From NCBI GenBank assembly GCA_023129115.1, contig JAGMCR010000011.1, forward strand, positions 43,909 through 107,908: a stretch of DNA of 64,000 nt, in the 5' to 3' direction. Positions within the stretch are counted from its first letter, which is position 1; every line of letters begins with the position of its first letter. Source of the DNA: Candidatus Iainarchaeum sp. (GTDB lineage: Archaea; B1Sed10-29; WALL01). Positions 1 to 64,000 of this stretch are shown here, in pieces. The notes under the pieces are model-generated. The model was given only the letters and a program-made list of their open reading frames with translations, ran no database searches and had not been told where the DNA came from. A program made the position numbers and the translations under genes.

Positions 1-3000
1 ATCCTTATGAGCTCGCACGCCTTGACTGCCATGTCGGTAACATCGCCTGTGTCCATGGCCTGCAGCTGCATATCTGCGCGAGTACTCGAGTCTACCACAA
101 TCCGGTTACCGACCTGGTCATAACAGCTCAAGTGGAACGGGTGCTGCATGTTCATGAGAACCACTGGCCACCTGGCGTATTCGTCTTCAGTCTCCGCGCG
201 GTAGTCGCATGTGGCGCCCATGTATGTGTCAAGGCCGCGGCTTACCTGGCTCAGCCCGCACTTGTAGAGCAGGTAGCTCTCCACGTCACCAAGAATGTTT
301 ACGTGGACCTCACAGTTCACTATGCTTGAGTAGTCGTCCTTGACACTGAACTTCATGGTCGGCGCCATGTCCCTCTTCTCCGGGTCATTCACGTCCCAGC
401 CGTCACGGCCCCACGCGTTCATCTCGAAGTCCGTGAGTATCTCTGGAGCTGTTTCGTCCCACGTCCACTCGAACGACTTGCTCGTCGCCATCTTTTTCTC
501 GCTCATGTCTGTGCACGTGATTTCCACGTCGTTCACCGCGTCCTGCTTGAGCTTGATTGGGCACGTCACGCGCAGGCTGCGGAGCGAGCCCGCGCTCACT
601 GCCTCGGCCTCGCACGTCTGTGTTGCTGCGGCGGCAGTTGGCCACCTGAATACGTTCTCCTCCTCGACCTTGCCGGTGTAGCTCTCGGTGTGCGCCACAA
701 CACTGTACGCGCACGCCGAGGCGGGGTCAAGCCCGTCCATATCAGTGACAGTGAAGCCAAGCTCAAACACGTCTGACTCAGCAGTTGGGGTCATGGTGAA
801 CCCGTCTCCCCATTCCTTGGTCCCGGACAGGGCCTGGGGCATGTCGAGGTTGTCGAACCAGAATATGCGGCTCAATGGGTCCTCGTCCTCGTTCGTGCCC
901 ATGATAAAGTCGTCCGGCACGCTGAACTCCGGCTTCTCGCTGCTGTACCTGAAGATGTCAATCGTGCCGAGCGTGGCCTCGTTGCCGACCGCGTCCCTGC
1001 ACCACAGCTCCACCTGCGTGACCGCGTCTTCCTCCTCCATGTACGGCGACCAGCACTGGACTTGTGCATTCTGGTAATGCTGGTCTGCCCACCTGCCTTC
1101 TGGCGGTATGTAGCAGCACCCGTCCATGTAGCCCATTATTCCGTCCTCTGCGTCGGTGCCCATCAGCGCGCCCGGCTTGCCGTCTTTAATCACGCTGTTC
1201 GCGTTGTCGTCTGTCTGGTCCTTCGTCGGGTCAAAGATTCCGTCGTAGTCATCGTCACAAATCTCGTAGTTCGGCATGTCAAGCACGTCGGCCCGCAGCT
1301 CGCAGTACACGACCTCCGAGAAGCGGTCCCTTATCCAGATGTACTCGCCCTCGGTCGGGGGCACCATGGTTGCCGTGTCGTGGGTGGTCACGAGCCTCGG
1401 CAATGGCCTGATGAGCGTCATCGCGGAGTCGTCCAGCATAATGCTGTCAGTCACCTTGTGCGACGGCACGCCGTTCTCGTCCACGCAGTACGCGTTCACG
1501 TACTTCATGCCGCTCCCGCTCGGGAGCTCCCACGGAATTGCCAGCACATACGTGTCATCGCCCATGTCGATTAGCATGTCGGTCGTCACTTCCTCCAGTG
1601 GCGCGCCGCTCGCGTCTAGGTTGGACACGATACAGAACGACGGCTCGCCTGTGACCGTGAGCTCGACGTTCACGTCCGTCGTGCCGACAAGCTCGTGGTT
1701 GGCGGTCCCCTCTGGGTCGAAGCCGTAAAGCTTGAACTCGTCCGGAGACTCCTCAATAATTGTTGGGCCCTGCAGGTCAAGCAGTATGTCCGCGAGCGGG
1801 TAGAACGCCGGGTCCATCGCGCTCTGGAACGTTCCGGTGTCCCACTCCCAGCCGCTTGACTCGCCGGTGATGAGGTAATTCAGCAGGGCCTTTGCGTAAA
1901 CAGCGCGGTACGCGGGAATCTGGGTGTAGGCGCCGCCCGCGCCGACAATCCTGTTCTCGTCGTACACCATGCCTGCGAGCACGTCCTTCTGCTCTGTGAC
2001 GTGGAAGTAGCCGATTATCGGGTGCTCGCTGCTCAGCCTCTTCACAGCGTAGCTCGGGCACTTCCCTGTCTCCTTGCGCTCGCACTCCTGATAGTTGAAG
2101 AACGACGCCGCCTGCGAGCCGCTCCGCTCCTCAATGTCGTCCGGCTCGTAGCCGAACAGCAGTGCGGCGTCAATGTCGTTGCCCTGCTCCTTGGACTTCT
2201 GGATTGCCTCGAGGAACAGCCGTGCCTCGCCCGCGAACGACATGAAGTAGCCGAAGTCGGGCCGCAGTAGCTTGTCGAAGTTCATGAGCCCGATGACGTA
2301 GTGCGGGTGGTTCTTCTGGCACCACGTCGCGCCCGTTGTTATCACGTCGAACGAGACGTTCACGTCCTCGTCAAGGTTTATCTTGGTAAAGTTGACCAGG
2401 AGTATGCCGCACGAGGGGGTGTTCGTGAGCACTATGTCGCTCGTCGAGGACTGTAGGGCGGCAGCGGACTTGGCGTATATGTTCGCGACCTTGTCAATGC
2501 CCTCCTTGTTTTCCTTCACTGCCTCGTCCATGATTGCGGCAGAGAACTCGTCGTTGCCGAACGCGTAGTACTTGTAGTCATTGATTGACCCTGGCCTCTG
2601 CAGCAGCGAGTCCGCGGCCTTGGCGATTGCCACGCTGAGCTGCTCCGAGTCGCAGATGAACGCGTACCCGCCGTCCGCGGCGGCGGAGCAGGAGTCCATC
2701 GTAATCCTTTCCGGCGTCAATGTCTCGCGCGACACGAAGTTCGTGACCAGCGGCCGGGTTGGCGCCTCCACTCCCGTAACCTCACACGTCAGCTCGAGCG
2801 TGTAGTGCGCCGGCCTCGGCAGCTTGTCCACCTCGATTTCGAGTATGGTCGGCTCGATGTCGAGGCGGCACTTCGCCGTCCTGGCGGTCGCCGCAATGAT
2901 TATTTCGGCCCAGCCCTCTGCGGGAATGGCGATTGCCTTGTTCAGGTCAGCGCCGCTAAGCGTCTCGAGCAGCACGCTCGGGCTGCCGCCCGTGTGCGTC

Positions 3001-6000
3001 TTGACCGTCATCACTATGTCCCAGCCCTCGCGCTCGAGGTCGCTCAGCTCGAACGACACCGCTTCCTTCCAGCTGCTGAAAATCTTGATGGTCGTGGGCT
3101 TTGTCTCGCCGAGCTTGAACGTGTTCCGCAGCACCACCGGGTAGTCGGGGTCGAACACGAGGCCGGAGACCTCGGACTCGTACTCAAGCCCCCCGAACAA
3201 GGGGCTGTCCGCGATTACCTTCACGCCGTCTTCCGACTGGAGCGGCTTGTCCGCGGGCACCTCGAACTCGAAGTACGGCTCTGCCTGGAGCACGAGAGTC
3301 GCCTTGCCGCGGTTCCTGCCTGCGTGGACGTCCGCCTGGTTGTCGATAAGGGTGTCAGCGCCCATCGCCGTCTGGACAGTGCCCTCTCTCCTGATTATCT
3401 TGATTTGCAGCTCGTCAGTCGCCTCGCTTATCGTGGTCTCCACAGCGCCAAGGCTGAACGGCGTGACCTGCATCGAGTAGTCCACCGGGCCATAGGCCAC
3501 CATAGCCCACGGCGCTGTCGGCTGCGCAGTGCCCGACTCCCAAATGTAAACGCTTATTGTGTTCTGGGCAAGCGAGGAGCCGTACCCCGAAATCACCATT
3601 GTCTCCGGCGCCGCCACCGTGGCCTCGTAGTAATTTGCGCTTGTCTCGTCGAACTTGATTGTCGAGTCAGCCGCCTCGAAGAGCACGCTCGCGGTCGCGT
3701 TGCCCTCGAGCTCGAGCGTGAGCTTGAACTTCTTGTTGTTGGTCGGGAGCGTCATGCCCTCGGGGTACTCGAAGTAGCACGAGCTGCTGTCGCCGAGGCC
3801 GTTGTCGTATCCTGGCACGCAGAAGCTGCTCGCCGCAGTGAGCGTCGCGGTCACGCCGACAATCGGGGTCGACCCGGTCCGGGCCTTGCGCGTGACCTCG
3901 TACGGCATGGAATTGTCGTAGTCGCTGAACACGGTGAGCGTTCCCTTGCCGCGCGCGGTTCCGCGCAGCGCGACAGTGAGCTCGAGCTCGTCGTCCTTCC
4001 CGAGCCTGTACGCCTCCTCGGAATTGCTTATCGTGAAGTCCGCGCCCGAGAGCGGGAACTCCGCGACGTTCACAGTACTGCCGGACGCGCGCGTTATCTT
4101 GCCGGAGTACGACAGCGCCTCGACCTTGTCGGGGATGTTCTTGACGTCAACGCTCCACGCAGTGATTGCTGAGCGTGCCTTGCCGTTCACGTGCAGGTAG
4201 AACTTCGAGCCCTCTGGCACCAGGGGCTCGCTAATCGCGTCCTTGCCGAGCTGCTTCGTGAAGTACGCGGAGTACGAGTAGAAGTTCCCTGTCTCGAGCT
4301 CGTTGTCCACGTCTGCCTCGCCAGTGAGCTTCACGCTGGTCTCGCTCCAGAGGCCCTCGTTGCTCGTGATTTCCTCGCCGCCGGCCTCCCACGTCGCGCG
4401 GTAGCTGATTTTCACGTCGCCGCTCGCCGCGAGCTCGCGCGCATAGACCGGGATGTCGACAGTGTAAATCGTCGGGCGCGTGTACTTGTCGATTGTGACC
4501 TTGATGTACTTGGAAGTGCCGTCGTCGCTTGTCTTCGGCTTGGACTGGTACTCGTAGTCGTCCGCCTTGGTAATGGAGCCCACGAACGGCTCCTGCGACG
4601 CGATGTCGCTCAAGTGAATCGGCTGGATGACCAGTGGCGTCTTGCGGATGTCCTGCACACCGCCCGGCTCGCCGACGAACATTTCGATGCTCGCCGAGTC
4701 ATAGGGCTGGTTCGGCCGGTACTCGGGCAGGCTAAGCCGGAGAGTAACCGTTGCTTCCTCGCCCTTCGCGATTTCACGGGGGGCGTCCACCGAAACTTCT
4801 TCTGCGACGCGCGTGAGCCTGATGGTGGTCTTCCTGTTCTGGCTCATCCTCATCGGCGACGTCTTGAGCGGCCCGTACTTGGTGCCGGTCTGGTCGTCGA
4901 TGTATTCCGCGACGAGGAAGTAGCGCGTGCCCTGGTCCATCACGAACTCGACCTTTCGCGTCGAGCCGCTTTCCTTGGTCTCGACGGGCTCGCTGTAGTC
5001 CGCGTTCCACAGCGTTACCTCGACGTCCTTCTTGCGCACCGGCGTCCCGATTATCTGGACTTCGGTCAATACCGTGAGCGTCAGTTGGTTCGGCTTCACG
5101 CTCAGCGTCTGCACAGTCGTGTTCTGCGCAGTGACCGCAAACGCGGGGAACGACTGCGCGGTGATTGCCCCCGGCGGAGTCGCCGAGAGGTGGTAAGCGC
5201 CTTCCTTGATTCTGCTGAACACGCACCTGCCGTCGACCGGAGAAATGCACGTCATCCAGAGCGTGTTGTTTCCCTCGGAGTACAGCTGCACGCGCACCCC
5301 CGAGAACTCTTCCTGCAGCCCGGTCGAGCTGACCACGTCCACCACAACCATGCCTGTCTTGGTCTCGTCGATGGGCGCCATGAACACGCTGTGGTCCACG
5401 CCGCCCGCGATGTCCGCATACGTCGCGGAGTAGTGGGGATGGCTCACGTCAACGCGGTACTGCATTCCCTTGAGCAGGGTGATTGCGTAGATGCCGTCGC
5501 TGCCAGTGGTGCCCTGGGAAATCACCCGCGACTCGGACGACACAGTTACCGTGGCGCCGGCGATGGCCGTTTGCCGCGCCTCTTCCTTGACGTAAATCAG
5601 TGTCTCGTAGCCAGTGGCAAGGTTAAGTATAATCGCATTTTGCGACTGGGTGAGCGTTGCTTGGTAGGCGGACGCACTGGTGTACGGCTGGTACGCGCCG
5701 TTGGGGTCGTCCAGCTGCAGGTGGAACTCCTGCTGGTCCGGGAACACAAGCCTCGCGGTGCCGGTGGCGTCTGTCGCGCCCTCGAGCTCGACGCCGTCGA
5801 GCAGGACGAACAGGTCCATGCCGAGCGCGTCAACTGCCTTCACAGAGATGCCCTCGAGCGGCGTCCCGGCGGTGTTCTGGACTTTTACGTAGATGTCGCG
5901 CGTTATCTCGACCGGGGGCAGCTCATCGGGCGTTTCGGGCTGGACGTCTTCCTTGACTGCAAGTGTCAAATAGCCGAACAATTCAAGCTCGGTGTACATG

Positions 6001-6704
6001 CCTGCGACCGTGCCGTCCCACTTGTGGTACTGGCAGTCGATTAGCACGCGGTGGTCGTCGTCCGGGCAGGTGCCGCCCTCGGAGATGTCGAGCAGGCCGT
6101 CCGAACCCACTTCGAACGGGTGGTCGAGTGCCTCGCCGAGCACGTTGTAGACGCGCATTGTGCAGGCGGACGGCAAGTTGTTCTGCTCGTCGGCGAGCTG
6201 GCTGACGAGCTTTTCCTCGCTGAGCAAAGAGCAGCCCGCGAACTCGGGCGAGACGCATTCCATTTCTATTTCAAGGGAGTCCATCTCTTCGGTGTCGATG
6301 AGCTCTATCGCGCTGCCGCATAACTCGCTCTCGACGACTGCCTGGTAGCGCTGGGACGGGTCCAGGTCAAAGTATACCTCTCCCTTGGAGTTGGTGGTGG
6401 CCTCGTACAGGGCTTCCGCATCGACTTCGAGCGTGACGAGCGCTCCCTTGACCGGGTTGCCGTCAGTGTCGACGACAGTGATTGTGAACTCGCCCGGAGC
6501 CATCCCGGGCACGCCAGCGGTCATCGTGTACGCGATGAGCGCGATAACGACAATCAGCACTCCGCCCACAAGCGGGAGGGACGGTATGCCGGCGTTCTCA
6601 ATCGGGTCGATTAGTTTGTATACGGGAAGTCCCTTCTCGTCAAGCGAGTCGAGAAGGCCGTACCATTTTTCCTCTAGTTGGGAATAGATAGCACCGAAAT
6701 CCAT
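1..6704 (-). CDS. Giant membrane-anchored surface protein (>2230 aa, truncated by window edge) with carboxypeptidase-regulatory/Ig-like repeats
   Basis: ATG at 6704 gives MDFGAIYSQLEEKWYGLLDSLDEKGLPVYKLIDPIENAGIPSLPLVGGVLIVIALIAYT (TM), then FTITVVDTDGNPVKGALVTL and IAGATVTV...GTTGSDG repeats. The same frame is still open at positions 3-38. It is absent from the ORF track, consistent with having no stop inside the window. Confidence 0.85.
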   Translation of the reverse strand, partial: MDFGAIYSQLEEKWYGLLDSLDEKGLPVYKLIDPIENAGIPSLPLVGGVLIVVIALIAYTMTAGVPGMAPGEFTITVVDTDGNPVKGALVTLEVDAEALYEATTNSKGEVYFDLDPSQRYQAVVESELCGSAIELIDTEEMDSLEIEMECVSPEFAGCSLLSEEKLVSQLADEQNNLPSACTMRVYNVLGEALDHPFEVGSDGLLDISEGGTCPDDDHRVLIDCQYHKWDGTVAGMYTELELFGYLTLAVKEDVQPETPDELPPVEITRDIYVKVQNTAGTPLEGISVKAVDALGMDLFVLLDGVELEGATDATGTARLVFPDQQEFHLQLDDPNGAYQPYTSASAYQATLTQSQNAIILNLATGYETLIYVKEEARQTAIAGATVTVSSESRVISQGTTGSDGIYAITLLKGMQYRVDVSHPHYSATYADIAGGVDHSVFMAPIDETKTGMVVVDVVSSTGLQEEFSGVRVQLYSEGNNTLWMTCISPVDGRCVFSRIKEGAYHLSATPPGAITAQSFPAFAVTAQNTTVQTLSVKPNQLTLTVLTEVQIIGTPVRKKDVEVTLWNADYSEPVETKESGSTRKVEFVMDQGTRYFLVAEYIDDQTGTKYGPLKTSPMRMSQNRKTTIRLTRVAEEVSVDAPREIAKGEEATVTLRLSLPEYRPNQPYDSASIEMFVGEPGGVQDIRKTPLVIQPIHLSDIASQEPFVGSITKADDYEYQSKPKTSDDGTSKYIKVTIDKYTRPTIYTVDIPVYARELAASGDVKISYRATWEAGGEEITSNEGLWSETSVKLTGEADVDNELETGNFYSYSAYFTKQLGKDAISEPLVPEGSKFYLHVNGKARSAITAWSVDVKNIPDKVEALSYSGKITRASGSTVNVAEFPLSGADFTISNSEEAYRLGKDDELELTVALRGTARGKGTLTVFSDYDNSMPYEVTRKARTGSTPIVGVTATLTAASSFCVPGYDNGLGDSSSCYFEYPEGMTLPTNNKKFKLTLELEGNATASVLFEAADSTIKFDETSANYYEATVAAPETMVISGYGSSLAQNTISVYIWESGTAQPTAPWAMVAYGPVDYSMQVTPFSLGAVETTISEATDELQIKIIRREGTVQTAMGADTLIDNQADVHAGRNRGKATLVLQAEPYFEFEVPADKPLQSEDGVKVIADSPLFGGLEYESEVSGLVFDPDYPVVLRNTFKLGETKPTTIKIFSSWKEAVSFELSDLEREGWDIVMTVKTHTGGSPSVLLETLSGADLNKAIAIPAEGWAEIIIAATARTAKCRLDIEPTILEIEVDKLPRPAHYTLELTCEVTGVEAPTRPLVTNFVSRETLTPERITMDSCSAAADGGYAFICDSEQLSVAIAKAADSLLQRPGSINDYKYYAFGNDEFSAAIMDEAVKENKEGIDKVANIYAKSAAALQSSTSDIVLTNTPSCGILLVNFTKINLDEDVNVSFDVITTGATWCQKNHPHYVIGLMNFDKLLRPDFGYFMSFAGEARLFLEAIQKSKEQGNDIDAALLFGYEPDDIEERSGSQAASFFNYQECERKETGKCPSYAVKRLSSEHPIIGYFHVTEQKDVLAGMVYDENRIVGAGGAYTQIPAYRAVYAKALLNYLITGESSGWEWDTGTFQSAMDPAFYPLADILLDLQGPTIIEESPDEFKLYGFDPEGTANHELVGTTDVNVELTVTGEPSFCIVSNLDASGAPLEEVTTDMLIDMGDDTYVLAIPWELPSGSGMKYVNAYCVDENGVPSHKVTDSIMLDDSAMTLIRPLPRLVTTHDTATMVPPTEGEYIWIRDRFSEVVYCELRADVLDMPNYEICDDDYDGIFDPTKDQTDDNANSVIKDGKPGALMGTDAEDGIMGYMDGCCYIPPEGRWADQHYQNAQVQCWSPYMEEEDAVTQVELWCRDAVGNEATLGTIDIFRYSSEKPEFSVPDDFIMGTNEDEDPLSRIFWFDNLDMPQALSGTKEWGDGFTMTPTAESDVFELGFTVTDMDGLDPASACAYSVVAHTESYTGKVEEENVFRWPTAAAATQTCEAEAVSAGSLRSLRVTCPIKLKQDAVNDVEITCTDMSEKKMATSKSFEWTWDETAPEILTDFEMNAWGRDGWDVNDPEKRDMAPTMKFSVKDDYSSIVNCEVHVNILGDVESYLLYKCGLSQVSRGLDTYMGATCDYRAETEDEYARWPVVLMNMQHPFHLSCYDQVGNRIVVDSSTRADMQLQAMDTGDVTDMAVKACELIR

Positions 6705-6748
6705 TGGTATCCCTCGCATAAGTTATCTACTTTGAGTATATATAAGTT

Positions 6749-8830
6749 TCATGCCTCTTCGGCCGTTACCCAGCCACATTCCCGCGTCACGGCGTCGTCC
6801 ACCGTATTATAGGAATAAGTGCATTTCCTCACGTTGTTGACGTCCCGCTCCCACGACCGCTTGATTGCGTCCCCTGACACGGTGTCGTCGTAGCGCGGGT
6901 ATTCCTTCCAAAGCGTGTAATTGTGCCCCCCGCCCCCTATCTCCCCGTAGTCGTCCTTGACGCGCGTGTACTTCGCGGCGAACACAGGCCTCTCAGGCTC
7001 TTGCTTGCCGGGGGTGCTGCGGTAGAGGCGGTAAATCTCTTCCACGCGGTAGAGCGTCTTCGAGTCGCACGTCCACTCAATTGGCTCTGAAATGAACCAC
7101 GGGCAGTCACTCTCCTCGTCGCCGCAGACAGTGGTGCAGTCGCCTGGGGTGCACCGCGTGTCGCCGGGCGACTCCTTGGTATAAATATTCCTCGCCGCCT
7201 CGCACGCGTTCTCCGCGTTGACGGCCGCTATGTCGTCTGCCGAGAGCGGCGGCCTGACCTGGTAGAGCGTGACGAACTCTCCGCAGTGCCAGTTGTCCCT
7301 GCCCTGGAACCCGTTGCCCTCGAGGTAGTACTGCTTCGAGTCGATGACAAGCTCGTAGTTCAGGTGCTCCTTGGCCACGCCCAGCCCAACCGCGACCTCG
7401 CTCTTGATGCTGTCGCGCATTTCCTTGACCTTGGCGGCCATTCCCCAGTCCTCGCCCGTCATGAAGCGCTTGTCGTACGCTTCAGTCGTGTCGACCAGCG
7501 TTGTCCCGGCAGTGTGGTGCTCTTTCAGGGCAAAGGTGTCGTCGTTCCCAAGGCACGTGTCCACGCCGTCGGCGTCGTTCTGCCCGCCAGTGTGCGCTAT
7601 GCTCCCGCCGGGATAAACAGTAAGCTTCTGGCCCTCGCTGTCCCCGAGTGGCATTCCATTGAGCTTGAGCTTTGGCAGTCCCGCGCCAGTCGTGAACGAG
7701 GCATAGCCGGAGACGAATTCCGTGAGCGGCTTCCAGTCCGGCTTGCCAGTAAAATACTTGTCGAACCGGAGGTTCTGTGTTGTGGGGAACGGCTGGACAA
7801 CCGGCCTGGCCTTTTTGCCTATGGCCCACGCCATGTAGTCCGAGAGCGTCCCGCCTGCCTCGAAGTAGTCTTCTGCCACGGCGTTGTCCACCTCGAACCC
7901 TGGCGCCCACCCGCTCCCCGCCGTGTTCTGCCCGACAGAGCCATAGTACCTTTCATGGATTGCGTAGTTGTAGTGGTACCACTCGCTGCCGTTGGTGCCC
8001 TCGTAGTCAGGGTCGTGGCTGTCGCCGCCGCCGGCGTTGTGCCACGACTCGTTCAATAGCTGGAAATTGTTGAACAAGTCAGACGTCAGTACCGCGTACT
8101 TCATGAACGGCTCGTGCGTCGTGTACACCCTTTCTTCGGCGGGCATGAAGACCTCGAGCCGCTTGCCCTCGCTCGCGATTTCTGCGATTGGCTCTTCTGC
8201 GAGGGGGGTGAAGTCAATCGTGACCTCGATTCTGCCGTCCTTGCAGTCGTCCCACATGCAGTCCTTGAACTTGATGTCCTTGACTATGCCGCCGAACTCG
8301 ACTGGCTTCGCAGTCACGTTCACGAGCGAGTACTTGCTGACAATTCCCTGAATCGTGTGCTGGATGCTGGACTCGAGAAGTGCCTTGGCAGTCAGCTCGT
8401 TGGCCGCGGTGAGGTTTACCTGGTGGAACGTGTTCGCCCAGCACGTCTGCTCGCCACTGGTGCAGTACTCCACGCCCGACGCAGTGACGCCGCACACGCA
8501 GTCGCCTTCGCCGCACTCGGGGTCGGGGAAGTTGAGGTCAGCGGCAAGCTCGCCGCTAGGGCAGTCGTTCACCACAATCGACATCACTGGCTCGCCACGG
8601 ATTGAGTAGTCCTCGAGCCGCGACGTGATTGACGAGCGCACTTCCTCAATCACGCGGCTCTGCGCCTCGCCCGCGATGTTCACGAGCTCGCTCGAGCGGT
8701 ACGCCTTCACGCTGCCCTGCACGGCAATCCTCTCGCTCGTGATTATGGACGTGACTATGAGCATAGTAATCAAAATAACAAGAGTCCCGACCATGGGCGT
8801 GAAGACAGCGAAGCCCCGCTTCTTCTTCAT
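6749..8830 (-). CDS. Large Cys-rich pilin-like protein with class III signal peptide
   Basis: N-terminus MKKKRG|FAVFTPMVGTLVILITMLIV, followed by a 693 aa Cys-rich extracellular body. Confidence 0.7.
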   Translation of the reverse strand: MKKKRGFAVFTPMVGTLVILITMLIVTSIITSERIAVQGSVKAYRSSELVNIAGEAQSRVIEEVRSSITSRLEDYSIRGEPVMSIVVNDCPSGELAADLNFPDPECGEGDCVCGVTASGVEYCTSGEQTCWANTFHQVNLTAANELTAKALLESSIQHTIQGIVSKYSLVNVTAKPVEFGGIVKDIKFKDCMWDDCKDGRIEVTIDFTPLAEEPIAEIASEGKRLEVFMPAEERVYTTHEPFMKYAVLTSDLFNNFQLLNESWHNAGGGDSHDPDYEGTNGSEWYHYNYAIHERYYGSVGQNTAGSGWAPGFEVDNAVAEDYFEAGGTLSDYMAWAIGKKARPVVQPFPTTQNLRFDKYFTGKPDWKPLTEFVSGYASFTTGAGLPKLKLNGMPLGDSEGQKLTVYPGGSIAHTGGQNDADGVDTCLGNDDTFALKEHHTAGTTLVDTTEAYDKRFMTGEDWGMAAKVKEMRDSIKSEVAVGLGVAKEHLNYELVIDSKQYYLEGNGFQGRDNWHCGEFVTLYQVRPPLSADDIAAVNAENACEAARNIYTKESPGDTRCTPGDCTTVCGDEESDCPWFISEPIEWTCDSKTLYRVEEIYRLYRSTPGKQEPERPVFAAKYTRVKDDYGEIGGGGHNYTLWKEYPRYDDTVSGDAIKRSWERDVNNVRKCTYSYNTVDDAVTRECGWVTAEEA

Positions 8831-9337
8831 TCACTTCTCCGTTAAGAGCCGGCCCAATTTAAGCTTTTCCCGCAGGACGTCCCGCAAATACCACGCCGCG
8901 TAAAACCCGACAATCGCCACCACCAGTGTCGCGCGGAACAAAACAGAATGCACAATCTCCACTGCCCCCGCGCCCCACGCCTGCCACGCAAGCATCGTCG
9001 CCGCAATCCTCAAGGCGTTAATCATCATCACAAAAGCAAACGCCCCCGCAATCCCGAACACCCGCTCCCTCTTCGCGCGGTCCTCTGTCGAAAAAATCGC
9101 TCCCGCCAGCACAGCAACCTCAATGTCGCCCACGCACAGCGGAATCACGCGCACCGAAAGCGAGTTGAAGAACACGAGCGCGCCCTGCGAGTAAGCCACC
9201 CCGAACACCGAGAGCAGTGCCGCCGACATCCACGCGGTCAGCCCCTGCAGCGCCGGCATCACGCCAGAAAGCGCGAGATAGGCAAGGCTGCCGAATACCA
9301 CAATCCCAACAGCAAATCTCAGGCCTTTCCCCGGCAT
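8831..9337 (-). CDS. Archaeosortase/exosortase family membrane transpeptidase
   Basis: Hydrophobic 168 aa protein with VIPLCVG (Cys), INALRI (Arg) and IVHSVLF (His) in the order seen in exosortase/archaeosortase families. Confidence 0.75.
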   Translation of the reverse strand: MPGKGLRFAVGIVVFGSLAYLALSGVMPALQGLTAWMSAALLSVFGVAYSQGALVFFNSLSVRVIPLCVGDIEVAVLAGAIFSTEDRAKRERVFGIAGAFAFVMMINALRIAATMLAWQAWGAGAVEIVHSVLFRATLVVAIVGFYAAWYLRDVLREKLKLGRLLTEK

Positions 9338-9372
9338 TACTCTTATATACTCCCCCCACGTTTTTAAGGAAG
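9338..9372. promoter_or_regulatory. Compact overlapping divergent promoters
   Basis: 35-nt gap between divergent ATGs. TTATATA (9343-9349) lies ~24 nt before ATG 9373, and TTAAAAA on the minus strand (9361-9367) lies ~24 nt before ATG 9337. Both fit leaderless archaeal promoters. Confidence 0.55.
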
Positions 9373-11679
9373 ATGGCTGAGGAGAAGAGCCCTTACACTG
9401 TTAAGACTGAAGGCACAATCAAGTACCTGATTATTGACTGCCGCGGCTCGACCTACGGCCCAAGCATTGCGGACTACCCCCAGCGCATGTCCGAAGTAAT
9501 CGGGTATTTGGGCAAGACAGACGCCGACCGCATCGTCCTCGCCGAAGTATACGAGCGCGTCTACGACGAGGACCAGACGCGCATGCTGAAGCAGCTCGCC
9601 GAGCTCCTGCAGAAGTTCCGCGTCAAGGGGGTGTGGTCCCCGCAGTACCTCGGCGGCGACGCGTGCTCCGCGTTCCTCCCCACGCGCCACGACCTCGTCG
9701 TAAACATCGCGTCGGACCTCCTCCGCACCGACCCAATCCGCGCGTACATGAAGTGCATCCAGGCAATCCAGCGCGAGAAAGCACAGCTCCCCCAGCTGCC
9801 GCCCGAGCAGAAAGAATGCACGCAGACATTCCTCACCACGCTCGAGTACATCAAGGCAAACTTCGAGGCCACGGACCTAATCCAGCAGCTCAAGGGCTAC
9901 GTCCGCAAGCTCAAGAAGCTGCCGCCAGGCCGCGGCTTCTACCACACCGTGTTCGAGGCCCAATTAAAGCCGTCGTTCATCGGCTCCCGGCTCATGTTCA
10001 AGCTCCCCGCGGAAATTGAGCTCCTCGACCAATACGAGGTCAAGGGCACGCGCGTGACAATCTACAAGCACCCCGAAAAAATCGAGTACCTATACCACAT
10101 CAACCCGCCCGAGTACTCCCTCACCCCCGAGCACTACTTCCTCTTGAGCAAGACAAAGGAAATAGTGAGCGAGTACCACCCCGAGGGCCTTGAGTTCACA
10201 GAGCTCGCGACGAGCAAGGACTACTTCATGCGCATCTACGAGACGACCATCGCAGACATCGCGCGGCAAAACGGAATCGAAGTCTCGCATACAGACATCC
10301 AGCAGCTCGCGCGCATCGTCGCGCGCTACACCATAGGCTTCGGCATGATGGGACTGCTTTTGTCGGACGAGCGGCTCACCGACGTATACATCGACGCGCC
10401 GCTCGGGCAGAAGCCCGTGTACATTGTCCACAGCGACTACGGCCCGTGCCAGACCAACGTGTTCTTCTCGGAAGAAGAGGCCAACTCCGTGGTCTCGCGC
10501 TTCCGCTCCCTGTCGGGCAGGCCGTTCGACGAGGCGCACTCTGTCCTGGACTTCGACCTGCACGAGTACCACACGCGCACGTGCACAATCGGCCAGCCGC
10601 TCTCGCCGGACGGCGTCGCGTTCGCCTTGCGCTTGCACAAGGGAACGCCGTGGACCCTGCCGCAGTTCATCGACGTGAAGATGGTGACGAACGAGGTCGC
10701 GGGACTGCTGTCATTCCTGATTGACGCGCAGGCGTCCTCGCTCATCGTCGGGAGCAGAGGCTCGGGAAAGACTTCATTATTAATGTCGCTCATGCTCGAA
10801 ATCCTCCCCTCGCTGAGGGTCATAACTATAGAGGACACGCTTGAGCTGCCGGTCGAGTACATGCGCAAGACCGGGTACAACATCTGCCGGCTCAAGACAA
10901 GGAGCGCAATCTCTGTCGGCGCGATTGCGTCCGAGGTGTCGCCCGAGGACGCGCTCCGCACCGCGCTCAGGCTTGGCGACTCTGTACTCATCATGGGCGA
11001 GGTCCGCTCCAAGGAAGCGCTCGTGCTGTACGAGGCCATGCGCGTCGGCGCAGTGGGCAACGTTGTGATGGGCACAATCCACGCCGAGAACGCCTACTCT
11101 GTGTGGGACCGCGTTGTGAACGACCTCGGCGTGCCGAACACCTCGTTCAAGGCGACGGACATGTGCATTGTCTCCGCGCCAATCAGGTTCAAGGGAGCGC
11201 TGCAGAAGACGCGCCGCCTCGTCGAAATCACCGAGGTCGGCAAGACATGGTACGAGGACCCGGGCCGCGAGGGCGGCTTGATTGACCTGATGACGTACGA
11301 CGCGACGAACGACGTGCAGACCGTGCACAAGGACAACATTTTCGAGAACTCGCAGTTCTTCAAGAAAATCCAGCGGAGGCGCGGCATGGACATCGACATG
11401 ATTTGGGAGGACATCCAGCACCGCGCGTCCTCCAAGCAGTTCCTCGTGGACATGAAAAACGAGTACAAGATTCCCACGCTGCTCGAGGCGAGGTACACCG
11501 TCAGGATGAACGACAAGTACCTCCTGATGCAGGAGCTGTCGCGCCAGGAGCTTGGCAGTGTGGACTACCCCAAGGTGCTCGAGGACTGGAAGCAGTGGGT
11601 CAAGGACGGCTTCGTGAAAGAGCTGGTCTCGAGGAGGGATGCGCTTGCCAAGGTCAAGCCGGCGGCAAAAAAAGAGTGA
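9373..11679 (+). CDS. Type II/IV secretion (VirB11/TadA-like) pilus assembly ATPase, system A
   Basis: Walker A GSRGSGKTS, Asp box TIEDTLEL, Walker B LIMGEVR and GTIHA. Start reassigned to MAEEKSPY. Confidence 0.92.
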   Translation: MAEEKSPYTVKTEGTIKYLIIDCRGSTYGPSIADYPQRMSEVIGYLGKTDADRIVLAEVYERVYDEDQTRMLKQLAELLQKFRVKGVWSPQYLGGDACSAFLPTRHDLVVNIASDLLRTDPIRAYMKCIQAIQREKAQLPQLPPEQKECTQTFLTTLEYIKANFEATDLIQQLKGYVRKLKKLPPGRGFYHTVFEAQLKPSFIGSRLMFKLPAEIELLDQYEVKGTRVTIYKHPEKIEYLYHINPPEYSLTPEHYFLLSKTKEIVSEYHPEGLEFTELATSKDYFMRIYETTIADIARQNGIEVSHTDIQQLARIVARYTIGFGMMGLLLSDERLTDVYIDAPLGQKPVYIVHSDYGPCQTNVFFSEEEANSVVSRFRSLSGRPFDEAHSVLDFDLHEYHTRTCTIGQPLSPDGVAFALRLHKGTPWTLPQFIDVKMVTNEVAGLLSFLIDAQASSLIVGSRGSGKTSLLMSLMLEILPSLRVITIEDTLELPVEYMRKTGYNICRLKTRSAISVGAIASEVSPEDALRTALRLGDSVLIMGEVRSKEALVLYEAMRVGAVGNVVMGTIHAENAYSVWDRVVNDLGVPNTSFKATDMCIVSAPIRFKGALQKTRRLVEITEVGKTWYEDPGREGGLIDLMTYDATNDVQTVHKDNIFENSQFFKKIQRRRGMDIDMIWEDIQHRASSKQFLVDMKNEYKIPTLLEARYTVRMNDKYLLMQELSRQELGSVDYPKVLEDWKQWVKDGFVKELVSRRDALAKVKPAAKKE

Positions 11680-11698
11680 CTCCACTCCCAAAACGGAC

Positions 11699-13840
11699 GT
11701 GGCAGAGCTCCTCTTCGGCGCGGGCAGGAAGAAGCCCAAGAAGAAAAAAGTGGAGAAGCAGCACTGGTACATCGGCTTCTGCAAGAGAGCGGCCAAGTCC
11801 TTCGGCAAGGGCGCGAAGAAGGAATTGACCGAGCAGTACAAGGTCGCGCTCGCCTTCCTCGGGTGGAAGCTGAAGCCCGAAGAAGTCAACGCCGCGCCGT
11901 TGGTGCCGATGTACTACGGCATGGCGCTCGCGTTCGTGTGGGCGCTGCTCAACCTGGTGTTCTCCGGCTTCATCAACGTTGGCCTTAAGCCGATTGTTAT
12001 CCTTGGCACGGAAACAGGCCGCGGCGCAATCGAGGGCGGCTTCCTCCTGATTGGCCACCCGCTTTCGATGGGCATCCCGCTGTTCTGGTACCTCGCGCCG
12101 TTCGCCATCGCGTTCTACGCGATGTACTATATACAGTCCACGCCGATGCGCGAGGCAGAGAAGCTGCGCATCCGCTCGCTCACATTCATCCCCGAAATCG
12201 TGAACTACTTTGTCATGGCGATGAAGGTCACGCCCAACCTCGAGCGCGCGATTGCGTTCGTCGCGGAGCACGGCCAGGGCCGCGTCGCCGAGGACTTCAA
12301 GTCGCTGCAGTACGACATCCACGTCGGCAAGTACCGGACCGTCGAGGAAGCTTTGGACAACCTCGCGTGGAAGTGGGGCGACTACTCCCCGGAGTTCAAG
12401 CACGCACTGATGCTCATCCGCTCCTCAGTAATGGAGGCGGACGAGGGCAAGCGGAACGACCTGCTGGACAAGGCAATCACGGACGTGCTCGAGGGCATCC
12501 AGGAAAAAATGGACTTTTATTCCCGCGCCATGCACCAGCCGAGCATCTACCTCTACTACTTCGGCGTGCTGCTCCCGCTCCTCCTAATCATCATCATCCC
12601 TGTCGGCGCGATGATGGGCGGCGGCGGCATCGCGTGGCTCGCGGGCGCCATACCCCTCGCAATCATCTACAACGTGATGATTCCGGCCGCGTCGTTCCTC
12701 CTCGCGAAGAGCATTCTCGGGAAGCGGCCGCCGACGCGGGACGTCCCAAAAGTCCCCGTGGGCATGCCCGGCCTCCCCAAGCCGGGGTGGTTCAGCATCG
12801 GCGGGAGCCAGCTGCCCGTGACGTTTGTCGCCGCCGCGATTCTCGTTGGAATTGTCGCTGCGTCGTTCCTCGCGACGCCCATACTCGACCCCATGCCGCG
12901 CGTGTTCGAGCCAATGTACGACTCGTACTGCCTCATCGGCTCGCCGACCGGCCTGTGCATCCCGTACCTCCAGTACGCCGGCATCCTTTTGGGCATCGTG
13001 GCCGCGTTCGGGTTCCACATGTGGTCGAACCACAAGGACCGCTGGGCCATGCAGCGCGAGATAATCCAGATGGAGAACGGGTTCCAGGAGACATTGTACA
13101 TACTCGCGTCCCGCCTCGGCGAGGGAAGGCCGATGGAGGACGCGATGAAGCACGCGGCAGAGTTCATCCCCAACTCCCCCGCGACCAAGCGCATTTTCCT
13201 GCCGACGCTGCACAACATGCGCATGCTCGGCATGACAATCAAGATGGCTTTGTTCGACGAGGCGTACGGCTCCTTGCGGTTCATCCCGAGCGGGTTCATC
13301 AAGGGCACGATGCGCATCGTGGTCGACTCGCTGGGCCTGGGCGTCCAGACCGCGGCCAAGTCACTGATTTCCCTTTCCCTCCAGCTCCGCGCCATGCAGA
13401 AAGTCGAAAAAGCGCTCAAGGCAATGCTTTCGGACATCACGAGCATGATGAGCACGATGAGCATGTTCATCGCCCCGGTCGTGCTTGGAATCACCATCGC
13501 CTTGCAGCAAATCATCATGGGCGCGATGAAGTCCATGGGCGAGGCGGGCTTAGGGCAGCAAAGCACTGCGAACGTCCCCGGCATGAGCGCGTTCAAGATG
13601 CCCGAGCTGGGGGGCGGCGAGGCGCTCGAGGCCGCCGCGACGCAGGCAGAGCTATTGTTCATAATCAGCTTTTACATGGTCGAGATAGTCGTAATCCTCA
13701 TGTACTTTGCCTCGCACGTTAACGAGGGCGACAACGAGCTCGCGTTCAAGATGGCGATTGCGCAGGCGCTGCCGATTGCGATGGCGATTTTCTTTGGCGT
13801 GACGTTCATGGCAATGAAGATGACGGCGATTGGGATCTGA
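11699..13840 (+). CDS. Pilus membrane platform protein (T2SS-F/TadB-TadC-like, two fused halves)
   Basis: Multi-TM protein with two T2SS-F-like cytoplasmic segments (IPEIVNYFVMAMKVTPNLERAI; FQETLYILASRLGEGRPMEDAM), directly after the ATPase. Start uncertain (GTG 11699 vs 11639). Confidence 0.8.
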   Translation: MAELLFGAGRKKPKKKKVEKQHWYIGFCKRAAKSFGKGAKKELTEQYKVALAFLGWKLKPEEVNAAPLVPMYYGMALAFVWALLNLVFSGFINVGLKPIVILGTETGRGAIEGGFLLIGHPLSMGIPLFWYLAPFAIAFYAMYYIQSTPMREAEKLRIRSLTFIPEIVNYFVMAMKVTPNLERAIAFVAEHGQGRVAEDFKSLQYDIHVGKYRTVEEALDNLAWKWGDYSPEFKHALMLIRSSVMEADEGKRNDLLDKAITDVLEGIQEKMDFYSRAMHQPSIYLYYFGVLLPLLLIIIIPVGAMMGGGGIAWLAGAIPLAIIYNVMIPAASFLLAKSILGKRPPTRDVPKVPVGMPGLPKPGWFSIGGSQLPVTFVAAAILVGIVAASFLATPILDPMPRVFEPMYDSYCLIGSPTGLCIPYLQYAGILLGIVAAFGFHMWSNHKDRWAMQREIIQMENGFQETLYILASRLGEGRPMEDAMKHAAEFIPNSPATKRIFLPTLHNMRMLGMTIKMALFDEAYGSLRFIPSGFIKGTMRIVVDSLGLGVQTAAKSLISLSLQLRAMQKVEKALKAMLSDITSMMSTMSMFIAPVVLGITIALQQIIMGAMKSMGEAGLGQQSTANVPGMSAFKMPELGGGEALEAAATQAELLFIISFYMVEIVVILMYFASHVNEGDNELAFKMAIAQALPIAMAIFFGVTFMAMKMTAIGI

Positions 13841-13847
13841 TTGGCTA

Positions 13848-14318
13848 ATGAAGCTACCGAAAATAGGCTCGCGCGGGCAGCAGTGGGAAGTGATGAAGCT
13901 TTTGCAGGGCGGAGTCATCGCTGTGCTCATGCTCATCGTGGTCTATGGCGTGGTGAGCTCCGTCCGGGGCCAGACGCCGCGCTCTGACGTTTATTCCGTG
14001 TCATGCGAAATCCTGGGCTCTGCCTACGCGGCGAGGGGCACGGGCGAGCGGTTCGTGCGCGAGGCCCTGCTGGTGGAGCAGGAAATCTTTTCCGAGGCCC
14101 TCGTCCAGTGCTCGGGCCTGCCGTCCGGGACATCGGTGAAGATGATGTGCAAGCACGCCTTTTGTTTGCACGACGGAGAGCCCCTGAACCGGGGGAGCGA
14201 CTGCCGGCTGCACTCGCCGTGCTCGTCAATGGAGTTCGTGGCGGGCGATACCATCAACGTCTGTGCCGTCTGCGACGAGGGCGAGTGCCGCATCTGGTTC
14301 GGCGAGAGCGAGTGCTAA
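13848..14318 (+). CDS. Pilin-like protein, class III signal peptide
   Basis: SRG|QQWEVMKLLQGGVIAVLMLIVV followed by a Cys-rich domain. Confidence 0.7.
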   Translation: MKLPKIGSRGQQWEVMKLLQGGVIAVLMLIVVYGVVSSVRGQTPRSDVYSVSCEILGSAYAARGTGERFVREALLVEQEIFSEALVQCSGLPSGTSVKMMCKHAFCLHDGEPLNRGSDCRLHSPCSSMEFVAGDTINVCAVCDEGECRIWFGESEC

Positions 14319-14364
14319 CCTTTATATACCTCGCCTCTGTTATCCAAAAACGAGGTAATGCTTT

Positions 14365-14817
14365 ATGCAACGTGGACAAGCATTTGATGCATTCAAGCTT
14401 CTGATAGCCGCTGTCGTGGCAGGCGCCATTTTGGTCATCCTGCTCTCGATGATTAGCGGGTTCGTGCCTGTGGGCCAGGACCCACTGACGGTCATGGGGC
14501 AGGAGCTGAACAAGGTCAAGAAGGGCGGGGTTTGCTCGACTTCTTCCCAGGTAGTCCAGTTCAGCGATGGCCAGGAGTTCAGCGCGGACGCAGTGGCCCG
14601 TGAGGCAGGAATCAACTTGGGCCAGGTGCAGTTCTGCTGCAGCGGCGTTGAAGACGAGGGGGGCAAGTGTGATGGCTATATGTTCGACGACGAGGACGCG
14701 TTCGACTGTGATGAAGCGTCATTACTGGTAACCGCACAAATGTCCGGCAAAGTCCGTTCTTGTTGCCCAATCAGCAGTGATGCGCCCTGCGTCATTGGCT
14801 TCAAGGCAAGCAGGTAG
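14365..14817 (+). CDS. Pilin-like protein (candidate major pilin)
   Basis: MQRG|QAFDAFKLLIAAVVAGAILVILL. Has its own TATA-like CTTTATATA at ~14320 and a GAGGT RBS-like motif. Confidence 0.75.
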   Translation: MQRGQAFDAFKLLIAAVVAGAILVILLSMISGFVPVGQDPLTVMGQELNKVKKGGVCSTSSQVVQFSDGQEFSADAVAREAGINLGQVQFCCSGVEDEGGKCDGYMFDDEDAFDCDEASLLVTAQMSGKVRSCCPISSDAPCVIGFKASR

Positions 14818-14824
14818 ATTAGCA

Positions 14825-14989
14825 ATGCTTTGGATGCTGAAGGCACTGTTCAGGGATAATCGGGGCGACGTGAACTGGACCCCGATTTATCTCCTTATTT
14901 TGGCAGCCATCGCAGCAATACTCTTGATTAGCGTAATCAAGCCCATGTTCCAGAGCGCGGTCTCCAGCGCGTCAGCTGGCTTGCCCTAA
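14825..14989 (+). CDS. Very small (Flp-sized) pilin-like peptide
   Basis: MLWMLKALFRDNRG|DVNWTPIYLLILAAIAAILLISVIKP; 54 aa, essentially a single hydrophobic helix. Confidence 0.6.
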   Translation: MLWMLKALFRDNRGDVNWTPIYLLILAAIAAILLISVIKPMFQSAVSSASAGLP

Positions 14990-15091
14990 CCAGGGAAGGG
15001 GGACACCCCCCAGCCCTGGACGTTGACCTACGGCCAACGTCAACCTGCACGGGATACCTGACCCCCGCAAGCTCGCTTGCGCTCGCAGTTT

Positions 15092-15151
15092 TTTTTTCCG
15101 TCAACGCTTTTCCACCGGGCGAGCGGAGCGAGTAACAGGAAAAGGGTTGTT
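15092..15151 (+). repeat. Bipartite repeat, copy A (inverted relative to 19771-19847)
   Basis: TTTTTTCCGTCAACGCTTTTCCACCG (15092-15117) matches the reverse complement of 19822-19847 at 24/26. GTAACAGGAAAAGGGTTGTT (15132-15151) matches the reverse complement of 19771-19790 at 19/20. Confidence 0.85.
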
Positions 15152-15400
15152 ATAATCTGCGGTGGCCAGCGCGTCTGCTACGATGCCGCGAGTATTTTGC
15201 TTGTGTATGGGATGATAATGGAGCAAGGCAAACAATTTGGTAAATTATCGATTCGACAAGGTAGTCACGGATAGTACAATTTCAATCTGGAAAACGGTGG
15301 TTGATGTTCGAATCCAGTCTATGCCCCTACTTGATGCCTCGGCAAGTTATATCAGTCATCTTTAAATACCTGTTTTTGTGTGTGTATAAGGGGGGATAAA

Positions 15401-15895
15401 ATGAGTGTCACGGAAAAGTACAAAGAAGTAGTTCACTACATAATCCAAGAATGCCAAAAATCCCCCACCTTTGGCATGACTCTCTTATACAAACTCCTCT
15501 ATTTCACAGACTTCGATTATTACGAGCTCAATGGAACATCTATTACGGGTACTGACTACCGCAGAATCCCTTTGGGGCCAGCACCTTGCGACATAGACAT
15601 AGTTCTTTCACAACTAAAGGCAGAGGGTGCAATAAAAGAAACCCGCCTAGAATTTAGCGGGGTAAAACAAAGACGGCTTATTCCACTAGAGCCCGCAAAA
15701 CCTGAACACCTTTCCGCCATTGAAATAAAACATATTGACAACGAAATCCAAAAATACTCTGGTTGGACAGCTAGGAACATCAGCGCTTTTTCTCACGAAG
15801 ACATGCCCTTCAAAGCAACAGAGGAAAATGAACTAATCGACTACAAACTAGTGTTTTATCGGGGCGATAAGTTTTCTGTAAGGCAAGAAGAATGA
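15401..15895 (+). CDS. Panacea/DUF4065 (SocA-like) antitoxin
   Basis: Motifs LYKLLYFTDFDYY..G.SITG.DY...PLGP and SAFSHEDMPF. AT-rich relative to the flanks. Confidence 0.8.
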   Translation: MSVTEKYKEVVHYIIQECQKSPTFGMTLLYKLLYFTDFDYYELNGTSITGTDYRRIPLGPAPCDIDIVLSQLKAEGAIKETRLEFSGVKQRRLIPLEPAKPEHLSAIEIKHIDNEIQKYSGWTARNISAFSHEDMPFKATEENELIDYKLVFYRGDKFSVRQEE

Positions 15896-16251
15896 CATTC
15901 AACATAGGAAGCGTTCCAGAGTTCGATAAAGACTTAAAACGCTTGTCGAAAAAATATCGAACGTTGGATAGCGACTTCGAGACTTTTCAGAAAGCGTTGG
16001 CCGTTGACGGCCCAGCTCTTGTTGGAGTTGTTAGGATTAGTGGTTTGGGGGAGAATGTTCATACGCCCATCTACAAGGCAAGAAAATTCTATTGTCAGGA
16101 GCTCAGGAAGACTAGAAGCGGGTTCAGGGTAATATACGCCCATGTGTGTGCTGAGAACAAGATAACCCTTCTTGAGATGTACCACAAGAACAAACAAGAA
16201 AATGAGGATAAGAAACGAGTCTTCAAGTATTTTGGTGAACCTAGTCCTTGA
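15892..16251 (+). CDS. RelE/HigB-like toxin
   Basis: FDKDLKRLSKKY...IYKARK...RSGFRVIY...LLEMYHK; ATGA overlap with the antitoxin. Confidence 0.7.
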   Translation: MTFNIGSVPEFDKDLKRLSKKYRTLDSDFETFQKALAVDGPALVGVVRISGLGENVHTPIYKARKFYCQELRKTRSGFRVIYAHVCAENKITLLEMYHKNKQENEDKKRVFKYFGEPSP

Positions 16252-16336
16252 TTAATTTGTCGCAGGGCCTGGGCTGTTGGGTAAAGCTTGTCTGCTTAAG
16301 TAAAGCATTTAAACACCCCCTTCTTTGTTTTTGGTT

Positions 16337-16897
16337 ATGGCCAGTCGCGGACAGGAAGAGGCGCCCTTCTCGCTTTTGCTTGCTGTGGCGATGATGGCGC
16401 TCGTCATCCCCATAGCCGCCTACATGTTCCAGGGGTTCCAGGCGTGGGAGTGCCAGCAGCGCATCGAGAACAACATGGAGACCTTCGCGCGCGAGCTCGA
16501 GCTCGCCGCGACGCTCGGCGGCGGCAAGCGCGTCGTGGACATAGACCTTTCCCTCTACGCGTGCCCGGGCGTGCACGTCGACAACTTCACACTGAAGAAT
16601 CCTGGCCAGGACAGGTGCCAGGAAGTGTGCCACGACCCCAATTGCAGGATATTAGAGGCGGTGTACGAGGAGTTCGACGACGAGACAGGGGAATCGCTGG
16701 GCTTGTCCGTGGCCTCGCAGCCGGTGTGCGTGCGGATTCCGGTGAACGTTGACTTTTCGACCCTGGACTGCGACCCAAGCGAGGGCTATGAGCCGCTTGC
16801 GGGCGAGGGCCTCGCGCCGGGCTATTACCGCATCGCACTCATCAAGGAGGGCTACCGCGTCCGCGTGTGCAGGGTCCCGGTTGAGAGGTTTGGCTGA
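16337..16897 (+). CDS. Pilin-like protein, class III signal peptide
   Basis: MASRG|QEEAPFSLLLAVAMMALVIP; Cys-rich. Confidence 0.7.
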   Translation: MASRGQEEAPFSLLLAVAMMALVIPIAAYMFQGFQAWECQQRIENNMETFARELELAATLGGGKRVVDIDLSLYACPGVHVDNFTLKNPGQDRCQEVCHDPNCRILEAVYEEFDDETGESLGLSVASQPVCVRIPVNVDFSTLDCDPSEGYEPLAGEGLAPGYYRIALIKEGYRVRVCRVPVERFG

Positions 16898-17523
16898 TGA
16901 AGAAAGGCCTCGGGATGTGGATAATGAGCAAGCTCGTGCTCATGATTTTCCTATTCGCCTTGGTCCTTGTCCTCACCTTGTTCATGCGGGTATACAGCGA
17001 CAAGATAATTTCTGACACTGCGCAGAGCTACACTCTCCTGTGGAGCGAGGTCGCGAACGGCGCATTGCTTTACCGGTCGAGCAGCGACAGCGTGTTCCTC
17101 CCCGACATAATGCGGGTGCGCGAGGCGAACCGCGAGTACACTGTGATGGTGCAGAAGGTCGGGAGCGAGCGCGCCGTGTTCTTCCTGGCGTGGTACAAGC
17201 ACGAGACCGCGGAAGACATGCGTGGGGAGGGGTTCGCGGCGGCGACGGCAATCAACATGCCGTCGGCGGTGGCTGGCGACGGCAAAATCCTGTTGTTCGA
17301 GGGCCTGGAGGGCGAGGTCGGGTTCGAGGAGCCGCTGGACCCCAGCGTGCTGATGGTTCGGCCGTCCGAAAGGGTGGGCAGGGACACGACGCTTTTGTTC
17401 ACGCGGAAGGACGAGTACTTCTGCGTCGGCACGATAAAGGAGGGAGTGTCTGTCGAGCACTCGGTAAGCCTGTTCGGCGACTGCTGCCAGAAGGACTGGG
17501 ATGATGTTGATGGCTGCTACTAG
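16897..17523 (+). CDS. Pilin-like protein
   Basis: MKKG|LGMWIMSKLVLMIFLFALVLVL; start overlaps the upstream stop. Confidence 0.65.
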   Translation: MKKGLGMWIMSKLVLMIFLFALVLVLTLFMRVYSDKIISDTAQSYTLLWSEVANGALLYRSSSDSVFLPDIMRVREANREYTVMVQKVGSERAVFFLAWYKHETAEDMRGEGFAAATAINMPSAVAGDGKILLFEGLEGEVGFEEPLDPSVLMVRPSERVGRDTTLLFTRKDEYFCVGTIKEGVSVEHSVSLFGDCCQKDWDDVDGCY

Positions 17524-18016
17524 GGGCTACATCGGCCCGCTGGGCGACGACTTCCCCGCGATTTTCCCGATAGCCATGGGCCTTCTCCTTTTCTTTTCCG
17601 CCATCACGCTGACGTACGACTATTACAACACCAAGCACGACGCCGCGCTTTTGCTTGAGGCCAACACCGCACTGGCAAAAGCCGCGCGCGCCCAGCTCGT
17701 GTTCACGCAGGACTACTGGGACGAGGAGGGCGGCGTGTGCGACTTGATTGACAAGACCAAGGCGAACTACGGCGTGCGCGCCAAGGCCGAGCTACTGCAG
17801 TTCGAGCGGCTGGGCCCAACGAAATACGACTTCAACAAAATAAGGAAAATCGATGGCAAAACCCTGGGCGACAACCCGTGCGTTGACTACGAGGACGACG
17901 ACCGCAACCCATTGCCGTACGAGGGCGACTTCTTCATTTCCCTGACGTACCCAATCCTGCTGAAGTCTGGGAACGGCCAGGAGATAGCGACGCTGGTGGT
18001 GACGACGTGGATGTAA
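17510..18016 (+). CDS. Pilin-like protein
   Basis: TRG|YIGPLGDDFPAIFPIAMGLLLFF; C-terminal LVVTTW strand like other minor pilins. Confidence 0.6.
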   Translation: MAATRGYIGPLGDDFPAIFPIAMGLLLFFSAITLTYDYYNTKHDAALLLEANTALAKAARAQLVFTQDYWDEEGGVCDLIDKTKANYGVRAKAELLQFERLGPTKYDFNKIRKIDGKTLGDNPCVDYEDDDRNPLPYEGDFFISLTYPILLKSGNGQEIATLVVTTWM

Positions 18017-18576
18017 AGCGCGGCCAGGCAGTGGTCATCGACGGCCTGTTCTTCCTCATGATTTGCGGGTTTGCGGCGGCGACACTGTTGTGGGCGGGCT
18101 CTGTCTACGGCGACAAGAGCTTCGAGGCCTACCGCTACATTTACATGACGGACTACACAGGCGGCGCGATGGCTGTGCTGAGCAACCTCGACTACGAGTA
18201 CACGGTTTCAATCGGCGGCAGCTCCGCGGCCGTGAAGGCGGCGTGGCTCGACGAGCTCGGGTCGTACATGCTTGGCGAGTTCAACGAGACCGACGCGCGG
18301 TACAAGGTGATGCGTGGGCACTGGGATACGCTGTGCAGCCAGGCGCCTGCGCCGCTATTGCTCACTGTCTACTCTGAGTACGAGGGCACTGCCCGCGGCA
18401 CGCAGGAGGAGCCGCTCTACTTCGCGTGCGGCGAGGGAGACCGCAGCCTATTGAAGGCCCTCGAGGACGAGGACGGCGAGCTCAACATCTTCAAGTACCC
18501 GTACTATTCGTCGGACATTATGTCCAAGTCCTGCTCCACCCTGCGGTGCATAATGGACATAAAGATTTATTACTGA
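18007..18576 (+). CDS. Pilin-like protein
   Basis: KRG|QAVVIDGLFFLMICGFAAATLLW. Confidence 0.7.
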   Translation: MDVKRGQAVVIDGLFFLMICGFAAATLLWAGSVYGDKSFEAYRYIYMTDYTGGAMAVLSNLDYEYTVSIGGSSAAVKAAWLDELGSYMLGEFNETDARYKVMRGHWDTLCSQAPAPLLLTVYSEYEGTARGTQEEPLYFACGEGDRSLLKALEDEDGELNIFKYPYYSSDIMSKSCSTLRCIMDIKIYY

Positions 18577-18596
18577 AGTGATTATGGTGTAGCGGG

Positions 18597-19025
18597 ATGA
18601 TGATTGAGCTCTATTTCACGTTTTTCCAGATGGTGCTGGAGTACGGCGACTACCCTGCCATGCTGATAATGGCTTTCCTGACGTCGCTCGTGGTGTTCGC
18701 GGCGGCAGTCGTGGCAAAGCTCGCGCTCGGCAAGGTAAAGCCGTGGTACTTCTCGGCTTTCCTCGTGACAGAAGGGTATTTCCTGCTGGCGCAGGTGTTC
18801 CTCGCCTTCTTCTATTCCACAGAAATAGGCATCCTCACGTTTTTCGAGCCAGCGACTTATACTTATCTCGTCTTCGTCCTCCCCATGGCAATGGCGTACC
18901 GCAAGGCCATGGAGAAGTGGCCAGTCCTGCCGTGGCACTTCATGGTCTACGGCCTTTCCCTGCTGGCGTCGCTGGTGTTCTGGTACTTCGCGGTGTTTGT
19001 GTTCGGCATCTTCGCTCTGGCATAG
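18597..19025 (+). CDS. Small multi-pass membrane protein, unknown function
   Basis: About 4 hydrophobic helices; last gene of the pilin run. Confidence 0.6.
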   Translation: MMIELYFTFFQMVLEYGDYPAMLIMAFLTSLVVFAAAVVAKLALGKVKPWYFSAFLVTEGYFLLAQVFLAFFYSTEIGILTFFEPATYTYLVFVLPMAMAYRKAMEKWPVLPWHFMVYGLSLLASLVFWYFAVFVFGIFALA

Positions 19026-19067
19026 CTTTTATGCAGTGCTGCCCACAACAAGCACGGGGAGAGAGTT

Positions 19068-19466
19068 ATGGCTGTAGTATATGTCGATACTAATGTCTAT
19101 CTTGACTATTTTGAAAACCGCTGTGACCGGCTGAGGCCGCTCGGCGAGTTTGCCTTCCAATTTTTTAGGAGGGCGCTGAAATGTGAATTTGAGATTGTAA
19201 TGTCAGACCATGTCATGGATGAGCTCGAGTCAGTTGTTTCTATTGAAACGATTGACATGTTTCTTGAGCCACTAAAAAAGAAAAATAAGATAAAGCTTGT
19301 TTTTGTGGAGCAAGCAGACGTCAGGAGGGCAAAGCGTTTGCCGACTCACTGGCAGGATGCGCTCCACGCCGTACTGGCCGAGAAAGCCGGAGCTGAGTTA
19401 ATTGTAACCCGCAATGCTAATGACTTCGCCGGATTATTCCAGGCCGTATTTCCTGAAGATGTCTGA
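19068..19466 (+). CDS. PIN-domain (VapC-like) ribonuclease
   Basis: VYVDTNVYLD, VMDEL, DALHAVLA, IVTRNANDF. Confidence 0.85.
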   Translation: MAVVYVDTNVYLDYFENRCDRLRPLGEFAFQFFRRALKCEFEIVMSDHVMDELESVVSIETIDMFLEPLKKKNKIKLVFVEQADVRRAKRLPTHWQDALHAVLAEKAGAELIVTRNANDFAGLFQAVFPEDV

Positions 19467-19715
19467 CCGGTCCTTCTGGATGTTTTTTTCCGCCCACGCC
19501 TGGCGTTCCTTGCGAGTCATTCTTTTTATTGGCTTGACGCTCCCCTTCAACTTCTCAAGCTTGCGGATGGCGACCATGGTCTCGTATTCCTCGTTCATCC
19601 GGCGAATGCTTTCCCTCACGTATTCTTGGACATTGCTGAACCCGAACTCATTGGCAAGGGCCTTTGCTTCCTTGTAGGCCAGGTCAGGAATGCGCAAGTG
19701 CACCATCTTCCCCAT
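19434..19715 (-). CDS. Putative RHH-type antitoxin
   Basis: MVHLRIPD...GFSNVQEYVRESIRR fits a ribbon-helix-helix pattern. Convergent with the PIN gene, 33-nt overlap. Confidence 0.6.
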   Translation of the reverse strand: MGKMVHLRIPDLAYKEAKALANEFGFSNVQEYVRESIRRMNEEYETMVAIRKLEKLKGSVKPIKRMTRKERQAWAEKNIQKDRSDIFRKYGLE

Positions 19716-19770
19716 GATACTATTTGATACCTAATTGGTATTTATGCGTATTGGTGGTGGGGGGGCATTA

Positions 19771-19847
19771 AACAACCCTTTTTCTGTTACAGGGGGTTAG
19801 CAGGCAAGCTAACCCCCTGAACGGCGGAAAAGCGTTGATGGAAAAAA
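19771..19847 (-). repeat. Bipartite repeat, copy B, with internal 12-bp hairpin
   Basis: Arms as in copy A. The centre CAGGGGGTTAGC-aggcaa-GCTAACCCCCTG (19790-19819) is a perfect stem. Confidence 0.85.
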
Positions 19848-19888
19848 GGGAGCGACATTTATATACTCTCTAATGGTATAATCCTAGT

Positions 19889-22800
19889 ATGGATAGGGCG
19901 TCCGCTGTGTTCATCGCGTTCCTCCTAATGTTCTCGCTGCTCACGCCATACACTGTGATGGCGCAGGAGAACGGCGGCGAAGAAGTGCCGGTGGCAGTGG
20001 TCATCCCTGCGAACGCGACTGGCTTCTGCCCGATTGGCCAGGCGCTTGAGGTCGTGAGCCTCGACTACCGCCAGGCCACTGCGCTGCAGGGCATCGTGAC
20101 GCAGGACATCGCGACTTCTGCCGAGGAGTACCGCAGGCAGGCCGCGCTCGAAGAGCTCGGCGTGGACACGCGGGGCGACCGCGCGAAGGTCGCGGACAAG
20201 TACAACTTTTATTTCATGGGCCCGGACGGGACCGTGTTTTACTACGAGGTCCTGGACGACTTGATGAAGCCGAACAACGGCTACTTGATTGGCACCGAGA
20301 TAACCGGCCGCATCGAGTACGGCGGGCACTTGCGCGAGAACCTGGCGATGTGCGGCAAGACGCCCGCGAATGTAACGACTTCGCCGTGCTCGGACAACGC
20401 GGACATAGTGAAGCGCGAGAGCTATTTCGACAGCGTCAAGGCCGCGGCGTCTTCTCCGGACGCGAAGGCGCAGCTGATTTCGGTGGTCACGACCCTCGCG
20501 CCGATGGAGGAATTGACTCCGGCGGACGTGCTGAACATTGGGCAGTCGCGCCTGCGGATGACGAGCTTCACCACAACGATGGCGACGAGCGGCCCGGGCT
20601 CCGCCGTATTTGTATTGCCACAAGCCCTCGTGATGTACACTGCGGCGATGAAGAAGCTCGACATGATTGACATCGCGCTTGCCGTGGTCGCGATGGGCTC
20701 GATTTTCGCGAACCAGGGCCGCATGGCGAAGGACCTGGGCATGGAGGACACTGGCTTCTGGAAAAAAATCAAGGGAATGTTCAAGGCCAACAACCCCACG
20801 AACGAAATCCTGGACGAGGCGGGCCACCTCCGCTACGCAGAAAACATTGTCGACAATTCAGCCGACTTCACGAGGTACATTGACGAGGCGCAGGAGCTCA
20901 TAATTACCGGCAAGGACCCGAAAAAAATATTCCGCGCCACCGAGAACGCCCTGACAGAGGCAAAGAACTACAAGAACTCAATCAAGACCCTGAGCTCAAG
21001 GTACGACGACATGATAAAAAGCCTTGGCAAAAACTCCAAGCTGTCTGATGACGCAATAGGGGCTCTATTCCACAACTCCGACGACATGACGGCCTTCTTG
21101 AAGGCGAACGGCTATACTGATGAAGTAGCCCAAGAAATAATCAGCCTGAGGGTGACTGCGGGCCACATTGACGAGCAGTACGAGGCCGCCGCCGGCCTCT
21201 TTAGGGCGAAGGGAATGCCTTCACCAGAGTACGGCAGTGCCTTGGAGACGCTCCGCTCGATGACTGCGGGCGGAGAGCAGGTGTCTGGGATGGAGGTCCG
21301 TACGCCTTTCATGCTTTTAACCGAGGGCGGGCCCCCCGGAGGAATACCGTATGAAGTAGGCGACGTATTGACAGGCGCCAAGTGGCAGGACTTCGTAACG
21401 CAGCACAACCAATACGTAAAAAACTTCCATCCACATTCAGTGAAAGTGCTCGAGCCGAACACAATCGGCTACCTGGGCACGCACTATAACAGGCAGTACG
21501 GCGGCGCCGAAGCCGCTGACACGCTTGGCTCCCTCATCTTCGGGAGCAGGGGCCTGAAGACGCGCTCGGCCACAAACCCCGCCAAGCAGTTCGTTGGCGC
21601 GTTCAAGGGCGGGGCCAGGGCCGGCGCGGGCAGGGACGCAATCCTTGGCAGTGGCACGCTCGCCAAGGTGTCATCCCTCGCAATGCGCTCGCTCGGCGCG
21701 GGCATTCTGTTGGGACCGGCGACCAAGGCCATGATGATTGCGCGCGGCCTGCACTTCGTCAACGACCTGTTCTTCCGCCAGGGCTTCTTCGAGCTCACTG
21801 GCTCGGGCCTCACGCTCCGCTTCGACAAGGACGAAGTCGGGGGCATCTATTCCGACGAGTCGGTCGTCGTGCTCCTGGCCCAGAACTCGCTCGTCCGCGG
21901 GCTCCTAACGTCCTACATGGGCGGCGAGCTCGGCGCAATCTTCTTCGGCCTGCTCGGCGACGCCAGCGGCACGCTCGAGCCACTAACCAACAAGGCCAAC
22001 CTGCTCGGCGACGTCCTCTTGTTCGGCGGCATAATGTACCCGCCAGCCGGCGGAGTCATCGAAGTGGTCGAGGAAAACCCGAGCGGCACCACGCACATCG
22101 AGCAAAAGGAAAACTATTACATCATGCACATCCGCGAGTGGGACGACCACGTCTTCTCCGCCGTGGAAGACGTGCGCACCATGGAGAAGAGGAGCGACGA
22201 GGGAAGCATCGTCACCGCCATGGGCATGTGGACCCACAAAGTGGACCTCTACGGCCACATGTACTCGCAGGAGGACATGCCGGCAGGCGTCTTCACCAAG
22301 GCAGACCCCTTCATAAGCAAAATCGGCACGTGGGGCGTCTACTCCAACCTGCTGATTTCGTCGTCGGCCTACTACATGTTCTTCTCGCCAGGCCACATGA
22401 CTGTCACGGGCAAAGCGTTCTCGATGCTCGGCATGCCCCTCGGCGCGTTCCTCACGGCCAAGGGGAGCATGCTCGCGGGCAGGGAATTCCTCACGTCGCA
22501 ATATACCTCGATGGAAAAGCTCGCCGCGTGCATCGCCCAGGAAGAAAACCGCACCACGCTGGAGGCGTTCAAGGAAGAGGCAATCGAGGCCACCATCCCG
22601 GTCACGCAGCCGTTGAGGGAGCTAATCAGCGAAAAAATCGAGCCCGAGTACGAGTGCGGCAGGGCGTCGTGCGAGCAGGCGCTGAACGACTGCCTCAGGA
22701 ACGAGGGAATGAGCTCCGCGGGAATGGCGGTCACGGGCGCGCTCGGCTACGCCGCTCTCGGCCCGGTCGGCATAGCAGCCGTCACCGTGGTGGACGTCGC

Positions 22801-24487
22801 AATGTCGATTTACAAAATCCAGTTGAGGAAATACTGCCTCGAGACCCTGGCGAGCTGCGACGAGCACACCTTCACCATCGTGGGCGCCGCGCAGTACAGC
22901 GACCCCGCACTGATTGCGGAGCAGCAGCAGAGCGAGCAGCTCAAGGGGCTGCCCGGCCTAGAGGAGCTGCCAATCAATGACTTCCTCGACGCGACCGGCC
23001 TCGGCAATGTCACGAACCCGCTCCAGGAGTTCTCGCAGCAGCAGCTCAACGTGCACACCGAGGGCTACGGCGCGTCTGGCAGGATAGCGTTCGACGAAGT
23101 CTTTTACACCCACCTGCAGGACGTCTCAATCCAGTGGCTCGAGGGCAACCTGCCCGTGAACCTGTGCTCCTTGGACGACAAGGGCGACCCCGAGGAAGAG
23201 AACTGCCTCAAAATCAACGGCGACTCGGTGATGGTGGGCGGCAGGACAATTGTCACGGACGAGCTCGTGCCCTTCAAGTGGATGGACACCGAGCTGCCGG
23301 CGCTGGTCATCCCCAACACCGCAGTGGTGGTCAACATAGCCAATGCCGGCGACTGCACGCTCTTCACGGTCGACAAGACGGGCACGCGCCTCTTGCTGCA
23401 CGAGGACGTAATCAGCAAGTTCGAGTCAGAGGGCTTTGACGAGGTCGCGAGGATGCTCGGGACGCTCCGCGTAATCAACACAGACGAGGGCTCGATTTAT
23501 CCGAGTGTTGACTACAACGGCGACTTCCGCCTGGAGCACGACCGGCCGGACGGCTCGTTCGGCTACAGCGAGGAGGGCGTCGAAGTCACGGCGTCCGCGA
23601 ACGTGCTGTTCAAGAGCGACAGCTTCGGCTTCGAGTCCGCGGTCTTCACCGGCGGCTCCATCATCAAAAAGGGCGACAAAATCTATATTCTTCCCAAGTT
23701 CTTCATGCCCGAAATGAGCGGCAAGCAGTGGCTCCAGTACACGAAGGGCACGCCGTTCCGCAGCGACACGGGCGAGGCCCTCGAGGTGCTGGACGCGGTC
23801 GGGAATGTAATCGGCCTCGACGCAGCCCTTGCGAGGATTCCGGGCGGCGAGAAGCTCGGCACCATCACGCGGCTCGACGCGTGGAAGGACGTGAACGGCG
23901 ACGGCAAGGTCCAGGACGACGAGCAGGCCGGCTGGCGCTTCTACACGGACGAAAAGAACGAGTCCAAGTTCGAGATGTGGTACAACGGCGAGAAGGAAGT
24001 GTACGACGCGGACCAGATTGAGATTGACGAGGAGACTGGCAGCATCCGCGTGTACGAGAAGGACCAGCCGCACGTCGAGGCGAACCTGTTGAGGGAGCTC
24101 GAGACCAAGGTGGACTCGCTGGGTCGCACCTTATTGACAATCCGCGACGGCCAGGGCAACCTCTTGCTGGAGGAGGCGCTCGTCACTTACCTCAAGGGCA
24201 CGGGCGGCGCAATCCGCTACGACGCGGACAACAACAACTATATTTTCGTGAACGGCCAGCCCGTTGAATTAAACAACGACTTCAAGCTCAACGGCTTCAA
24301 CCCAATCACGGGCAGGACCGACCCGCCGCTGCTCCAGCCGAGCAGCGCCCGCGCCGCGGTCTCGCCGTACGAGGAAGGCGAAATCGAGCCGCCGGCAGTG
24401 CCGCTGCACGAGGAAGGCATTGGGCTCCTGCTTTACGCCCTCGTGCTCGCCGCGGGGATGTACCTGGTCTACTACCGCAAGACTTAG
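19889..24487 (+). CDS. Large (1532 aa) exported protein with C-terminal membrane anchor
   Basis: N-terminal signal peptide; internal Gly/Ala-rich hydrophobic segments; C-terminus EPPAVPLHEEGIGLLLYALVLAAGMYLVYYRKT. Confidence 0.75.
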   Translation: MDRASAVFIAFLLMFSLLTPYTVMAQENGGEEVPVAVVIPANATGFCPIGQALEVVSLDYRQATALQGIVTQDIATSAEEYRRQAALEELGVDTRGDRAKVADKYNFYFMGPDGTVFYYEVLDDLMKPNNGYLIGTEITGRIEYGGHLRENLAMCGKTPANVTTSPCSDNADIVKRESYFDSVKAAASSPDAKAQLISVVTTLAPMEELTPADVLNIGQSRLRMTSFTTTMATSGPGSAVFVLPQALVMYTAAMKKLDMIDIALAVVAMGSIFANQGRMAKDLGMEDTGFWKKIKGMFKANNPTNEILDEAGHLRYAENIVDNSADFTRYIDEAQELIITGKDPKKIFRATENALTEAKNYKNSIKTLSSRYDDMIKSLGKNSKLSDDAIGALFHNSDDMTAFLKANGYTDEVAQEIISLRVTAGHIDEQYEAAAGLFRAKGMPSPEYGSALETLRSMTAGGEQVSGMEVRTPFMLLTEGGPPGGIPYEVGDVLTGAKWQDFVTQHNQYVKNFHPHSVKVLEPNTIGYLGTHYNRQYGGAEAADTLGSLIFGSRGLKTRSATNPAKQFVGAFKGGARAGAGRDAILGSGTLAKVSSLAMRSLGAGILLGPATKAMMIARGLHFVNDLFFRQGFFELTGSGLTLRFDKDEVGGIYSDESVVVLLAQNSLVRGLLTSYMGGELGAIFFGLLGDASGTLEPLTNKANLLGDVLLFGGIMYPPAGGVIEVVEENPSGTTHIEQKENYYIMHIREWDDHVFSAVEDVRTMEKRSDEGSIVTAMGMWTHKVDLYGHMYSQEDMPAGVFTKADPFISKIGTWGVYSNLLISSSAYYMFFSPGHMTVTGKAFSMLGMPLGAFLTAKGSMLAGREFLTSQYTSMEKLAACIAQEENRTTLEAFKEEAIEATIPVTQPLRELISEKIEPEYECGRASCEQALNDCLRNEGMSSAGMAVTGALGYAALGPVGIAAVTVVDVAMSIYKIQLRKYCLETLASCDEHTFTIVGAAQYSDPALIAEQQQSEQLKGLPGLEELPINDFLDATGLGNVTNPLQEFSQQQLNVHTEGYGASGRIAFDEVFYTHLQDVSIQWLEGNLPVNLCSLDDKGDPEEENCLKINGDSVMVGGRTIVTDELVPFKWMDTELPALVIPNTAVVVNIANAGDCTLFTVDKTGTRLLLHEDVISKFESEGFDEVARMLGTLRVINTDEGSIYPSVDYNGDFRLEHDRPDGSFGYSEEGVEVTASANVLFKSDSFGFESAVFTGGSIIKKGDKIYILPKFFMPEMSGKQWLQYTKGTPFRSDTGEALEVLDAVGNVIGLDAALARIPGGEKLGTITRLDAWKDVNGDGKVQDDEQAGWRFYTDEKNESKFEMWYNGEKEVYDADQIEIDEETGSIRVYEKDQPHVEANLLRELETKVDSLGRTLLTIRDGQGNLLLEEALVTYLKGTGGAIRYDADNNNYIFVNGQPVELNNDFKLNGFNPITGRTDPPLLQPSSARAAVSPYEEGEIEPPAVPLHEEGIGLLLYALVLAAGMYLVYYRKT

Positions 24488-24500
24488 GGAGTGTTTTTCT

Positions 24501-25424
24501 ATGGAACCTGTTAGGGATATTCATGCAACTGGGAATGTCGAAGAGCTGATGAGGCAGTACCGTGACTCGGGCGGCTTCACGGCAAAAAAATTGGGGGTGG
24601 CTGCCGACATCTACAAGAAGATGCTCGGCGACGACTGCACAAAGTTCCTGTCGTTCCCGGCGTGCATCACCGCAACGGGGACGCGCGGCATCATCGCTGA
24701 GATGGTCAAGGAAAAAATGGTGGACGTTGTTGTCACGACTTGCGGCACGATGGACCACGACCTCGCGCGACTGTGGCGCGACTACTACCACGGCTCTTTC
24801 CAGGCGGACGACGCGGAGCTGCACCGGAAGGGCATCAACCGGCTGGGGAACGTCTTCGTCCCAAACGATTCGTACGGCATTATCCTGGAGCAAAAGATGC
24901 AGGAAATCCTCCCGAAGCTGCACAAGCAAAAAGCCGAGTGGTCCACGCGCGACCTAGTGTGGGCTTTTGGCGAGGCAATCAAGGGCGAGGAAAAGGCAGA
25001 GGAGTCAATCGCCTACTGGGCGTGGAAGAACAAGGTCCCTGTGTTCCTGCCCGGTCCGTTGGACGGGGCGTGGGGCTCGCAGCTCTGGATGTACTGGCAG
25101 GACGGCAACAAGGACTTCAGGCTGAACCTGTTCGAGGACGAGCAGGCGCTTAGCGAAATAGTCTTCGACGCGAAGAGCACGGGCGCATTAATAATTGGCG
25201 GCGGCATCAGCAAGCACCACGTGATTTGGTGGAACCAGTTCCGCGGCGGCCTGGACTACGCGGTCGGCATCACGACTGCGGCGGAGTGGGACGGCTCGCT
25301 CTCCGGAGCCAGGGTGCGCGAGGGAGTGTCGTGGGGCAAGGTAAAGGAAGACGCCAAGTACGTTACTGTCGAGGGCGACGCGACAATACTGCTGCCGCTG
25401 CTCGTGAGTGCTGTAAAAAAGTAG
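24501..25424 (+). CDS. dhs: Deoxyhypusine synthase
   Basis: SGGFTAKKLG, GINRLGNVFVPN, IIGGGISKHH, DGSLSGARVREGVSWGK, EGDATILLP. Confidence 0.93.
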   Translation: MEPVRDIHATGNVEELMRQYRDSGGFTAKKLGVAADIYKKMLGDDCTKFLSFPACITATGTRGIIAEMVKEKMVDVVVTTCGTMDHDLARLWRDYYHGSFQADDAELHRKGINRLGNVFVPNDSYGIILEQKMQEILPKLHKQKAEWSTRDLVWAFGEAIKGEEKAEESIAYWAWKNKVPVFLPGPLDGAWGSQLWMYWQDGNKDFRLNLFEDEQALSEIVFDAKSTGALIIGGGISKHHVIWWNQFRGGLDYAVGITTAAEWDGSLSGARVREGVSWGKVKEDAKYVTVEGDATILLPLLVSAVKK

Positions 25425-25943
25425 CTACTTCCGCTTCACCTGCTTTTTCTTGACTTTCTTTTTGGGCCCGCCGAACTCTTCGAGCGGCGGGGTCCGCAAG
25501 TATTCCACCTTTATCTGGGGAATGTCGCCTTTGGGGTCCACCCTGATGCGGAACTTGTAGTCCCGCCCAGCAGCGTTTTTTTCTGCTTCGGCCCTAAAGC
25601 CCCCCAGGAGATTGCTGGCTTTTTTGGGGCCGTGGAATCCAAGTGACTCGGCGTCCATGTCAAAGCCCTTGACGACTTCGACTTTTCTCTGGTACTTTTC
25701 GTTTTCATGGCCGTCGACAAAGGGCTTCATCACCACGCCTATTTGGTTGGGGCTGAGCTCCTGGACGAGGCTTGCGACGCCTTCGTCCTCCATAAGCTCT
25801 TTCACTCTCGACTTCCAGTTGCCGGGCCGCTCGTATTTCTCGTCCAAGTATCCGCTCGCCATTTCTTCCTTCGTGAGCTCGTTGTCCACCCACCTCTCGA
25901 CAAGCTGCTTGAAGCCCTCCCAGTCCTCATCCCTTTCAGCCAA
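25425..25943 (-). CDS. Hypothetical protein with Lys-rich C-terminus
   Basis: 172 aa ORF with coding-like composition; TTG start; no motif recognised. Confidence 0.55.
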   Translation of the reverse strand: MAERDEDWEGFKQLVERWVDNELTKEEMASGYLDEKYERPGNWKSRVKELMEDEGVASLVQELSPNQIGVVMKPFVDGHENEKYQRKVEVVKGFDMDAESLGFHGPKKASNLLGGFRAEAEKNAAGRDYKFRIRVDPKGDIPQIKVEYLRTPPLEEFGGPKKKVKKKQVKRK

Positions 25944-26054
25944 TCAGTTCACCGAATACAATTAGGCAGTCCCGCATTTAAACGCTTTTCGTGACGTACA
26001 GCTCCTTTTCTTTAGAAAAGAAAAGTAGCTGGCAGTCAAAAGAAACTATTTGAG

Positions 26055-26591
26055 CTATACCGACTTGGTGACGTAGGGGAATGCAAACAGGTTGTCCGCG
26101 ATGTGCAGCGGCGGCCTCGCGTCGTCGACCTTGAGGTTGCCGCTCTCGTCCACGTATTCCTCGTTGGCCGAGATGGCGACGACTTTGCCGATGACCATGA
26201 TGTGGTCCCCCGCCTTTTTCGAGAACTCTTCGTAGCACTCGATGTGCGCCACGCACTCCGAGAGCCTCGGCGGCCGCACCTTTTCGGATGGCTCGGTCTT
26301 GAGCTTGGCCTTGTCGATTTTGCTCTCGTTCGGGTCCCACTTGCCGCCCGCAATCCAGAGCTTGTCAAGGATTTTCTCGGTCGGGATGTTGATCACGAAC
26401 TCTTTCACGCGCGTCATGGCCCAGTACGAGTGCTTGTTCACGCCCACGCTCAGCATGATGAGCGGCGGGTCGAAAGAGACAGGCGCCACGAACGAGAACG
26501 GGGAGACGTCTGTGCGGCCCTTTTCATCGATTGTGGTGACTAGCACTGTTAGCTTAGGCGACATGAGCCTGTAATAGTCCTGCAGACGCAC
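26055..26591 (-). CDS. Flavin reductase-like (FMN-binding split barrel) protein
   Basis: VLVTT...SPFSFVAPVSFDPPLI, EFVINIP, AHIEC, GDHIMVIGKVV. Start reassigned to GTG 26591 (uncertain). Confidence 0.85.
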   Translation of the reverse strand: MRLQDYYRLMSPKLTVLVTTIDEKGRTDVSPFSFVAPVSFDPPLIMLSVGVNKHSYWAMTRVKEFVINIPTEKILDKLWIAGGKWDPNESKIDKAKLKTEPSEKVRPPRLSECVAHIECYEEFSKKAGDHIMVIGKVVAISANEEYVDESGNLKVDDARPPLHIADNLFAFPYVTKSV

Positions 26592-26657
26592 GTTCCTAAT
26601 TACCCGCCCAAAGTATAAAAGGCTTACTAGGGGCGGAATAGCAGTTGGGAGTGGCAA

Positions 26658-26747
26658 CCGGCCTAGGGGGGGCGTCGATTACCGCCGGCCTAGGGGGGAT
26701 GCCAATCGCCACCGGCCTAGGGGGGATGCCAATTGGCATCCCCCTAG
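26658..26747. repeat. Three 27-bp-period direct repeats ending in a hairpin
   Basis: CCGGCCTAGGGGGG at 26658, 26685 and 26712. The last copy folds as CTAGGGGGGATGCCAA/TTGGCATCCCCCTAG. Confidence 0.8.
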
Positions 26748-26782
26748 TCCAATGCGTATCCCCTAATTAGTCAGTAGAAAAC

Positions 26783-27547
26783 TCACCCGTACATCGGCGT
26801 CTTTTCCTCGGCTTCCTTGTACCTGAGCTTGCCGAGCTTGATTTGGCTGAGCATTTTCTTCATCTTGCCCTCGATTTCCTTGGCCTCGGTCAGGAGGTCA
26901 GCGGTCTTTATGTCGTAGCCGAGGAACTTCTCGAGCTTTTCCAATAGCTCTGCCGCTGCGCCGGGGTCGGGGTAGCCGTGCTCCGTCTCTATCAATAGGC
27001 TCATTGCCGGGAACTTGATGGCGTTGCACTTGGCCATGAGGATGCCGGACACGCCGGTGGTGACGCCCTCGGTGATTACCTTTACCTTCTGCTTCTCGAG
27101 GTCCTTGAGCATTGTGGGCGTGGACGCGATGCCGTAAATCTCGGACTCGACAGGGGGCTCGTTGCTCTTCTGCCGCGACGTCATTCCAGCGAGCGAAATT
27201 ATCCTTTTTATCTTGTTGTCCTTGGCCCACTTGATGATTTGGTCCGCGATGTCGTACACTGTGCTGGCCGGCACCACGAATTCCGAGAACAATAGCACTG
27301 TCTTGTGCTGGTGGTCCACGTAAATCCTGGCTGGGAACAGGGGCTCGCCCTTGTGGATGGACGCCATGGGCGGGAAATGCCTTGACATCAGGTAGCCCAT
27401 CTGCTTGGTCTTCTGCCTCTCTGCAAGGTAGCCCACAGCAATCGTGCCAATCAGTCCGATGCCTGGGAACCCCTCCACGAGGGTGTATCCCTCGACGTTT
27501 TCAGGGTTGGTTGTTACTATCTCCACGAGGAGCTCTTTTTCTGCCAT
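26783..27547 (-). CDS. Proteasome assembly chaperone (PAC2 family)
   Basis: LVEGFPGIGLIGTIA, FPPMASIHKG, ITEGVTTGVSGIL, YPDPGAAA; C-terminal PMYG. Confidence 0.88.
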   Translation of the reverse strand: MAEKELLVEIVTTNPENVEGYTLVEGFPGIGLIGTIAVGYLAERQKTKQMGYLMSRHFPPMASIHKGEPLFPARIYVDHQHKTVLLFSEFVVPASTVYDIADQIIKWAKDNKIKRIISLAGMTSRQKSNEPPVESEIYGIASTPTMLKDLEKQKVKVITEGVTTGVSGILMAKCNAIKFPAMSLLIETEHGYPDPGAAAELLEKLEKFLGYDIKTADLLTEAKEIEGKMKKMLSQIKLGKLRYKEAEEKTPMYG

Positions 27548-27578
27548 AAAACCACTTATTCGCCCCGTGTTTAAAAAG

Positions 27579-27995
27579 CTAGCGGAATGTTTTCGCGCTC
27601 AGGCTGGCGAGCCGCACGTCGATTACAGCGCCAATTTGCTGGGCCTTTAGGAGGTAGTCCTGCCTGTCCTGGGCGCGGAACTGCACGAGGACATTGCTCT
27701 CCCCGGCGAGGGCGTGCACCGCTTCCACACCCCCCACCATTTTAAGTAGCTTCGGCGCCGCCTCGGTGGGGTCGCTTGCCTTCCCTACCGCGAAGCACGC
27801 GAACCCTGCGAGGTGTTCGTCCAGGGCAGCGCCGAAGCCAGAAAAAGCCCCACCGCGCTCCAGCCTCTTCAGCCTGGATTGCGCAGTGGAGACGGGTATC
27901 CCAAGAGCATGAGCAATTTGGGTTATCCGCGGGCTCCAGTAGTCAGGGTTGCGAAGAATCTCGAGCATCCTACGGTCATCCGCGGTTATCTCCAT
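27579..27995 (-). CDS. Lrp/AsnC family transcriptional regulator
   Basis: DRRMLEIL...IAHALGIPVSTAQSRLKRLERGG HTH, followed by a RAM-like domain (VHALAGE). Confidence 0.8.
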   Translation of the reverse strand: MEITADDRRMLEILRNPDYWSPRITQIAHALGIPVSTAQSRLKRLERGGAFSGFGAALDEHLAGFACFAVGKASDPTEAAPKLLKMVGGVEAVHALAGESNVLVQFRAQDRQDYLLKAQQIGAVIDVRLASLSAKTFR

Positions 27996-28117
27996 AACTC
28001 ATACGTTAAAACAACTATTATATTTATTATTTACGAATAGTAACTGCAATAAAACAAAATAAGCGTATTTCATACGAAGAATCCAGCCAATGCGGGGTTT
28101 GGGTGTTGGGGGATGTG

Positions 28118-28462
28118 TCAGCTAGTTTTGTAGCCAAACTTTCTGTCGTATTTTTTGTGGCCCATGACGTCGAGGACAATTCCAATTAGTTCGACTTGGT
28201 CCCCTACGATGGTGTAGAGCATTCGCCAGTAGTTGTCGAGGTCTAGTTTCCAGAGGTTGTTTATCCCGTATTTTTTGATGTATTCTTTTGGCCAGAGGTT
28301 CCCCGGGATTTTTTTGCCTGCCGTGACTTTGGTGGCGACTTTTGCGATTCCCTTGTCCACTATTTTGAGTAGGTAGGTGGCTTCGCCGTTTCCTTTTTCT
28401 GCTCGTTGTTGTAGTCTCACGAATTCTTCATTGAATTCTGGGCTGAGTTTCACGGAGTACAT
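28118..28462 (-). CDS. Putative RelE-fold toxin
   Basis: YSVKLSPEF...NLWKLDLDNYWRMLYTI...MGHKKYD; TAATG overlap with the upstream gene; AT-rich. Confidence 0.6.
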   Translation of the reverse strand: MYSVKLSPEFNEEFVRLQQRAEKGNGEATYLLKIVDKGIAKVATKVTAGKKIPGNLWPKEYIKKYGINNLWKLDLDNYWRMLYTIVGDQVELIGIVLDVMGHKKYDRKFGYKTS

Positions 28463-28740
28463 TAGCGCACCCGCACACTTTCTTTGAGTAGTTTTTTGAG
28501 TTTGGGGTTGTCGGCGAAGACCCACACGATTTTTCCGTCTTTGTCGACCAAAATTTTTCCGGAGCTCTCGAGGTAGTCGAGGACCAGGTTGAGTGTCCGC
28601 CCCATTACTTGCCTTGGGAGGTGTCTCCCCAACTGCGTCCTGGATCGGTACTCCCCGGCTTTTTTTATGGCGTCTTCTATCATGAGCACGGTGTCAAGCC
28701 GCGGGTAATGTACTTGGGTTTGCATTGTTTTTGTGACCAC
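28462..28740 (-). CDS. Small winged-helix protein, putative antitoxin
   Basis: PRLDTVLMIE...RTQL...TLNLVLDYLESSGKI; coupled to the toxin-like gene. Start may be ATG 28725. Confidence 0.55.
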   Translation of the reverse strand: MVTKTMQTQVHYPRLDTVLMIEDAIKKAGEYRSRTQLGRHLPRQVMGRTLNLVLDYLESSGKILVDKDGKIVWVFADNPKLKKLLKESVRVR

Positions 28741-28750
28741 TCCAACAACC

Positions 28751-28777
28751 TATAAACTTATACCCTATAAGTTTATA
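28751..28777. promoter_or_regulatory. Perfect 12-bp inverted repeat, putative autoregulatory operator
   Basis: TATAAACTTATA-ccc-TATAAGTTTATA immediately upstream of the wHTH gene. Confidence 0.65.
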
Positions 28778-28983
28778 CATAGTTGTTTATATGGCTTTCG
28801 GTGCGCAGCTCCCAACCGCTAAAGCAGTGGCATAAGATGTTTTATGGGGTTCTAGTGGTTGGGGGTGAACCCACCCGATGGCGTTCAACCCCCAACTCTT
28901 AAAGTGGTGAGAATCAGCACAGGAATAGTGTTTTGGTTGTTGGGAGTTACAACCCCAAGGCCTAGGCCCGCTTTTTCCTCGTC

Positions 28984-29034
28984 TTTGTAGTCTTAAAACC
29001 AACTACTTTTTCTTTGTTTTTTTAAGACTACAAA
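28984..29034. repeat. Perfect 15-bp inverted repeat (possible terminator or binding site)
   Basis: TTTGTAGTCTTAAAA (28984-28998) / TTTTAAGACTACAAA (29020-29034), just downstream of the 29072 stop. Confidence 0.7.
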
Positions 29035-29071
29035 CGTTGGGCTCCACCGGGCAGTGCCCAACCAATTCAGT

Positions 29072-29929
29072 TCACACGAACATCACTGCCCTGGCAAGCA
29101 TGAACAAAGCCATTGACAGCGGCACGAGCACCGCGATGTAGACAATCGCCTTCTCTGTGCTGTTCTCCTGGTATGCCACGAACAGCGACGCGAGAACCGC
29201 GTACTCCACTATATAGAACTGGCTCCCCAACAATGCGCTCGCCAGCATCTCCCCGGGGTTGGCGGGCCCTAGCCCCATGTCGGCGAGGCCCACAAAGTCG
29301 AGCGAGCCCACCATGGACACCAATGCGCCGAGTATGAGTGGCACAATCACGCCCCCGGCGAGCAGGAGCGTGTACTTCTCTATGGCAGTGGTCGCGGCCT
29401 GCTCCCGCACGACTTCTGCCACGCCGCTGATTTCTTCTGCGGTCTCCCTGAGCGCGTCGCCCATGTTCGCGCCTGTCCTGTAGCCCTGCAGCACCAGGCC
29501 AACCGCCCGCTTCAGCAGCCGCGAGTCGTTGGAGTCAATCATTGCCTCGAGGGCCTCGTCCACGGGCACGCCGTTGGCCACCTGCATGTGCGCCTTCCCG
29601 AACTCCCGGGCCAGCGGGCTGTCGCCTTCCGACAATTCCTCGACAAGCGCCTCAATCGGCATGAGCGTGTTGGACGCAGCGCGGTAGAGCGCCTGCGGCA
29701 GCTCTTCCTCGATGAGGCCCTGCCGCCTCGCCCAGAAATAGGTCGGCACTGCGTAGGCGGCGGCAAGCGGCAAAAGCGCGAGGCCGCAGAACAAGCCGCC
29801 GCCGGCAAGGAACACTGCCACGAAAATCCCGCCGCTCGCCCACGCCGCGTGGCGCACCAGCTCGCCCGCGTCGCCCCACCCCAGGCCGCGGGCCGCCTTC
29901 TGCAGCTGTGCCATGGTCTTTTCCATCAT
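29072..29929 (-). CDS. T2SS-F/TadC-like membrane protein, system B
   Basis: IEEELPQALY...LAREF...GVPVDEAL...GANMGDALRETAE, plus TM helices. Confidence 0.85.
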   Translation of the reverse strand: MMEKTMAQLQKAARGLGWGDAGELVRHAAWASGGIFVAVFLAGGGLFCGLALLPLAAAYAVPTYFWARRQGLIEEELPQALYRAASNTLMPIEALVEELSEGDSPLAREFGKAHMQVANGVPVDEALEAMIDSNDSRLLKRAVGLVLQGYRTGANMGDALRETAEEISGVAEVVREQAATTAIEKYTLLLAGGVIVPLILGALVSMVGSLDFVGLADMGLGPANPGEMLASALLGSQFYIVEYAVLASLFVAYQENSTEKAIVYIAVLVPLSMALFMLARAVMFV

Positions 29930-30666
29930 GCGAAAAACGGCCTCTTCAGCTTTATGAACGCGAGTATCGCCAGGTCAATCGTTGGGAACGCGAGCACCGG
30001 TATCCAGAACGCGTCGCTGGGCGTGAGGCTAACGCTCATGAACGCCGAGCCAACGATTACGTACGCCTGGAACAGCGCCGGCAGGATGGCGGACACTGCT
30101 ATAAAGACGAGCGAGTACACCGCAAGCTTTCCAGAGTACTCGCGGAGCGCGGCCTTCTGCATCGCGGCGATTTCCTCGCTGAGCTTCTTCAGCGCTGATG
30201 CGCCGCCGCGCTTCGAGTAAATGCTGTTCAACTGCATCACTGCCTTCTGGAGCTGGCCCGAGTCCACCCTCGCCACCATGGAGTTAAGCGCCTGCGGCAC
30301 GGCCGCGCCGAACTCCACTTCCTTAAGTGCTATCCCCACGTGCCTCGCGAGCCCGGAGCCCTCGCAGCTCTGCTGCAGGGCCTCTTCGAACGGCAGGCCC
30401 ACTGCAATCAGCGTCGCCATGGAGCGGAGCGCGAGCGGCAGCTCGGCCTCGACCCTGCCGGCCAGCGACTTTTTCCTGTACCACGGGACCTTGTACACGG
30501 CGGCGAAGGAGAGCCCTGCAGCCACTGGCGCGGCCATGGGCCAGAACGCGACTGCCGCCACGAACGCCGCTGCCCCCGCCATCACGCAGTACTTAAGCCA
30601 CTCTTCTTTCGTGTTCCGCATCTCTGCCAGTTGCAGGTCGCGCTCAAGCCCCGTGAACAGCTTCAT
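29926..30666 (-). CDS. T2SS-F/TadB-like membrane protein, system B
   Basis: VEAELPLALRSMATLIAVGLPFEEAL, plus TM helices; ATGA-coupled to the downstream gene. Confidence 0.85.
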   Translation of the reverse strand: MKLFTGLERDLQLAEMRNTKEEWLKYCVMAGAAAFVAAVAFWPMAAPVAAGLSFAAVYKVPWYRKKSLAGRVEAELPLALRSMATLIAVGLPFEEALQQSCEGSGLARHVGIALKEVEFGAAVPQALNSMVARVDSGQLQKAVMQLNSIYSKRGGASALKKLSEEIAAMQKAALREYSGKLAVYSLVFIAVSAILPALFQAYVIVGSAFMSVSLTPSDAFWIPVLAFPTIDLAILAFIKLKRPFFA

Positions 30667-32308
30667 TCACTTCCTCCACCGCTTCTGCAAAGTCTGTTGG
30701 CGAGTTCGCGAGCATGCCCTCGCGCCTCTGCCACTCCTGCCCGAGCCCGCTGGCGTCCAGCGAGAACGCCTTCATGATTTTTTCTGACACTCCGCCACTC
30801 CCAACCTTTACAAGCGCGTCTTTCGCCGCGTCGTAGTCGAACAGCTTGTGCGGACGGGCTTGCCCGTTGTGGTGCACCTCGCTTATCTCCATCACCCTCC
30901 GCAGCTCCCGCGTCTCTTTTTTCTCTGGGTCGTACTTGTCCCACCTCTTCTGCACCACCAGCAGGTCAATCGTCGGCAGGTCGTGGTCGCTTATGCCCAA
31001 GGCCTTGAGCCGGTTGATTGCTTCCCTGCCGCTCAGGGCGTGGAACGTCGCGACGCTTCCCTTGCCCTGGCCCGCGAGCATGGTGTTCATCAATGCCTTG
31101 GCCTCTTCCCCAGTGCGCACTTCGCCGACGATTATCCTGTCCGGCCGCATCCGCAGCGTGTCGCTCACGAGGTCGCCCATCCCAATCCCCAATTCCTCGT
31201 TGACGGTGAGCCGCACGCTGTGCTCGTGGGGAATGCTTATTTCGGGCGTCTCCTCCACGATAATCACCCGCTCGCCCAGGGGGATGAACGCGCTCAGGCA
31301 GTTCAGCGTCGTGGTCTTCCCGGACCCGGTCGACCCGGCAACAAGAATGTTCAGGTCGCACTGCATGGCCATCCACAGGAACGACATTGCCTCTGCGGTT
31401 ATCGTCCTGTTGTCAATCAAGTGCCTCGGGCTCAATGGCTTCTCAGTAAATTTCCTTATTGTCAGGCACGGCTGCTTCGTCACCGGCGGAATCGCGGCGT
31501 GCAGCCTCGACCCGTTGGGCAGGCACGCGTTTATCCTCGGCTTCTGCAGGGTAATCCTCCTCCCCAGTGAGCGCGCGATTCTGTTTATCACGCCCACGAT
31601 TTTCTTTTCGTCGAGGAACATCACGTCGGCCTCGAGCCAGCCCACGCCCCGCCTGTACACGCGTATCGGCTCGCCCACGCCGTTGACCGTAATCTCTTCC
31701 AGCGACTCGTCCGCCAGCATGGGCTCGAGCACAGAGAACCCGTGGACCTCGTAGTGGATGAGCCGCAGCAATTCTTCGCGCTGCGAGTCCTCAAGCACCA
31801 GCCCTTTTCCCTCGCAGTACTCCTCGAACACTTCCTCGACGTCTGCCTCGCCTTCCTTGGCGAGCTCGCGGAATGCCTTGACCACTGCCTCGATGGCCCT
31901 GGCCTCCTGGCAGCCAGGCGAATAAATCCCTGCCTCGTAGTTGCCGCCTGCTTTTTCCCAGCCGAGTATGCGCCGCGTTTCCTCGACTTCTTCTTCGCTG
32001 GCCTCGAGCCGGAGCCCCTTCACGCAGACCTTTATGCACTTCGGGTCCCCGCCGCACAAGTCGCACTTCCTGGCGTAGCCGTCCACGTAAATCGCGTTGT
32101 ACGGGCACGACAGCGCGCACAGCCCGCACCCGTCGCACTTCTCCGGGTCGACAGCCCACACCCCGGTCGCCACTTCGTAAAACGCCCCCTTCGGGCAGGC
32201 CTTGACGCACTCTGGCTCAAGGCAGTGCCTGCACTCGAAGTTTGCCTTGTGCGGGCACGCCTCGACGCACGCGTTGCAGTGGCTACACTCATCTATAACT
32301 AACCTCAT
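30644..32308 (-). CDS. TadA/CpaF-like ATPase with N-terminal 4x[4Fe-4S]-type ferredoxin domain
   Basis: Four Cys quartets in the first 100 aa, then LEEITVNG, LPNGSRLHA, TIRKF, GSTGSGKTT, VEETPEI, LRMRPDRIIVGEVR, ATFHA in one frame. Confidence 0.9.
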   Translation of the reverse strand: MRLVIDECSHCNACVEACPHKANFECRHCLEPECVKACPKGAFYEVATGVWAVDPEKCDGCGLCALSCPYNAIYVDGYARKCDLCGGDPKCIKVCVKGLRLEASEEEVEETRRILGWEKAGGNYEAGIYSPGCQEARAIEAVVKAFRELAKEGEADVEEVFEEYCEGKGLVLEDSQREELLRLIHYEVHGFSVLEPMLADESLEEITVNGVGEPIRVYRRGVGWLEADVMFLDEKKIVGVINRIARSLGRRITLQKPRINACLPNGSRLHAAIPPVTKQPCLTIRKFTEKPLSPRHLIDNRTITAEAMSFLWMAMQCDLNILVAGSTGSGKTTTLNCLSAFIPLGERVIIVEETPEISIPHEHSVRLTVNEELGIGMGDLVSDTLRMRPDRIIVGEVRTGEEAKALMNTMLAGQGKGSVATFHALSGREAINRLKALGISDHDLPTIDLLVVQKRWDKYDPEKKETRELRRVMEISEVHHNGQARPHKLFDYDAAKDALVKVGSGGVSEKIMKAFSLDASGLGQEWQRREGMLANSPTDFAEAVEEVNEAVHGA

Positions 32309-32378
32309 TCTCCCATCTCCCCATAGCATCATTCTTAAGGCGAAAGTCATATATATAACTTACATATACAAAACATAT

Positions 32379-32696
32379 ATGGCTTCAAGGGCTGTCCTCG
32401 TGAATTTTCCTGAAAAAGTCTTGTCCGGGCTTGACTCTCTTGTCGAGGAAGGGGTTTTCGACAACCGGAGCGAGGCGATTAGGGAGGCCACGAGAAAAAT
32501 AATCATGGAATACCGTGGCATTGCCGGCCCGGCGGAAAAGCCTTCTGTCGAGCTAGTGCGGGAAGTCAGGGCCAAGATGTGGCGCGATGCCTTGAGGCAG
32601 GCAAAGGGCGACGAGCAGAAGGCAATGGATTTAATCGCAAGAAAGGCAAAGAAGGCCGCGGACAAGTTTTGGCCTAATATTCGCCGGGCTCGATGA
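32379..32696 (+). CDS. CopG/RHH-family antitoxin-like protein
   Basis: VLVNFPEKVLSGLDSLVEEGVFDNRSEAIREA. Start reassigned to ATG 32379. Confidence 0.8.
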   Translation: MASRAVLVNFPEKVLSGLDSLVEEGVFDNRSEAIREATRKIIMEYRGIAGPAEKPSVELVREVRAKMWRDALRQAKGDEQKAMDLIARKAKKAADKFWPNIRRAR

Positions 32697-33099
32697 CTGC
32701 CACACCGATTAGGTCGCCGACTTCCTTGTGTATTTTTTCTCCGCTGACGAAGAAGCCCACGCTGCTTTTTTTGGCGAGCAGGAAATGCGCCGCGTCATTG
32801 ACACCGATTCTTTCCCCGATTTCGCCAGCTATTTTTCTGTTCAACTCAACTGCTTTCTTCAAGATGGCACCGGTTGTTTCAATGCGCTCGACCAGAAGGC
32901 CCGTGTCCGCAATGAATGATTTCATGAGCGGAACCAGGTATGGGTAAACATTTTCCATTTCCTGGATGACTAAGTCTGATAGCAACACAGTGTCGCCGTT
33001 GCCCACCGCTTTTTCGAACATCCTTTCAGCGAAGTAGGTCGGCATTCCCTCTTCCTTGAATAAGCTAATCCATACATTGGTGTCTAGGTAAAGCCTCAT
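32674..33099 (-). CDS. PIN-domain (VapC-like) ribonuclease
   Basis: LYLDTNVWIS, SDLVIQEM, NDAAHFLLA, FVSGEK. Convergent with the RHH gene, 23-nt overlap. Confidence 0.85.
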   Translation of the reverse strand: MRLYLDTNVWISLFKEEGMPTYFAERMFEKAVGNGDTVLLSDLVIQEMENVYPYLVPLMKSFIADTGLLVERIETTGAILKKAVELNRKIAGEIGERIGVNDAAHFLLAKKSSVGFFVSGEKIHKEVGDLIGVAVIEPGEY

Positions 33100-33120
33100 T
33101 CTTCCTCTCCCCTCTCGCTT

Positions 33121-33432
33121 TCATGGCGTTATTTCAATTGACTTCCCCTTGATTTTCAGCGTCACTTTTTCTCCCTGCTTCAGCCCGAGTGCCTGTTCCA
33201 TCACTTTGGGTATCCGCACTATTAGGTTGCTCTTTATCCGCCCGAGCTTTGCGTGGAACTTCTGGTGCTTTAGCTTGTTGGCTACGAGTATCCTTTCCGC
33301 CTGCAGTGGATCCAGATACTCCTCGCCGCAATTATCGCACTTCCAGCCATCAAGGACGTATCTTTTGAACTTTAGCTTTGTCGGCTTCGCGACTTTCCCA
33401 CAGAGGCATCCAAGCCCTTCCTTCTTTTTCAT
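33121..33432 (-). CDS. Zinc-ribbon (MqsA/YgiT-like) + AbrB/MazE-like antitoxin
   Basis: CLCG...WKCDNCGEEY, followed by SNLIVRIPKVMEQALGLKQGEKVTL. Confidence 0.7.
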   Translation of the reverse strand: MKKKEGLGCLCGKVAKPTKLKFKRYVLDGWKCDNCGEEYLDPLQAERILVANKLKHQKFHAKLGRIKSNLIVRIPKVMEQALGLKQGEKVTLKIKGKSIEITP

Positions 33433-33740
33433 TTAAACTTCCCCGCGTGTATTATCAGCCAGGCTTCTTTTTTCAGGAAACTGTTGTAGCACCTCGCCAC
33501 CACAATTTTTATCGTCTTGTTCCCTTTCTTCACGCACTTTTCCAGCACGTTTTTCTTTCTCTTGCTCCTTGCGCAGTCATACCCTTCTTCCAGCACCTCA
33601 ATCGCGTCGTGCACGGTGAAGTGCAGTCGGTCCAGCTCGCGTGCGGCTGCCCGGGTTGGGACAACACGCAGCCCCCTCCACTTGGGGGCAACAACCTCTA
33701 ACATATGTTCTTGACATATGTTATTAATATATGTTTCCAT
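33429..33740 (-). CDS. Putative DUF4258/BrnT-like toxin
   Basis: PTRAAARELDRLHFTVHDAIEVLEEG...IKIVV...LIIHAG; ATGA overlap with the antitoxin. Start may be 33704. Confidence 0.5.
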   Translation of the reverse strand: METYINNICQEHMLEVVAPKWRGLRVVPTRAAARELDRLHFTVHDAIEVLEEGYDCARSKRKKNVLEKCVKKGNKTIKIVVARCYNSFLKKEAWLIIHAGKFK

Positions 33741-33790
33741 AACTCTCTCCCCAGACAGTTATTCTCGCTTGAGCTATTTATTCCTTGCAG

Positions 33791-34105
33791 TCACGCGCGG
33801 ATTTTGGCCTTCTGCTTTGCATGCTCTTCCAGAAATTCCATGTCCACCGCTGTCGCAAGCTCGTCCAGCTTGACCGCGATGGCAGATTCCTTGTTGAACT
33901 GGTACATCTGCGCCCTTCCCTCTGTCCTGGTCTTTTTGGCGATTCCGCCCTCGACTAATTCGGGCATGACCCTCTGCAGCGTGCGGAAGCTCACGCCCGT
34001 GGCTCCGCCAATGTCCTTTAGAGAGTAGTCCCATTCCGAGTGGACCCTAAGAAAATCCAGCACCTTTGGGATTGGCCTGTCACCGAACACGTGCACTAAC
34101 CCCAT
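33791..34105 (-). CDS. Winged-helix DNA-binding protein
   Basis: KVLDFL...DYSLKDIGGATGVSFRTL...LVEGGIAKKTRTEGRAQMYQFN. Confidence 0.75.
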   Translation of the reverse strand: MGLVHVFGDRPIPKVLDFLRVHSEWDYSLKDIGGATGVSFRTLQRVMPELVEGGIAKKTRTEGRAQMYQFNKESAIAVKLDELATAVDMEFLEEHAKQKAKIRA

Positions 34106-34233
34106 GCTTTTTGCTGTGTTTCCCCAGCCTTATAAATTTAACTATTTTAACTAAATAACGCCAAATCTGTCATAGCATCTCGGCAATCCATACGCCTTTG
34201 TCTTTAAAACCTTTTGTTGAATACTGCTGGTGG

Positions 34234-34470
34234 ATGGACTACGAACAGTTTGTCCTCAAAAAGCTCTTGGACAAGCGCTATATCGGAGAAAAGCAAACAC
34301 TCATCGAGAACATTCCAAAAAACGTCCCGAAAAAAGACCAAAAGAAGGTTAGGAAAGCAGTAAAATCGCTTGTGCGCAAAGGCGTGCTCTTAACGAAAAA
34401 GAAGCACTATGGCGTGCACGTGTCGCTCAACCCACGCATGCTAAAGCAAATCAAGGAAGCCATTGAGTAA
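34234..34470 (+). CDS. Small basic winged-helix-like protein
   Basis: MDYEQFVLKKL...VRKAVKSLVRKGVLL...VSLNP; divergent from the wHTH gene. Confidence 0.55.
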   Translation: MDYEQFVLKKLLDKRYIGEKQTLIENIPKNVPKKDQKKVRKAVKSLVRKGVLLTKKKHYGVHVSLNPRMLKQIKEAIE

Positions 34471-34779
34471 TCACTCTAGTTTTACTTTCATTCCCAACTT
34501 GTATTTGGCAGCGCCAGCCCTCATCTCCACAACGTACTTGGCCGGCTTCTTCGGGACAATGTTCAGGCGCCACGGCTTCACGTTCTTGACGACGTCAACA
34601 ACCCGCCTCTCGCTGTCCAAGAAAACCAGGTCAATCGGGAACCGCATGAACAGCGTGTGTATCGCCGCCATCCACCGTGACTCCACTGCAAGAACGAGCG
34701 CCATTGGCCTCCCTAGCTTTTTCCGGAACATCAGCCCCATGAACTTCTGCCAGGGCGTGGTTGCCCACTCTACTTTCAT
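34471..34779 (-). CDS. DUF192 family protein
   Basis: ATTPWQKFMGLMFR, IHTLFMRFPIDLVFLD, AKYVVEM. Start reassigned to ATG 34779 because the longer ORF runs into the IS end. Confidence 0.85.
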   Translation of the reverse strand: MKVEWATTPWQKFMGLMFRKKLGRPMALVLAVESRWMAAIHTLFMRFPIDLVFLDSERRVVDVVKNVKPWRLNIVPKKPAKYVVEMRAGAAKYKLGMKVKLE

Positions 34780-34793
34780 GATACTCGCTTCAA

Positions 34794-36003
34794 GGAAAAC
34801 TTCCCCCTCCAGAAGGTTAGGGGTTGAGTTCCCCCCTTTCTTCCTCGGCAACCTTTAGCCGAAGAGCGTTTAAATACTTTTCACTTAACGTGAAATCATG
34901 CAAAGGGCAATCACTACGTTTTGTGAGTATGATGCTGACCTAATTAAAACAATGGAATTGTTCAACAAGGCCTGCCAAGAAGTAATCAACGTTGGCTGGG
35001 AGATAAAGGAATACAACAAAATGGAACTCCATAAGCTCACTTATCGTGCTATTCGCAGGGATTTTCCTTTGCTCCAGAGCAGCTTGGTTGAGGCTGCGAG
35101 GGATGTTGCTTCTGACATGCTTAAAAAAACCAAGTTCGCCAAGAAAGCATCTGCGCGGCAGCGTTAGGCTCAACCTGCGGACGTTCAAACCCTTCCTCAA
35201 AAGCAGCTATGTTTCTGTAAGCACTGTTTCCGGAAGGAAGAAAATTCCCATTAAAATTCCTAATTATTTTAATAAATACAAAAAGTGGCAGATCAAAGCA
35301 GCTACTCTCAAGTACAAAAATGGGGGTCTATCCTTTGTGTTGATTGCCGAGAAAGAAGCTTCAGAGCCTAAAAAGCCTGAAACCGTGATGGGGGTTGACC
35401 TCGGCGTGAACAACATCGCGGTATGCTCGAATAACACGTTTTTCAATTCCAAGCACCTAAAAAAGGTCAAGGGAAGATACCAATATCTACGCAGAACGCT
35501 TCAGTCCATTGGCACTCGCTCCGCGAAGAGAAAGCTCAAGAAGTTGAGTGGGCGAGAAAGACGGTTCGTGACTGACTTGAACCACTGTATCAGCAAAGAA
35601 TTGGTTTCCCTGCCTTTTGATTGCATTGCCTTCGAAAAACTCTGCATCAAGAAAAAGAAGGGCAATGGGAAGCGTTTCAACAAAAAACTTGGTGGATGGA
35701 GCTACGCACAACTCCAAGCATTCACTAGCTACAAAGCAGAAGAACTCGGCAAAACCATTGTTTTCGTGAATCCCAGACACACAAGTCAAGCATGTTCTGT
35801 TTGTGGCCATAGGCACAAGTCCAACAGAAACGGCGCTGTCTTCCGCTGCAAGTCCTGCAGCTTCGAGCTACACAGTGACTTAAACGCTTCCCGAAACATC
35901 GCCAGCCTCGGCAAGTCCGAGGTTGGTAGGCTGCCCAGTCAACCAGCCAAACGTAACCTCGCAAGAGAGTTACAAGCCCCTATTCCATTAGGGTGCAGTT
36001 GAC
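34794..36003 (+). mobile_element. IS200/IS605-family (IS1341-like, tnpB-only) element 1
   Basis: Left-end hairpin region; right end AAGCCCC...GGGTGCAGTTGAC; no tnpA. Removing this interval restores a clean stop for the adjacent gene. Ends are inferred. Confidence 0.7.
34898..36002 (+). pseudogene. tnpB: TnpB nuclease split by a +1 frameshift near 35123-35160
   Basis: N-terminal part in 34898-35167. RuvC motifs GVDLGV, IAFEKL, HSDLNASRNI and the Zn finger CSVCG/CKSC are in a different frame. Confidence 0.8.
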
Positions 36004-39000
36004 GCTTTCTCGACCGTCATGGCAGTTATTTGCCACTTGGAGTCAGTAGCCATCCATACCTCGTGCAGCACCTTGGCCTGGTCGATGTCCACCATGGAGT
36101 AGTGCACGTACCTGTCCCCCGGCGGCAGCGCAGGTGCGTCCTCTGGCGCGTAGGGCGTGATGAACGTGCCCCCAGTGGACTTGTGCGTCGCCTCTATCCA
36201 GTCCTCGGAGCGGGCCGTACCCGAGACGCGGACCTCGTCGAGCATGCCATTGAAGAACTGGCCCTCGCCCGCGGTGGCGTGGATTTGCTTCCCGATGTAC
36301 AGCGGGTGTGTGCTTATCGGAAGCGTTGACGCGCTGTACGTCCCCGAGCCAGCCGGCGCCCCGTTGATGTAGAACGCGTACGCGCCGTTGCTGAACGTAA
36401 CTGCCATGTGCGCCCATGTGTTGGTCGGGAACAGTGCTGTGGAGTCTGTGAAGTCATAGCCGCCAAGGTACGAGAAGAGCCTGAGCTTGGCCGACGACGG
36501 GAACTGTACGCCGTAGTTAAGCATCCTGTCGCCGCTTGAGTGCGGGTTGCCCTTCGTGATTATGGAGCGGTAGCCTGCCACGTCTCTGGTATAGACCCAC
36601 GCCGACACCGTAAGTGTGTCCGGGACATTCAAGGTCGGGCCAGCCCCGCAGTCAATGGACCCACTGCTCCCGTCGAAGTTGTCTGCGCCGCCAACCACGC
36701 CACTGGTGGCTGTTACCCCGCCGCCCCGCGTGCCCGTGTTGGTGTTGCCTGTCGAGTCCGGCGCATCCGCCGCGCCCTCGCCGAGGTGCCACACCCCCCT
36801 GTAGCCATTGCCCCACACAGCCGCCGGGTCTTCGGCGCTGGTGTCGGGGCAGTCGTAGTACGCCCAGATGTGGTCGCTCGTGCTGCCGGCCGGTATGTGC
36901 GGGACCTTGACCCACACGAACGAGTCGCCGCCCTGCACCCACTCCTCAATTTCCTTGGGCAGGGGCGTTGTCCCATCGCTGTCGTAGAACCTTATGTCGT
37001 CCGGGCCGGTGAGCGAGTACTCGATATTGCTCGGCGTGAGCTTCACCATGACCGGGAAGCCCACGAGGTCTTCTGCGGACGCGCTGTTGTCGAACTCGAG
37101 CCTCACGCGCCTGTTGCAGCCTCCGCACGAGCCCTGGAACGTGCTCTCGACCGCCGCGCCAAACACGCCCCACTGCTGTGGCGCGTAGGCATAACTGTCG
37201 AACGTGCCGTCGGTGTAGAACACTGTGAGGGTGTTGAGTATCGTGGCGCTCGCGGTCGCGGAGTCGGTGAGCCCTTCCTGGTCGTACGCGGTTATGCTGC
37301 AGTCCCAATCCTCGCCAGCAGCAGTATCCGCTGCAGTGGGCGCGAGGCTCGTGTAGCAAGCCTTCCCGTGCGTGCACAGTATCTCGTTTACGTCCCACGC
37401 GGGCTCGTGCCCGCCGTTCCGGTACCACGTCACATTCGCCTTGAGCACGTCGCCTTCGTCGGCGTCCGTAATCACCCACGTGCAGTTCAGGTCCTCAAGG
37501 AACGTCGGGTGCAGTGGGATTGTCCGCTGGCCGCTGATTACAGGGAAATTGGGGAACGTGTCGCACACCTCGCTGGACCAGTCGGTCCCGATTCCATTGG
37601 CGTTCTGTGCCTTTGCCTCGTAGCAAATCTGCGTTGGGCTCGCGCTAGTGTCGGTGTAGAGCGTTGAGGTTATCCAGCCGCTGTCGGTCCCGTTGCCGTA
37701 CGTGTTGTTGGCGTAGTACTGTGTGCCACCGGGGTTCCCGTTGGCTATGATTGTGACTTCGCACCTGTCGGGGCTGCGGCGGCAATCGACCACAAGCCCC
37801 GGGACTGCGGCATAGGTATAGTCACACACTGCAGTTGTGGTCCACGCGGTCTCTTGCCCCCACTTGTCCGTGGCCTTGGCGCGGTAGCAGTACTGCGTGT
37901 TCGGCGCCAATCCCATGTCAACGAACACATTGCTGGCCTGCCACGTGAAGTTGCTCCCGCCGCCGGTGGTCTCCCACAGGCTGTAGTTCACGCCGCTCGG
38001 GTCGGTCGACACCGTCGCCGTCACGGTTATCTGCGACTTGGAATTGACGACCACCGACGCAATCGTCGTGGGGTCCGGGCTCGGCGGCCCAACGTCAATG
38101 TTTATCTGGAAGTGCGCCGTGTTCCCCCACTTGCCCATGTGGTTCTTGGGGCGCACGTGGAACCACCACGTGGCCTCGGAAATGTTGGAGTAGCTTGCGT
38201 TCGTCGCAGTCGTCACATTGTCCGTCCCCTCCTGCGGCGTGTACGTTGAGTTTGCGTTCAGCGCGTGGATGTACTTCTCTATCCCAGAGCACGAGAATGG
38301 CTTTGTCCAGTTGAACTGCGGGTCCTGGCTCGCGTACGCCTGCGAGCTGTTCGGGTGCGTCGACGACGAAACCACGGGCGCGCCCGGGCTAGCCGTGTCA
38401 ATCTTCGTGATTGCCCCGGAGTTGACCAGCCCGCTGCCGCGGCCGGCAATGTCGCTCGCCTCGTGCCTGAACCTGTACGCGCTGCAGCTCGACCCCACGT
38501 AGTTGAAGTCCGTGCCGCTCGTGTCCGCCGTGGTGTACCCCCCCCACGCGCCAAGCACGTCCTCGTCGCCTATCGCGGCGCTGTCGACTTCGGTGACAGA
38601 GCCGGCATAGCCGCTCGGGTCGACGCCCCAGTCGCCCGCGGCCTGCGTGACCGCAATCGTAGTGGTGTCCTGGAACCCGTCGAAGTGGCCCACTGTCGCG
38701 AACGGGTCCACCAGGTCCAGGTTTATCGAGTCCTGTATGAGTATGGAGGGATTGCCCGCGCGGTCGTTGCACACAATCCTCGCGTAGCGCTCGCCCTCGT
38801 ACGGGCGCGGCGGCACAGCCGGCCACGACGGCGGCCACGGCCCGGCCGGGAGGGCCGAGCTCCAGCTCTTCCACAGCAGGTGCGTGTCGTACGCATTCCC
38901 GTTCCCGACAATCGTGTCCCACTCAACAGGGCCCGTGGTGAACGCGGCATCGGTGGGCTCAAGCTGCTCGCACTCGTGGATGCGGCACTCCGGCGGGCAG

Positions 39001-39272
39001 CTTGGTGGGTCTCCTTCCACGCAGTCCACACAATTGATGTCCAGGTCCGCGCAGTCGCTTATCCAGCACTGGCCCAGCCCCGCGACATCGATTTCCGCGG
39101 CGTACGGCTCGTATATCCCGCTGAAGTCGACCGTCACCAGGCCCCCATCGGCGCCGGCGTACAGCGCCTCGTAGTTGGCGCTTATCACGCCTGCCGGCGC
39201 GGTAAAGTCCACTATCAATGCCGCAAACGCACCTCCCATCAGCAGTAACACCACGAGTAATGCCTTGTTCAT
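35988..39272 (-). CDS. Secreted modular adhesin-like protein (Fn3/Ig-like + DUF2341-like + LamG)
   Basis: Signal peptide MNKALLVVLLLMGGAFA; Fn3-like GLAPNTQYCYRAKA; DIRFYDSDG...WVKVP; GVWHL; WAHMAVTF; FNGMLDEVRVS. No C-terminal TM. Confidence 0.8.
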   Translation of the reverse strand: MNKALLVVLLLMGGAFAALIVDFTAPAGVISANYEALYAGADGGLVTVDFSGIYEPYAAEIDVAGLGQCWISDCADLDINCVDCVEGDPPSCPPECRIHECEQLEPTDAAFTTGPVEWDTIVGNGNAYDTHLLWKSWSSALPAGPWPPSWPAVPPRPYEGERYARIVCNDRAGNPSILIQDSINLDLVDPFATVGHFDGFQDTTTIAVTQAAGDWGVDPSGYAGSVTEVDSAAIGDEDVLGAWGGYTTADTSGTDFNYVGSSCSAYRFRHEASDIAGRGSGLVNSGAITKIDTASPGAPVVSSSTHPNSSQAYASQDPQFNWTKPFSCSGIEKYIHALNANSTYTPQEGTDNVTTATNASYSNISEATWWFHVRPKNHMGKWGNTAHFQINIDVGPPSPDPTTIASVVVNSKSQITVTATVSTDPSGVNYSLWETTGGGSNFTWQASNVFVDMGLAPNTQYCYRAKATDKWGQETAWTTTAVCDYTYAAVPGLVVDCRRSPDRCEVTIIANGNPGGTQYYANNTYGNGTDSGWITSTLYTDTSASPTQICYEAKAQNANGIGTDWSSEVCDTFPNFPVISGQRTIPLHPTFLEDLNCTWVITDADEGDVLKANVTWYRNGGHEPAWDVNEILCTHGKACYTSLAPTAADTAAGEDWDCSITAYDQEGLTDSATASATILNTLTVFYTDGTFDSYAYAPQQWGVFGAAVESTFQGSCGGCNRRVRLEFDNSASAEDLVGFPVMVKLTPSNIEYSLTGPDDIRFYDSDGTTPLPKEIEEWVQGGDSFVWVKVPHIPAGSTSDHIWAYYDCPDTSAEDPAAVWGNGYRGVWHLGEGAADAPDSTGNTNTGTRGGGVTATSGVVGGADNFDGSSGSIDCGAGPTLNVPDTLTVSAWVYTRDVAGYRSIITKGNPHSSGDRMLNYGVQFPSSAKLRLFSYLGGYDFTDSTALFPTNTWAHMAVTFSNGAYAFYINGAPAGSGTYSASTLPISTHPLYIGKQIHATAGEGQFFNGMLDEVRVSGTARSEDWIEATHKSTGGTFITPYAPEDAPALPPGDRYVHYSMVDIDQAKVLHEVWMATDSKWQITAMTVEKASTAP

Positions 39273-39835
39273 CTCATGCACCCCAATTCGCTTGCGCAGA
39301 CCAGTATGTTATCTATCCTGATTACGGGAATGTCCCCGCCCCCATTGTCCTTACAATAAAGGTTGAGGTTGTAGCTCCCGTCGAAAAAGTAATTCGTGAG
39401 CGTGCAGCTCACCTTGGTCTTGGTCGCCCCAGGCTCCTCGACCACGCAGTCCCACTTGGACGCGTCCGTCACCCCCGAGGCGCATTCCGCCACGCCGTTC
39501 TCCCAGTAAACGTCGAACCCAATCGTGGGCCGGGTATTGTTGTAGAACGTCTTGTTGCTGCAGAAGAGCCCGCCCGGCGTTTCCTCGCACTGCACGGGCA
39601 TGCAGTCGCCGTAGCAATTCTCCAGTGTCTCTCCCTCGTCGCAGTACTTGTCGTTGTTGCAGACCGGCACTGCAGTGGGCGAGGGCGTTGGAGTGGGTGT
39701 TGGCACTATGGGTGTTGGGGAGGGGGCCGGAGGCTCTTCCCGCCCCCCCATGATGATGGCTGCCGCTATGACCACGGCGGCTATTCCCGCCAGCAGTGCC
39801 AGCTTTTCCTTTGTCTCCAACTCTTTTTGCCTCAC
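39269..39835 (-). CDS. Small membrane-anchored Cys-rich protein (paralog of 41420-41947)
   Basis: GTG start overlapping the upstream TGA; TM LALLAGIAAVVIAAAII; Pro/Thr linker; CNNDKYCDEGETLENCYGDC; DASKWDCVV. Confidence 0.75.
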   Translation of the reverse strand: MRQKELETKEKLALLAGIAAVVIAAAIIMGGREEPPAPSPTPIVPTPTPTPSPTAVPVCNNDKYCDEGETLENCYGDCMPVQCEETPGGLFCSNKTFYNNTRPTIGFDVYWENGVAECASGVTDASKWDCVVEEPGATKTKVSCTLTNYFFDGSYNLNLYCKDNGGGDIPVIRIDNILVCASELGCMR

Positions 39836-41415
39836 GTTGTCGATGTCGCCCAGTTGCCCCAGTTTCCTGCGGTGTCCTGCGCGCGCACTCTCCAGACCCA
39901 CTTGCCCTGGCAGAGGACCACGCCAATCATTCCGCTTGGCCCCCCGTACATTCCTACGGGGCAGTCGTGGGTCGCGTAGTTGTTCGTGTCGTAGATGCTT
40001 GTCGGTGCGGACACGTACTGGTCCACGCCGTCGTTGTCCGTGCCTACTGGGTCTGTGACCCATCCGGTGTCCCTCGCGACCTGGAGCTGGTACTGGGCCA
40101 GGCCCGCGGCCTCGCCTATGCCGCCCTGGTCGCCGTAGTCCGTGGACACGCCCCAGTCGAACGTCGGCAGCCCGGTCGCGTCATACGACACTTCAATGAT
40201 TGATGGCGCGGTTGGGTCGGTCTTGTCTATCTTGAACTCCACTGGCGACGAGTACTTGGTGTTGCCTGCGTCGTCCTTTGCCGCTGCGCACACCCACGCG
40301 TGCGCGGTGATGGGCATGCTCGCCCCGACACTGTAGTCCGCGTACGTGGTTGAGCACACAGGCTCGTTTTCCTGGGCATATACCTTAAACGCGTACGTCC
40401 CGGTGTCGCAGCCGCAGTTGTCAGTGCAGCTTCCTATGGTTGCGGTCGCGTCAATGTTCTGCCAGCTGCCCGGCGCCCCGCCCACTGTCAGGGTCGACGG
40501 CGCGGTCTTGTCGTGCCAGACCTCGGTGCCCGGGTCGTGTGCGTACGCCCACTCGTCCAGCGGCCTTGAGGCGGCGTCCCTCGCGCGGTACCTGAACTTG
40601 TACCACTTGCACTCGGCGGGGAACGTGTACACGCAGTCGGCGCACGTGTCTGTGCATGCCGCCACTTCTGTCCAGCCGTCATACGACCCGCCGTCAATCT
40701 TTTCGTCGACTGCGACCTTGCAGTCGGCGGCCACTCCGCTCGGCGAAACGCCCCAGTCTGCTTCGGTGGTCGAGATTGTGTGGGTCGTGCTGGTCGTTGT
40801 GCCGCCCGCGTAGCTGATTGACTGTGTCGGGTCAATCATGTCCAGGTTTATCGAGTCCTGGAGCTGTGACGCTATGTTGCCTGCCTTGTCCACGCACGTG
40901 ACCCTGACGACGCGCTCGCCCTCCATCGGGCACGGCGGGGCAACGTCTGGCCAGGACGGCGGCCACATAGTCCCGGCGTCGCAGTACCCCGGGATTTCTG
41001 CGTTCGTCCTGAACATCAGGTGCGTTATGTACCCCTCGGTGTCAATGCCCGCCCAGTTGTGTATGGCGCCGAACCTCGCGTCTTCTGGCGCGATGGTCTC
41101 GCACTGCACGTAGTCACCTGGATATGACAAGAGCGCGCAGTCCTGTATGTAGCACCCGTCCAGCCCGGCCACTTCTATCTGGCCGGCGTAGGCGTCGGTT
41201 ATCCCCGTAAAGTCCACCTTGATAGCGCCCAGTACGGGGCTGTCTGTGCCAACCGTGGGGTTGCAGTTCGCAGCATCGATACAGCCGCTGGTTGTCACCT
41301 CTGTGAGTGTGGATGCGTCCAGCCCGACAGGCACGCCAATCGGTATGCTCCAGTCCACTGTAAGGTACGCAGATGCCATCGTGAGCATCAATAGAGTGAG
41401 AATTACTTGCTTCAT
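39832..41415 (-). CDS. Secreted Cys-rich protein (527 aa), mosaic of its neighbours
   Basis: Signal peptide. The N-half resembles the 1094 aa protein and the C-half resembles the end of the 3596 aa protein. Confidence 0.8.
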   Translation of the reverse strand: MKQVILTLLMLTMASAYLTVDWSIPIGVPVGLDASTLTEVTTSGCIDAANCNPTVGTDSPVLGAIKVDFTGITDAYAGQIEVAGLDGCYIQDCALLSYPGDYVQCETIAPEDARFGAIHNWAGIDTEGYITHLMFRTNAEIPGYCDAGTMWPPSWPDVAPPCPMEGERVVRVTCVDKAGNIASQLQDSINLDMIDPTQSISYAGGTTTSTTHTISTTEADWGVSPSGVAADCKVAVDEKIDGGSYDGWTEVAACTDTCADCVYTFPAECKWYKFRYRARDAASRPLDEWAYAHDPGTEVWHDKTAPSTLTVGGAPGSWQNIDATATIGSCTDNCGCDTGTYAFKVYAQENEPVCSTTYADYSVGASMPITAHAWVCAAAKDDAGNTKYSSPVEFKIDKTDPTAPSIIEVSYDATGLPTFDWGVSTDYGDQGGIGEAAGLAQYQLQVARDTGWVTDPVGTDNDGVDQYVSAPTSIYDTNNYATHDCPVGMYGGPSGMIGVVLCQGKWVWRVRAQDTAGNWGNWATSTT

Positions 41416-41419
41416 TCAA

Positions 41420-41947
41420 TCACCCCTCGTACCACTGGCCGCAGCCGGTGTCGCTCGCGCAGACAAATATCTTGTCGACGGTCTCCCTCGGCAGCCTGTC
41501 GCCGTTGTTGTCCGTGCAGTGCAGGTTCAGCATGTAGGTGCCGTCGTAGAAGTAATTCTGCAGCGTGCACTCCACGTTTGTCTCGGTCGCGCCCGGCTCT
41601 TTCACTACGCAGTCCCACTTGGACGCGTCGGTCAGCCCCGATGAGCATGCCTGTACCCCGGTGGGGCTGGACATCCTGACTATTATGCTTGGTGTGGTGT
41701 CCGTGTAGCTCTCGGACCCGGGCGCCCTCTCTGCGGACAGCGCTCCGGTTATTATGCAGTCGGCGGGGCATGATGCCTTGGTCTCGCCAGGCTCGCACAC
41801 TCCGTTGTTGTTGCACGTGCCTCCTGGCGTTACTGGCGCCCGGGGTGTCTCCCCTGGCTGCATGATAAAAAACAAAGCAATCAATATCACTGCAACCAAG
41901 AGCGCCGCTATGTAGAGCGGCTGGATTTCGGTTTTTTTCTTTGCCAT
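41420..41947 (-). CDS. Small membrane-anchored Cys-rich protein
   Basis: TM LYIAALLVAVILIALFFIM; CNNNGVCEPGETKASCPADC; DASKWDCVVKEPGAT. Confidence 0.8.
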   Translation of the reverse strand: MAKKKTEIQPLYIAALLVAVILIALFFIMQPGETPRAPVTPGGTCNNNGVCEPGETKASCPADCIITGALSAERAPGSESYTDTTPSIIVRMSSPTGVQACSSGLTDASKWDCVVKEPGATETNVECTLQNYFYDGTYMLNLHCTDNNGDRLPRETVDKIFVCASDTGCGQWYEG

Positions 41948-41977
41948 TTTTTTTGCCTCAGTTTAAGTTGGTTAATG

Positions 41978-44900
41978 CTAAATCTCCTGCGCCCACGGCC
42001 CTGGGGCGAGCGCGTTGTCCCTCGCCCTCACTCTCCAGACCCACTTGCCCTGGCACAGGCACGCGTCCATGCCGTCCGGCCCGCCGTACGGCCCCACCGG
42101 GCACCAGTGCGTCGTGCTTGGGGTGTACGAGCAAGTCCCGGCGCTGCAGTACGTCCCCTTGGCAATCCATCCCGTGTCGAAGCCGTCGTTGTCCGTGCCC
42201 ACTGGGTCCGTGGCCCACCCCGTGTCCCTCGCGACCTCGAGCTCGTAGTCCTTGATGCCGGAGCCGCCCGTGTCACTTGCCTCTGTCCACTGGAACGTGG
42301 GGCACTCCACGTTGGTGTACTGCACTGCCGTCAGCACAGGGGCGGGCGGCGCGGCTTGGTCCACCTTGAACTCGATGCCGGCCGCCTGGTACCCAATGTT
42401 TCCGAGCGTGTCCTTTGCCGCGGCGCACACCCACACGTGGCTCGTTATGTCCGACGGCGACGGCAGGGTGTACGAGCCGTAGTCCTGCGGGCACGCGCCT
42501 GCAGCGCCCGTAGTATATATCTTATAGGTCCCAGTGTCGCATCCGGCCGTGCCCACGTCGCTGCATGTGACTGTTGCCGGCGAGGTGGCCTCGGTCCAGT
42601 CTGCCGGCGCGCCGTCCGTGCTCACCGGCGACGGTGCCGAGTTGTCAATGTCCACGACGTCGTTGTTGGTCTTGTACCCGACGGACCAGCCGTACCCGTC
42701 CCACGCGCGGCACCTGAGGTCCACGCCGGTCTGTGTTGCCACGAGGCTGACGTCCCAGTTGCACGAGCCGCTGCTGCATCCGCCAATGTCGTGCCATCCG
42801 CCACTGTAGTTCGCTTCTATCTGGTACGTGATGGAGTCGCCGTCCGCGTCAACCGCACTCGCGCACGTAATCGCCACCAGCGGGCTGTCCCCGCCCCTGG
42901 TGACCACACTGGTCGGCGTGAGCGTGGTCGGGTTCGGCGGCAGAGTGTTGCACCATGCCTTTGCCTCGGCGGTCTCCTGGGCAGCGCCGCTCGCGGCTAT
43001 GTTGAACGTCCCGCTGCACGTGATGCACGTGTACCCGCCCTCTGGCGAGACGCTCCACGACACGCCGTTGAACGCGATTGGGTCAGTGTTCGTGAAGTCC
43101 ACTGTCTCTGTCCGGTACTGCTGGTGTGTCTCGTACTGCGAGCAGGTGCCGTTGGGGCCCCACCCGTTTTCGACTAGGGTTATGGTGCCGGCCTCGCTCC
43201 ACTTGAACGTGTACTGGTCGTTCCCGCCCGCGGTGGGGCTGACTGTCTTCGCGCCGCAGTCGACGGCGGCGTACGAGTCCCCGGTCTGGCTTTCCCCGAC
43301 GCCGTCCCAGTACGCGCCGTCGTCGCACGCGTCCTGCAGCGAGGCGCTCGCGGCCTCTGCCGCGGTGTTGCTCACGGTAACAGTGCACTGCTCGTACGCG
43401 GTGCCGCCCGCCACTGTAGTGCTCCCGGTGTCCTGCTCGGGCACGCAGTCGCTCGCGGTGAGCGCATTGTCCCACGTGTAGCACAGCGACTCGTATTCAG
43501 TCGTGTGGTACGGCGCGTGTGACTCCCACACCGCGGGGTTTGCGGTCTGGGCGGTGTAGTCTTTTATCGCGGTGTCTATGTCCGGGTCGTACTCGGGCGC
43601 TGCCACGGCGTACGAGAGCCCGCTTATTCCGTCGTAGTGGAGCGTTTGCCTGCGCGTGAACGACGTGCCGTCGCCGTCGTTTAGGAATATGTCGACGCTC
43701 CTGTCAACGTGGTTCTCGTACGAGACCACGTAGTCCTGGTCGCCGTCGTGGTCGAAGTCAAAGGCCCCGCCCCCGCCGTGGTCGTCGGTGTCGAACACAA
43801 CTCCCTGGTACGAGAACGTCGCCGGGTCGCCGCCCATGTTCTTGAACAGGGAGTGCGCGCCGCCGCCTCCCTCGCTGCGGATGAAGTCTGGCAGGCCGTC
43901 GCCCGTGAAGTCCGCCGCGGCGAACGAGTACGAGTCCCACGTGTTCGCGTCGCCGTCCGCGACCACCGGGGCCTCGAAGAGCCCGGTGCCGAGCCCGTAC
44001 CAGATAACCGTGCCGCCGTTGCCGCTTATCGCGAAGTCCATGTTGCCGTCCATGTCAAAGTCTGCGGCGTCGCACTCGCGGATGCTGCCACTGGGCTTGC
44101 CCTGTATCGCCTCGTACGTGAACCCTCCTGTGCCGTCCCCCAGGAAGCGGTAGACCTGTGAAATGACGTTTGGCGCTGCGATGAAGTCGTAGTTCCCGTC
44201 GTTGTTGAAGTCCGCTGCCGCGGTGCACATCATGTAGTTGTTCGTCCACCCGCTCACAGTGGCTATCGCCACTTCGGTGAACGACTCGTACCCTGTCTTG
44301 CGGAGCATTGAGATTGCCCCATAGTCATTGATTATCACGTCGTAGTCGCCGTCGTTGTCGAAGTCGGCCATGGTGCTGCTCCTCGGCATCCGGTTCCCGT
44401 AGTCGCCGAGGTAGACCAGCTGCGAGAACGACCCGTCGCCGTACGAGTGGACCATGTACGCGCGCTCGTAGTCATCTATCACGAAGATGTACTCTTCACT
44501 GGCTTCTGCTGTGCCCGAGCACACCTGCCCGTCGTAAAGCGTCCAGCTGTCCACGCCGGCGTCAAGGCCCTTGCTCTCGTCGTAGTACCAGCCGGCCGAG
44601 CGCACGTCGCCGCCGACGCTGTTGTCAATCGTTATGGTCTCGCGGTACTCCAGGTCTGCCGCGCCCTCTTCCTCGATTGTTGGAGTGCCGGACTGTGTGG
44701 GGCTGCCCCAGCTGGTGTCCGCCCTTATCCCGTAGTTGTGCACGCCGAGGGCGCCCGTCATGCCACTGTGGTCTGTGCAGCTTACCCGGTAGTCGACGTC
44801 GCCCTTGCTGAACGCGTTCGGGCCCCAGTTCACTGTGCAGGACGTCTCGGTGTCGCAGTCGAGATGCGCCGAGTTTCCAATGTTGCCCTCGTGCGCGCCC

Positions 44901-47900
44901 TGCTGGAGGAGCTCTGCGTAGTCCATTGAGTCGTCAATGAAGTTCCCTGACACTGTGTCCTGGTCAATGTCGTAGCACATGTCCGAGATGGTCCACGTCC
45001 CCGCGTTCTCAAGCATTTTGGCTGCCTTGTTGGTTGCCGAGGGTATTGGGGTGTGGCCCCATTCAGTGTCGAACGAGAGCGTGAGCGAGCCCTCGTTGCC
45101 CGCCACGTCCCGGCACTTTATGTAGTAGGTGTACGCGTTCTCGTCGAACAGCATCATCCTGTGGTAATGCGATGTCGCGTACTGTGTGTCGAGTGGCATC
45201 ATGCTTGCCCACGCCTCGCTCTCGGCGGAGTACCTGCACAGCGCCGGCTCGTCCGTGCCCACTGTCCACATGTACTCGTACCACTCGTTGATGTCCGGCG
45301 TCGGGTCCGCTATGACCGCGGCCTCGGCTTCCGTGACCACCGGCGCATCAGTGTCTATGCCGAAGTCGTACGCCACCTCTGCGTTGCCGCCGCCGGCCTT
45401 CGCGAACACCGTGCCGCCGTCGTCGGTGAGCGCGATGTAGACGCGGTACGGCCCGGTCGTCTCTGCCCCGGTGTTCCATGCGCCCGCGTTCGCCCATTCC
45501 ACGCCCAGGTCGAGGCTGCTGCCCGCGCCGACCAGGATGGGCTCGTTCGAGACAGTGGCCACGTCCACCCAGCTGCCGGTGTTCTTCTGGACCTTCATGA
45601 GGAGCTTGCCGTCAACCGCGCGCGACCCGTCGTTCATTACTTCGCTCTTGCCCGCCATTGCCTCGGCCTCGCCCCACGTGACTCTTGGGGCGCCCACCTG
45701 GAAGGCCTGCGGGTCGGGCTCGCCCGCTATGAGCAGGCCGTCGGAGTACGCGCCGCCGCCCTGGTCCCCGCCAAGGTCGCCGCTCACCCACTCCTGTGCG
45801 CCCGCCGTGTCGAAGACATAGACCAAATCATTGTTCCACGCGGCGACCAGCTCCACAGCGCCGTCGTGGTCGACGTCGCCGAACATTGGCTGCATGGAGT
45901 ACGAGCCCTTGTCAATCGGGCCGAGCTCAAGGTTGAACGTGCCGGTGTCCTCGACGTTGTACACGCGCACAGCACCACCGTACTCGCCAATGGCCACTTC
46001 GGTCCTGCCGTCCTGGTCCCAGTCCATTATGGAGCCCGTGCCGTGGTTGCTGCCCTGGTCCGGCCCAAGCCCGGTGTTCGTCATCCCGTCCTTGCTCCAC
46101 TCGTAGACGCGCGGCTGGTCAGTGTCCCCGAAGACCATCTGGGCCCACTCGTTGTCGAACACGTACCCCGCTGCGCCGCTTGTGCCGCTGTTGTGTATGT
46201 CCCTCCACTTCTCTTCCTGCAGCCCGACGCCGTTGTAGCTGATTACGCTGAGGCCCTCGTCGTACCACTGGGCGCTCACTATTTCGGGCGTGCCGTCCAT
46301 GTCCACGTCGCCGCATACTGTGCACGCCTTGTTGTCGATGCGCTTCTTGGTGCCGTACGCCTGGCCAGTGCTCACGCGGGCGTACTCCTCTGCGTAGCCG
46401 CTGCCTGTCCAGCCCCAGACCTCAATGCGGTCCTGGCCGTAGCCGGGTATGATTATTTCATCCAAGCCGTCCATGTCAATGTCACACGCTGTTACCTGCA
46501 GCGTGTCGTAGATAACTGTGACAAAGCTCCCGAGCAACTCGTACCCACTGCCGGTCCAGTGGTACACATACTTGGTGGTCCCAGTGTACGGTGCTATGAT
46601 GAGCTCCGGCGTCCCGTCGCCGTTGGTGTCGGCTATGGCGAGCGCGGGGTAGTCTGCTGCCGCACTGGTCAGGATGTTGGTGACCACTTTGGTGACGCCG
46701 TTTATTACGTTGACCTCGCCCGTGTGCCCCGCCGTTATTATGTCCCTCACGCCGTCGCCGTTCAGGTCTGTCTCGGGGTAGAAGAACGTCTGCGAGAGCG
46801 GGATTTGCGTTGGCGCGCCCCTGTCCACTCCGTCGAACACGAGCCAAAAGTACCTTGTCGCGTCGGCGGTCGTGGCGCCGTCGAGCACAAAGTCAATCCT
46901 GCCGGCGGCCTTCGTGAGCGCGTTGTAGTCGCTGCCCAGGTGGTAGAACCGCGACGCCTTCTCGCCGATTACCTGGCCGCTGGAACTCACTTCCACAACG
47001 CGGTAGCAGTTGTCGCACATGGACGTGCCTGCGCCGCCCGCGCCGTCGAAGAGCTTGGTGAAGTCCACGAGCAGGCTCATCTTGTAGTCCGTGCGCGCGT
47101 ACTGGTTGTTGTCCACGGTGAACGGCGCCTTGTACAGCCACTGCTGGCCCAGTATCGTGTCACTGGCCGGGCCGGTGAGGTACACGCCCGTGTTTCCGCC
47201 GTGCACCTGCCTCACTGTCCCCGCAGTCATTGTCACGTCGACAGTGCCGATGGTGACTTGGCCGGGGGAGTAGTCCTTGGCAGTGCCGCCCTCGCCGTCG
47301 TTCGCCTCGCACCAGATGTAGTACGAGCCCGTGGCCCACGCGGAGACGTCGCATGACTCTGTGCCGTCGTTCGTGCTGCCGGTGAAGCACGTGTACGTCT
47401 GGTCCCAGCCCGCGGCGTCCGCGTCGCCGTAGCAGCTGATTGTCGGGCTGGTCTCGATGTCGCTCGCCGTCCAGTTCACTGTGTACGACGCGTCTGCGCT
47501 CGCGCCCCCGCCCGGCGGCGCGGTGACCTCGATGGTGGGGAGGTCGTTCACTGACGCGACATTGATTGTGAACGAGTCGTCCGCCGTGGCGTAAGTGTCG
47601 CTCGCCCTGATTGTGCATGACGCCGCGCCGAACCAGTTGTCGGCGGGCCTTATCCACAGCTCCCTGCCGTTGGTGCCGTTTGTCTTGCAGTCCACCTGCG
47701 CTGCGTTTTCTGTCAGCACGGTGAATGTGAGCGTGTCGCCGTCGCAGTCAGTGGCCTGGCCGCCGCCAGTCACGCTTAGGTCAGAGTCAATCCTCATCCA
47801 CCCATCGTCCTCGTTCTTGTTGATTGGGTCGGTTATTGCCTGCGTCCACACAGGCACCTGGTTGGCTATCACGCAGTCCACTGTGCTGGACCACCCTGTC

Positions 47901-50900
47901 TCGTCGTTCGGGGTGTCGTCGTTCCGCGCCTTTATTTTGTAGCTGTACGTGGAGCGCGGTGCCGTGAGCCCGGTGTCCGTGAATGTTGGCGTGGTCTGGC
48001 TCGTGGAGCGCACCCACCCGGAGTTGCTCTCGCCGCCGTTGCTGGTGGTGGGCTCTATGTAGTACTCCGTGGCCACGGTTGTGCCCATGTCCGGGGTGAG
48101 CGTGCACGAGTACGTCCCCGCGCTGCAGCCCTGGCTTGTGTAGGACAAAGTTGGCGCCACTGCGTGCGTGTGCTTGCACGCCTGCGAGCCATAGCCGCCG
48201 ATGTTTCCGCCGTTGTCCCGGGCGCGCACGCGGTAGCAGAACTCTGTGTTCGGCGAGAGCCCGCCGTCGACATAGCCGCTCGCGACCCACCCACTGTCCG
48301 TGCCGCCGTCATCGATGCCGACTGTGTTGTCGGCCTGGTAGTCATCACTGTCAGTGCCGGTGGTGACTGTGGTCTTGCTGATTTTGTGGAGCTCGCAGTC
48401 GTCCCACCATGTCTGGCCCGTGGCTGTCCCCAGCGTGTACCTTAGGAGGCGCACGTCGCCCGACGCGCCGGACCTGAAGACAGTGTATATCCTCGTCCAG
48501 TCCGTTGTGCCGCTCGTGCTGGTGAAGTCCAGGGTCGTGAACTGGTGCTCGGGCCATATCCTCGTATACCCGGCGGTTAGCGCTGTCTTGACCATGCACT
48601 CCGCGATGTATTCCGTGTTCGCCTCGACGTCAGTGCCTATGATGAAGTCCGAGCCGGCGTACCTTGTGCTCGCGCTCGTGTCCTGCCTAAGTGAATAGTC
48701 GCCAGTGTACGCGACAGAGCTGTCTACTGTGTACCCGTTGCTGACGACGCTCCCGGCCCTGAAGTAGCACGGGGTTGCCGTCTTTTCACATCCCCCGTCG
48801 TAAAACATGTTCTCATCGTTCCCCGCGTCGTCGAACGCCTTGATGTAGTGGTACCATGTGTCCCCGGTGTCAGTGACAGAAGCCCAGTTCACGGCCATGC
48901 TGCCTGTGCCGACGCCCGTGAAGGTCGGCGTGGCGCCGTTTGGCGGGATTGTCGTGTCGCTCGCCTCGCTGTCCCCGTACTCGTCGTCTGCGATGAGCGG
49001 TGTTACTTTGATGTCGTCAAATTCTGCGGCGGTATACAATGTCAGCAGGCCAATGTACCCTGTGGACATTGTGCTGTCCGTTAGATCCGCGATGAGCACC
49101 CCATCCACATAGAACTTGAGGCTGCTTCCCACCACTTTTGCCTTCAGCTCGTGCCATTCATTCATGGTGAGGCTCGTTGCGCTTGACGTGAATATGTACC
49201 CGGCATCCTGGTAGTCATAAACTCTCCACGTGTTGTCGTCTTGGTGGTGGAAGAACCCGTAGTACGTGTTAACGTCCTGCGCCCGCAGTATCAGCCCAAC
49301 GTTTGGATACGCATGTGTGATTGATGTCGGCTTTACTTTGGCGGAAAACACGTAGTCAGTCCATCCCGAGCTGCCGGCAGTCAGCTTTTTCCATCCTCCG
49401 CTACTTGCGTCGGACTGGGTTAGTTTTTCCGAGCTCACGGCCCAGGTGCCGCCGGTCACGGTCCATGTGGGGTTACTTGTATAGTCCCCATCAGTGAACT
49501 CGTCCAATAGCCCACCCACAGGCTCGTAAGCCCCGGTGGCAGCCGCGTTCCTGTACAGGCCGTGCGTGATAAGCCCCGAGTTCATGTCGTTCCGTATGTC
49601 GTCTTCACTGAGCGGGGTGCTGTAGACGCGGAACTCGTCCACAATGCCGAACTGCTGTGTTCCAGTGTGGTGGTTGCCAACGGTGTAAACGTCGGAAGTC
49701 GACTTCGCGGGCGAAATCCCTACCTGCTCGCCGTCAATATAAAATGTCGTGGTTGTGCCTGTCCCCACGGCGGCGATATGGTACCAGCCCGCCACCAAGC
49801 CGTCTGTGTCGAACCCACTGGAGTGGAAGCCACCGCCATTGTTTATGTAGGTCCCGAGCAGGCCAGTGGACTTTTGGACTATTATCTGGTGGTCTTCAGC
49901 CGTGCCCCTCGCCAGCGTGTTCCAGTTCGCGGCCGCGGCAAATGGGTACATGGCCCAGGCACTTATGGTCCAGTCGGCACCCAAATCCACTACTGGGGTG
50001 AGCAGTACCTTGTCGGCTTCAGCAGCGAAGTCCAGTGCCCCGCCCGTGTACGGGCCGGTGTTGCCTGTTGCCACAGTCGCGCCGGTTAGTGCGCCGCTGA
50101 CCCCTTGCGGGCCCCAGTCCTCTGCAACCCCGCCCTCGAAAGGCATGTACAGCACGAGCCCCGCGTCTCCCTGGTCCCACGTTAAGTCCACCTCGTTCGC
50201 CACGAGGTCCGCCGTTGCGGTCAGGTCCGGCGTCGCTGGCGCAGTTCTGTCGATTGGCCCGATGGTCGCGGACGAGCCGCTGTAGCCGGTCGAGTCACCA
50301 CCGCCGTTTGCCGCCATGACCGAGAACGTGTAGGCTGCGTTGTCCGGCAGGTTCAAGTCAATCCCGCTCGCCCCGCCCCACGCGGAATACATCTGGGCGA
50401 CTTGGCCCGCGCCGAGCGTGCCGTCCGCCTGCAGGAAGTCCCCGCTGTTGTCCTCGCGAATCGTGTATGTCACAGACGCACCATTAGTGCTGGGGTCTAT
50501 CACCAGGGTTATTCCAGTGAACTCGCTGTTCAGCGGCGCGTTAAGGTCCGTTGCAGTCGGCGCCCCTGGCGTGGCTGGCCAGGTCCACGTGTTTTGTGTC
50601 GATGAGTCGGCTGTGGTGAACCCGAACGAGTCCCTCGCCTTCACTGTGTAAGTGTACTGCTCGCCCGGCGTGAGCCCGGTGTCTGTGTACGTGTTGCTCG
50701 TGCCCCAGGTCCTGTCGTGGCACCCGCCTGTCACGCACGTGAAGTAGTACTCCACGCTGCCGGGCGCGCACCCGACGTCAGAGACTGCGGTGGCCGCGAT
50801 GTCAATCGAAGTGGTCTCGCCGCCCGGCGAGGGCTCGATGGTGCTTATGGTCGGCTGGTTCGGGGGCGCGCGGTCGATTTCTATGGGGCCAATGGTGTGC

Positions 50901-52768
50901 TCGGTCTCGGTGTTGCTTAGGGTGTCTATTGATTTGTACTCAAACCACCACGTGCACGCATTGTCCGCGGCGCATGGGATTGCGACCGGGCCGGTGTAAG
51001 TCGTGGTCGCACTGCACGTGCTACTTGCGAGGCAGTATTTTATCTCGTCAACGCCCGCCGCGCCCGTGTCCACCGCGCTGAGCACGGCGTTGCTCGGCTC
51101 GGTCGACCGGCACTCTGCAACCAGCCCGCTGGTCTCGGTTGTTGTCGGCGCGGTGTTGTCGATGTTGATTACGTTGAGGTTCGTAATCCAGTCGCTGGTC
51201 TGGGCAACACTGTCGAACGCCCTGCACCTGAGGTCAACACCGGTTTGTGTCGAGTATCCAGTGACGTCCCAGTAGTACTCGCATTCTCCAATGCCTTCAC
51301 ACCAGTCTGGATAAGGGTTCCCAACGGCAGCAGGGACTGGGCCATACCATCCAGTGCCCTCGCCAGTGTCCCAGTACGCCTCGAGCTCGTAGCAGAACTC
51401 GCCCGTCATCTCGCCCTCGCTGCACCCGAAGGCGCCGTCCGCGTCGGTCGAGCCACTGCACACAATGGGTACCATGCCCAGTTCGTATGGCCCTCCGTAC
51501 GTGGTCGTTGTGTCTGGCGTGAGGGTCGTCGGCGTGGTCGGCGGGGTGTTGCACGCGGCCGGGTCGTTGTACGCGTTGTCGATTTCGCGGAAGTACAGCT
51601 TGTTGTCGTACGTCCGCCCGTAAATCGAGCCTATGTACCCCCCGGAGCACGCGGGCGCGCGCTTCTCAATGCCCTGGTTCCCACTGTTCCCGTACGAGTT
51701 GAGTATGACCTGGGCGCCGAGCCCCGTGGACGCGTCGTACCGCTTGTAGTACACGTCTCCAGCGGTCCCACTCCTCCCAGAGTAGGTGTAGTACATGTTG
51801 CCCGCGGCGTCGCCGCCGACGTTCCCCCAGTTCGAGTAAACGGTAGAAACCGTCCCCGTGGTCCACGAGCTCGAGGTGAGCGCGCCTGTGTACCCGTAGT
51901 AATCATAGTTGCTCACGCCCTGGAACGCCATGTGGAGCTTGTTGTTCGCGGCGACCACGACACCGCATGACTGCACGTTGCTGGTGGCGCCGGCGAGTGT
52001 GTCGTACCCAGCGGTCGACCCGTCTATCCTCTTCCATGACGCGCCGTTGTCGCTGGACTGCGTGTAGACACAGCGCCTCAGTGAAGTCGTGGAAGTGTGG
52101 TGCTGGCGCGCGCCGACGTGGACTCGCGCCTGGTAGTCAACATCAATCGTGGGGTTTGGGTAGTAGTACGTCCCGGTTACGAATGGTATGGTTATTTCTG
52201 CACTAAGCCCTGTGCCCGAGTCCCAGTACTTGTACAGGACATTGTCCCTGTCAGCGTCCTTCACGTAAACAAAGTGCGCTCGGTAGTGCGTCGCGTCGTA
52301 GCGGTGGAGCGCGATGTCGGGGGCGCCGTAGACGGCTCCGCTGAACACTACTGCGACCTGGGTCCAGCTCCCGCTGAGGTGGCAGTTGGTGGTGCAGGTC
52401 TTGTATAGGGCTTGCGAGTTTGCAGTGTCGTAGTAGATGAGGTGGAGCTTGTCGTCAGTGGTGTCGAGCCAGAAGTTGGGGCCGGCTGCATTGCTGAACA
52501 GTAGTGCGAGGCTCCCAAAGTCACTTATGGAGGCGGGGTGCTCGGTAGTGCTTTTGATGTAGTACACTTGGTTATCAATATGGTCGCGGAAAATGATGTG
52601 GTACATCCAGTTGCTGTCGCGCCATATGTTCTTGCCGCCGGGCCCGCCTGTCGGGTGTTCCGCGCTGGCGGCGTCGCCGGAGCGGATGACTATCTCGGGG
52701 CCCAGCGCTGCCGCGGCCACGCTAACGAGCATTAGCAGCGCGGTTGCCACAAGCAAGAAGCGCTTCAT
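41978..52768 (-). CDS. Giant (~3596 aa) secreted adhesin-like protein with Asp-box propeller, Fn3/Ig, LamG, CBM-like, cadherin-like and two FG-GAP/VCBS propeller regions
   Basis: Start reassigned to MKRFLLVATALLMLVSVAAA (ATGA overlap); SSDNGASW; WYHIAAV...IVDEFRVYS; FTINVASVNDLP; 11 DxxxDG repeats in two groups. No C-terminal TM. Confidence 0.85.
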   Translation of the reverse strand: MKRFLLVATALLMLVSVAAAALGPEIVIRSGDAASAEHPTGGPGGKNIWRDSNWMYHIIFRDHIDNQVYYIKSTTEHPASISDFGSLALLFSNAAGPNFWLDTTDDKLHLIYYDTANSQALYKTCTTNCHLSGSWTQVAVVFSGAVYGAPDIALHRYDATHYRAHFVYVKDADRDNVLYKYWDSGTGLSAEITIPFVTGTYYYPNPTIDVDYQARVHVGARQHHTSTTSLRRCVYTQSSDNGASWKRIDGSTAGYDTLAGATSNVQSCGVVVAANNKLHMAFQGVSNYDYYGYTGALTSSSWTTGTVSTVYSNWGNVGGDAAGNMYYTYSGRSGTAGDVYYKRYDASTGLGAQVILNSYGNSGNQGIEKRAPACSGGYIGSIYGRTYDNKLYFREIDNAYNDPAACNTPPTTPTTLTPDTTTTYGGPYELGMVPIVCSGSTDADGAFGCSEGEMTGEFCYELEAYWDTGEGTGWYGPVPAAVGNPYPDWCEGIGECEYYWDVTGYSTQTGVDLRCRAFDSVAQTSDWITNLNVINIDNTAPTTTETSGLVAECRSTEPSNAVLSAVDTGAAGVDEIKYCLASSTCSATTTYTGPVAIPCAADNACTWWFEYKSIDTLSNTETEHTIGPIEIDRAPPNQPTISTIEPSPGGETTSIDIAATAVSDVGCAPGSVEYYFTCVTGGCHDRTWGTSNTYTDTGLTPGEQYTYTVKARDSFGFTTADSSTQNTWTWPATPGAPTATDLNAPLNSEFTGITLVIDPSTNGASVTYTIREDNSGDFLQADGTLGAGQVAQMYSAWGGASGIDLNLPDNAAYTFSVMAANGGGDSTGYSGSSATIGPIDRTAPATPDLTATADLVANEVDLTWDQGDAGLVLYMPFEGGVAEDWGPQGVSGALTGATVATGNTGPYTGGALDFAAEADKVLLTPVVDLGADWTISAWAMYPFAAAANWNTLARGTAEDHQIIVQKSTGLLGTYINNGGGFHSSGFDTDGLVAGWYHIAAVGTGTTTTFYIDGEQVGISPAKSTSDVYTVGNHHTGTQQFGIVDEFRVYSTPLSEDDIRNDMNSGLITHGLYRNAAATGAYEPVGGLLDEFTDGDYTSNPTWTVTGGTWAVSSEKLTQSDASSGGWKKLTAGSSGWTDYVFSAKVKPTSITHAYPNVGLILRAQDVNTYYGFFHHQDDNTWRVYDYQDAGYIFTSSATSLTMNEWHELKAKVVGSSLKFYVDGVLIADLTDSTMSTGYIGLLTLYTAAEFDDIKVTPLIADDEYGDSEASDTTIPPNGATPTFTGVGTGSMAVNWASVTDTGDTWYHYIKAFDDAGNDENMFYDGGCEKTATPCYFRAGSVVSNGYTVDSSVAYTGDYSLRQDTSASTRYAGSDFIIGTDVEANTEYIAECMVKTALTAGYTRIWPEHQFTTLDFTSTSGTTDWTRIYTVFRSGASGDVRLLRYTLGTATGQTWWDDCELHKISKTTVTTGTDSDDYQADNTVGIDDGGTDSGWVASGYVDGGLSPNTEFCYRVRARDNGGNIGGYGSQACKHTHAVAPTLSYTSQGCSAGTYSCTLTPDMGTTVATEYYIEPTTSNGGESNSGWVRSTSQTTPTFTDTGLTAPRSTYSYKIKARNDDTPNDETGWSSTVDCVIANQVPVWTQAITDPINKNEDDGWMRIDSDLSVTGGGQATDCDGDTLTFTVLTENAAQVDCKTNGTNGRELWIRPADNWFGAASCTIRASDTYATADDSFTINVASVNDLPTIEVTAPPGGGASADASYTVNWTASDIETSPTISCYGDADAAGWDQTYTCFTGSTNDGTESCDVSAWATGSYYIWCEANDGEGGTAKDYSPGQVTIGTVDVTMTAGTVRQVHGGNTGVYLTGPASDTILGQQWLYKAPFTVDNNQYARTDYKMSLLVDFTKLFDGAGGAGTSMCDNCYRVVEVSSSGQVIGEKASRFYHLGSDYNALTKAAGRIDFVLDGATTADATRYFWLVFDGVDRGAPTQIPLSQTFFYPETDLNGDGVRDIITAGHTGEVNVINGVTKVVTNILTSAAADYPALAIADTNGDGTPELIIAPYTGTTKYVYHWTGSGYELLGSFVTVIYDTLQVTACDIDMDGLDEIIIPGYGQDRIEVWGWTGSGYAEEYARVSTGQAYGTKKRIDNKACTVCGDVDMDGTPEIVSAQWYDEGLSVISYNGVGLQEEKWRDIHNSGTSGAAGYVFDNEWAQMVFGDTDQPRVYEWSKDGMTNTGLGPDQGSNHGTGSIMDWDQDGRTEVAIGEYGGAVRVYNVEDTGTFNLELGPIDKGSYSMQPMFGDVDHDGAVELVAAWNNDLVYVFDTAGAQEWVSGDLGGDQGGGAYSDGLLIAGEPDPQAFQVGAPRVTWGEAEAMAGKSEVMNDGSRAVDGKLLMKVQKNTGSWVDVATVSNEPILVGAGSSLDLGVEWANAGAWNTGAETTGPYRVYIALTDDGGTVFAKAGGGNAEVAYDFGIDTDAPVVTEAEAAVIADPTPDINEWYEYMWTVGTDEPALCRYSAESEAWASMMPLDTQYATSHYHRMMLFDENAYTYYIKCRDVAGNEGSLTLSFDTEWGHTPIPSATNKAAKMLENAGTWTISDMCYDIDQDTVSGNFIDDSMDYAELLQQGAHEGNIGNSAHLDCDTETSCTVNWGPNAFSKGDVDYRVSCTDHSGMTGALGVHNYGIRADTSWGSPTQSGTPTIEEEGAADLEYRETITIDNSVGGDVRSAGWYYDESKGLDAGVDSWTLYDGQVCSGTAEASEEYIFVIDDYERAYMVHSYGDGSFSQLVYLGDYGNRMPRSSTMADFDNDGDYDVIINDYGAISMLRKTGYESFTEVAIATVSGWTNNYMMCTAAADFNNDGNYDFIAAPNVISQVYRFLGDGTGGFTYEAIQGKPSGSIRECDAADFDMDGNMDFAISGNGGTVIWYGLGTGLFEAPVVADGDANTWDSYSFAAADFTGDGLPDFIRSEGGGGAHSLFKNMGGDPATFSYQGVVFDTDDHGGGGAFDFDHDGDQDYVVSYENHVDRSVDIFLNDGDGTSFTRRQTLHYDGISGLSYAVAAPEYDPDIDTAIKDYTAQTANPAVWESHAPYHTTEYESLCYTWDNALTASDCVPEQDTGSTTVAGGTAYEQCTVTVSNTAAEAASASLQDACDDGAYWDGVGESQTGDSYAAVDCGAKTVSPTAGGNDQYTFKWSEAGTITLVENGWGPNGTCSQYETHQQYRTETVDFTNTDPIAFNGVSWSVSPEGGYTCITCSGTFNIAASGAAQETAEAKAWCNTLPPNPTTLTPTSVVTRGGDSPLVAITCASAVDADGDSITYQIEANYSGGWHDIGGCSSGSCNWDVSLVATQTGVDLRCRAWDGYGWSVGYKTNNDVVDIDNSAPSPVSTDGAPADWTEATSPATVTCSDVGTAGCDTGTYKIYTTGAAGACPQDYGSYTLPSPSDITSHVWVCAAAKDTLGNIGYQAAGIEFKVDQAAPPAPVLTAVQYTNVECPTFQWTEASDTGGSGIKDYELEVARDTGWATDPVGTDNDGFDTGWIAKGTYCSAGTCSYTPSTTHWCPVGPYGGPDGMDACLCQGKWVWRVRARDNALAPGPWAQEI

Positions 52769-53229
52769 TGCACCGCCCCCGTGAACTCTTCCATCACAAG
52801 CGGATTGTCGTGGTTCATGCACACGACAGTGACCGTGCCCACGGCGCCACCGCTGCCCAGCACTCCGGGCGTGCACGTTGTAACGCCGTCGTCGGTGAGG
52901 CAGTCCCACTCGAGCGTCCAGTCCTCGCACACGTCGTAAGTGGTTGGGAAAGTAATTACGCCGCCCTGCCGCGTAATGTCGAGGGGCGTGCCGCTCTTCG
53001 TCACCACGGGCTCGGGCGCTGGTGTAGCGGTTGGGAGCGGCGTTGCAGTGGCTGTCGGCTCTGGGGTTGCCCCATCAACTGGGGGCATCGCCGAATTTGG
53101 CGATGCCCCCGGTTCCTGTGTTGGAACTGGGGTTGCCACTGGCTCTTGTGTTGGGAGTGGGGTTGCCTCCATTGCTGTGCAGCCCACCAAAAGGGCCGCC
53201 AATAAAATTATACTAATTGCCTTCAGCAA
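52765..53229 (-). CDS. Putative lipoprotein with Pro/Thr linker
   Basis: Lipobox-like LLAALLVG|C, PTQEP repeats and a C-terminal Cys domain containing WDC; GAGGTG RBS before TTG. Confidence 0.7.
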   Translation of the reverse strand: MLKAISIILLAALLVGCTAMEATPLPTQEPVATPVPTQEPGASPNSAMPPVDGATPEPTATATPLPTATPAPEPVVTKSGTPLDITRQGGVITFPTTYDVCEDWTLEWDCLTDDGVTTCTPGVLGSGGAVGTVTVVCMNHDNPLVMEEFTGAVQ

Positions 53230-54437
53230 CTGTCACACCTCGAAGCAAGAATATGGAGTTTGTCTGCGTAAACATTTGGGGCGTCGATTACCCCTTTCCC
53301 GGCAGAGACTCGCACCACCGTGTCTCCCACCCTGTCCACCTTGAACGGGACCCCGCTGTAAGTCGTCGTGTCGTTGGGGTACCACTCGTCGTAGCCACAC
53401 CCAGCGCCAAACGCGTCGTGCTCGGCGTGCGTTGGGTCCAGCGGCACGAAAATCCACGCGCCGAACGGCTGGTAGAGAATCGTAATCTCCGTTGACGCCT
53501 CCTCGAAATAGTTCTGCTCAATCGCGGTCAGCGTCAGCGTGCCCTCGCTCTCGACGCTGCTCACAACGAAGCTGGACTCGTGCAGAGTCGACGGCGCGGA
53601 GCTCCACCAGTCGTAGTCCCGGTCCTGCCCGTCCGCGGTCACGTCCACGTAGACGTTGGCCGACGGGTCCACCTCTACGCGGTACCTCACGAGCTCTCCG
53701 CGGTTGAACGTGTACTGCGGCACCCAGTCCTCGTCGTAAGTGGTGATTTCCACGATTGCCATCTGGACATAGAATGGCATGGACAGCAGTTGCGTGCCGT
53801 CGTCGAGCACGATTTCCCACTCGCCCGTCGTCTCGTCCACGTCGAAGCTGCCCAACAAGGCGAAGTCCGTGAAGTCCTCGCCGCTCTTCTGTTGCTGTTC
53901 TTTCTCCTGCTCGTTCGGGTAGTTGACTGTCAGGTTCGTGTTCTCCGGCGCCGGCGTCGTGACGCGGTAATAGACTGTGTCTCCGGGGTGGTGCTTGTCC
54001 GTCCGGTCCGTGTAGTACTCGTCGGAATACATTTCTATCCCGAACTCGACGGCATAGGTGTGGCTGAAGCTCGTCGAGAGCTTGCTCTCGCCCTTGGCGA
54101 GCGTGAGGGTGCAGTCGAGCTTCGCGGAATACGGGTTGAGCTCGGTCTTGTCGCACGTCGAGGAAAAGTCGTAGCCCTTTTCCGCGGCCTGCGCCTCGAG
54201 TTTTTCCGCGACCTCGTAGTAAAACGACGGGTTTCCGCCGTAGAGCCCGCCGGCAACAGAGTCCCTTAGCTCGGCCTCGTAGCTGTTCATGATTGTCTGC
54301 AGCCCTGGCTCGGGCTCTATTTCGGACTCCTGCTCAAGCTGCTTTGACTCGGCCGCGAAGTAAGCAACCCCCACGATTACCGAAATCATAAACACCATTA
54401 TCAAAATATAGAATTGTCCTTTCGTGCCTATCTCCAT
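53223..54437 (-). CDS. Large pilin-like protein with Ig-like domains
   Basis: TKG|QFYILIMVFMISVIVGV; repeated PGDTVYYRV / RGELVRYRV strands. Confidence 0.7.
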   Translation of the reverse strand: MEIGTKGQFYILIMVFMISVIVGVAYFAAESKQLEQESEIEPEPGLQTIMNSYEAELRDSVAGGLYGGNPSFYYEVAEKLEAQAAEKGYDFSSTCDKTELNPYSAKLDCTLTLAKGESKLSTSFSHTYAVEFGIEMYSDEYYTDRTDKHHPGDTVYYRVTTPAPENTNLTVNYPNEQEKEQQQKSGEDFTDFALLGSFDVDETTGEWEIVLDDGTQLLSMPFYVQMAIVEITTYDEDWVPQYTFNRGELVRYRVEVDPSANVYVDVTADGQDRDYDWWSSAPSTLHESSFVVSSVESEGTLTLTAIEQNYFEEASTEITILYQPFGAWIFVPLDPTHAEHDAFGAGCGYDEWYPNDTTTYSGVPFKVDRVGDTVVRVSAGKGVIDAPNVYADKLHILASRCDSC

Positions 54438-54829
54438 ACTCTCACCACCATTTGCCTCGGCGGCAGCCCCCACCTCGTGACCTGGCAGCTCGCGGTAGCG
54501 ATGTCAGTGTCCTCGGGGATGGAGGCCCCGGTCGACTTTATTATGTCTCCACTTGTTATATTTACCACTATTACACTATATTGAATGTCCTCAGGCAGGG
54601 AATAGGTCAGGGAATTGCTTATCCACGCCATTGCGGCCCCGCTCATGGCTATGGCCCTCGCCTTGTCCGAGTTGCACAGCATGTTGGACGCGTCCGTGGC
54701 GTAGCGCTGCAGCACCGCGATGTTCCGCGTCTGCTGGACTGGCGGGTTCTGCTTCACGATTGCTGTCATGAGCGTGAACAGCAGCATCAGCACGATGAGG
54801 ACCTCGAGAATCCTCATGAACCCCCTCAC
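54428..54829 (-). CDS. Pilin-like protein
   Basis: GTG start (GTGA overlap) gives MRG|FMRILEVLIVLMLLF; C-terminal VVRVW. Confidence 0.7.
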   Translation of the reverse strand: MRGFMRILEVLIVLMLLFTLMTAIVKQNPPVQQTRNIAVLQRYATDASNMLCNSDKARAIAMSGAAMAWISNSLTYSLPEDIQYSVIVVNITSGDIIKSTGASIPEDTDIATASCQVTRWGLPPRQMVVRVWR

Positions 54830-55302
54830 GCGGCCCACACCTCCATGACGCCCGGCTGGTACGAGTTGCCCTTCAGCACGAACACCGGCCTCTTTATCAC
54901 GCCTTCCTTGGGAATGCTCGTGAGGCACGCCCACTGGCCCCCCTTGCTCTTCACGCGCCACGCGAACTCAAGCCCCCCCATCGTAGTGTTCAAGTCCGTG
55001 CAGTTCCTGCCGTTGGCCCACCCCAACTTGGTTTGGTTCAGCACGCCGGGCTTCACGCTGCCGTTCGAGTATTCCGCGAACCCGAGCTGGCTTGGGCCGG
55101 AGCTCCAGTTGGGGGGTATGCCGGCGTCCGTAATCAGCACGCTGGAGTGGAACTCTGCCGCGAGCTCCCGCACGTCCCCCCTCTGCAGCTGGGGCGTGAG
55201 CATGAGCGCGCCCTGGAAGTAGATGAACCAGTATGCGGCTAGGAAGAGGGCGGTCGCTACGACGAACTCTATCCCGATTGCCCCCTTAGATGTTTGCGTC
55301 AC
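54826..55302 (-). CDS. Pilin-like protein
   Basis: SKG|AIGIEFVVATALFL (Glu at +5); LITDAGIPPNW; C-terminal MEVW. Confidence 0.75.
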   Translation of the reverse strand: MTQTSKGAIGIEFVVATALFLAAYWFIYFQGALMLTPQLQRGDVRELAAEFHSSVLITDAGIPPNWSSGPSQLGFAEYSNGSVKPGVLNQTKLGWANGRNCTDLNTTMGGLEFAWRVKSKGGQWACLTSIPKEGVIKRPVFVLKGNSYQPGVMEVWAA

Positions 55303-56494
55303 TGAATGCCACCTGGTACCTGTCTTCCGCGTACTTCACGCTGAACCTAAGCATCGCCGGCCGTATGACCGTCACCTTGTCGGGCTCGACCTTGAGGTCG
55401 GTCGCGCATACTGTGCAGCCGAAGGCCACGAACTCTACTTGGTCCGGCGTGAAGGCCTTGTATTGCTGCCGATTACGCTCTTTCGCGAACGACTTCACGT
55501 ACGTCGCCACGTCGTTGGTCGTGAAGCTTTCTGTCACTTCTGCCACGCCATCGATGCTTTTGGTCGTCACCCCCTTGCTCGGGGGTATGTCCAGCATGGT
55601 CTCCCCGATTTTTTCGGCGATTGTGGCGGGGGGCACGAGCTGGAACGCGAGGAGCGTGATGAGCACGAGGATGACCGAGTGCTTGATGCCGGCGGTCACC
55701 TTGCCCTCGCCCATTTCCCCCGAAATCAGGCCCGCGAACAATGCCTCAAGTATGGTCACGTGGAACAATAGCTCGCGGAACTCAAACTCACTGAGTGAGC
55801 CCGAGCCGCCGCCGAGGAACTCGCCCGCGGCCTGCATCTTTGGCACGGCCGGCACGAGTGACTCCGTCAGTACGATAATGATGAACAGCAGCAGCAAATA
55901 AATCGCGTAAATCGTCATGGTGTATACAGAGAGCTTCGATTTTCTCTCTGCCTCGAGCTCCTTGAGCTTGCGCAGGTCGGACGACACGGTCTCGAGGACC
56001 GTGGTGACTTCGCCGCCCGCGGCCTGTGCCGCGGTGATGATTGAAATCGCGCGGTCAATCATTGGGCTCTCGACGCGGTCGGGCAGGCGCTGCATGGCGT
56101 CCTCGAAGCTGACGCCCCACGACAGCTCGCGCGCGATTTTCTTGATTTCTGGCGATAGGAAGCCGTAGTCGTTGAAGGACGCGTTCTGGATTGCCTTCGC
56201 CAAAGTGACGCCGCTCCGCTTGAATTCCGCGATGTCCCTCAGGAAGTCGGGGAAGTGGTCCTCAATGCTGGCGAGGCGGCCGTGCTCGCTGTAGACATAG
56301 AACGCGAAGGGCACGCTCAAGATGAAGAATGCGCCGATGACCCAGATGCCGAAGCTCTCCGGCTGGAACAGCAGCCCGATGAGGACCATGGCAGTCGCTA
56401 TGAGCGAGAGGCCCCACAGGACTTTCCAGCGCTTTTTCATTTTCCTGAAGTTCTCTCTGAGCTCGAGCATTGTCTTGCTGATTTCGTCTTCCAT
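55286..56494 (-). CDS. T2SS-F/TadC-like platform protein, system C
   Basis: IEDHFPDFLRDIAEFKRSGVTLAKAI...DYGFLSPEI...SWGVSFEDA; AGLISGEMGEG..TAGIKH. Confidence 0.88.
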   Translation of the reverse strand: MEDEISKTMLELRENFRKMKKRWKVLWGLSLIATAMVLIGLLFQPESFGIWVIGAFFILSVPFAFYVYSEHGRLASIEDHFPDFLRDIAEFKRSGVTLAKAIQNASFNDYGFLSPEIKKIARELSWGVSFEDAMQRLPDRVESPMIDRAISIITAAQAAGGEVTTVLETVSSDLRKLKELEAERKSKLSVYTMTIYAIYLLLLFIIIVLTESLVPAVPKMQAAGEFLGGGSGSLSEFEFRELLFHVTILEALFAGLISGEMGEGKVTAGIKHSVILVLITLLAFQLVPPATIAEKIGETMLDIPPSKGVTTKSIDGVAEVTESFTTNDVATYVKSFAKERNRQQYKAFTPDQVEFVAFGCTVCATDLKVEPDKVTVIRPAMLRFSVKYAEDRYQVAFSDANI

Positions 56495-56498
56495 TTAA

Positions 56499-57380
56499 TC
56501 ATAGTCCCGCCGGTTTGCTGGTCTCAATAAGTATTATGAAGCCCATCGCGGCAAGCGGCAGCCCGAGGTACGTCGTGAGCTGGAGCACCAGCTTCACGGG
56601 CACGGGCAGGCCGCCGAGTATTCCCATTATCGACAATAGGACGAATATCATCACGATTCCGGCGACGAACACTGTGGAATAAATCTCGGCGAACATGGAC
56701 AGGGTCTCGATGTACTTGGCCTCTATCCTGTGCTGCTCTTCCATGAGCGCCTTGGACTTGCCGATGAGCATGGCCCGGAGGTCCCCGCCCGTGCGGATTG
56801 TCGCGACGATTGACCACAGCAGGTCCTTGAACTTGTGCGACGGCGTGCGCGCCGCCACCTCGGAAATAGCGGACAGCGTGTCGTAGCCGAACACGACTAT
56901 GTTCTGCGAGATGCTCCTGCAGGACTTCGCCAGCTCGCCGTATTCCTCGAACTGCCCCATCATCTGGAATATTACGTGGGGGGGGACGCCCGTGCCGGCA
57001 ATCGTGGCCATGTGCGTCGCCGCGAAGGCGACGTGCTTGTCGAGCGCGTTCTTGAGCGAGTTCAGGCGGTACTGGGGGTAGGCCATGTAAATCAGCAAGA
57101 TGACCCCCGCCACAAGCGGGAGCCCAATCAGTTCCGCGATGAGCATCTCGAGTATCCCCGCCTTCATGAAGGTGAACGCCCACACCCATATGATGAAGAA
57201 CACCGCGGGCACGGCGATGAGGCTGGACAGCATGAACGACGCGATGTACTCGTCCATGGCCACGCCTATGTCCGCCTTCTGGAGCGAGACCTTGATGCTC
57301 TCGAAGACCTTGTCCAAGTAGTGGACGTGGCTCTTGAACAGCGAGTACGCGAGGAGCGAGTACTTCTTCGTTGCTATCAT
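56499..57380 (-). CDS. T2SS-F/TadB-like platform protein, system C
   Basis: SLQKADI, FAATHMATIAGTGVPP, GYDTLSAI, TPSHKFKDLL. Start reassigned to MIATKK. Confidence 0.88.
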   Translation of the reverse strand: MIATKKYSLLAYSLFKSHVHYLDKVFESIKVSLQKADIGVAMDEYIASFMLSSLIAVPAVFFIIWVWAFTFMKAGILEMLIAELIGLPLVAGVILLIYMAYPQYRLNSLKNALDKHVAFAATHMATIAGTGVPPHVIFQMMGQFEEYGELAKSCRSISQNIVVFGYDTLSAISEVAARTPSHKFKDLLWSIVATIRTGGDLRAMLIGKSKALMEEQHRIEAKYIETLSMFAEIYSTVFVAGIVMIFVLLSIMGILGGLPVPVKLVLQLTTYLGLPLAAMGFIILIETSKPAGL

Positions 57381-57386
57381 AACAAC

Positions 57387-58735
57387 GGGCGAAAACCACC
57401 GCTTTTTAAACGGTGGAGGAATCGCACCTCCCTCCTTTCTCGGCAAGCCATAGCCGATAAGTATCTAAATACTTCTTGCATGGTACCACTCAGGATGCCT
57501 GCTATTAAATGCTTGAGGCTGAACCTGCTCAAGCCTTCAAGAGAGAAGCAAAGACTGTTGAACGAGCTTGGCAGTGAGTATGCCCGCGTTTTCACTGAAT
57601 TAAGAGCAATATACAGCTTTGCTCACCTCACTTCTGCCATTGAATTGCACGAGTGGACTTACCGCGCTGTCCGCAGGGACTCTTTTCTGCCTTGCCAGCT
57701 CGTGCAGGAAGCCACGCGTTTGGTCAAGGCGACCATCAAGCATAATAACCCCACTCCCAACCCACGTTTCAACACGCGGGTGATGTCGTTCAAGACCACT
57801 AAGCGGGGAAACCCCGTGCTTTCCTTGAGCTTCAAGCCATGCAAGCGTGTCCTTCTCCCAGTCGCTCAAGACGGTGCTTGGGAGCGATTCAACTCCTTCG
57901 TCACTAATGGCTGGGCTTGTTCCAGCGTTGTTTACCAACGTGGCGTGATTTGGGCGACCATCAAAAAGGACGTCAAGCCTGCCAAGCCCATTACCCACAA
58001 CTTCATAGGTGTTGACGTTGGATGCAGGTGCCTGGCAGCCGTCACTGTTTACGACTCCTTCAACCACAAAATCAGGAAACAGCTTTATTTTGGCAAGGAC
58101 ATCGCCAACAGGCAGGAACGGTTTTCCGCACGGCGTGCGAACCTCCGGTCCCTGGCTGACACCGGAAGCCGAAGAGCAGCCAAATCCCTCAAGAAAATGA
58201 GGCGGAAGCAACGCAATTTCGTCAGAAACAGGAGCTACGAAGTAGCTTGGCAAGTCGTCAGGCTCGCTAAAGAATACGGGGCCACTATCGCGCTTGAAGA
58301 CCTTAACGGGCTCAAGCAGAGAACCGTGGTCAGGGGGGCGAAGCGACTGAACAAGATAGTTCAACGACTCCCTTACCAGAAATTCCGTTTCGCTCTCGAA
58401 AGCATTTGCTTGGTTGAGGGAGTCGCCATCGCAGCAGTCAACCCGCGCAACACCAGCAGGGCTTGCTGCGCGTGTGGAGTGATTGATAAAAGAAATCGCA
58501 TTAATGGAGGCAAGCTCTTCAGATGTGTTAGCTGCGGCTTCGTTGCTAACGCTGACAGAGTTGGCTCTGTTAACATAGCCGGCAGAGCGGCCGAAAAGCA
58601 GGTGTTGCTTCAAAGCCAGTCTTCTGCTGGTCGGGTGTCCATAAACGCACTCTTGCGTTCCGATGAAAGTTGTGGTTTGGTATCGCATACCTAAGCCATT
58701 TCCTTGAGGAAAAGCCACTCTCAGTGGCAGTTTAT
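57387..58735 (+). mobile_element. IS200/IS605-family (IS1341-like, tnpB-only) element 2
   Basis: Left hairpin CCACCG...CGGTGG; right end AAGCCACT-CTC-AGTGGCAGTTTAT; left end resembles that of element 1. Removal restores an ATGA gene overlap. Ends are inferred. Confidence 0.72.
57495..58694 (+). CDS. tnpB: TnpB RNA-guided nuclease (apparently intact)
   Basis: IGVDVG, IALEDL, VNPRNTSRACCACG, CVSCG, NADRVGSVNI. Start at MPAIK (or 57480). Confidence 0.88.
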   Translation: MPAIKCLRLNLLKPSREKQRLLNELGSEYARVFTELRAIYSFAHLTSAIELHEWTYRAVRRDSFLPCQLVQEATRLVKATIKHNNPTPNPRFNTRVMSFKTTKRGNPVLSLSFKPCKRVLLPVAQDGAWERFNSFVTNGWACSSVVYQRGVIWATIKKDVKPAKPITHNFIGVDVGCRCLAAVTVYDSFNHKIRKQLYFGKDIANRQERFSARRANLRSLADTGSRRAAKSLKKMRRKQRNFVRNRSYEVAWQVVRLAKEYGATIALEDLNGLKQRTVVRGAKRLNKIVQRLPYQKFRFALESICLVEGVAIAAVNPRNTSRACCACGVIDKRNRINGGKLFRCVSCGFVANADRVGSVNIAGRAAEKQVLLQSQSSAGRVSINALLRSDESCGLVSHT

Positions 58736-61700
58736 ATGTTTTTCAGCACCTCTTCCGGGGAAGAGTAGTATTTTTGGATTATCTTGCCCACATCGACGTA
58801 GTACCTGATGTTGTTGTCCTTCATCCACTTCAGGATTTGCCGCCGCCTCTGGACCTCTTCCCAGATGTCCTTTTCCTCGATGCCCTTGTCCTCGATGATG
58901 CGCTGGAACACGTAGCTCTTGTCCGACGAGAACTCGAACGTGTCAGTGGACGGGTTCCACTTGAACAGCGTGTTGATGATTGGCTCCTGCTCCTTGGTGA
59001 GGCCGAGGACTTCGACGACTTCCTTGATGCGGCGCACCTCAATCCCCTTTATCCGCGCCTTCGTCAGCACGATTATGATGTTCAGGTGCTGGAGCAGCCC
59101 AGCCGACAGGCTAATCGGCGGTGTTTGCAAACGGTGCATGACCGCGTCCACGGAGTCGCCGTGGATTGTGGCCATCCCTGCGTGGCCCGTGTTGTGGAGC
59201 ATTATGCCGCCGAAGCCGCCGACAAAGTTTTGTGTGCCCGGCACGCACAGGTCGTACACTGGCTCACTTTTTCCCAGCACTATTTTCTTGACTTCCTTCA
59301 CTGGGTCGGCGTACACGTCCCCTGCCAGGCGCGGGTTGGGCCTTGCGGGAACCGTAAACTCCACTGCCTTGCCGATTGGCGTGGCCCACTTCATGAATTC
59401 TTCCTGCTCGCTCCTGCGGTAGAACTCAACGCGGTACATGTCTTCTTTTGTGTGGTAGGCATGGGCAGCGATGCCGTAGCAAAGCAGGAGATGCATCACT
59501 TGGTCCGCGAGTTCCTTGGACTTTGTGCTGTACTGGAACGTTTTTTCACTGCAGTAGCCGTCGCCTGCCCACATTGCCGAGAGCAGGTGGCCAATCCTCT
59601 GCTTTGACAGGCCGAACACGAGGTCTGGAAGCGTTTTGCTCGCGGAGCCAGTCCCGCAGTAGTGCTTCAGGAACTCGAACACGACCTTGTGGCTGAACGA
59701 GAGCTCGGTGCACTCGCCGTACCCCCGGGTAATCCTCTTTCTTGGTGCCTTTCCGCTCACTGCTTTTATGCATTGCTCCATGTCCTCAAGAATTGCTGGG
59801 CTGCTGTTGTAGAGCTGGATGCTGTTGTTCTTGGCGGCGGTGTTCAGCGAGCCTTCTGAAATGTAGTAGCCCATGAGGCGCAGCAGCTCATCGGTTATTT
59901 CGAGGGCTGCCGGCAGTTTCTCGCTCTTGCGGTCGAACTTTACCTTGATTCCAGTTGGGCTGTTGGCGATGCCTGCCGCTGACAAGAGCCTGAAGTACTT
60001 GTCTGCGTGGAGTGCGGACATGCCTTTCCCGTAGTAGTCGGAAATCGTTTTCACTCCAGCAATTTCGCCTGCCTTTTCCCACCCAATGGCCTGAACGGCT
60101 TTTTTTATGTACTGGGGCGCGACGACGCGTATCCCTGGCAGTGCCTTGGCGAGGTTGATGTGCCTGATGTCTGCATAGCCGCAGGGAAGCACCGCGGGGA
60201 CCGCGAGGGAGTCGCCGGCCCCCAGCTCTTCCACGCGCTTTTCGGTGACGCCGCCGTTTTCTATTGTGAACACTGAGTGGTCGCCCGTCGTCTCGACGGT
60301 CCGCCCAGTGGCCGTCCTTATGCGGTACAGCTCTTTCCGTGGCTCGTGCTGGACGCAGGCCTTGAGTGGCAGGGCTTTCACTTTCCCGTTGTCTATTGTT
60401 ATTGCCTTGTAGCCAGTGAGGTCTTTTCCCACCAGGTCTTTTATCGGAACGCGCTGTGGGCTGCCCTCCTTGTCCAGGACGAACACTTTTTCGCTGCCAC
60501 GGACTGACGCCATTCCCTGGAACAGCACGTACGCTTCCTTGCCACGCACCTCGCCCACGATTAGCTCGTCGGGCCGCTCGCGCAGCGCAGCCCTGAGCAG
60601 GTCGTACATGCTTATTTCCCCGGACCTGCGGCCGCTCAGGTCCTGGCGGCCGAATCCCGTGCGCACGACTTTTTGGAGCCAGTGCTCGTGCGGCAGCCGG
60701 ATTTCGGGCGTGTCCTCGATTGACACAATCTTTGTTTCCCCTGGGAGGAACATGCTCATGGCGTTCAGGAAAGACGTCTTGCCGGACGCTGTGCCGCCGG
60801 CGTACAGCAGGGACCGCCTGTACTCAATCGCAATCCAAAGGTACGCGCCAATCATTTCCGGCAGCGTCCCGAAGTTCAACAAGTCAGTTATCGTGAGTGG
60901 GTCCTTGGTAAACTTCCGGATTGTAAAAGTGCTTCCGTGCATGGCGATGTCCTTGTGCGACGAAAAAGTCGCCTGCAGGCGGCTGCCGTCGGGCAACGCC
61001 CCGTCCAATAGCGGCTCGGCGACACTGATGTGCTTGCCGCACCTTTGCGCCATGCGGATGATGAACTTGTTGAGTGTTTCCTCGCTGCCGAACATGAGGT
61101 TGGTCGGGATGCTTGCGTACTTGCGGTGGTAGATGTAGAGCGGTATCTTGACGCCGTCGCACGAGATGTCCTCAATGTTCGGGTCGTGCATGAGCGCCTC
61201 AATCATCCCGAGGCCGAGGAAGTCCCGGTACATATAGTAAAGGAGCTTCTGGTACTCGTGATCGCTGAGGCGTATGCCATAGTCCTTGATTACCTTGTCG
61301 ACCTTCTCCTTGAGTATGTCCCGAACAGACGTTGCCCCCTTCAGCTCGAAAAGGTTGATGTCGAGCAGCTCTACGACAATTTCTTTCACCATGCCGAGGC
61401 TACGCTCCTGGTCCTTGGTGAGGTAGGGCTCGAGCAGGTAGTACGCGAGGTGGCTCTCGTTCTTGTCCCAGAACAGGTTGGCGAACGCGAAGGGCTTGAC
61501 GAGCGAGTAGACCTGGTTCACCTGCGTGAACTCTGGCGGCTTCCACGCGGAGCTCATCTTCTTGAGGTATTGCGTTGGGATTTTGTGGGCCTTGAGCGGG
61601 ATGTTTTTCATCCGGCTTTCTTTTTCTATGGTATCGATTTTTTGCTTCATCTTGGTGAAGTCTGCAATCGACATGGTGACCTCGGGCTTTGGCTTGATTG

Positions 61701-62019
61701 CCCCACCAACAGTCTTTATATTGGAGAAGTCGACGGACTGGGGCAGCTTGATTTGATGCAGGTCTTCCGCCGCCTCCCCCCTCTCGAAGTCTTCCCTCAT
61801 CTTCTTGAGCTCTTCCGCCTTCCTTTCCATGTCGTCCTTGGTCTCCTCTGTCTTGATGGCGCCGAGCTCGGCCCCCATGTCCTTTACCGAAATCTCTTCG
61901 TCGATGTCCGCTATGTCGGGCAGCCCGAACTCTTCCTCTTCTTCCTTGGGCTTTTCCGTGGCCCGCTTTTTCCTTATCTTGTCCGCGGTCTTTTCCAGGA
62001 CTTTTTTCCGGATGGGCAT
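58732..62019 (-). CDS. Type II/IV secretion (FlaI/VirB11-like) ATPase, system C, intein-containing
   Basis: DPNIEDISCDG, LPDGSRLQ, FTIRKF, GGTASGKTS, SIEDTPEI, ALRERPDELIVGEVRG, TGHAGMATIH. Confidence 0.92.
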   Translation of the reverse strand: MPIRKKVLEKTADKIRKKRATEKPKEEEEEFGLPDIADIDEEISVKDMGAELGAIKTEETKDDMERKAEELKKMREDFERGEAAEDLHQIKLPQSVDFSNIKTVGGAIKPKPEVTMSIADFTKMKQKIDTIEKESRMKNIPLKAHKIPTQYLKKMSSAWKPPEFTQVNQVYSLVKPFAFANLFWDKNESHLAYYLLEPYLTKDQERSLGMVKEIVVELLDINLFELKGATSVRDILKEKVDKVIKDYGIRLSDHEYQKLLYYMYRDFLGLGMIEALMHDPNIEDISCDGVKIPLYIYHRKYASIPTNLMFGSEETLNKFIIRMAQRCGKHISVAEPLLDGALPDGSRLQATFSSHKDIAMHGSTFTIRKFTKDPLTITDLLNFGTLPEMIGAYLWIAIEYRRSLLYAGGTASGKTSFLNAMSMFLPGETKIVSIEDTPEIRLPHEHWLQKVVRTGFGRQDLSGRRSGEISMYDLLRAALRERPDELIVGEVRGKEAYVLFQGMASVRGSEKVFVLDKEGSPQRVPIKDLVGKDLTGYKAITIDNGKVKALPLKACVQHEPRKELYRIRTATGRTVETTGDHSVFTIENGGVTEKRVEELGAGDSLAVPAVLPCGYADIRHINLAKALPGIRVVAPQYIKKAVQAIGWEKAGEIAGVKTISDYYGKGMSALHADKYFRLLSAAGIANSPTGIKVKFDRKSEKLPAALEITDELLRLMGYYISEGSLNTAAKNNSIQLYNSSPAILEDMEQCIKAVSGKAPRKRITRGYGECTELSFSHKVVFEFLKHYCGTGSASKTLPDLVFGLSKQRIGHLLSAMWAGDGYCSEKTFQYSTKSKELADQVMHLLLCYGIAAHAYHTKEDMYRVEFYRRSEQEEFMKWATPIGKAVEFTVPARPNPRLAGDVYADPVKEVKKIVLGKSEPVYDLCVPGTQNFVGGFGGIMLHNTGHAGMATIHGDSVDAVMHRLQTPPISLSAGLLQHLNIIIVLTKARIKGIEVRRIKEVVEVLGLTKEQEPIINTLFKWNPSTDTFEFSSDKSYVFQRIIEDKGIEEKDIWEEVQRRRQILKWMKDNNIRYYVDVGKIIQKYYSSPEEVLKNI
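59191..60507 (-). mobile_element. Intein (439 aa) with LAGLIDADG homing endonuclease
   Basis: FQGMA|SVRGSEKV ... block B TTGDHSVF ... LMGYYISEG, SAMWAGDG ... VYDLCVPGTQNF ... LHN|TGH. Removal restores FQGMATGH. Confidence 0.9.
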
Positions 62020-62029
62020 TTTTTCAACC

Positions 62030-62479
62030 TCAGCAGGTTAGTGAAAGGCTATAGTGCGTGTTGTTCCTCGACACCCTGGCGCACATGGCTGGTGGATAGA
62101 TTGTCGTGGTGTCGAGCTCTACGTAGCTCGTGTTCAGGAACAATGGGTGCCGCGCGGCCATCTGCGGCCACTTCAGGGACCGCACCTTGACGTACGCCAG
62201 GCCGCCGATGTCCTCGAGCTGCATGGAGTACTGGCCGGAGTAATAGTCCTGGGACACCGGGACGCGAAACGTTTGGTTGGCCGACTGGCCCGGGCCCAGG
62301 TACTGCGCGACACTGAACAGGTTCCCCGCGACGTACTCGCTCACGCCCACGAGCGTTTGCTTCTGCGACTCCCGCTTTATCGCGTCCTCGAGCGATAGGG
62401 TGGCGTACGCCAGCGCGACGATTAGGAAGAACCCAAGCGCAACGCGCGCGACGAACGAGACGCTGAACTGGCCCTTCAG
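62030..62479 (-). CDS. Pilin-like protein, probable CTG start
   Basis: The frame extends upstream of the called GTG to CTG-AAG-GGC-CAG: (M)KG|QFSVSFVARVALGFFLIVALAYA. GGAGGTGA RBS lies just upstream. Confidence 0.65.
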   Translation of the reverse strand: MKGQFSVSFVARVALGFFLIVALAYATLSLEDAIKRESQKQTLVGVSEYVAGNLFSVAQYLGPGQSANQTFRVPVSQDYYSGQYSMQLEDIGGLAYVKVRSLKWPQMAARHPLFLNTSYVELDTTTIYPPAMCARVSRNNTHYSLSLTC

Positions 62480-63060
62480 CAGATTTTCACCTCCACAATG
62501 GGCTTGCTCGACGTGCCGTTGTAGCCGAGCTTCCTCGCGGTGAGCTGCGCCCTCGGCCCGCTCCTGCCCTTGCAGATGATGCTTTCCTCTATTTGCACGT
62601 CGTCATAGCACGCCACCATCTCAATTGCCTGCGACCCTTGGCCGGTTCCGCCGCGGAAGACGTTCGTGTACGGCATGCGCGACATTTTTATGCCTGTGTC
62701 ACTGTCCTGTATCACGTAAGTCGTGCTGTTGCACGTAGCGTTTGGTGTCTCGGTTATCCTGTCGTACACCTCTGCGTTCAACTGCGCGGTGTACTTCACC
62801 CAATTATGGGCCGCGTCCACCTGCATCACGCCTTTTGCGTAGTACAGGTTCATCCTCGTGGTGAAATTGATGTCGCCGTGGCTCACCGACTGGATTAGCT
62901 GGTCCACCGAAATCATCTGTGACTCCATGTTGTGCGCAATGGGCGTGTCCTGGAGCCGCTGTATCTCGTAAGTCCCCCACAAATAGGCTGCTACGGACAT
63001 TATGACGACCAGCGCCAGCAAAAGCACGTATGAGACCGCGGGGCTTACTCCTTTTCGCAT
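62476..63060 (-). CDS. Archaeal type IV pilin
   Basis: Classic MRKG|VSPAVSYVLLLALVVIMSVAAYLW signal; several N-x-S/T sequons. Confidence 0.85.
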   Translation of the reverse strand: MRKGVSPAVSYVLLLALVVIMSVAAYLWGTYEIQRLQDTPIAHNMESQMISVDQLIQSVSHGDINFTTRMNLYYAKGVMQVDAAHNWVKYTAQLNAEVYDRITETPNATCNSTTYVIQDSDTGIKMSRMPYTNVFRGGTGQGSQAIEMVACYDDVQIEESIICKGRSGPRAQLTARKLGYNGTSSKPIVEVKIC

Positions 63061-63160
63061 AGTATCCACTATTCCTGCCCGAATAACTCACCAAACCTTT
63101 TTAAAGGTTCTTGCCCGTAAAACCGGGCTTATCCCGCCGTAAACCCCTTTCCCCCCGGGT

Positions 63161-63862
63161 TCATCTCACCGGCTCGTACGAGTCGTGGCTCTTGCCGGTG
63201 GCGTGGTACTTTATGGCGTTCGTGACGTGGAACTTCACGTAGTTCCCGTACCCCCAGCCCTTGACCCTCCGCAGCGAGACATAGACGTGGCCGTGGGGGT
63301 TATAAGCCACTTTTCCGACGCCCATGAGCTTCTTGGTGAGGTCTAGGTCCTCTGCAGTGACCAGGTCAGTGTTGAAGCCCCCGACCTCCTCAAACGCGCT
63401 GCGCTTGAACGCGAGGTTCGAGCCGGCGGGCACCGGATTGCCGAGGCAGTCCATCACGTGCATGTACCTGGACATGACGTTCCTGCACATCCACGCCTCG
63501 GTCCTGCTCCCGTCGTACGGCACTATGTTGCCGTACAGGCCTACATTGCCGTCAAACCGCGACACAATGCTGTCGAGCCAGTTCACTGGGGCCTGTATGT
63601 CCGCGTCCGTGGACACGATTGTCCTGCCCTTTGCCGCATCACACGCCTTTTGCCTGCCCGCCGCTATGGTGGGCTTGGGCTCAACCAAGAATTTCGCACC
63701 GTAGTCGCGGCAGATGGCCTCTGTCGCGTCTGTCGAGCACCCGTCCCCAACGACTATCTCGTAGCTCCCCCCGAATTCCTGCCTGCTGAGGCTCTCGAGG
63801 CAGGGGGCAAGGTATTTCTCCTCGTTGAGGGTGGGTATAATCACGGATACGTCCATGGTCAT
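63161..63862 (-). CDS. Glycosyltransferase family 2
   Basis: VSVIIPTLNEE, VVGDGCSTDAT, STDAD, GSNLAFKRSAFEEVGGF, AEDLDL. Confidence 0.92.
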   Translation of the reverse strand: MTMDVSVIIPTLNEEKYLAPCLESLSRQEFGGSYEIVVGDGCSTDATEAICRDYGAKFLVEPKPTIAAGRQKACDAAKGRTIVSTDADIQAPVNWLDSIVSRFDGNVGLYGNIVPYDGSRTEAWMCRNVMSRYMHVMDCLGNPVPAGSNLAFKRSAFEEVGGFNTDLVTAEDLDLTKKLMGVGKVAYNPHGHVYVSLRRVKGWGYGNYVKFHVTNAIKYHATGKSHDSYEPVR

Positions 63863-64000
63863 AAGTATGAGGATGGTTCTCCTTTTTATTGTAGTGCCTG
63901 TAATGTCACTAAAAAACCGGGGTTATAGGCACTACGCGCCCCATCACCCAAATGACAAACCAACTCCCAACACACAGTTTTAGGCCTCGCGCCGCAAGAA

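Follow-up and report, generated by a model that had tools for sequence, protein, structure and literature searches.

A predicted four-cluster ferredoxin domain on the motor ATPase of an Epd/Tad-like pilus module in DPANN archaea: a candidate redox-responsive input

In a stretch of 64,000 nucleotides from Candidatus Iainarchaeum sp. (hereafter, the window), an open reading frame of 568 amino acids on the minus strand (30644..32350) joins a ferredoxin domain with 16 cysteines in four motifs to a complete ATPase of the afGspE/CpaF/FlaI type. This ATPase belongs to an Epd/Tad-like ('system 1') type IV filament module whose platform is divided between two genes, and its N-terminal domain is predicted to be a compact four-cluster ferredoxin resembling CooF, HycB and NrfC. 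The fusion is ancient and has been inherited vertically; almost all genomes sampled from the window's phylum match it. Our confidence in this anatomy and evolutionary history is very high. For the function of the domain we favour, with a probability of about 0.45, a role as an input through which the motor would respond to redox state or to O2.

The initial annotation placed four cysteine motifs within the first 100 amino acids, in frame with a TadA-like ATPase, and the motifs are exactly as it gave them: counted from the methionine at 32308, the first 95 residues contain CSHCNACVEAC, CRHCLEPECVKAC, CDGCGLCALSC and CDLCGGDPKCIKVC, with 16 cysteines in total, and the ferredoxin and T2SSE domains lie in a single frame with no stops between them. 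This methionine is the likely translation start, judging from the N-termini of homologues (MRL...), from GGAG/GGGAG at 32310-32320 and from a TTATATAT run at 32351..32358 (minus strand), 43-50 nt upstream of the ATG, which is possibly a TATA box; the gene would then span 30644..32308 and encode 554 amino acids. Reading along the minus strand, the ferredoxin domain (residues 1-100, 32009..32308, with its cysteines within 32024-32287) is followed by an acidic linker with a conserved LGW motif (31919..32008; G116 is invariant and W117 present in at least 90% of alignment rows), at about the point where unfused orthologues start, and then by the N-terminal and C-terminal domains of the secretion-superfamily ATPase body (30647..31918), whose Walker A motif, GSTGSGKTT, is at 31313-31336. 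On the 568-residue frame, Pfam identifies Fer4_7 (1.1e-11), Fer4 (3.1e-11) and Fer4_11 (6.9e-10) at residues 39-113 and T2SSE (PF00437; 2.6e-36, 125.5 bits where the cut-off is 24.9) at residues 206-485; PF27713, annotated on many database homologues, gave no match in our Pfam scans. The AF2 model of the fusion protein has a mean pLDDT of 89.3 and a pTM of 0.71, and the ferredoxin domain modelled alone has a pLDDT of 86.7.

The four cysteine groups follow the patterns CxxCxxCxxxC(P), CxxCx4CxxxCP, CxxCxxCxxxCP and CxxCxnCxxxC, an arrangement that had been ascribed to subunits of the DmsB/NrfC/HydN/CooF type; sequence matches and predicted fold agree, both pointing to NrfC/PsrB/HycB/FdnH-type subunits. 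Sequence matches in the PDB include MvhB, the AOR Fe–S subunit (8c0z_C) and NrfC (2vpw_B), whilst Foldseek aligns the domain model with the four-cluster subunits 8c0z_C, 9mqx_E, 7qv7, 1kqf_B and 2vpw_B (TMq 0.62-0.71), the closest folds being the wire-type subunits of WOR5, AOR, HDCR, PsrB and FdnH. Free ferredoxins of 120-220 amino acids are 40-56% identical to the domain across motifs II-IV. Taken together, the Foldseek alignments and the cysteine losses described below point to two nested 2x[4Fe–4S] units in which group I is cross-ligated with IV and II with III, the rule known from the NarH/FdnH literature.

The cysteine pattern is no chance occurrence: all 16 are invariant in 33 homologues of 41-85% identity that were picked for possessing the four motifs, and their conservation holds up in an unselected tally of the family, where 114 of 181 members keep the full set. 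Ten of the 181 have lost exactly Cys I-1,2,3 plus IV-4 and three (type B) exactly Cys II-1,2,3 plus III-4; the losses represent two lineages, and each set would comprise the ligands of one cluster in the canonical NrfC/HycB wiring. Such whole-cluster losses argue that the remaining cysteines really bind clusters. The intact domain would bind four [4Fe–4S] clusters in canonical cross-ligated wiring.

The motor half of the protein is equally recognisable. Searches with phmmer return 2oap (8.1e-51), CpaF 8rkd (4.1e-48) and FlaI 4ii7 (1.5e-37), and the AF2 model has the two-domain fold of afGspE, FlaI and CpaF, with Foldseek values against structures of these proteins ranging from 7.7e-35 to 1e-30 (2oap_2, E 7.7e-35 and TMt 0.72; 8rkd_A, TMt 0.73). 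Walker A residues G325, T327, S329, G330, K331 and T332, the acidic/catalytic pair E352 and E353 and H423 of the His box are invariant in the 33 sequences. The coupled TadB/TadC genes previously noted downstream are indeed there, each with one T2SSF domain in Pfam: the TadB-like first platform gene (29926..30666, minus strand) shares 23 bases with the end of the ATPase gene, and the TadC-like second (29072..29929, minus strand) shares four bases with the first. Most relatives likewise have a split platform beside the ATPase, one T2SSF domain per gene, whilst in one other phylum a single gene of 510-590 amino acids encodes both domains. Six or seven T2SSE ATPases are encoded in the genome, only one of them carrying the ferredoxin domain, together with two Peptidase_A24 matches above cut-off that represent prepilin peptidase (contigs C6 and C13). 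The organism is a tiny-genome, DPANN-type archaeon, and the fused ATPase serves one of its pilus-like machines.

'System 1' of the archaeal type IV filaments is described as the Epd-like pilus of Methanococcales, Thermococcales and DPANN archaea, reported in Nanobdellati (DPANN) with the ATPase adjoining the platform and the pilins scattered, and its ATPase and two platform genes resemble the module in the window (PLoS Genet 2026, PMC13705601). The earlier statement that the module has no pilin of its own stands locally, no pilin gene being present between 29072 and 32350, but does not extend to relatives, in which the module lies directly behind a pilus locus of the type called 'system C' in the window, with KGQFF-type pilin-like genes. 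Within the window, judged by N-terminal motif only, a KGQFY-type N-terminus is found at 53223-54473 (minus strand) and RGQ-type N-termini at 13830-18576 (plus strand).

Among 31 genomes of the window's phylum, 29 match the N-terminal 235 residues and 22 have the same in-frame junction in a clear full-length form. Two further DPANN phyla also contain fused forms (in at least 51 of 215 and at least 10 of 251 genomes), and the junction recurs in over 100 independently sourced database proteins; the concern that the fusion might be a misassembly, or missing from relatives, is thereby answered. Five named DPANN/archaeal genomes had no fused form, which emerged in wider sampling of their phyla, and the 79 loci returned by a Walker-A-type pattern search (bacterial CpaF and archaeal T2SSE relatives) match only query residues 115 onward. 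The same ATPase orthogroup occurs without the ferredoxin domain in many relatives and evidently works there, making the domain an accessory and not part of the core motor. In the ATPase tree, fused and unfused orthologues interleave (nine changes on the best tree, at least three of which are forced by well-supported branches), and the ferredoxin-domain tree has the same three phylum groups. Since fused and unfused orthologues also share a DUF192–ATPase–platform–PAC2 block, the domain looks like an old accessory that has been repeatedly lost.

The DUF192 gene of this block (34471..34851, minus strand; PF02643, 7.6e-20) is upstream of the ATPase gene and, among 20 loci from the window's phylum, adjoins it in 15; in two other phyla, 25 of 36 loci have a DUF192 gene close to the ATPase. 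In the window itself about 2.1 kb of inserted genes intervene (32360..34470), a toxin–antitoxin insert plus small ORFs that is absent here in relatives and is not part of the module; Pfam detects a PIN gene (32674-33099), a MazE-like gene (33121-33432) and a weak RHH-like match (within 32202-32696, plus strand), and DUF192 is itself immediately preceded by an IS605 OrfB gene. Downstream of the module is a PAC2-family gene (26783..27547, minus strand; PF09754, 1.1e-45), similarly placed in 19 of the 20 loci and in 23 of the 36. Neither neighbour is mentioned in the main text of PMC13705601. Both also accompany unfused orthologues and were rejected as partners specific to the ferredoxin domain, and the geranylgeranyl-reductase-like and cis-prenyltransferase genes found just upstream of DUF192 in one phylum suggest that part of this synteny may be housekeeping. 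A third neighbour, a flavin-reductase-like gene (26055..26657, minus strand; PF01613, 7.7e-26) that is the sole copy in the genome, accompanies the module at 17 of the 20 loci from the window's phylum but at none of 36 elsewhere, whether fused or not, and was therefore rejected as a dedicated redox partner of general relevance.

How might the domain act? Structures of FlaI and CpaF have the N-terminal side of the hexamer nearest the membrane, and it is here that the ferredoxin domain would sit. Its redox state would follow that of the ferredoxin pool, which is reduced by POR and an IOR-like enzyme; alternatively, its clusters would be destroyed by O2. In either case the changed state of the domain would alter ATPase activity or coupling to the platform, and the deployment of pili or adhesins would then track the redox or energy state of the cell. 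In favour of such gating, the nearest relatives of the domain in both fold and sequence are electron-transfer four-cluster subunits; the intact catalytic motifs of the motor, the conservation of the cysteines and of the other residues of the domain, its accessory character and the ferredoxin pool of the genome also speak for it. Against it, four clusters exceed what a sensor needs, and the flavin reductase, a tempting donor, is linked to the module only in the window's phylum. The genome has the components of the ferredoxin pool (a four-subunit POR, the IOR-like enzyme and a 62-residue ferredoxin), and POR_N was found in all 20 genomes that have the fused form and in 12 of the 16 that have the unfused form (naive Fisher p 0.03; sign test p 0.5, with only three supported independent pairs). 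As 32 of the 36 genomes encode POR, however, the 20 of 20 is not remarkable, and the link is weak and suggestive only. COX1 was found in none of the 36 genomes: domain loss shows no association with an aerobic lifestyle, and the set offers no contrast for testing its loss in aerobes.

The main rival to a redox input is a purely structural, ABCE1-like role, in which the clusters form a rigid N-terminal body that docks the motor to the platform, to DUF192 or to another partner, or that is moved by the ATPase cycle, with no redox signal involved; this we regard as unlikely, though by no means far-fetched. The Fe–S domain of ABCE1/Rli1 and the Zn-tetracysteine motif of GspE/PilB are structural precedents, and Fe–S domains with no known redox role exist on NTPases, including the ABCE1 of this genome (Fer4_RLI, Fer4 and ABC_tran). 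The ferredoxin domain is conserved much as the N-terminal domain of the motor is (the majority fraction for its non-cysteine residues is 0.51 against 0.56) and is confidently predicted beside it, and the persistence of the variant lacking the group II/III cluster indicates that an unbroken electron path is not required. Nevertheless, the many orthologues that run the same module and neighbours without the domain would be odd if it were an essential strut, and its closest relatives are electron carriers rather than structural Fe–S modules.

Electron transfer itself is a further candidate, and one that we consider improbable. Six domains, forming a ring of up to 24 clusters, would relay or hold electrons, exchanging them, for instance, between ferredoxin and the product of the neighbouring flavin-reductase-like gene, or sending them to the filament or host. 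The wire-type subunits that are closest in fold are in keeping with this (those of AOR and HDCR assemble into conductive filaments), as are the frequency of the flavin-reductase-like gene in the window's phylum and the failure to find Rnf or an [FeFe] hydrogenase in the 88.6% complete genome. Yet that gene is missing from all 36 loci of the two other phyla, and a match to a [NiFe] hydrogenase large subunit provides a conventional sink for electrons. The type B variants, moreover, have lost the cluster ligated by groups II and III, which from the Fdh-N cluster order we take to lie inside the chain. The suggestion that electron flow is coupled to a filament is not supported: none of 1445 ORFs in the genome contains more than one CxxCH motif, each platform protein has only one or two cysteines and no cofactor motif, and one lineage dispenses with the II/III cluster.

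A bolder version of the redox-responsive motor, and very much a long shot, would have the hexamer's ring of up to 24 clusters act as a redox clutch or direction switch, set by POR-reduced ferredoxin and deciding between extension and retraction of the filament by the one motor, or adhesin release. If true, this would provide retraction control for archaea that lack PilT, would tie host attachment directly to the energy state of the symbiont and might account for the requirement of the Sulfolobus Aap pilus for AapX. That the fusion is an artefact, the misassembled or mis-called junction of a ferredoxin gene and an ATPase gene, has virtually no chance of being correct, given that the junction recurs across the phylum, in two others and in independent database entries.

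Automatic database annotations already show the domain architecture, and the novelty of the fusion thus lies in function, not in sequence discovery. The initial annotation knew of no characterised example, and we too found no paper in the literature describing a ferredoxin–ATPase fusion; to our knowledge, Fe–S clusters are not present on the motor of any type IV pilus, archaellum, Tad or type II secretion system studied so far. DPANN archaea live by host attachment, and were motor activity to depend on the built-in ferredoxin, attachment would be linked to redox or energy state. The fusion also touches on the question of how archaea, lacking PilT, switch or retract their pili, and the family supplies natural controls in the form of four-cluster, three-cluster and domain-free orthologues in the same gene context.

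Comparison with known systems places the protein between several of them. With afGspE (PDB 2oap), CpaF/TadA (8rkd, 8rjf, 9e24) and FlaI (4ii7, 4ihq) it shares superfamily and fold, and the two separate platform genes that follow it are as in TadB/TadC, but the solved structures have no Fe–S domain, whereas the fused ATPase has around 100 extra N-terminal residues with 16 cysteines. NrfC/PsrB (2vpw_B), HycB (7z0s_B), HDCR HycB3/4 (7qv7), FdnH (1kqf_B) and AOR/WOR5 (8c0z_C, 6x1o_B) have the same four cysteine groups in the same order. The domain is shorter than these Fer4_11-type subunits (about 95 residues, with just seven between groups I and II) and, unlike them, is fused to a motor ATPase and lacks a catalytic oxidoreductase partner, there being no molybdopterin, hydrogenase or similar gene within the conserved block of 56 loci; it thus has the fold of this family but not its functional class. 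ABCE1/Rli1 likewise bears an N-terminal ferredoxin-type Fe–S domain on an ATP-driven machine but belongs to the twin ABC ATPase class, with two clusters and a Fer4_RLI motif, and is an analogy rather than a homologue.

The remaining comparison is with AapX of the Sulfolobus Aap pilus, an Fe–S cluster protein of unknown function according to PMC13705601, although one supplementary table there labels it a pilin-family protein. In the main text of that paper 'ferredoxin' does not occur and all three uses of 'Fe-S' concern AapX, and 'ferredoxin' and '4Fe-4S' are likewise absent from the supplementary files consulted. By locus tags, the AapX gene (saci2316) adjoins aapE (saci2317), which encodes the ATPase AapE. 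Compared by description only, AapX (arCOG07320) is a separate protein of about 530 amino acids, described as membrane-anchored, unlike the fused domain reported here. The fusion may nonetheless give a handle on AapX, as an Fe–S-annotated protein that the Aap pilus needs.

The gene for the Fd-ATPase, a protein with an N-terminal ferredoxin domain followed by a T2SSE motor ATPase, lies on the minus strand within an uninterrupted open frame of 568 aa (30644..32350). As in the initial annotation, we take translation to begin probably at 32308, giving a protein of 554 aa, because the Met encoded there corresponds to the MRL... N-termini of homologues, a GGAG/GGGAG stretch lies immediately 5' of this ATG and a TTATATAT run is found 43-50 nt 5' of it. 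Residues 8-95 include 16 cysteines in four groups (I-IV), and Pfam recognises Fer4_7, Fer4, Fer4_9 and Fer4_11 at the N-terminus with T2SSE behind these (2.6e-36). Two minus-strand platform genes follow, each with one T2SSF domain (Pfam): a TadB-like gene (29926-30666) overlapping the preceding gene by 23 bases and a TadC-like gene (29072-29929) overlapping its predecessor by 4. The open frames, Pfam matches and overlaps bear out in every detail the earlier description of four Cys motifs in frame with a complete ATPase, then coupled TadB/TadC genes. The genome encodes 6-7 T2SSE ATPases, only one of which has a ferredoxin domain. By sequence, the ATPase half is nearest to afGspE (2oap, 8.1e-51), CpaF (8rkd, 4.1e-48) and FlaI (4ii7, 1.5e-37), and the same three are the fold matches of an AF2 model made from 33 sequences (mean pLDDT 89.3, pTM 0.71). 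The ATPase alignment shows no variation in Walker A, the acidic pair or the His box.

The initial annotation had named occurrence of the fusion in relatives as a check, and it is present in the window's phylum and two others. The best 120 database homologues are 39-85% identical and come from several independent sources; 'Flp pilus assembly CpaF family ATPase/ferredoxin' is among the names they bear, and Candidatus Diapherotrites, Micrarchaeota and Iainarchaeum are among their organism labels. Within the window's GTDB phylum the N-terminal 235 residues are matched in 29 of 31 genomes, mostly once per genome; the two genomes lacking a match have completeness values of 61% and 78%. In 22 of the 31 the fused frame is clear and full-length, whilst in seven it is cut by a contig end, divergent, stop-interrupted (G028) or possibly unfused (G010). 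In the interrupted case (G028:C83:3008-3711; L100, L116) two stops, a TGA and a TAG, separate the ferredoxin part from the ATPase part; a pseudogene, a split gene and sequencing errors are all conceivable explanations. The ferredoxin part is found in a frame no shorter than 440 aa in at least 51 of 215 genomes (from 150 of 200 matches) of the phylum of the Iainarchaeum-titled genome, and in 10 of 251 sampled genomes of that of the Micrarchaeota-titled genome. Most other matches in these two phyla begin at about query residue 110-155; their frames are some 425-540 aa long, and they are orthologues without the domain. In-frame fusion in many genomes, from independent sources and in three phyla, rules out an artefact and establishes the architecture.

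The N-terminal 123 residues match MvhB polyferredoxin, the Fe-S subunits of AOR and WOR5, NrfC/PsrB, FdnH and HycB. Folded separately, the ferredoxin domain (pLDDT 86.7) gives TMq values of 0.62-0.71 against four-cluster subunits but only about 0.3 against two-cluster ferredoxins. When the N-terminal 235 residues were searched against 1.84 billion representatives, about 25 of the best 150 matches were fused proteins of 430-620 aa; the remainder were mostly free ferredoxins of 120-220 aa, with 40-56% identity across motifs II-IV. From these sequence matches, fold matches and free relatives, the domain is a shortened CooF/HycB/NrfC-type module.

Conservation of the cysteines was a further check put forward in the initial annotation. 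Among 181 family members aligned to the domain profile (database proteins and locus ORFs, with some duplicates), 114 keep all 16 and 15 deviate at a single motif II position only, where spacing varies (CxC forms); the domain is absent in about 21, and a few are N-terminally cut. Two further patterns are informative. Type A proteins (n=10) lack exactly I-1,2,3 and IV-4, and type B proteins (n=3, one family of the window's phylum) exactly II-1,2,3 and III-4. NarH/FdnH-type proteins are canonically wired such that I-1,2,3 and IV-4 ligate one cluster and II-1,2,3 and III-4 another. Each lost set thus comprises the ligands of a single cluster, so that two lineages would each have shed one whole cluster whilst retaining the ligands of the other three. 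The ligand pattern is canonical, and these losses are the best in-silico evidence that the cysteines bind clusters in the standard topology. Majority fractions at non-Cys positions of the domain (0.51) and in the ATPase N-terminal domain (0.56) are about equal.

A quick IQ-TREE analysis of the C-terminal 420 residues from 57 orthologues and 6 paralogues grouped the ATPases by the three phyla. Inside two of these, fused and unfused forms interleave, with nine changes on the best tree and at least three forced by well-supported branches. A tree built from the ferredoxin domain by itself shows this three-group division too, weakly supported. That the domain is old and dispensable is clear; the simplest reading is a single old fusion, vertically inherited, with loss that would have been partial on at least two occasions and complete on many.

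The surrounding genes are kept irrespective of the domain. Twenty loci of the window's phylum show the gene order DUF192 (15/20), Fd-ATPase, TadB-like, TadC-like, PAC2 (19/20), sometimes a small gene, and a flavin-reductase-like gene (17/20). Outside it, 36 loci from two phyla, fused and unfused and several stopping at contig ends, keep the block equally for both forms: DUF192 is nearby in 25, a platform gene adjoins the ATPase in 29 and PAC2 lies downstream in 23, the flavin-reductase gene being found in none. DUF192 upstream and PAC2 downstream therefore recur in three DPANN phyla (L117-L136, L159-L194), domain present or not; we know of no role in type IV filaments for either. One phylum (L159-L168, L179-L186) has a single platform gene of 510-590 aa in place of two, as in L166:9755-11464 (569 aa, two T2SSF stretches on scan), and geranylgeranyl-reductase-like and cis-prenyltransferase genes immediately before DUF192.

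In the window, minus-strand genes encode DUF192 (34471-34851), PAC2 (26783-27547) and the flavin-reductase-like protein (26055-26657, the sole copy in the genome). Relative to related loci, 32360-36002 has two insertions: a toxin-antitoxin-type block of about 2.1 kb between DUF192 and the Fd-ATPase (PIN, MazE-like and a weak RHH-like match) and, just 5' of DUF192, an IS605 OrfB/TnpB-like gene (35046-36002, plus strand). In many of the 20 loci the conserved block is immediately preceded by another ATPase gene, which lacks the ferredoxin domain and has two platform genes to itself, together with genes whose N-termini are of KGQFF type and one for an 800-2500-aa surface protein. The window's minus strand carries the same elements: a second T2SSE ATPase (58732-62019, 1095 aa), which has an intein with an endonuclease domain of LAGLIDADG type and, C-terminally, a weak PilB3_C-like match below threshold, its T2SSF genes (56499-57446 and 55286-56494), a gene with a KGQFY-type N-terminus (53223-54473) and, between the two motor modules within 35988-52930, giant surface proteins of 3650 aa (FG-GAP, LamG) and 1097 aa (DUF2341, LamG). 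Elsewhere in the window, the pilus-type locus system A (9217-18576, plus strand) encodes a T2SSE ATPase of 820 aa and a protein of 733 aa that has no Pfam match, and includes at least four small genes whose N-termini are class-III-like and of RGQ type, with a SocA/Panacea antitoxin-domain gene (15380-15895) in their midst; an exosortase-like fragment is found at 8831-9337.

What might the domain do? The hexamer would carry four clusters per protomer at its N-terminal face. Complete ligand sets and strictly retained non-ligand residues indicate that the domain is in use where present, and its loss whilst the module persists fits a regulatory input more readily than a core component. Our best reading, at a probability of roughly 0.45, is a redox- or O2-responsive input, through which the ferredoxin pool would act on the domain and the domain on the motor ATPase. 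The genome (1.25 Mb, 88.6% complete) has clostridial ferredoxin motifs in only six ORFs: the Fd-ATPase, an IOR-like enzyme, the delta subunit of a four-subunit POR, a 62-aa ferredoxin adjoining a geranylgeranyl reductase, ABCE1 and a MinD/ParA-Fer4 protein. It also has a [NiFe] hydrogenase large-subunit match; neither [FeFe] hydrogenase nor RnfD was found in it. The SufBD core protein was not found either, even though the genome codes for several Fe-S proteins; at 88.6% completeness, it may lie in the missing part. Genomes with the fused form have POR_N in 20 of 20 cases and those with the unfused form in 12 of 16, a hint at most because there are only three supported independent contrasts.

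The main rival, a structural role like that of the ABCE1 clusters, sits less well with the domain's dispensability, and we regard it as rather unlikely. Electron transfer as a function in itself, including the earlier proposal of electron flow coupled to a filament, is improbable: no ORF in the genome has two or more CxxCH motifs, and the cluster missing from type B, which by the Fdh-N layout we take to sit within the chain, would count against an obligatory end-to-end wire.

The fusion was undescribed in our full-text literature searches, which covered indexed papers outside subscription journals. The text of Makarova et al. 2016 (PMC4858521) contains none of 'ferredoxin', '4Fe-4S', 'Fe-S' and 'DPANN'. 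In a survey of archaeal T4F systems from 2026 (PMC13705601), 'ferredoxin' is absent from the main text, which applies 'Fe-S' to AapX only, and the readable supplements contain neither 'ferredoxin' nor '4Fe-4S'. The same survey describes ATPase N-terminal domains as variable and places in DPANN a system 1 with two platform genes.
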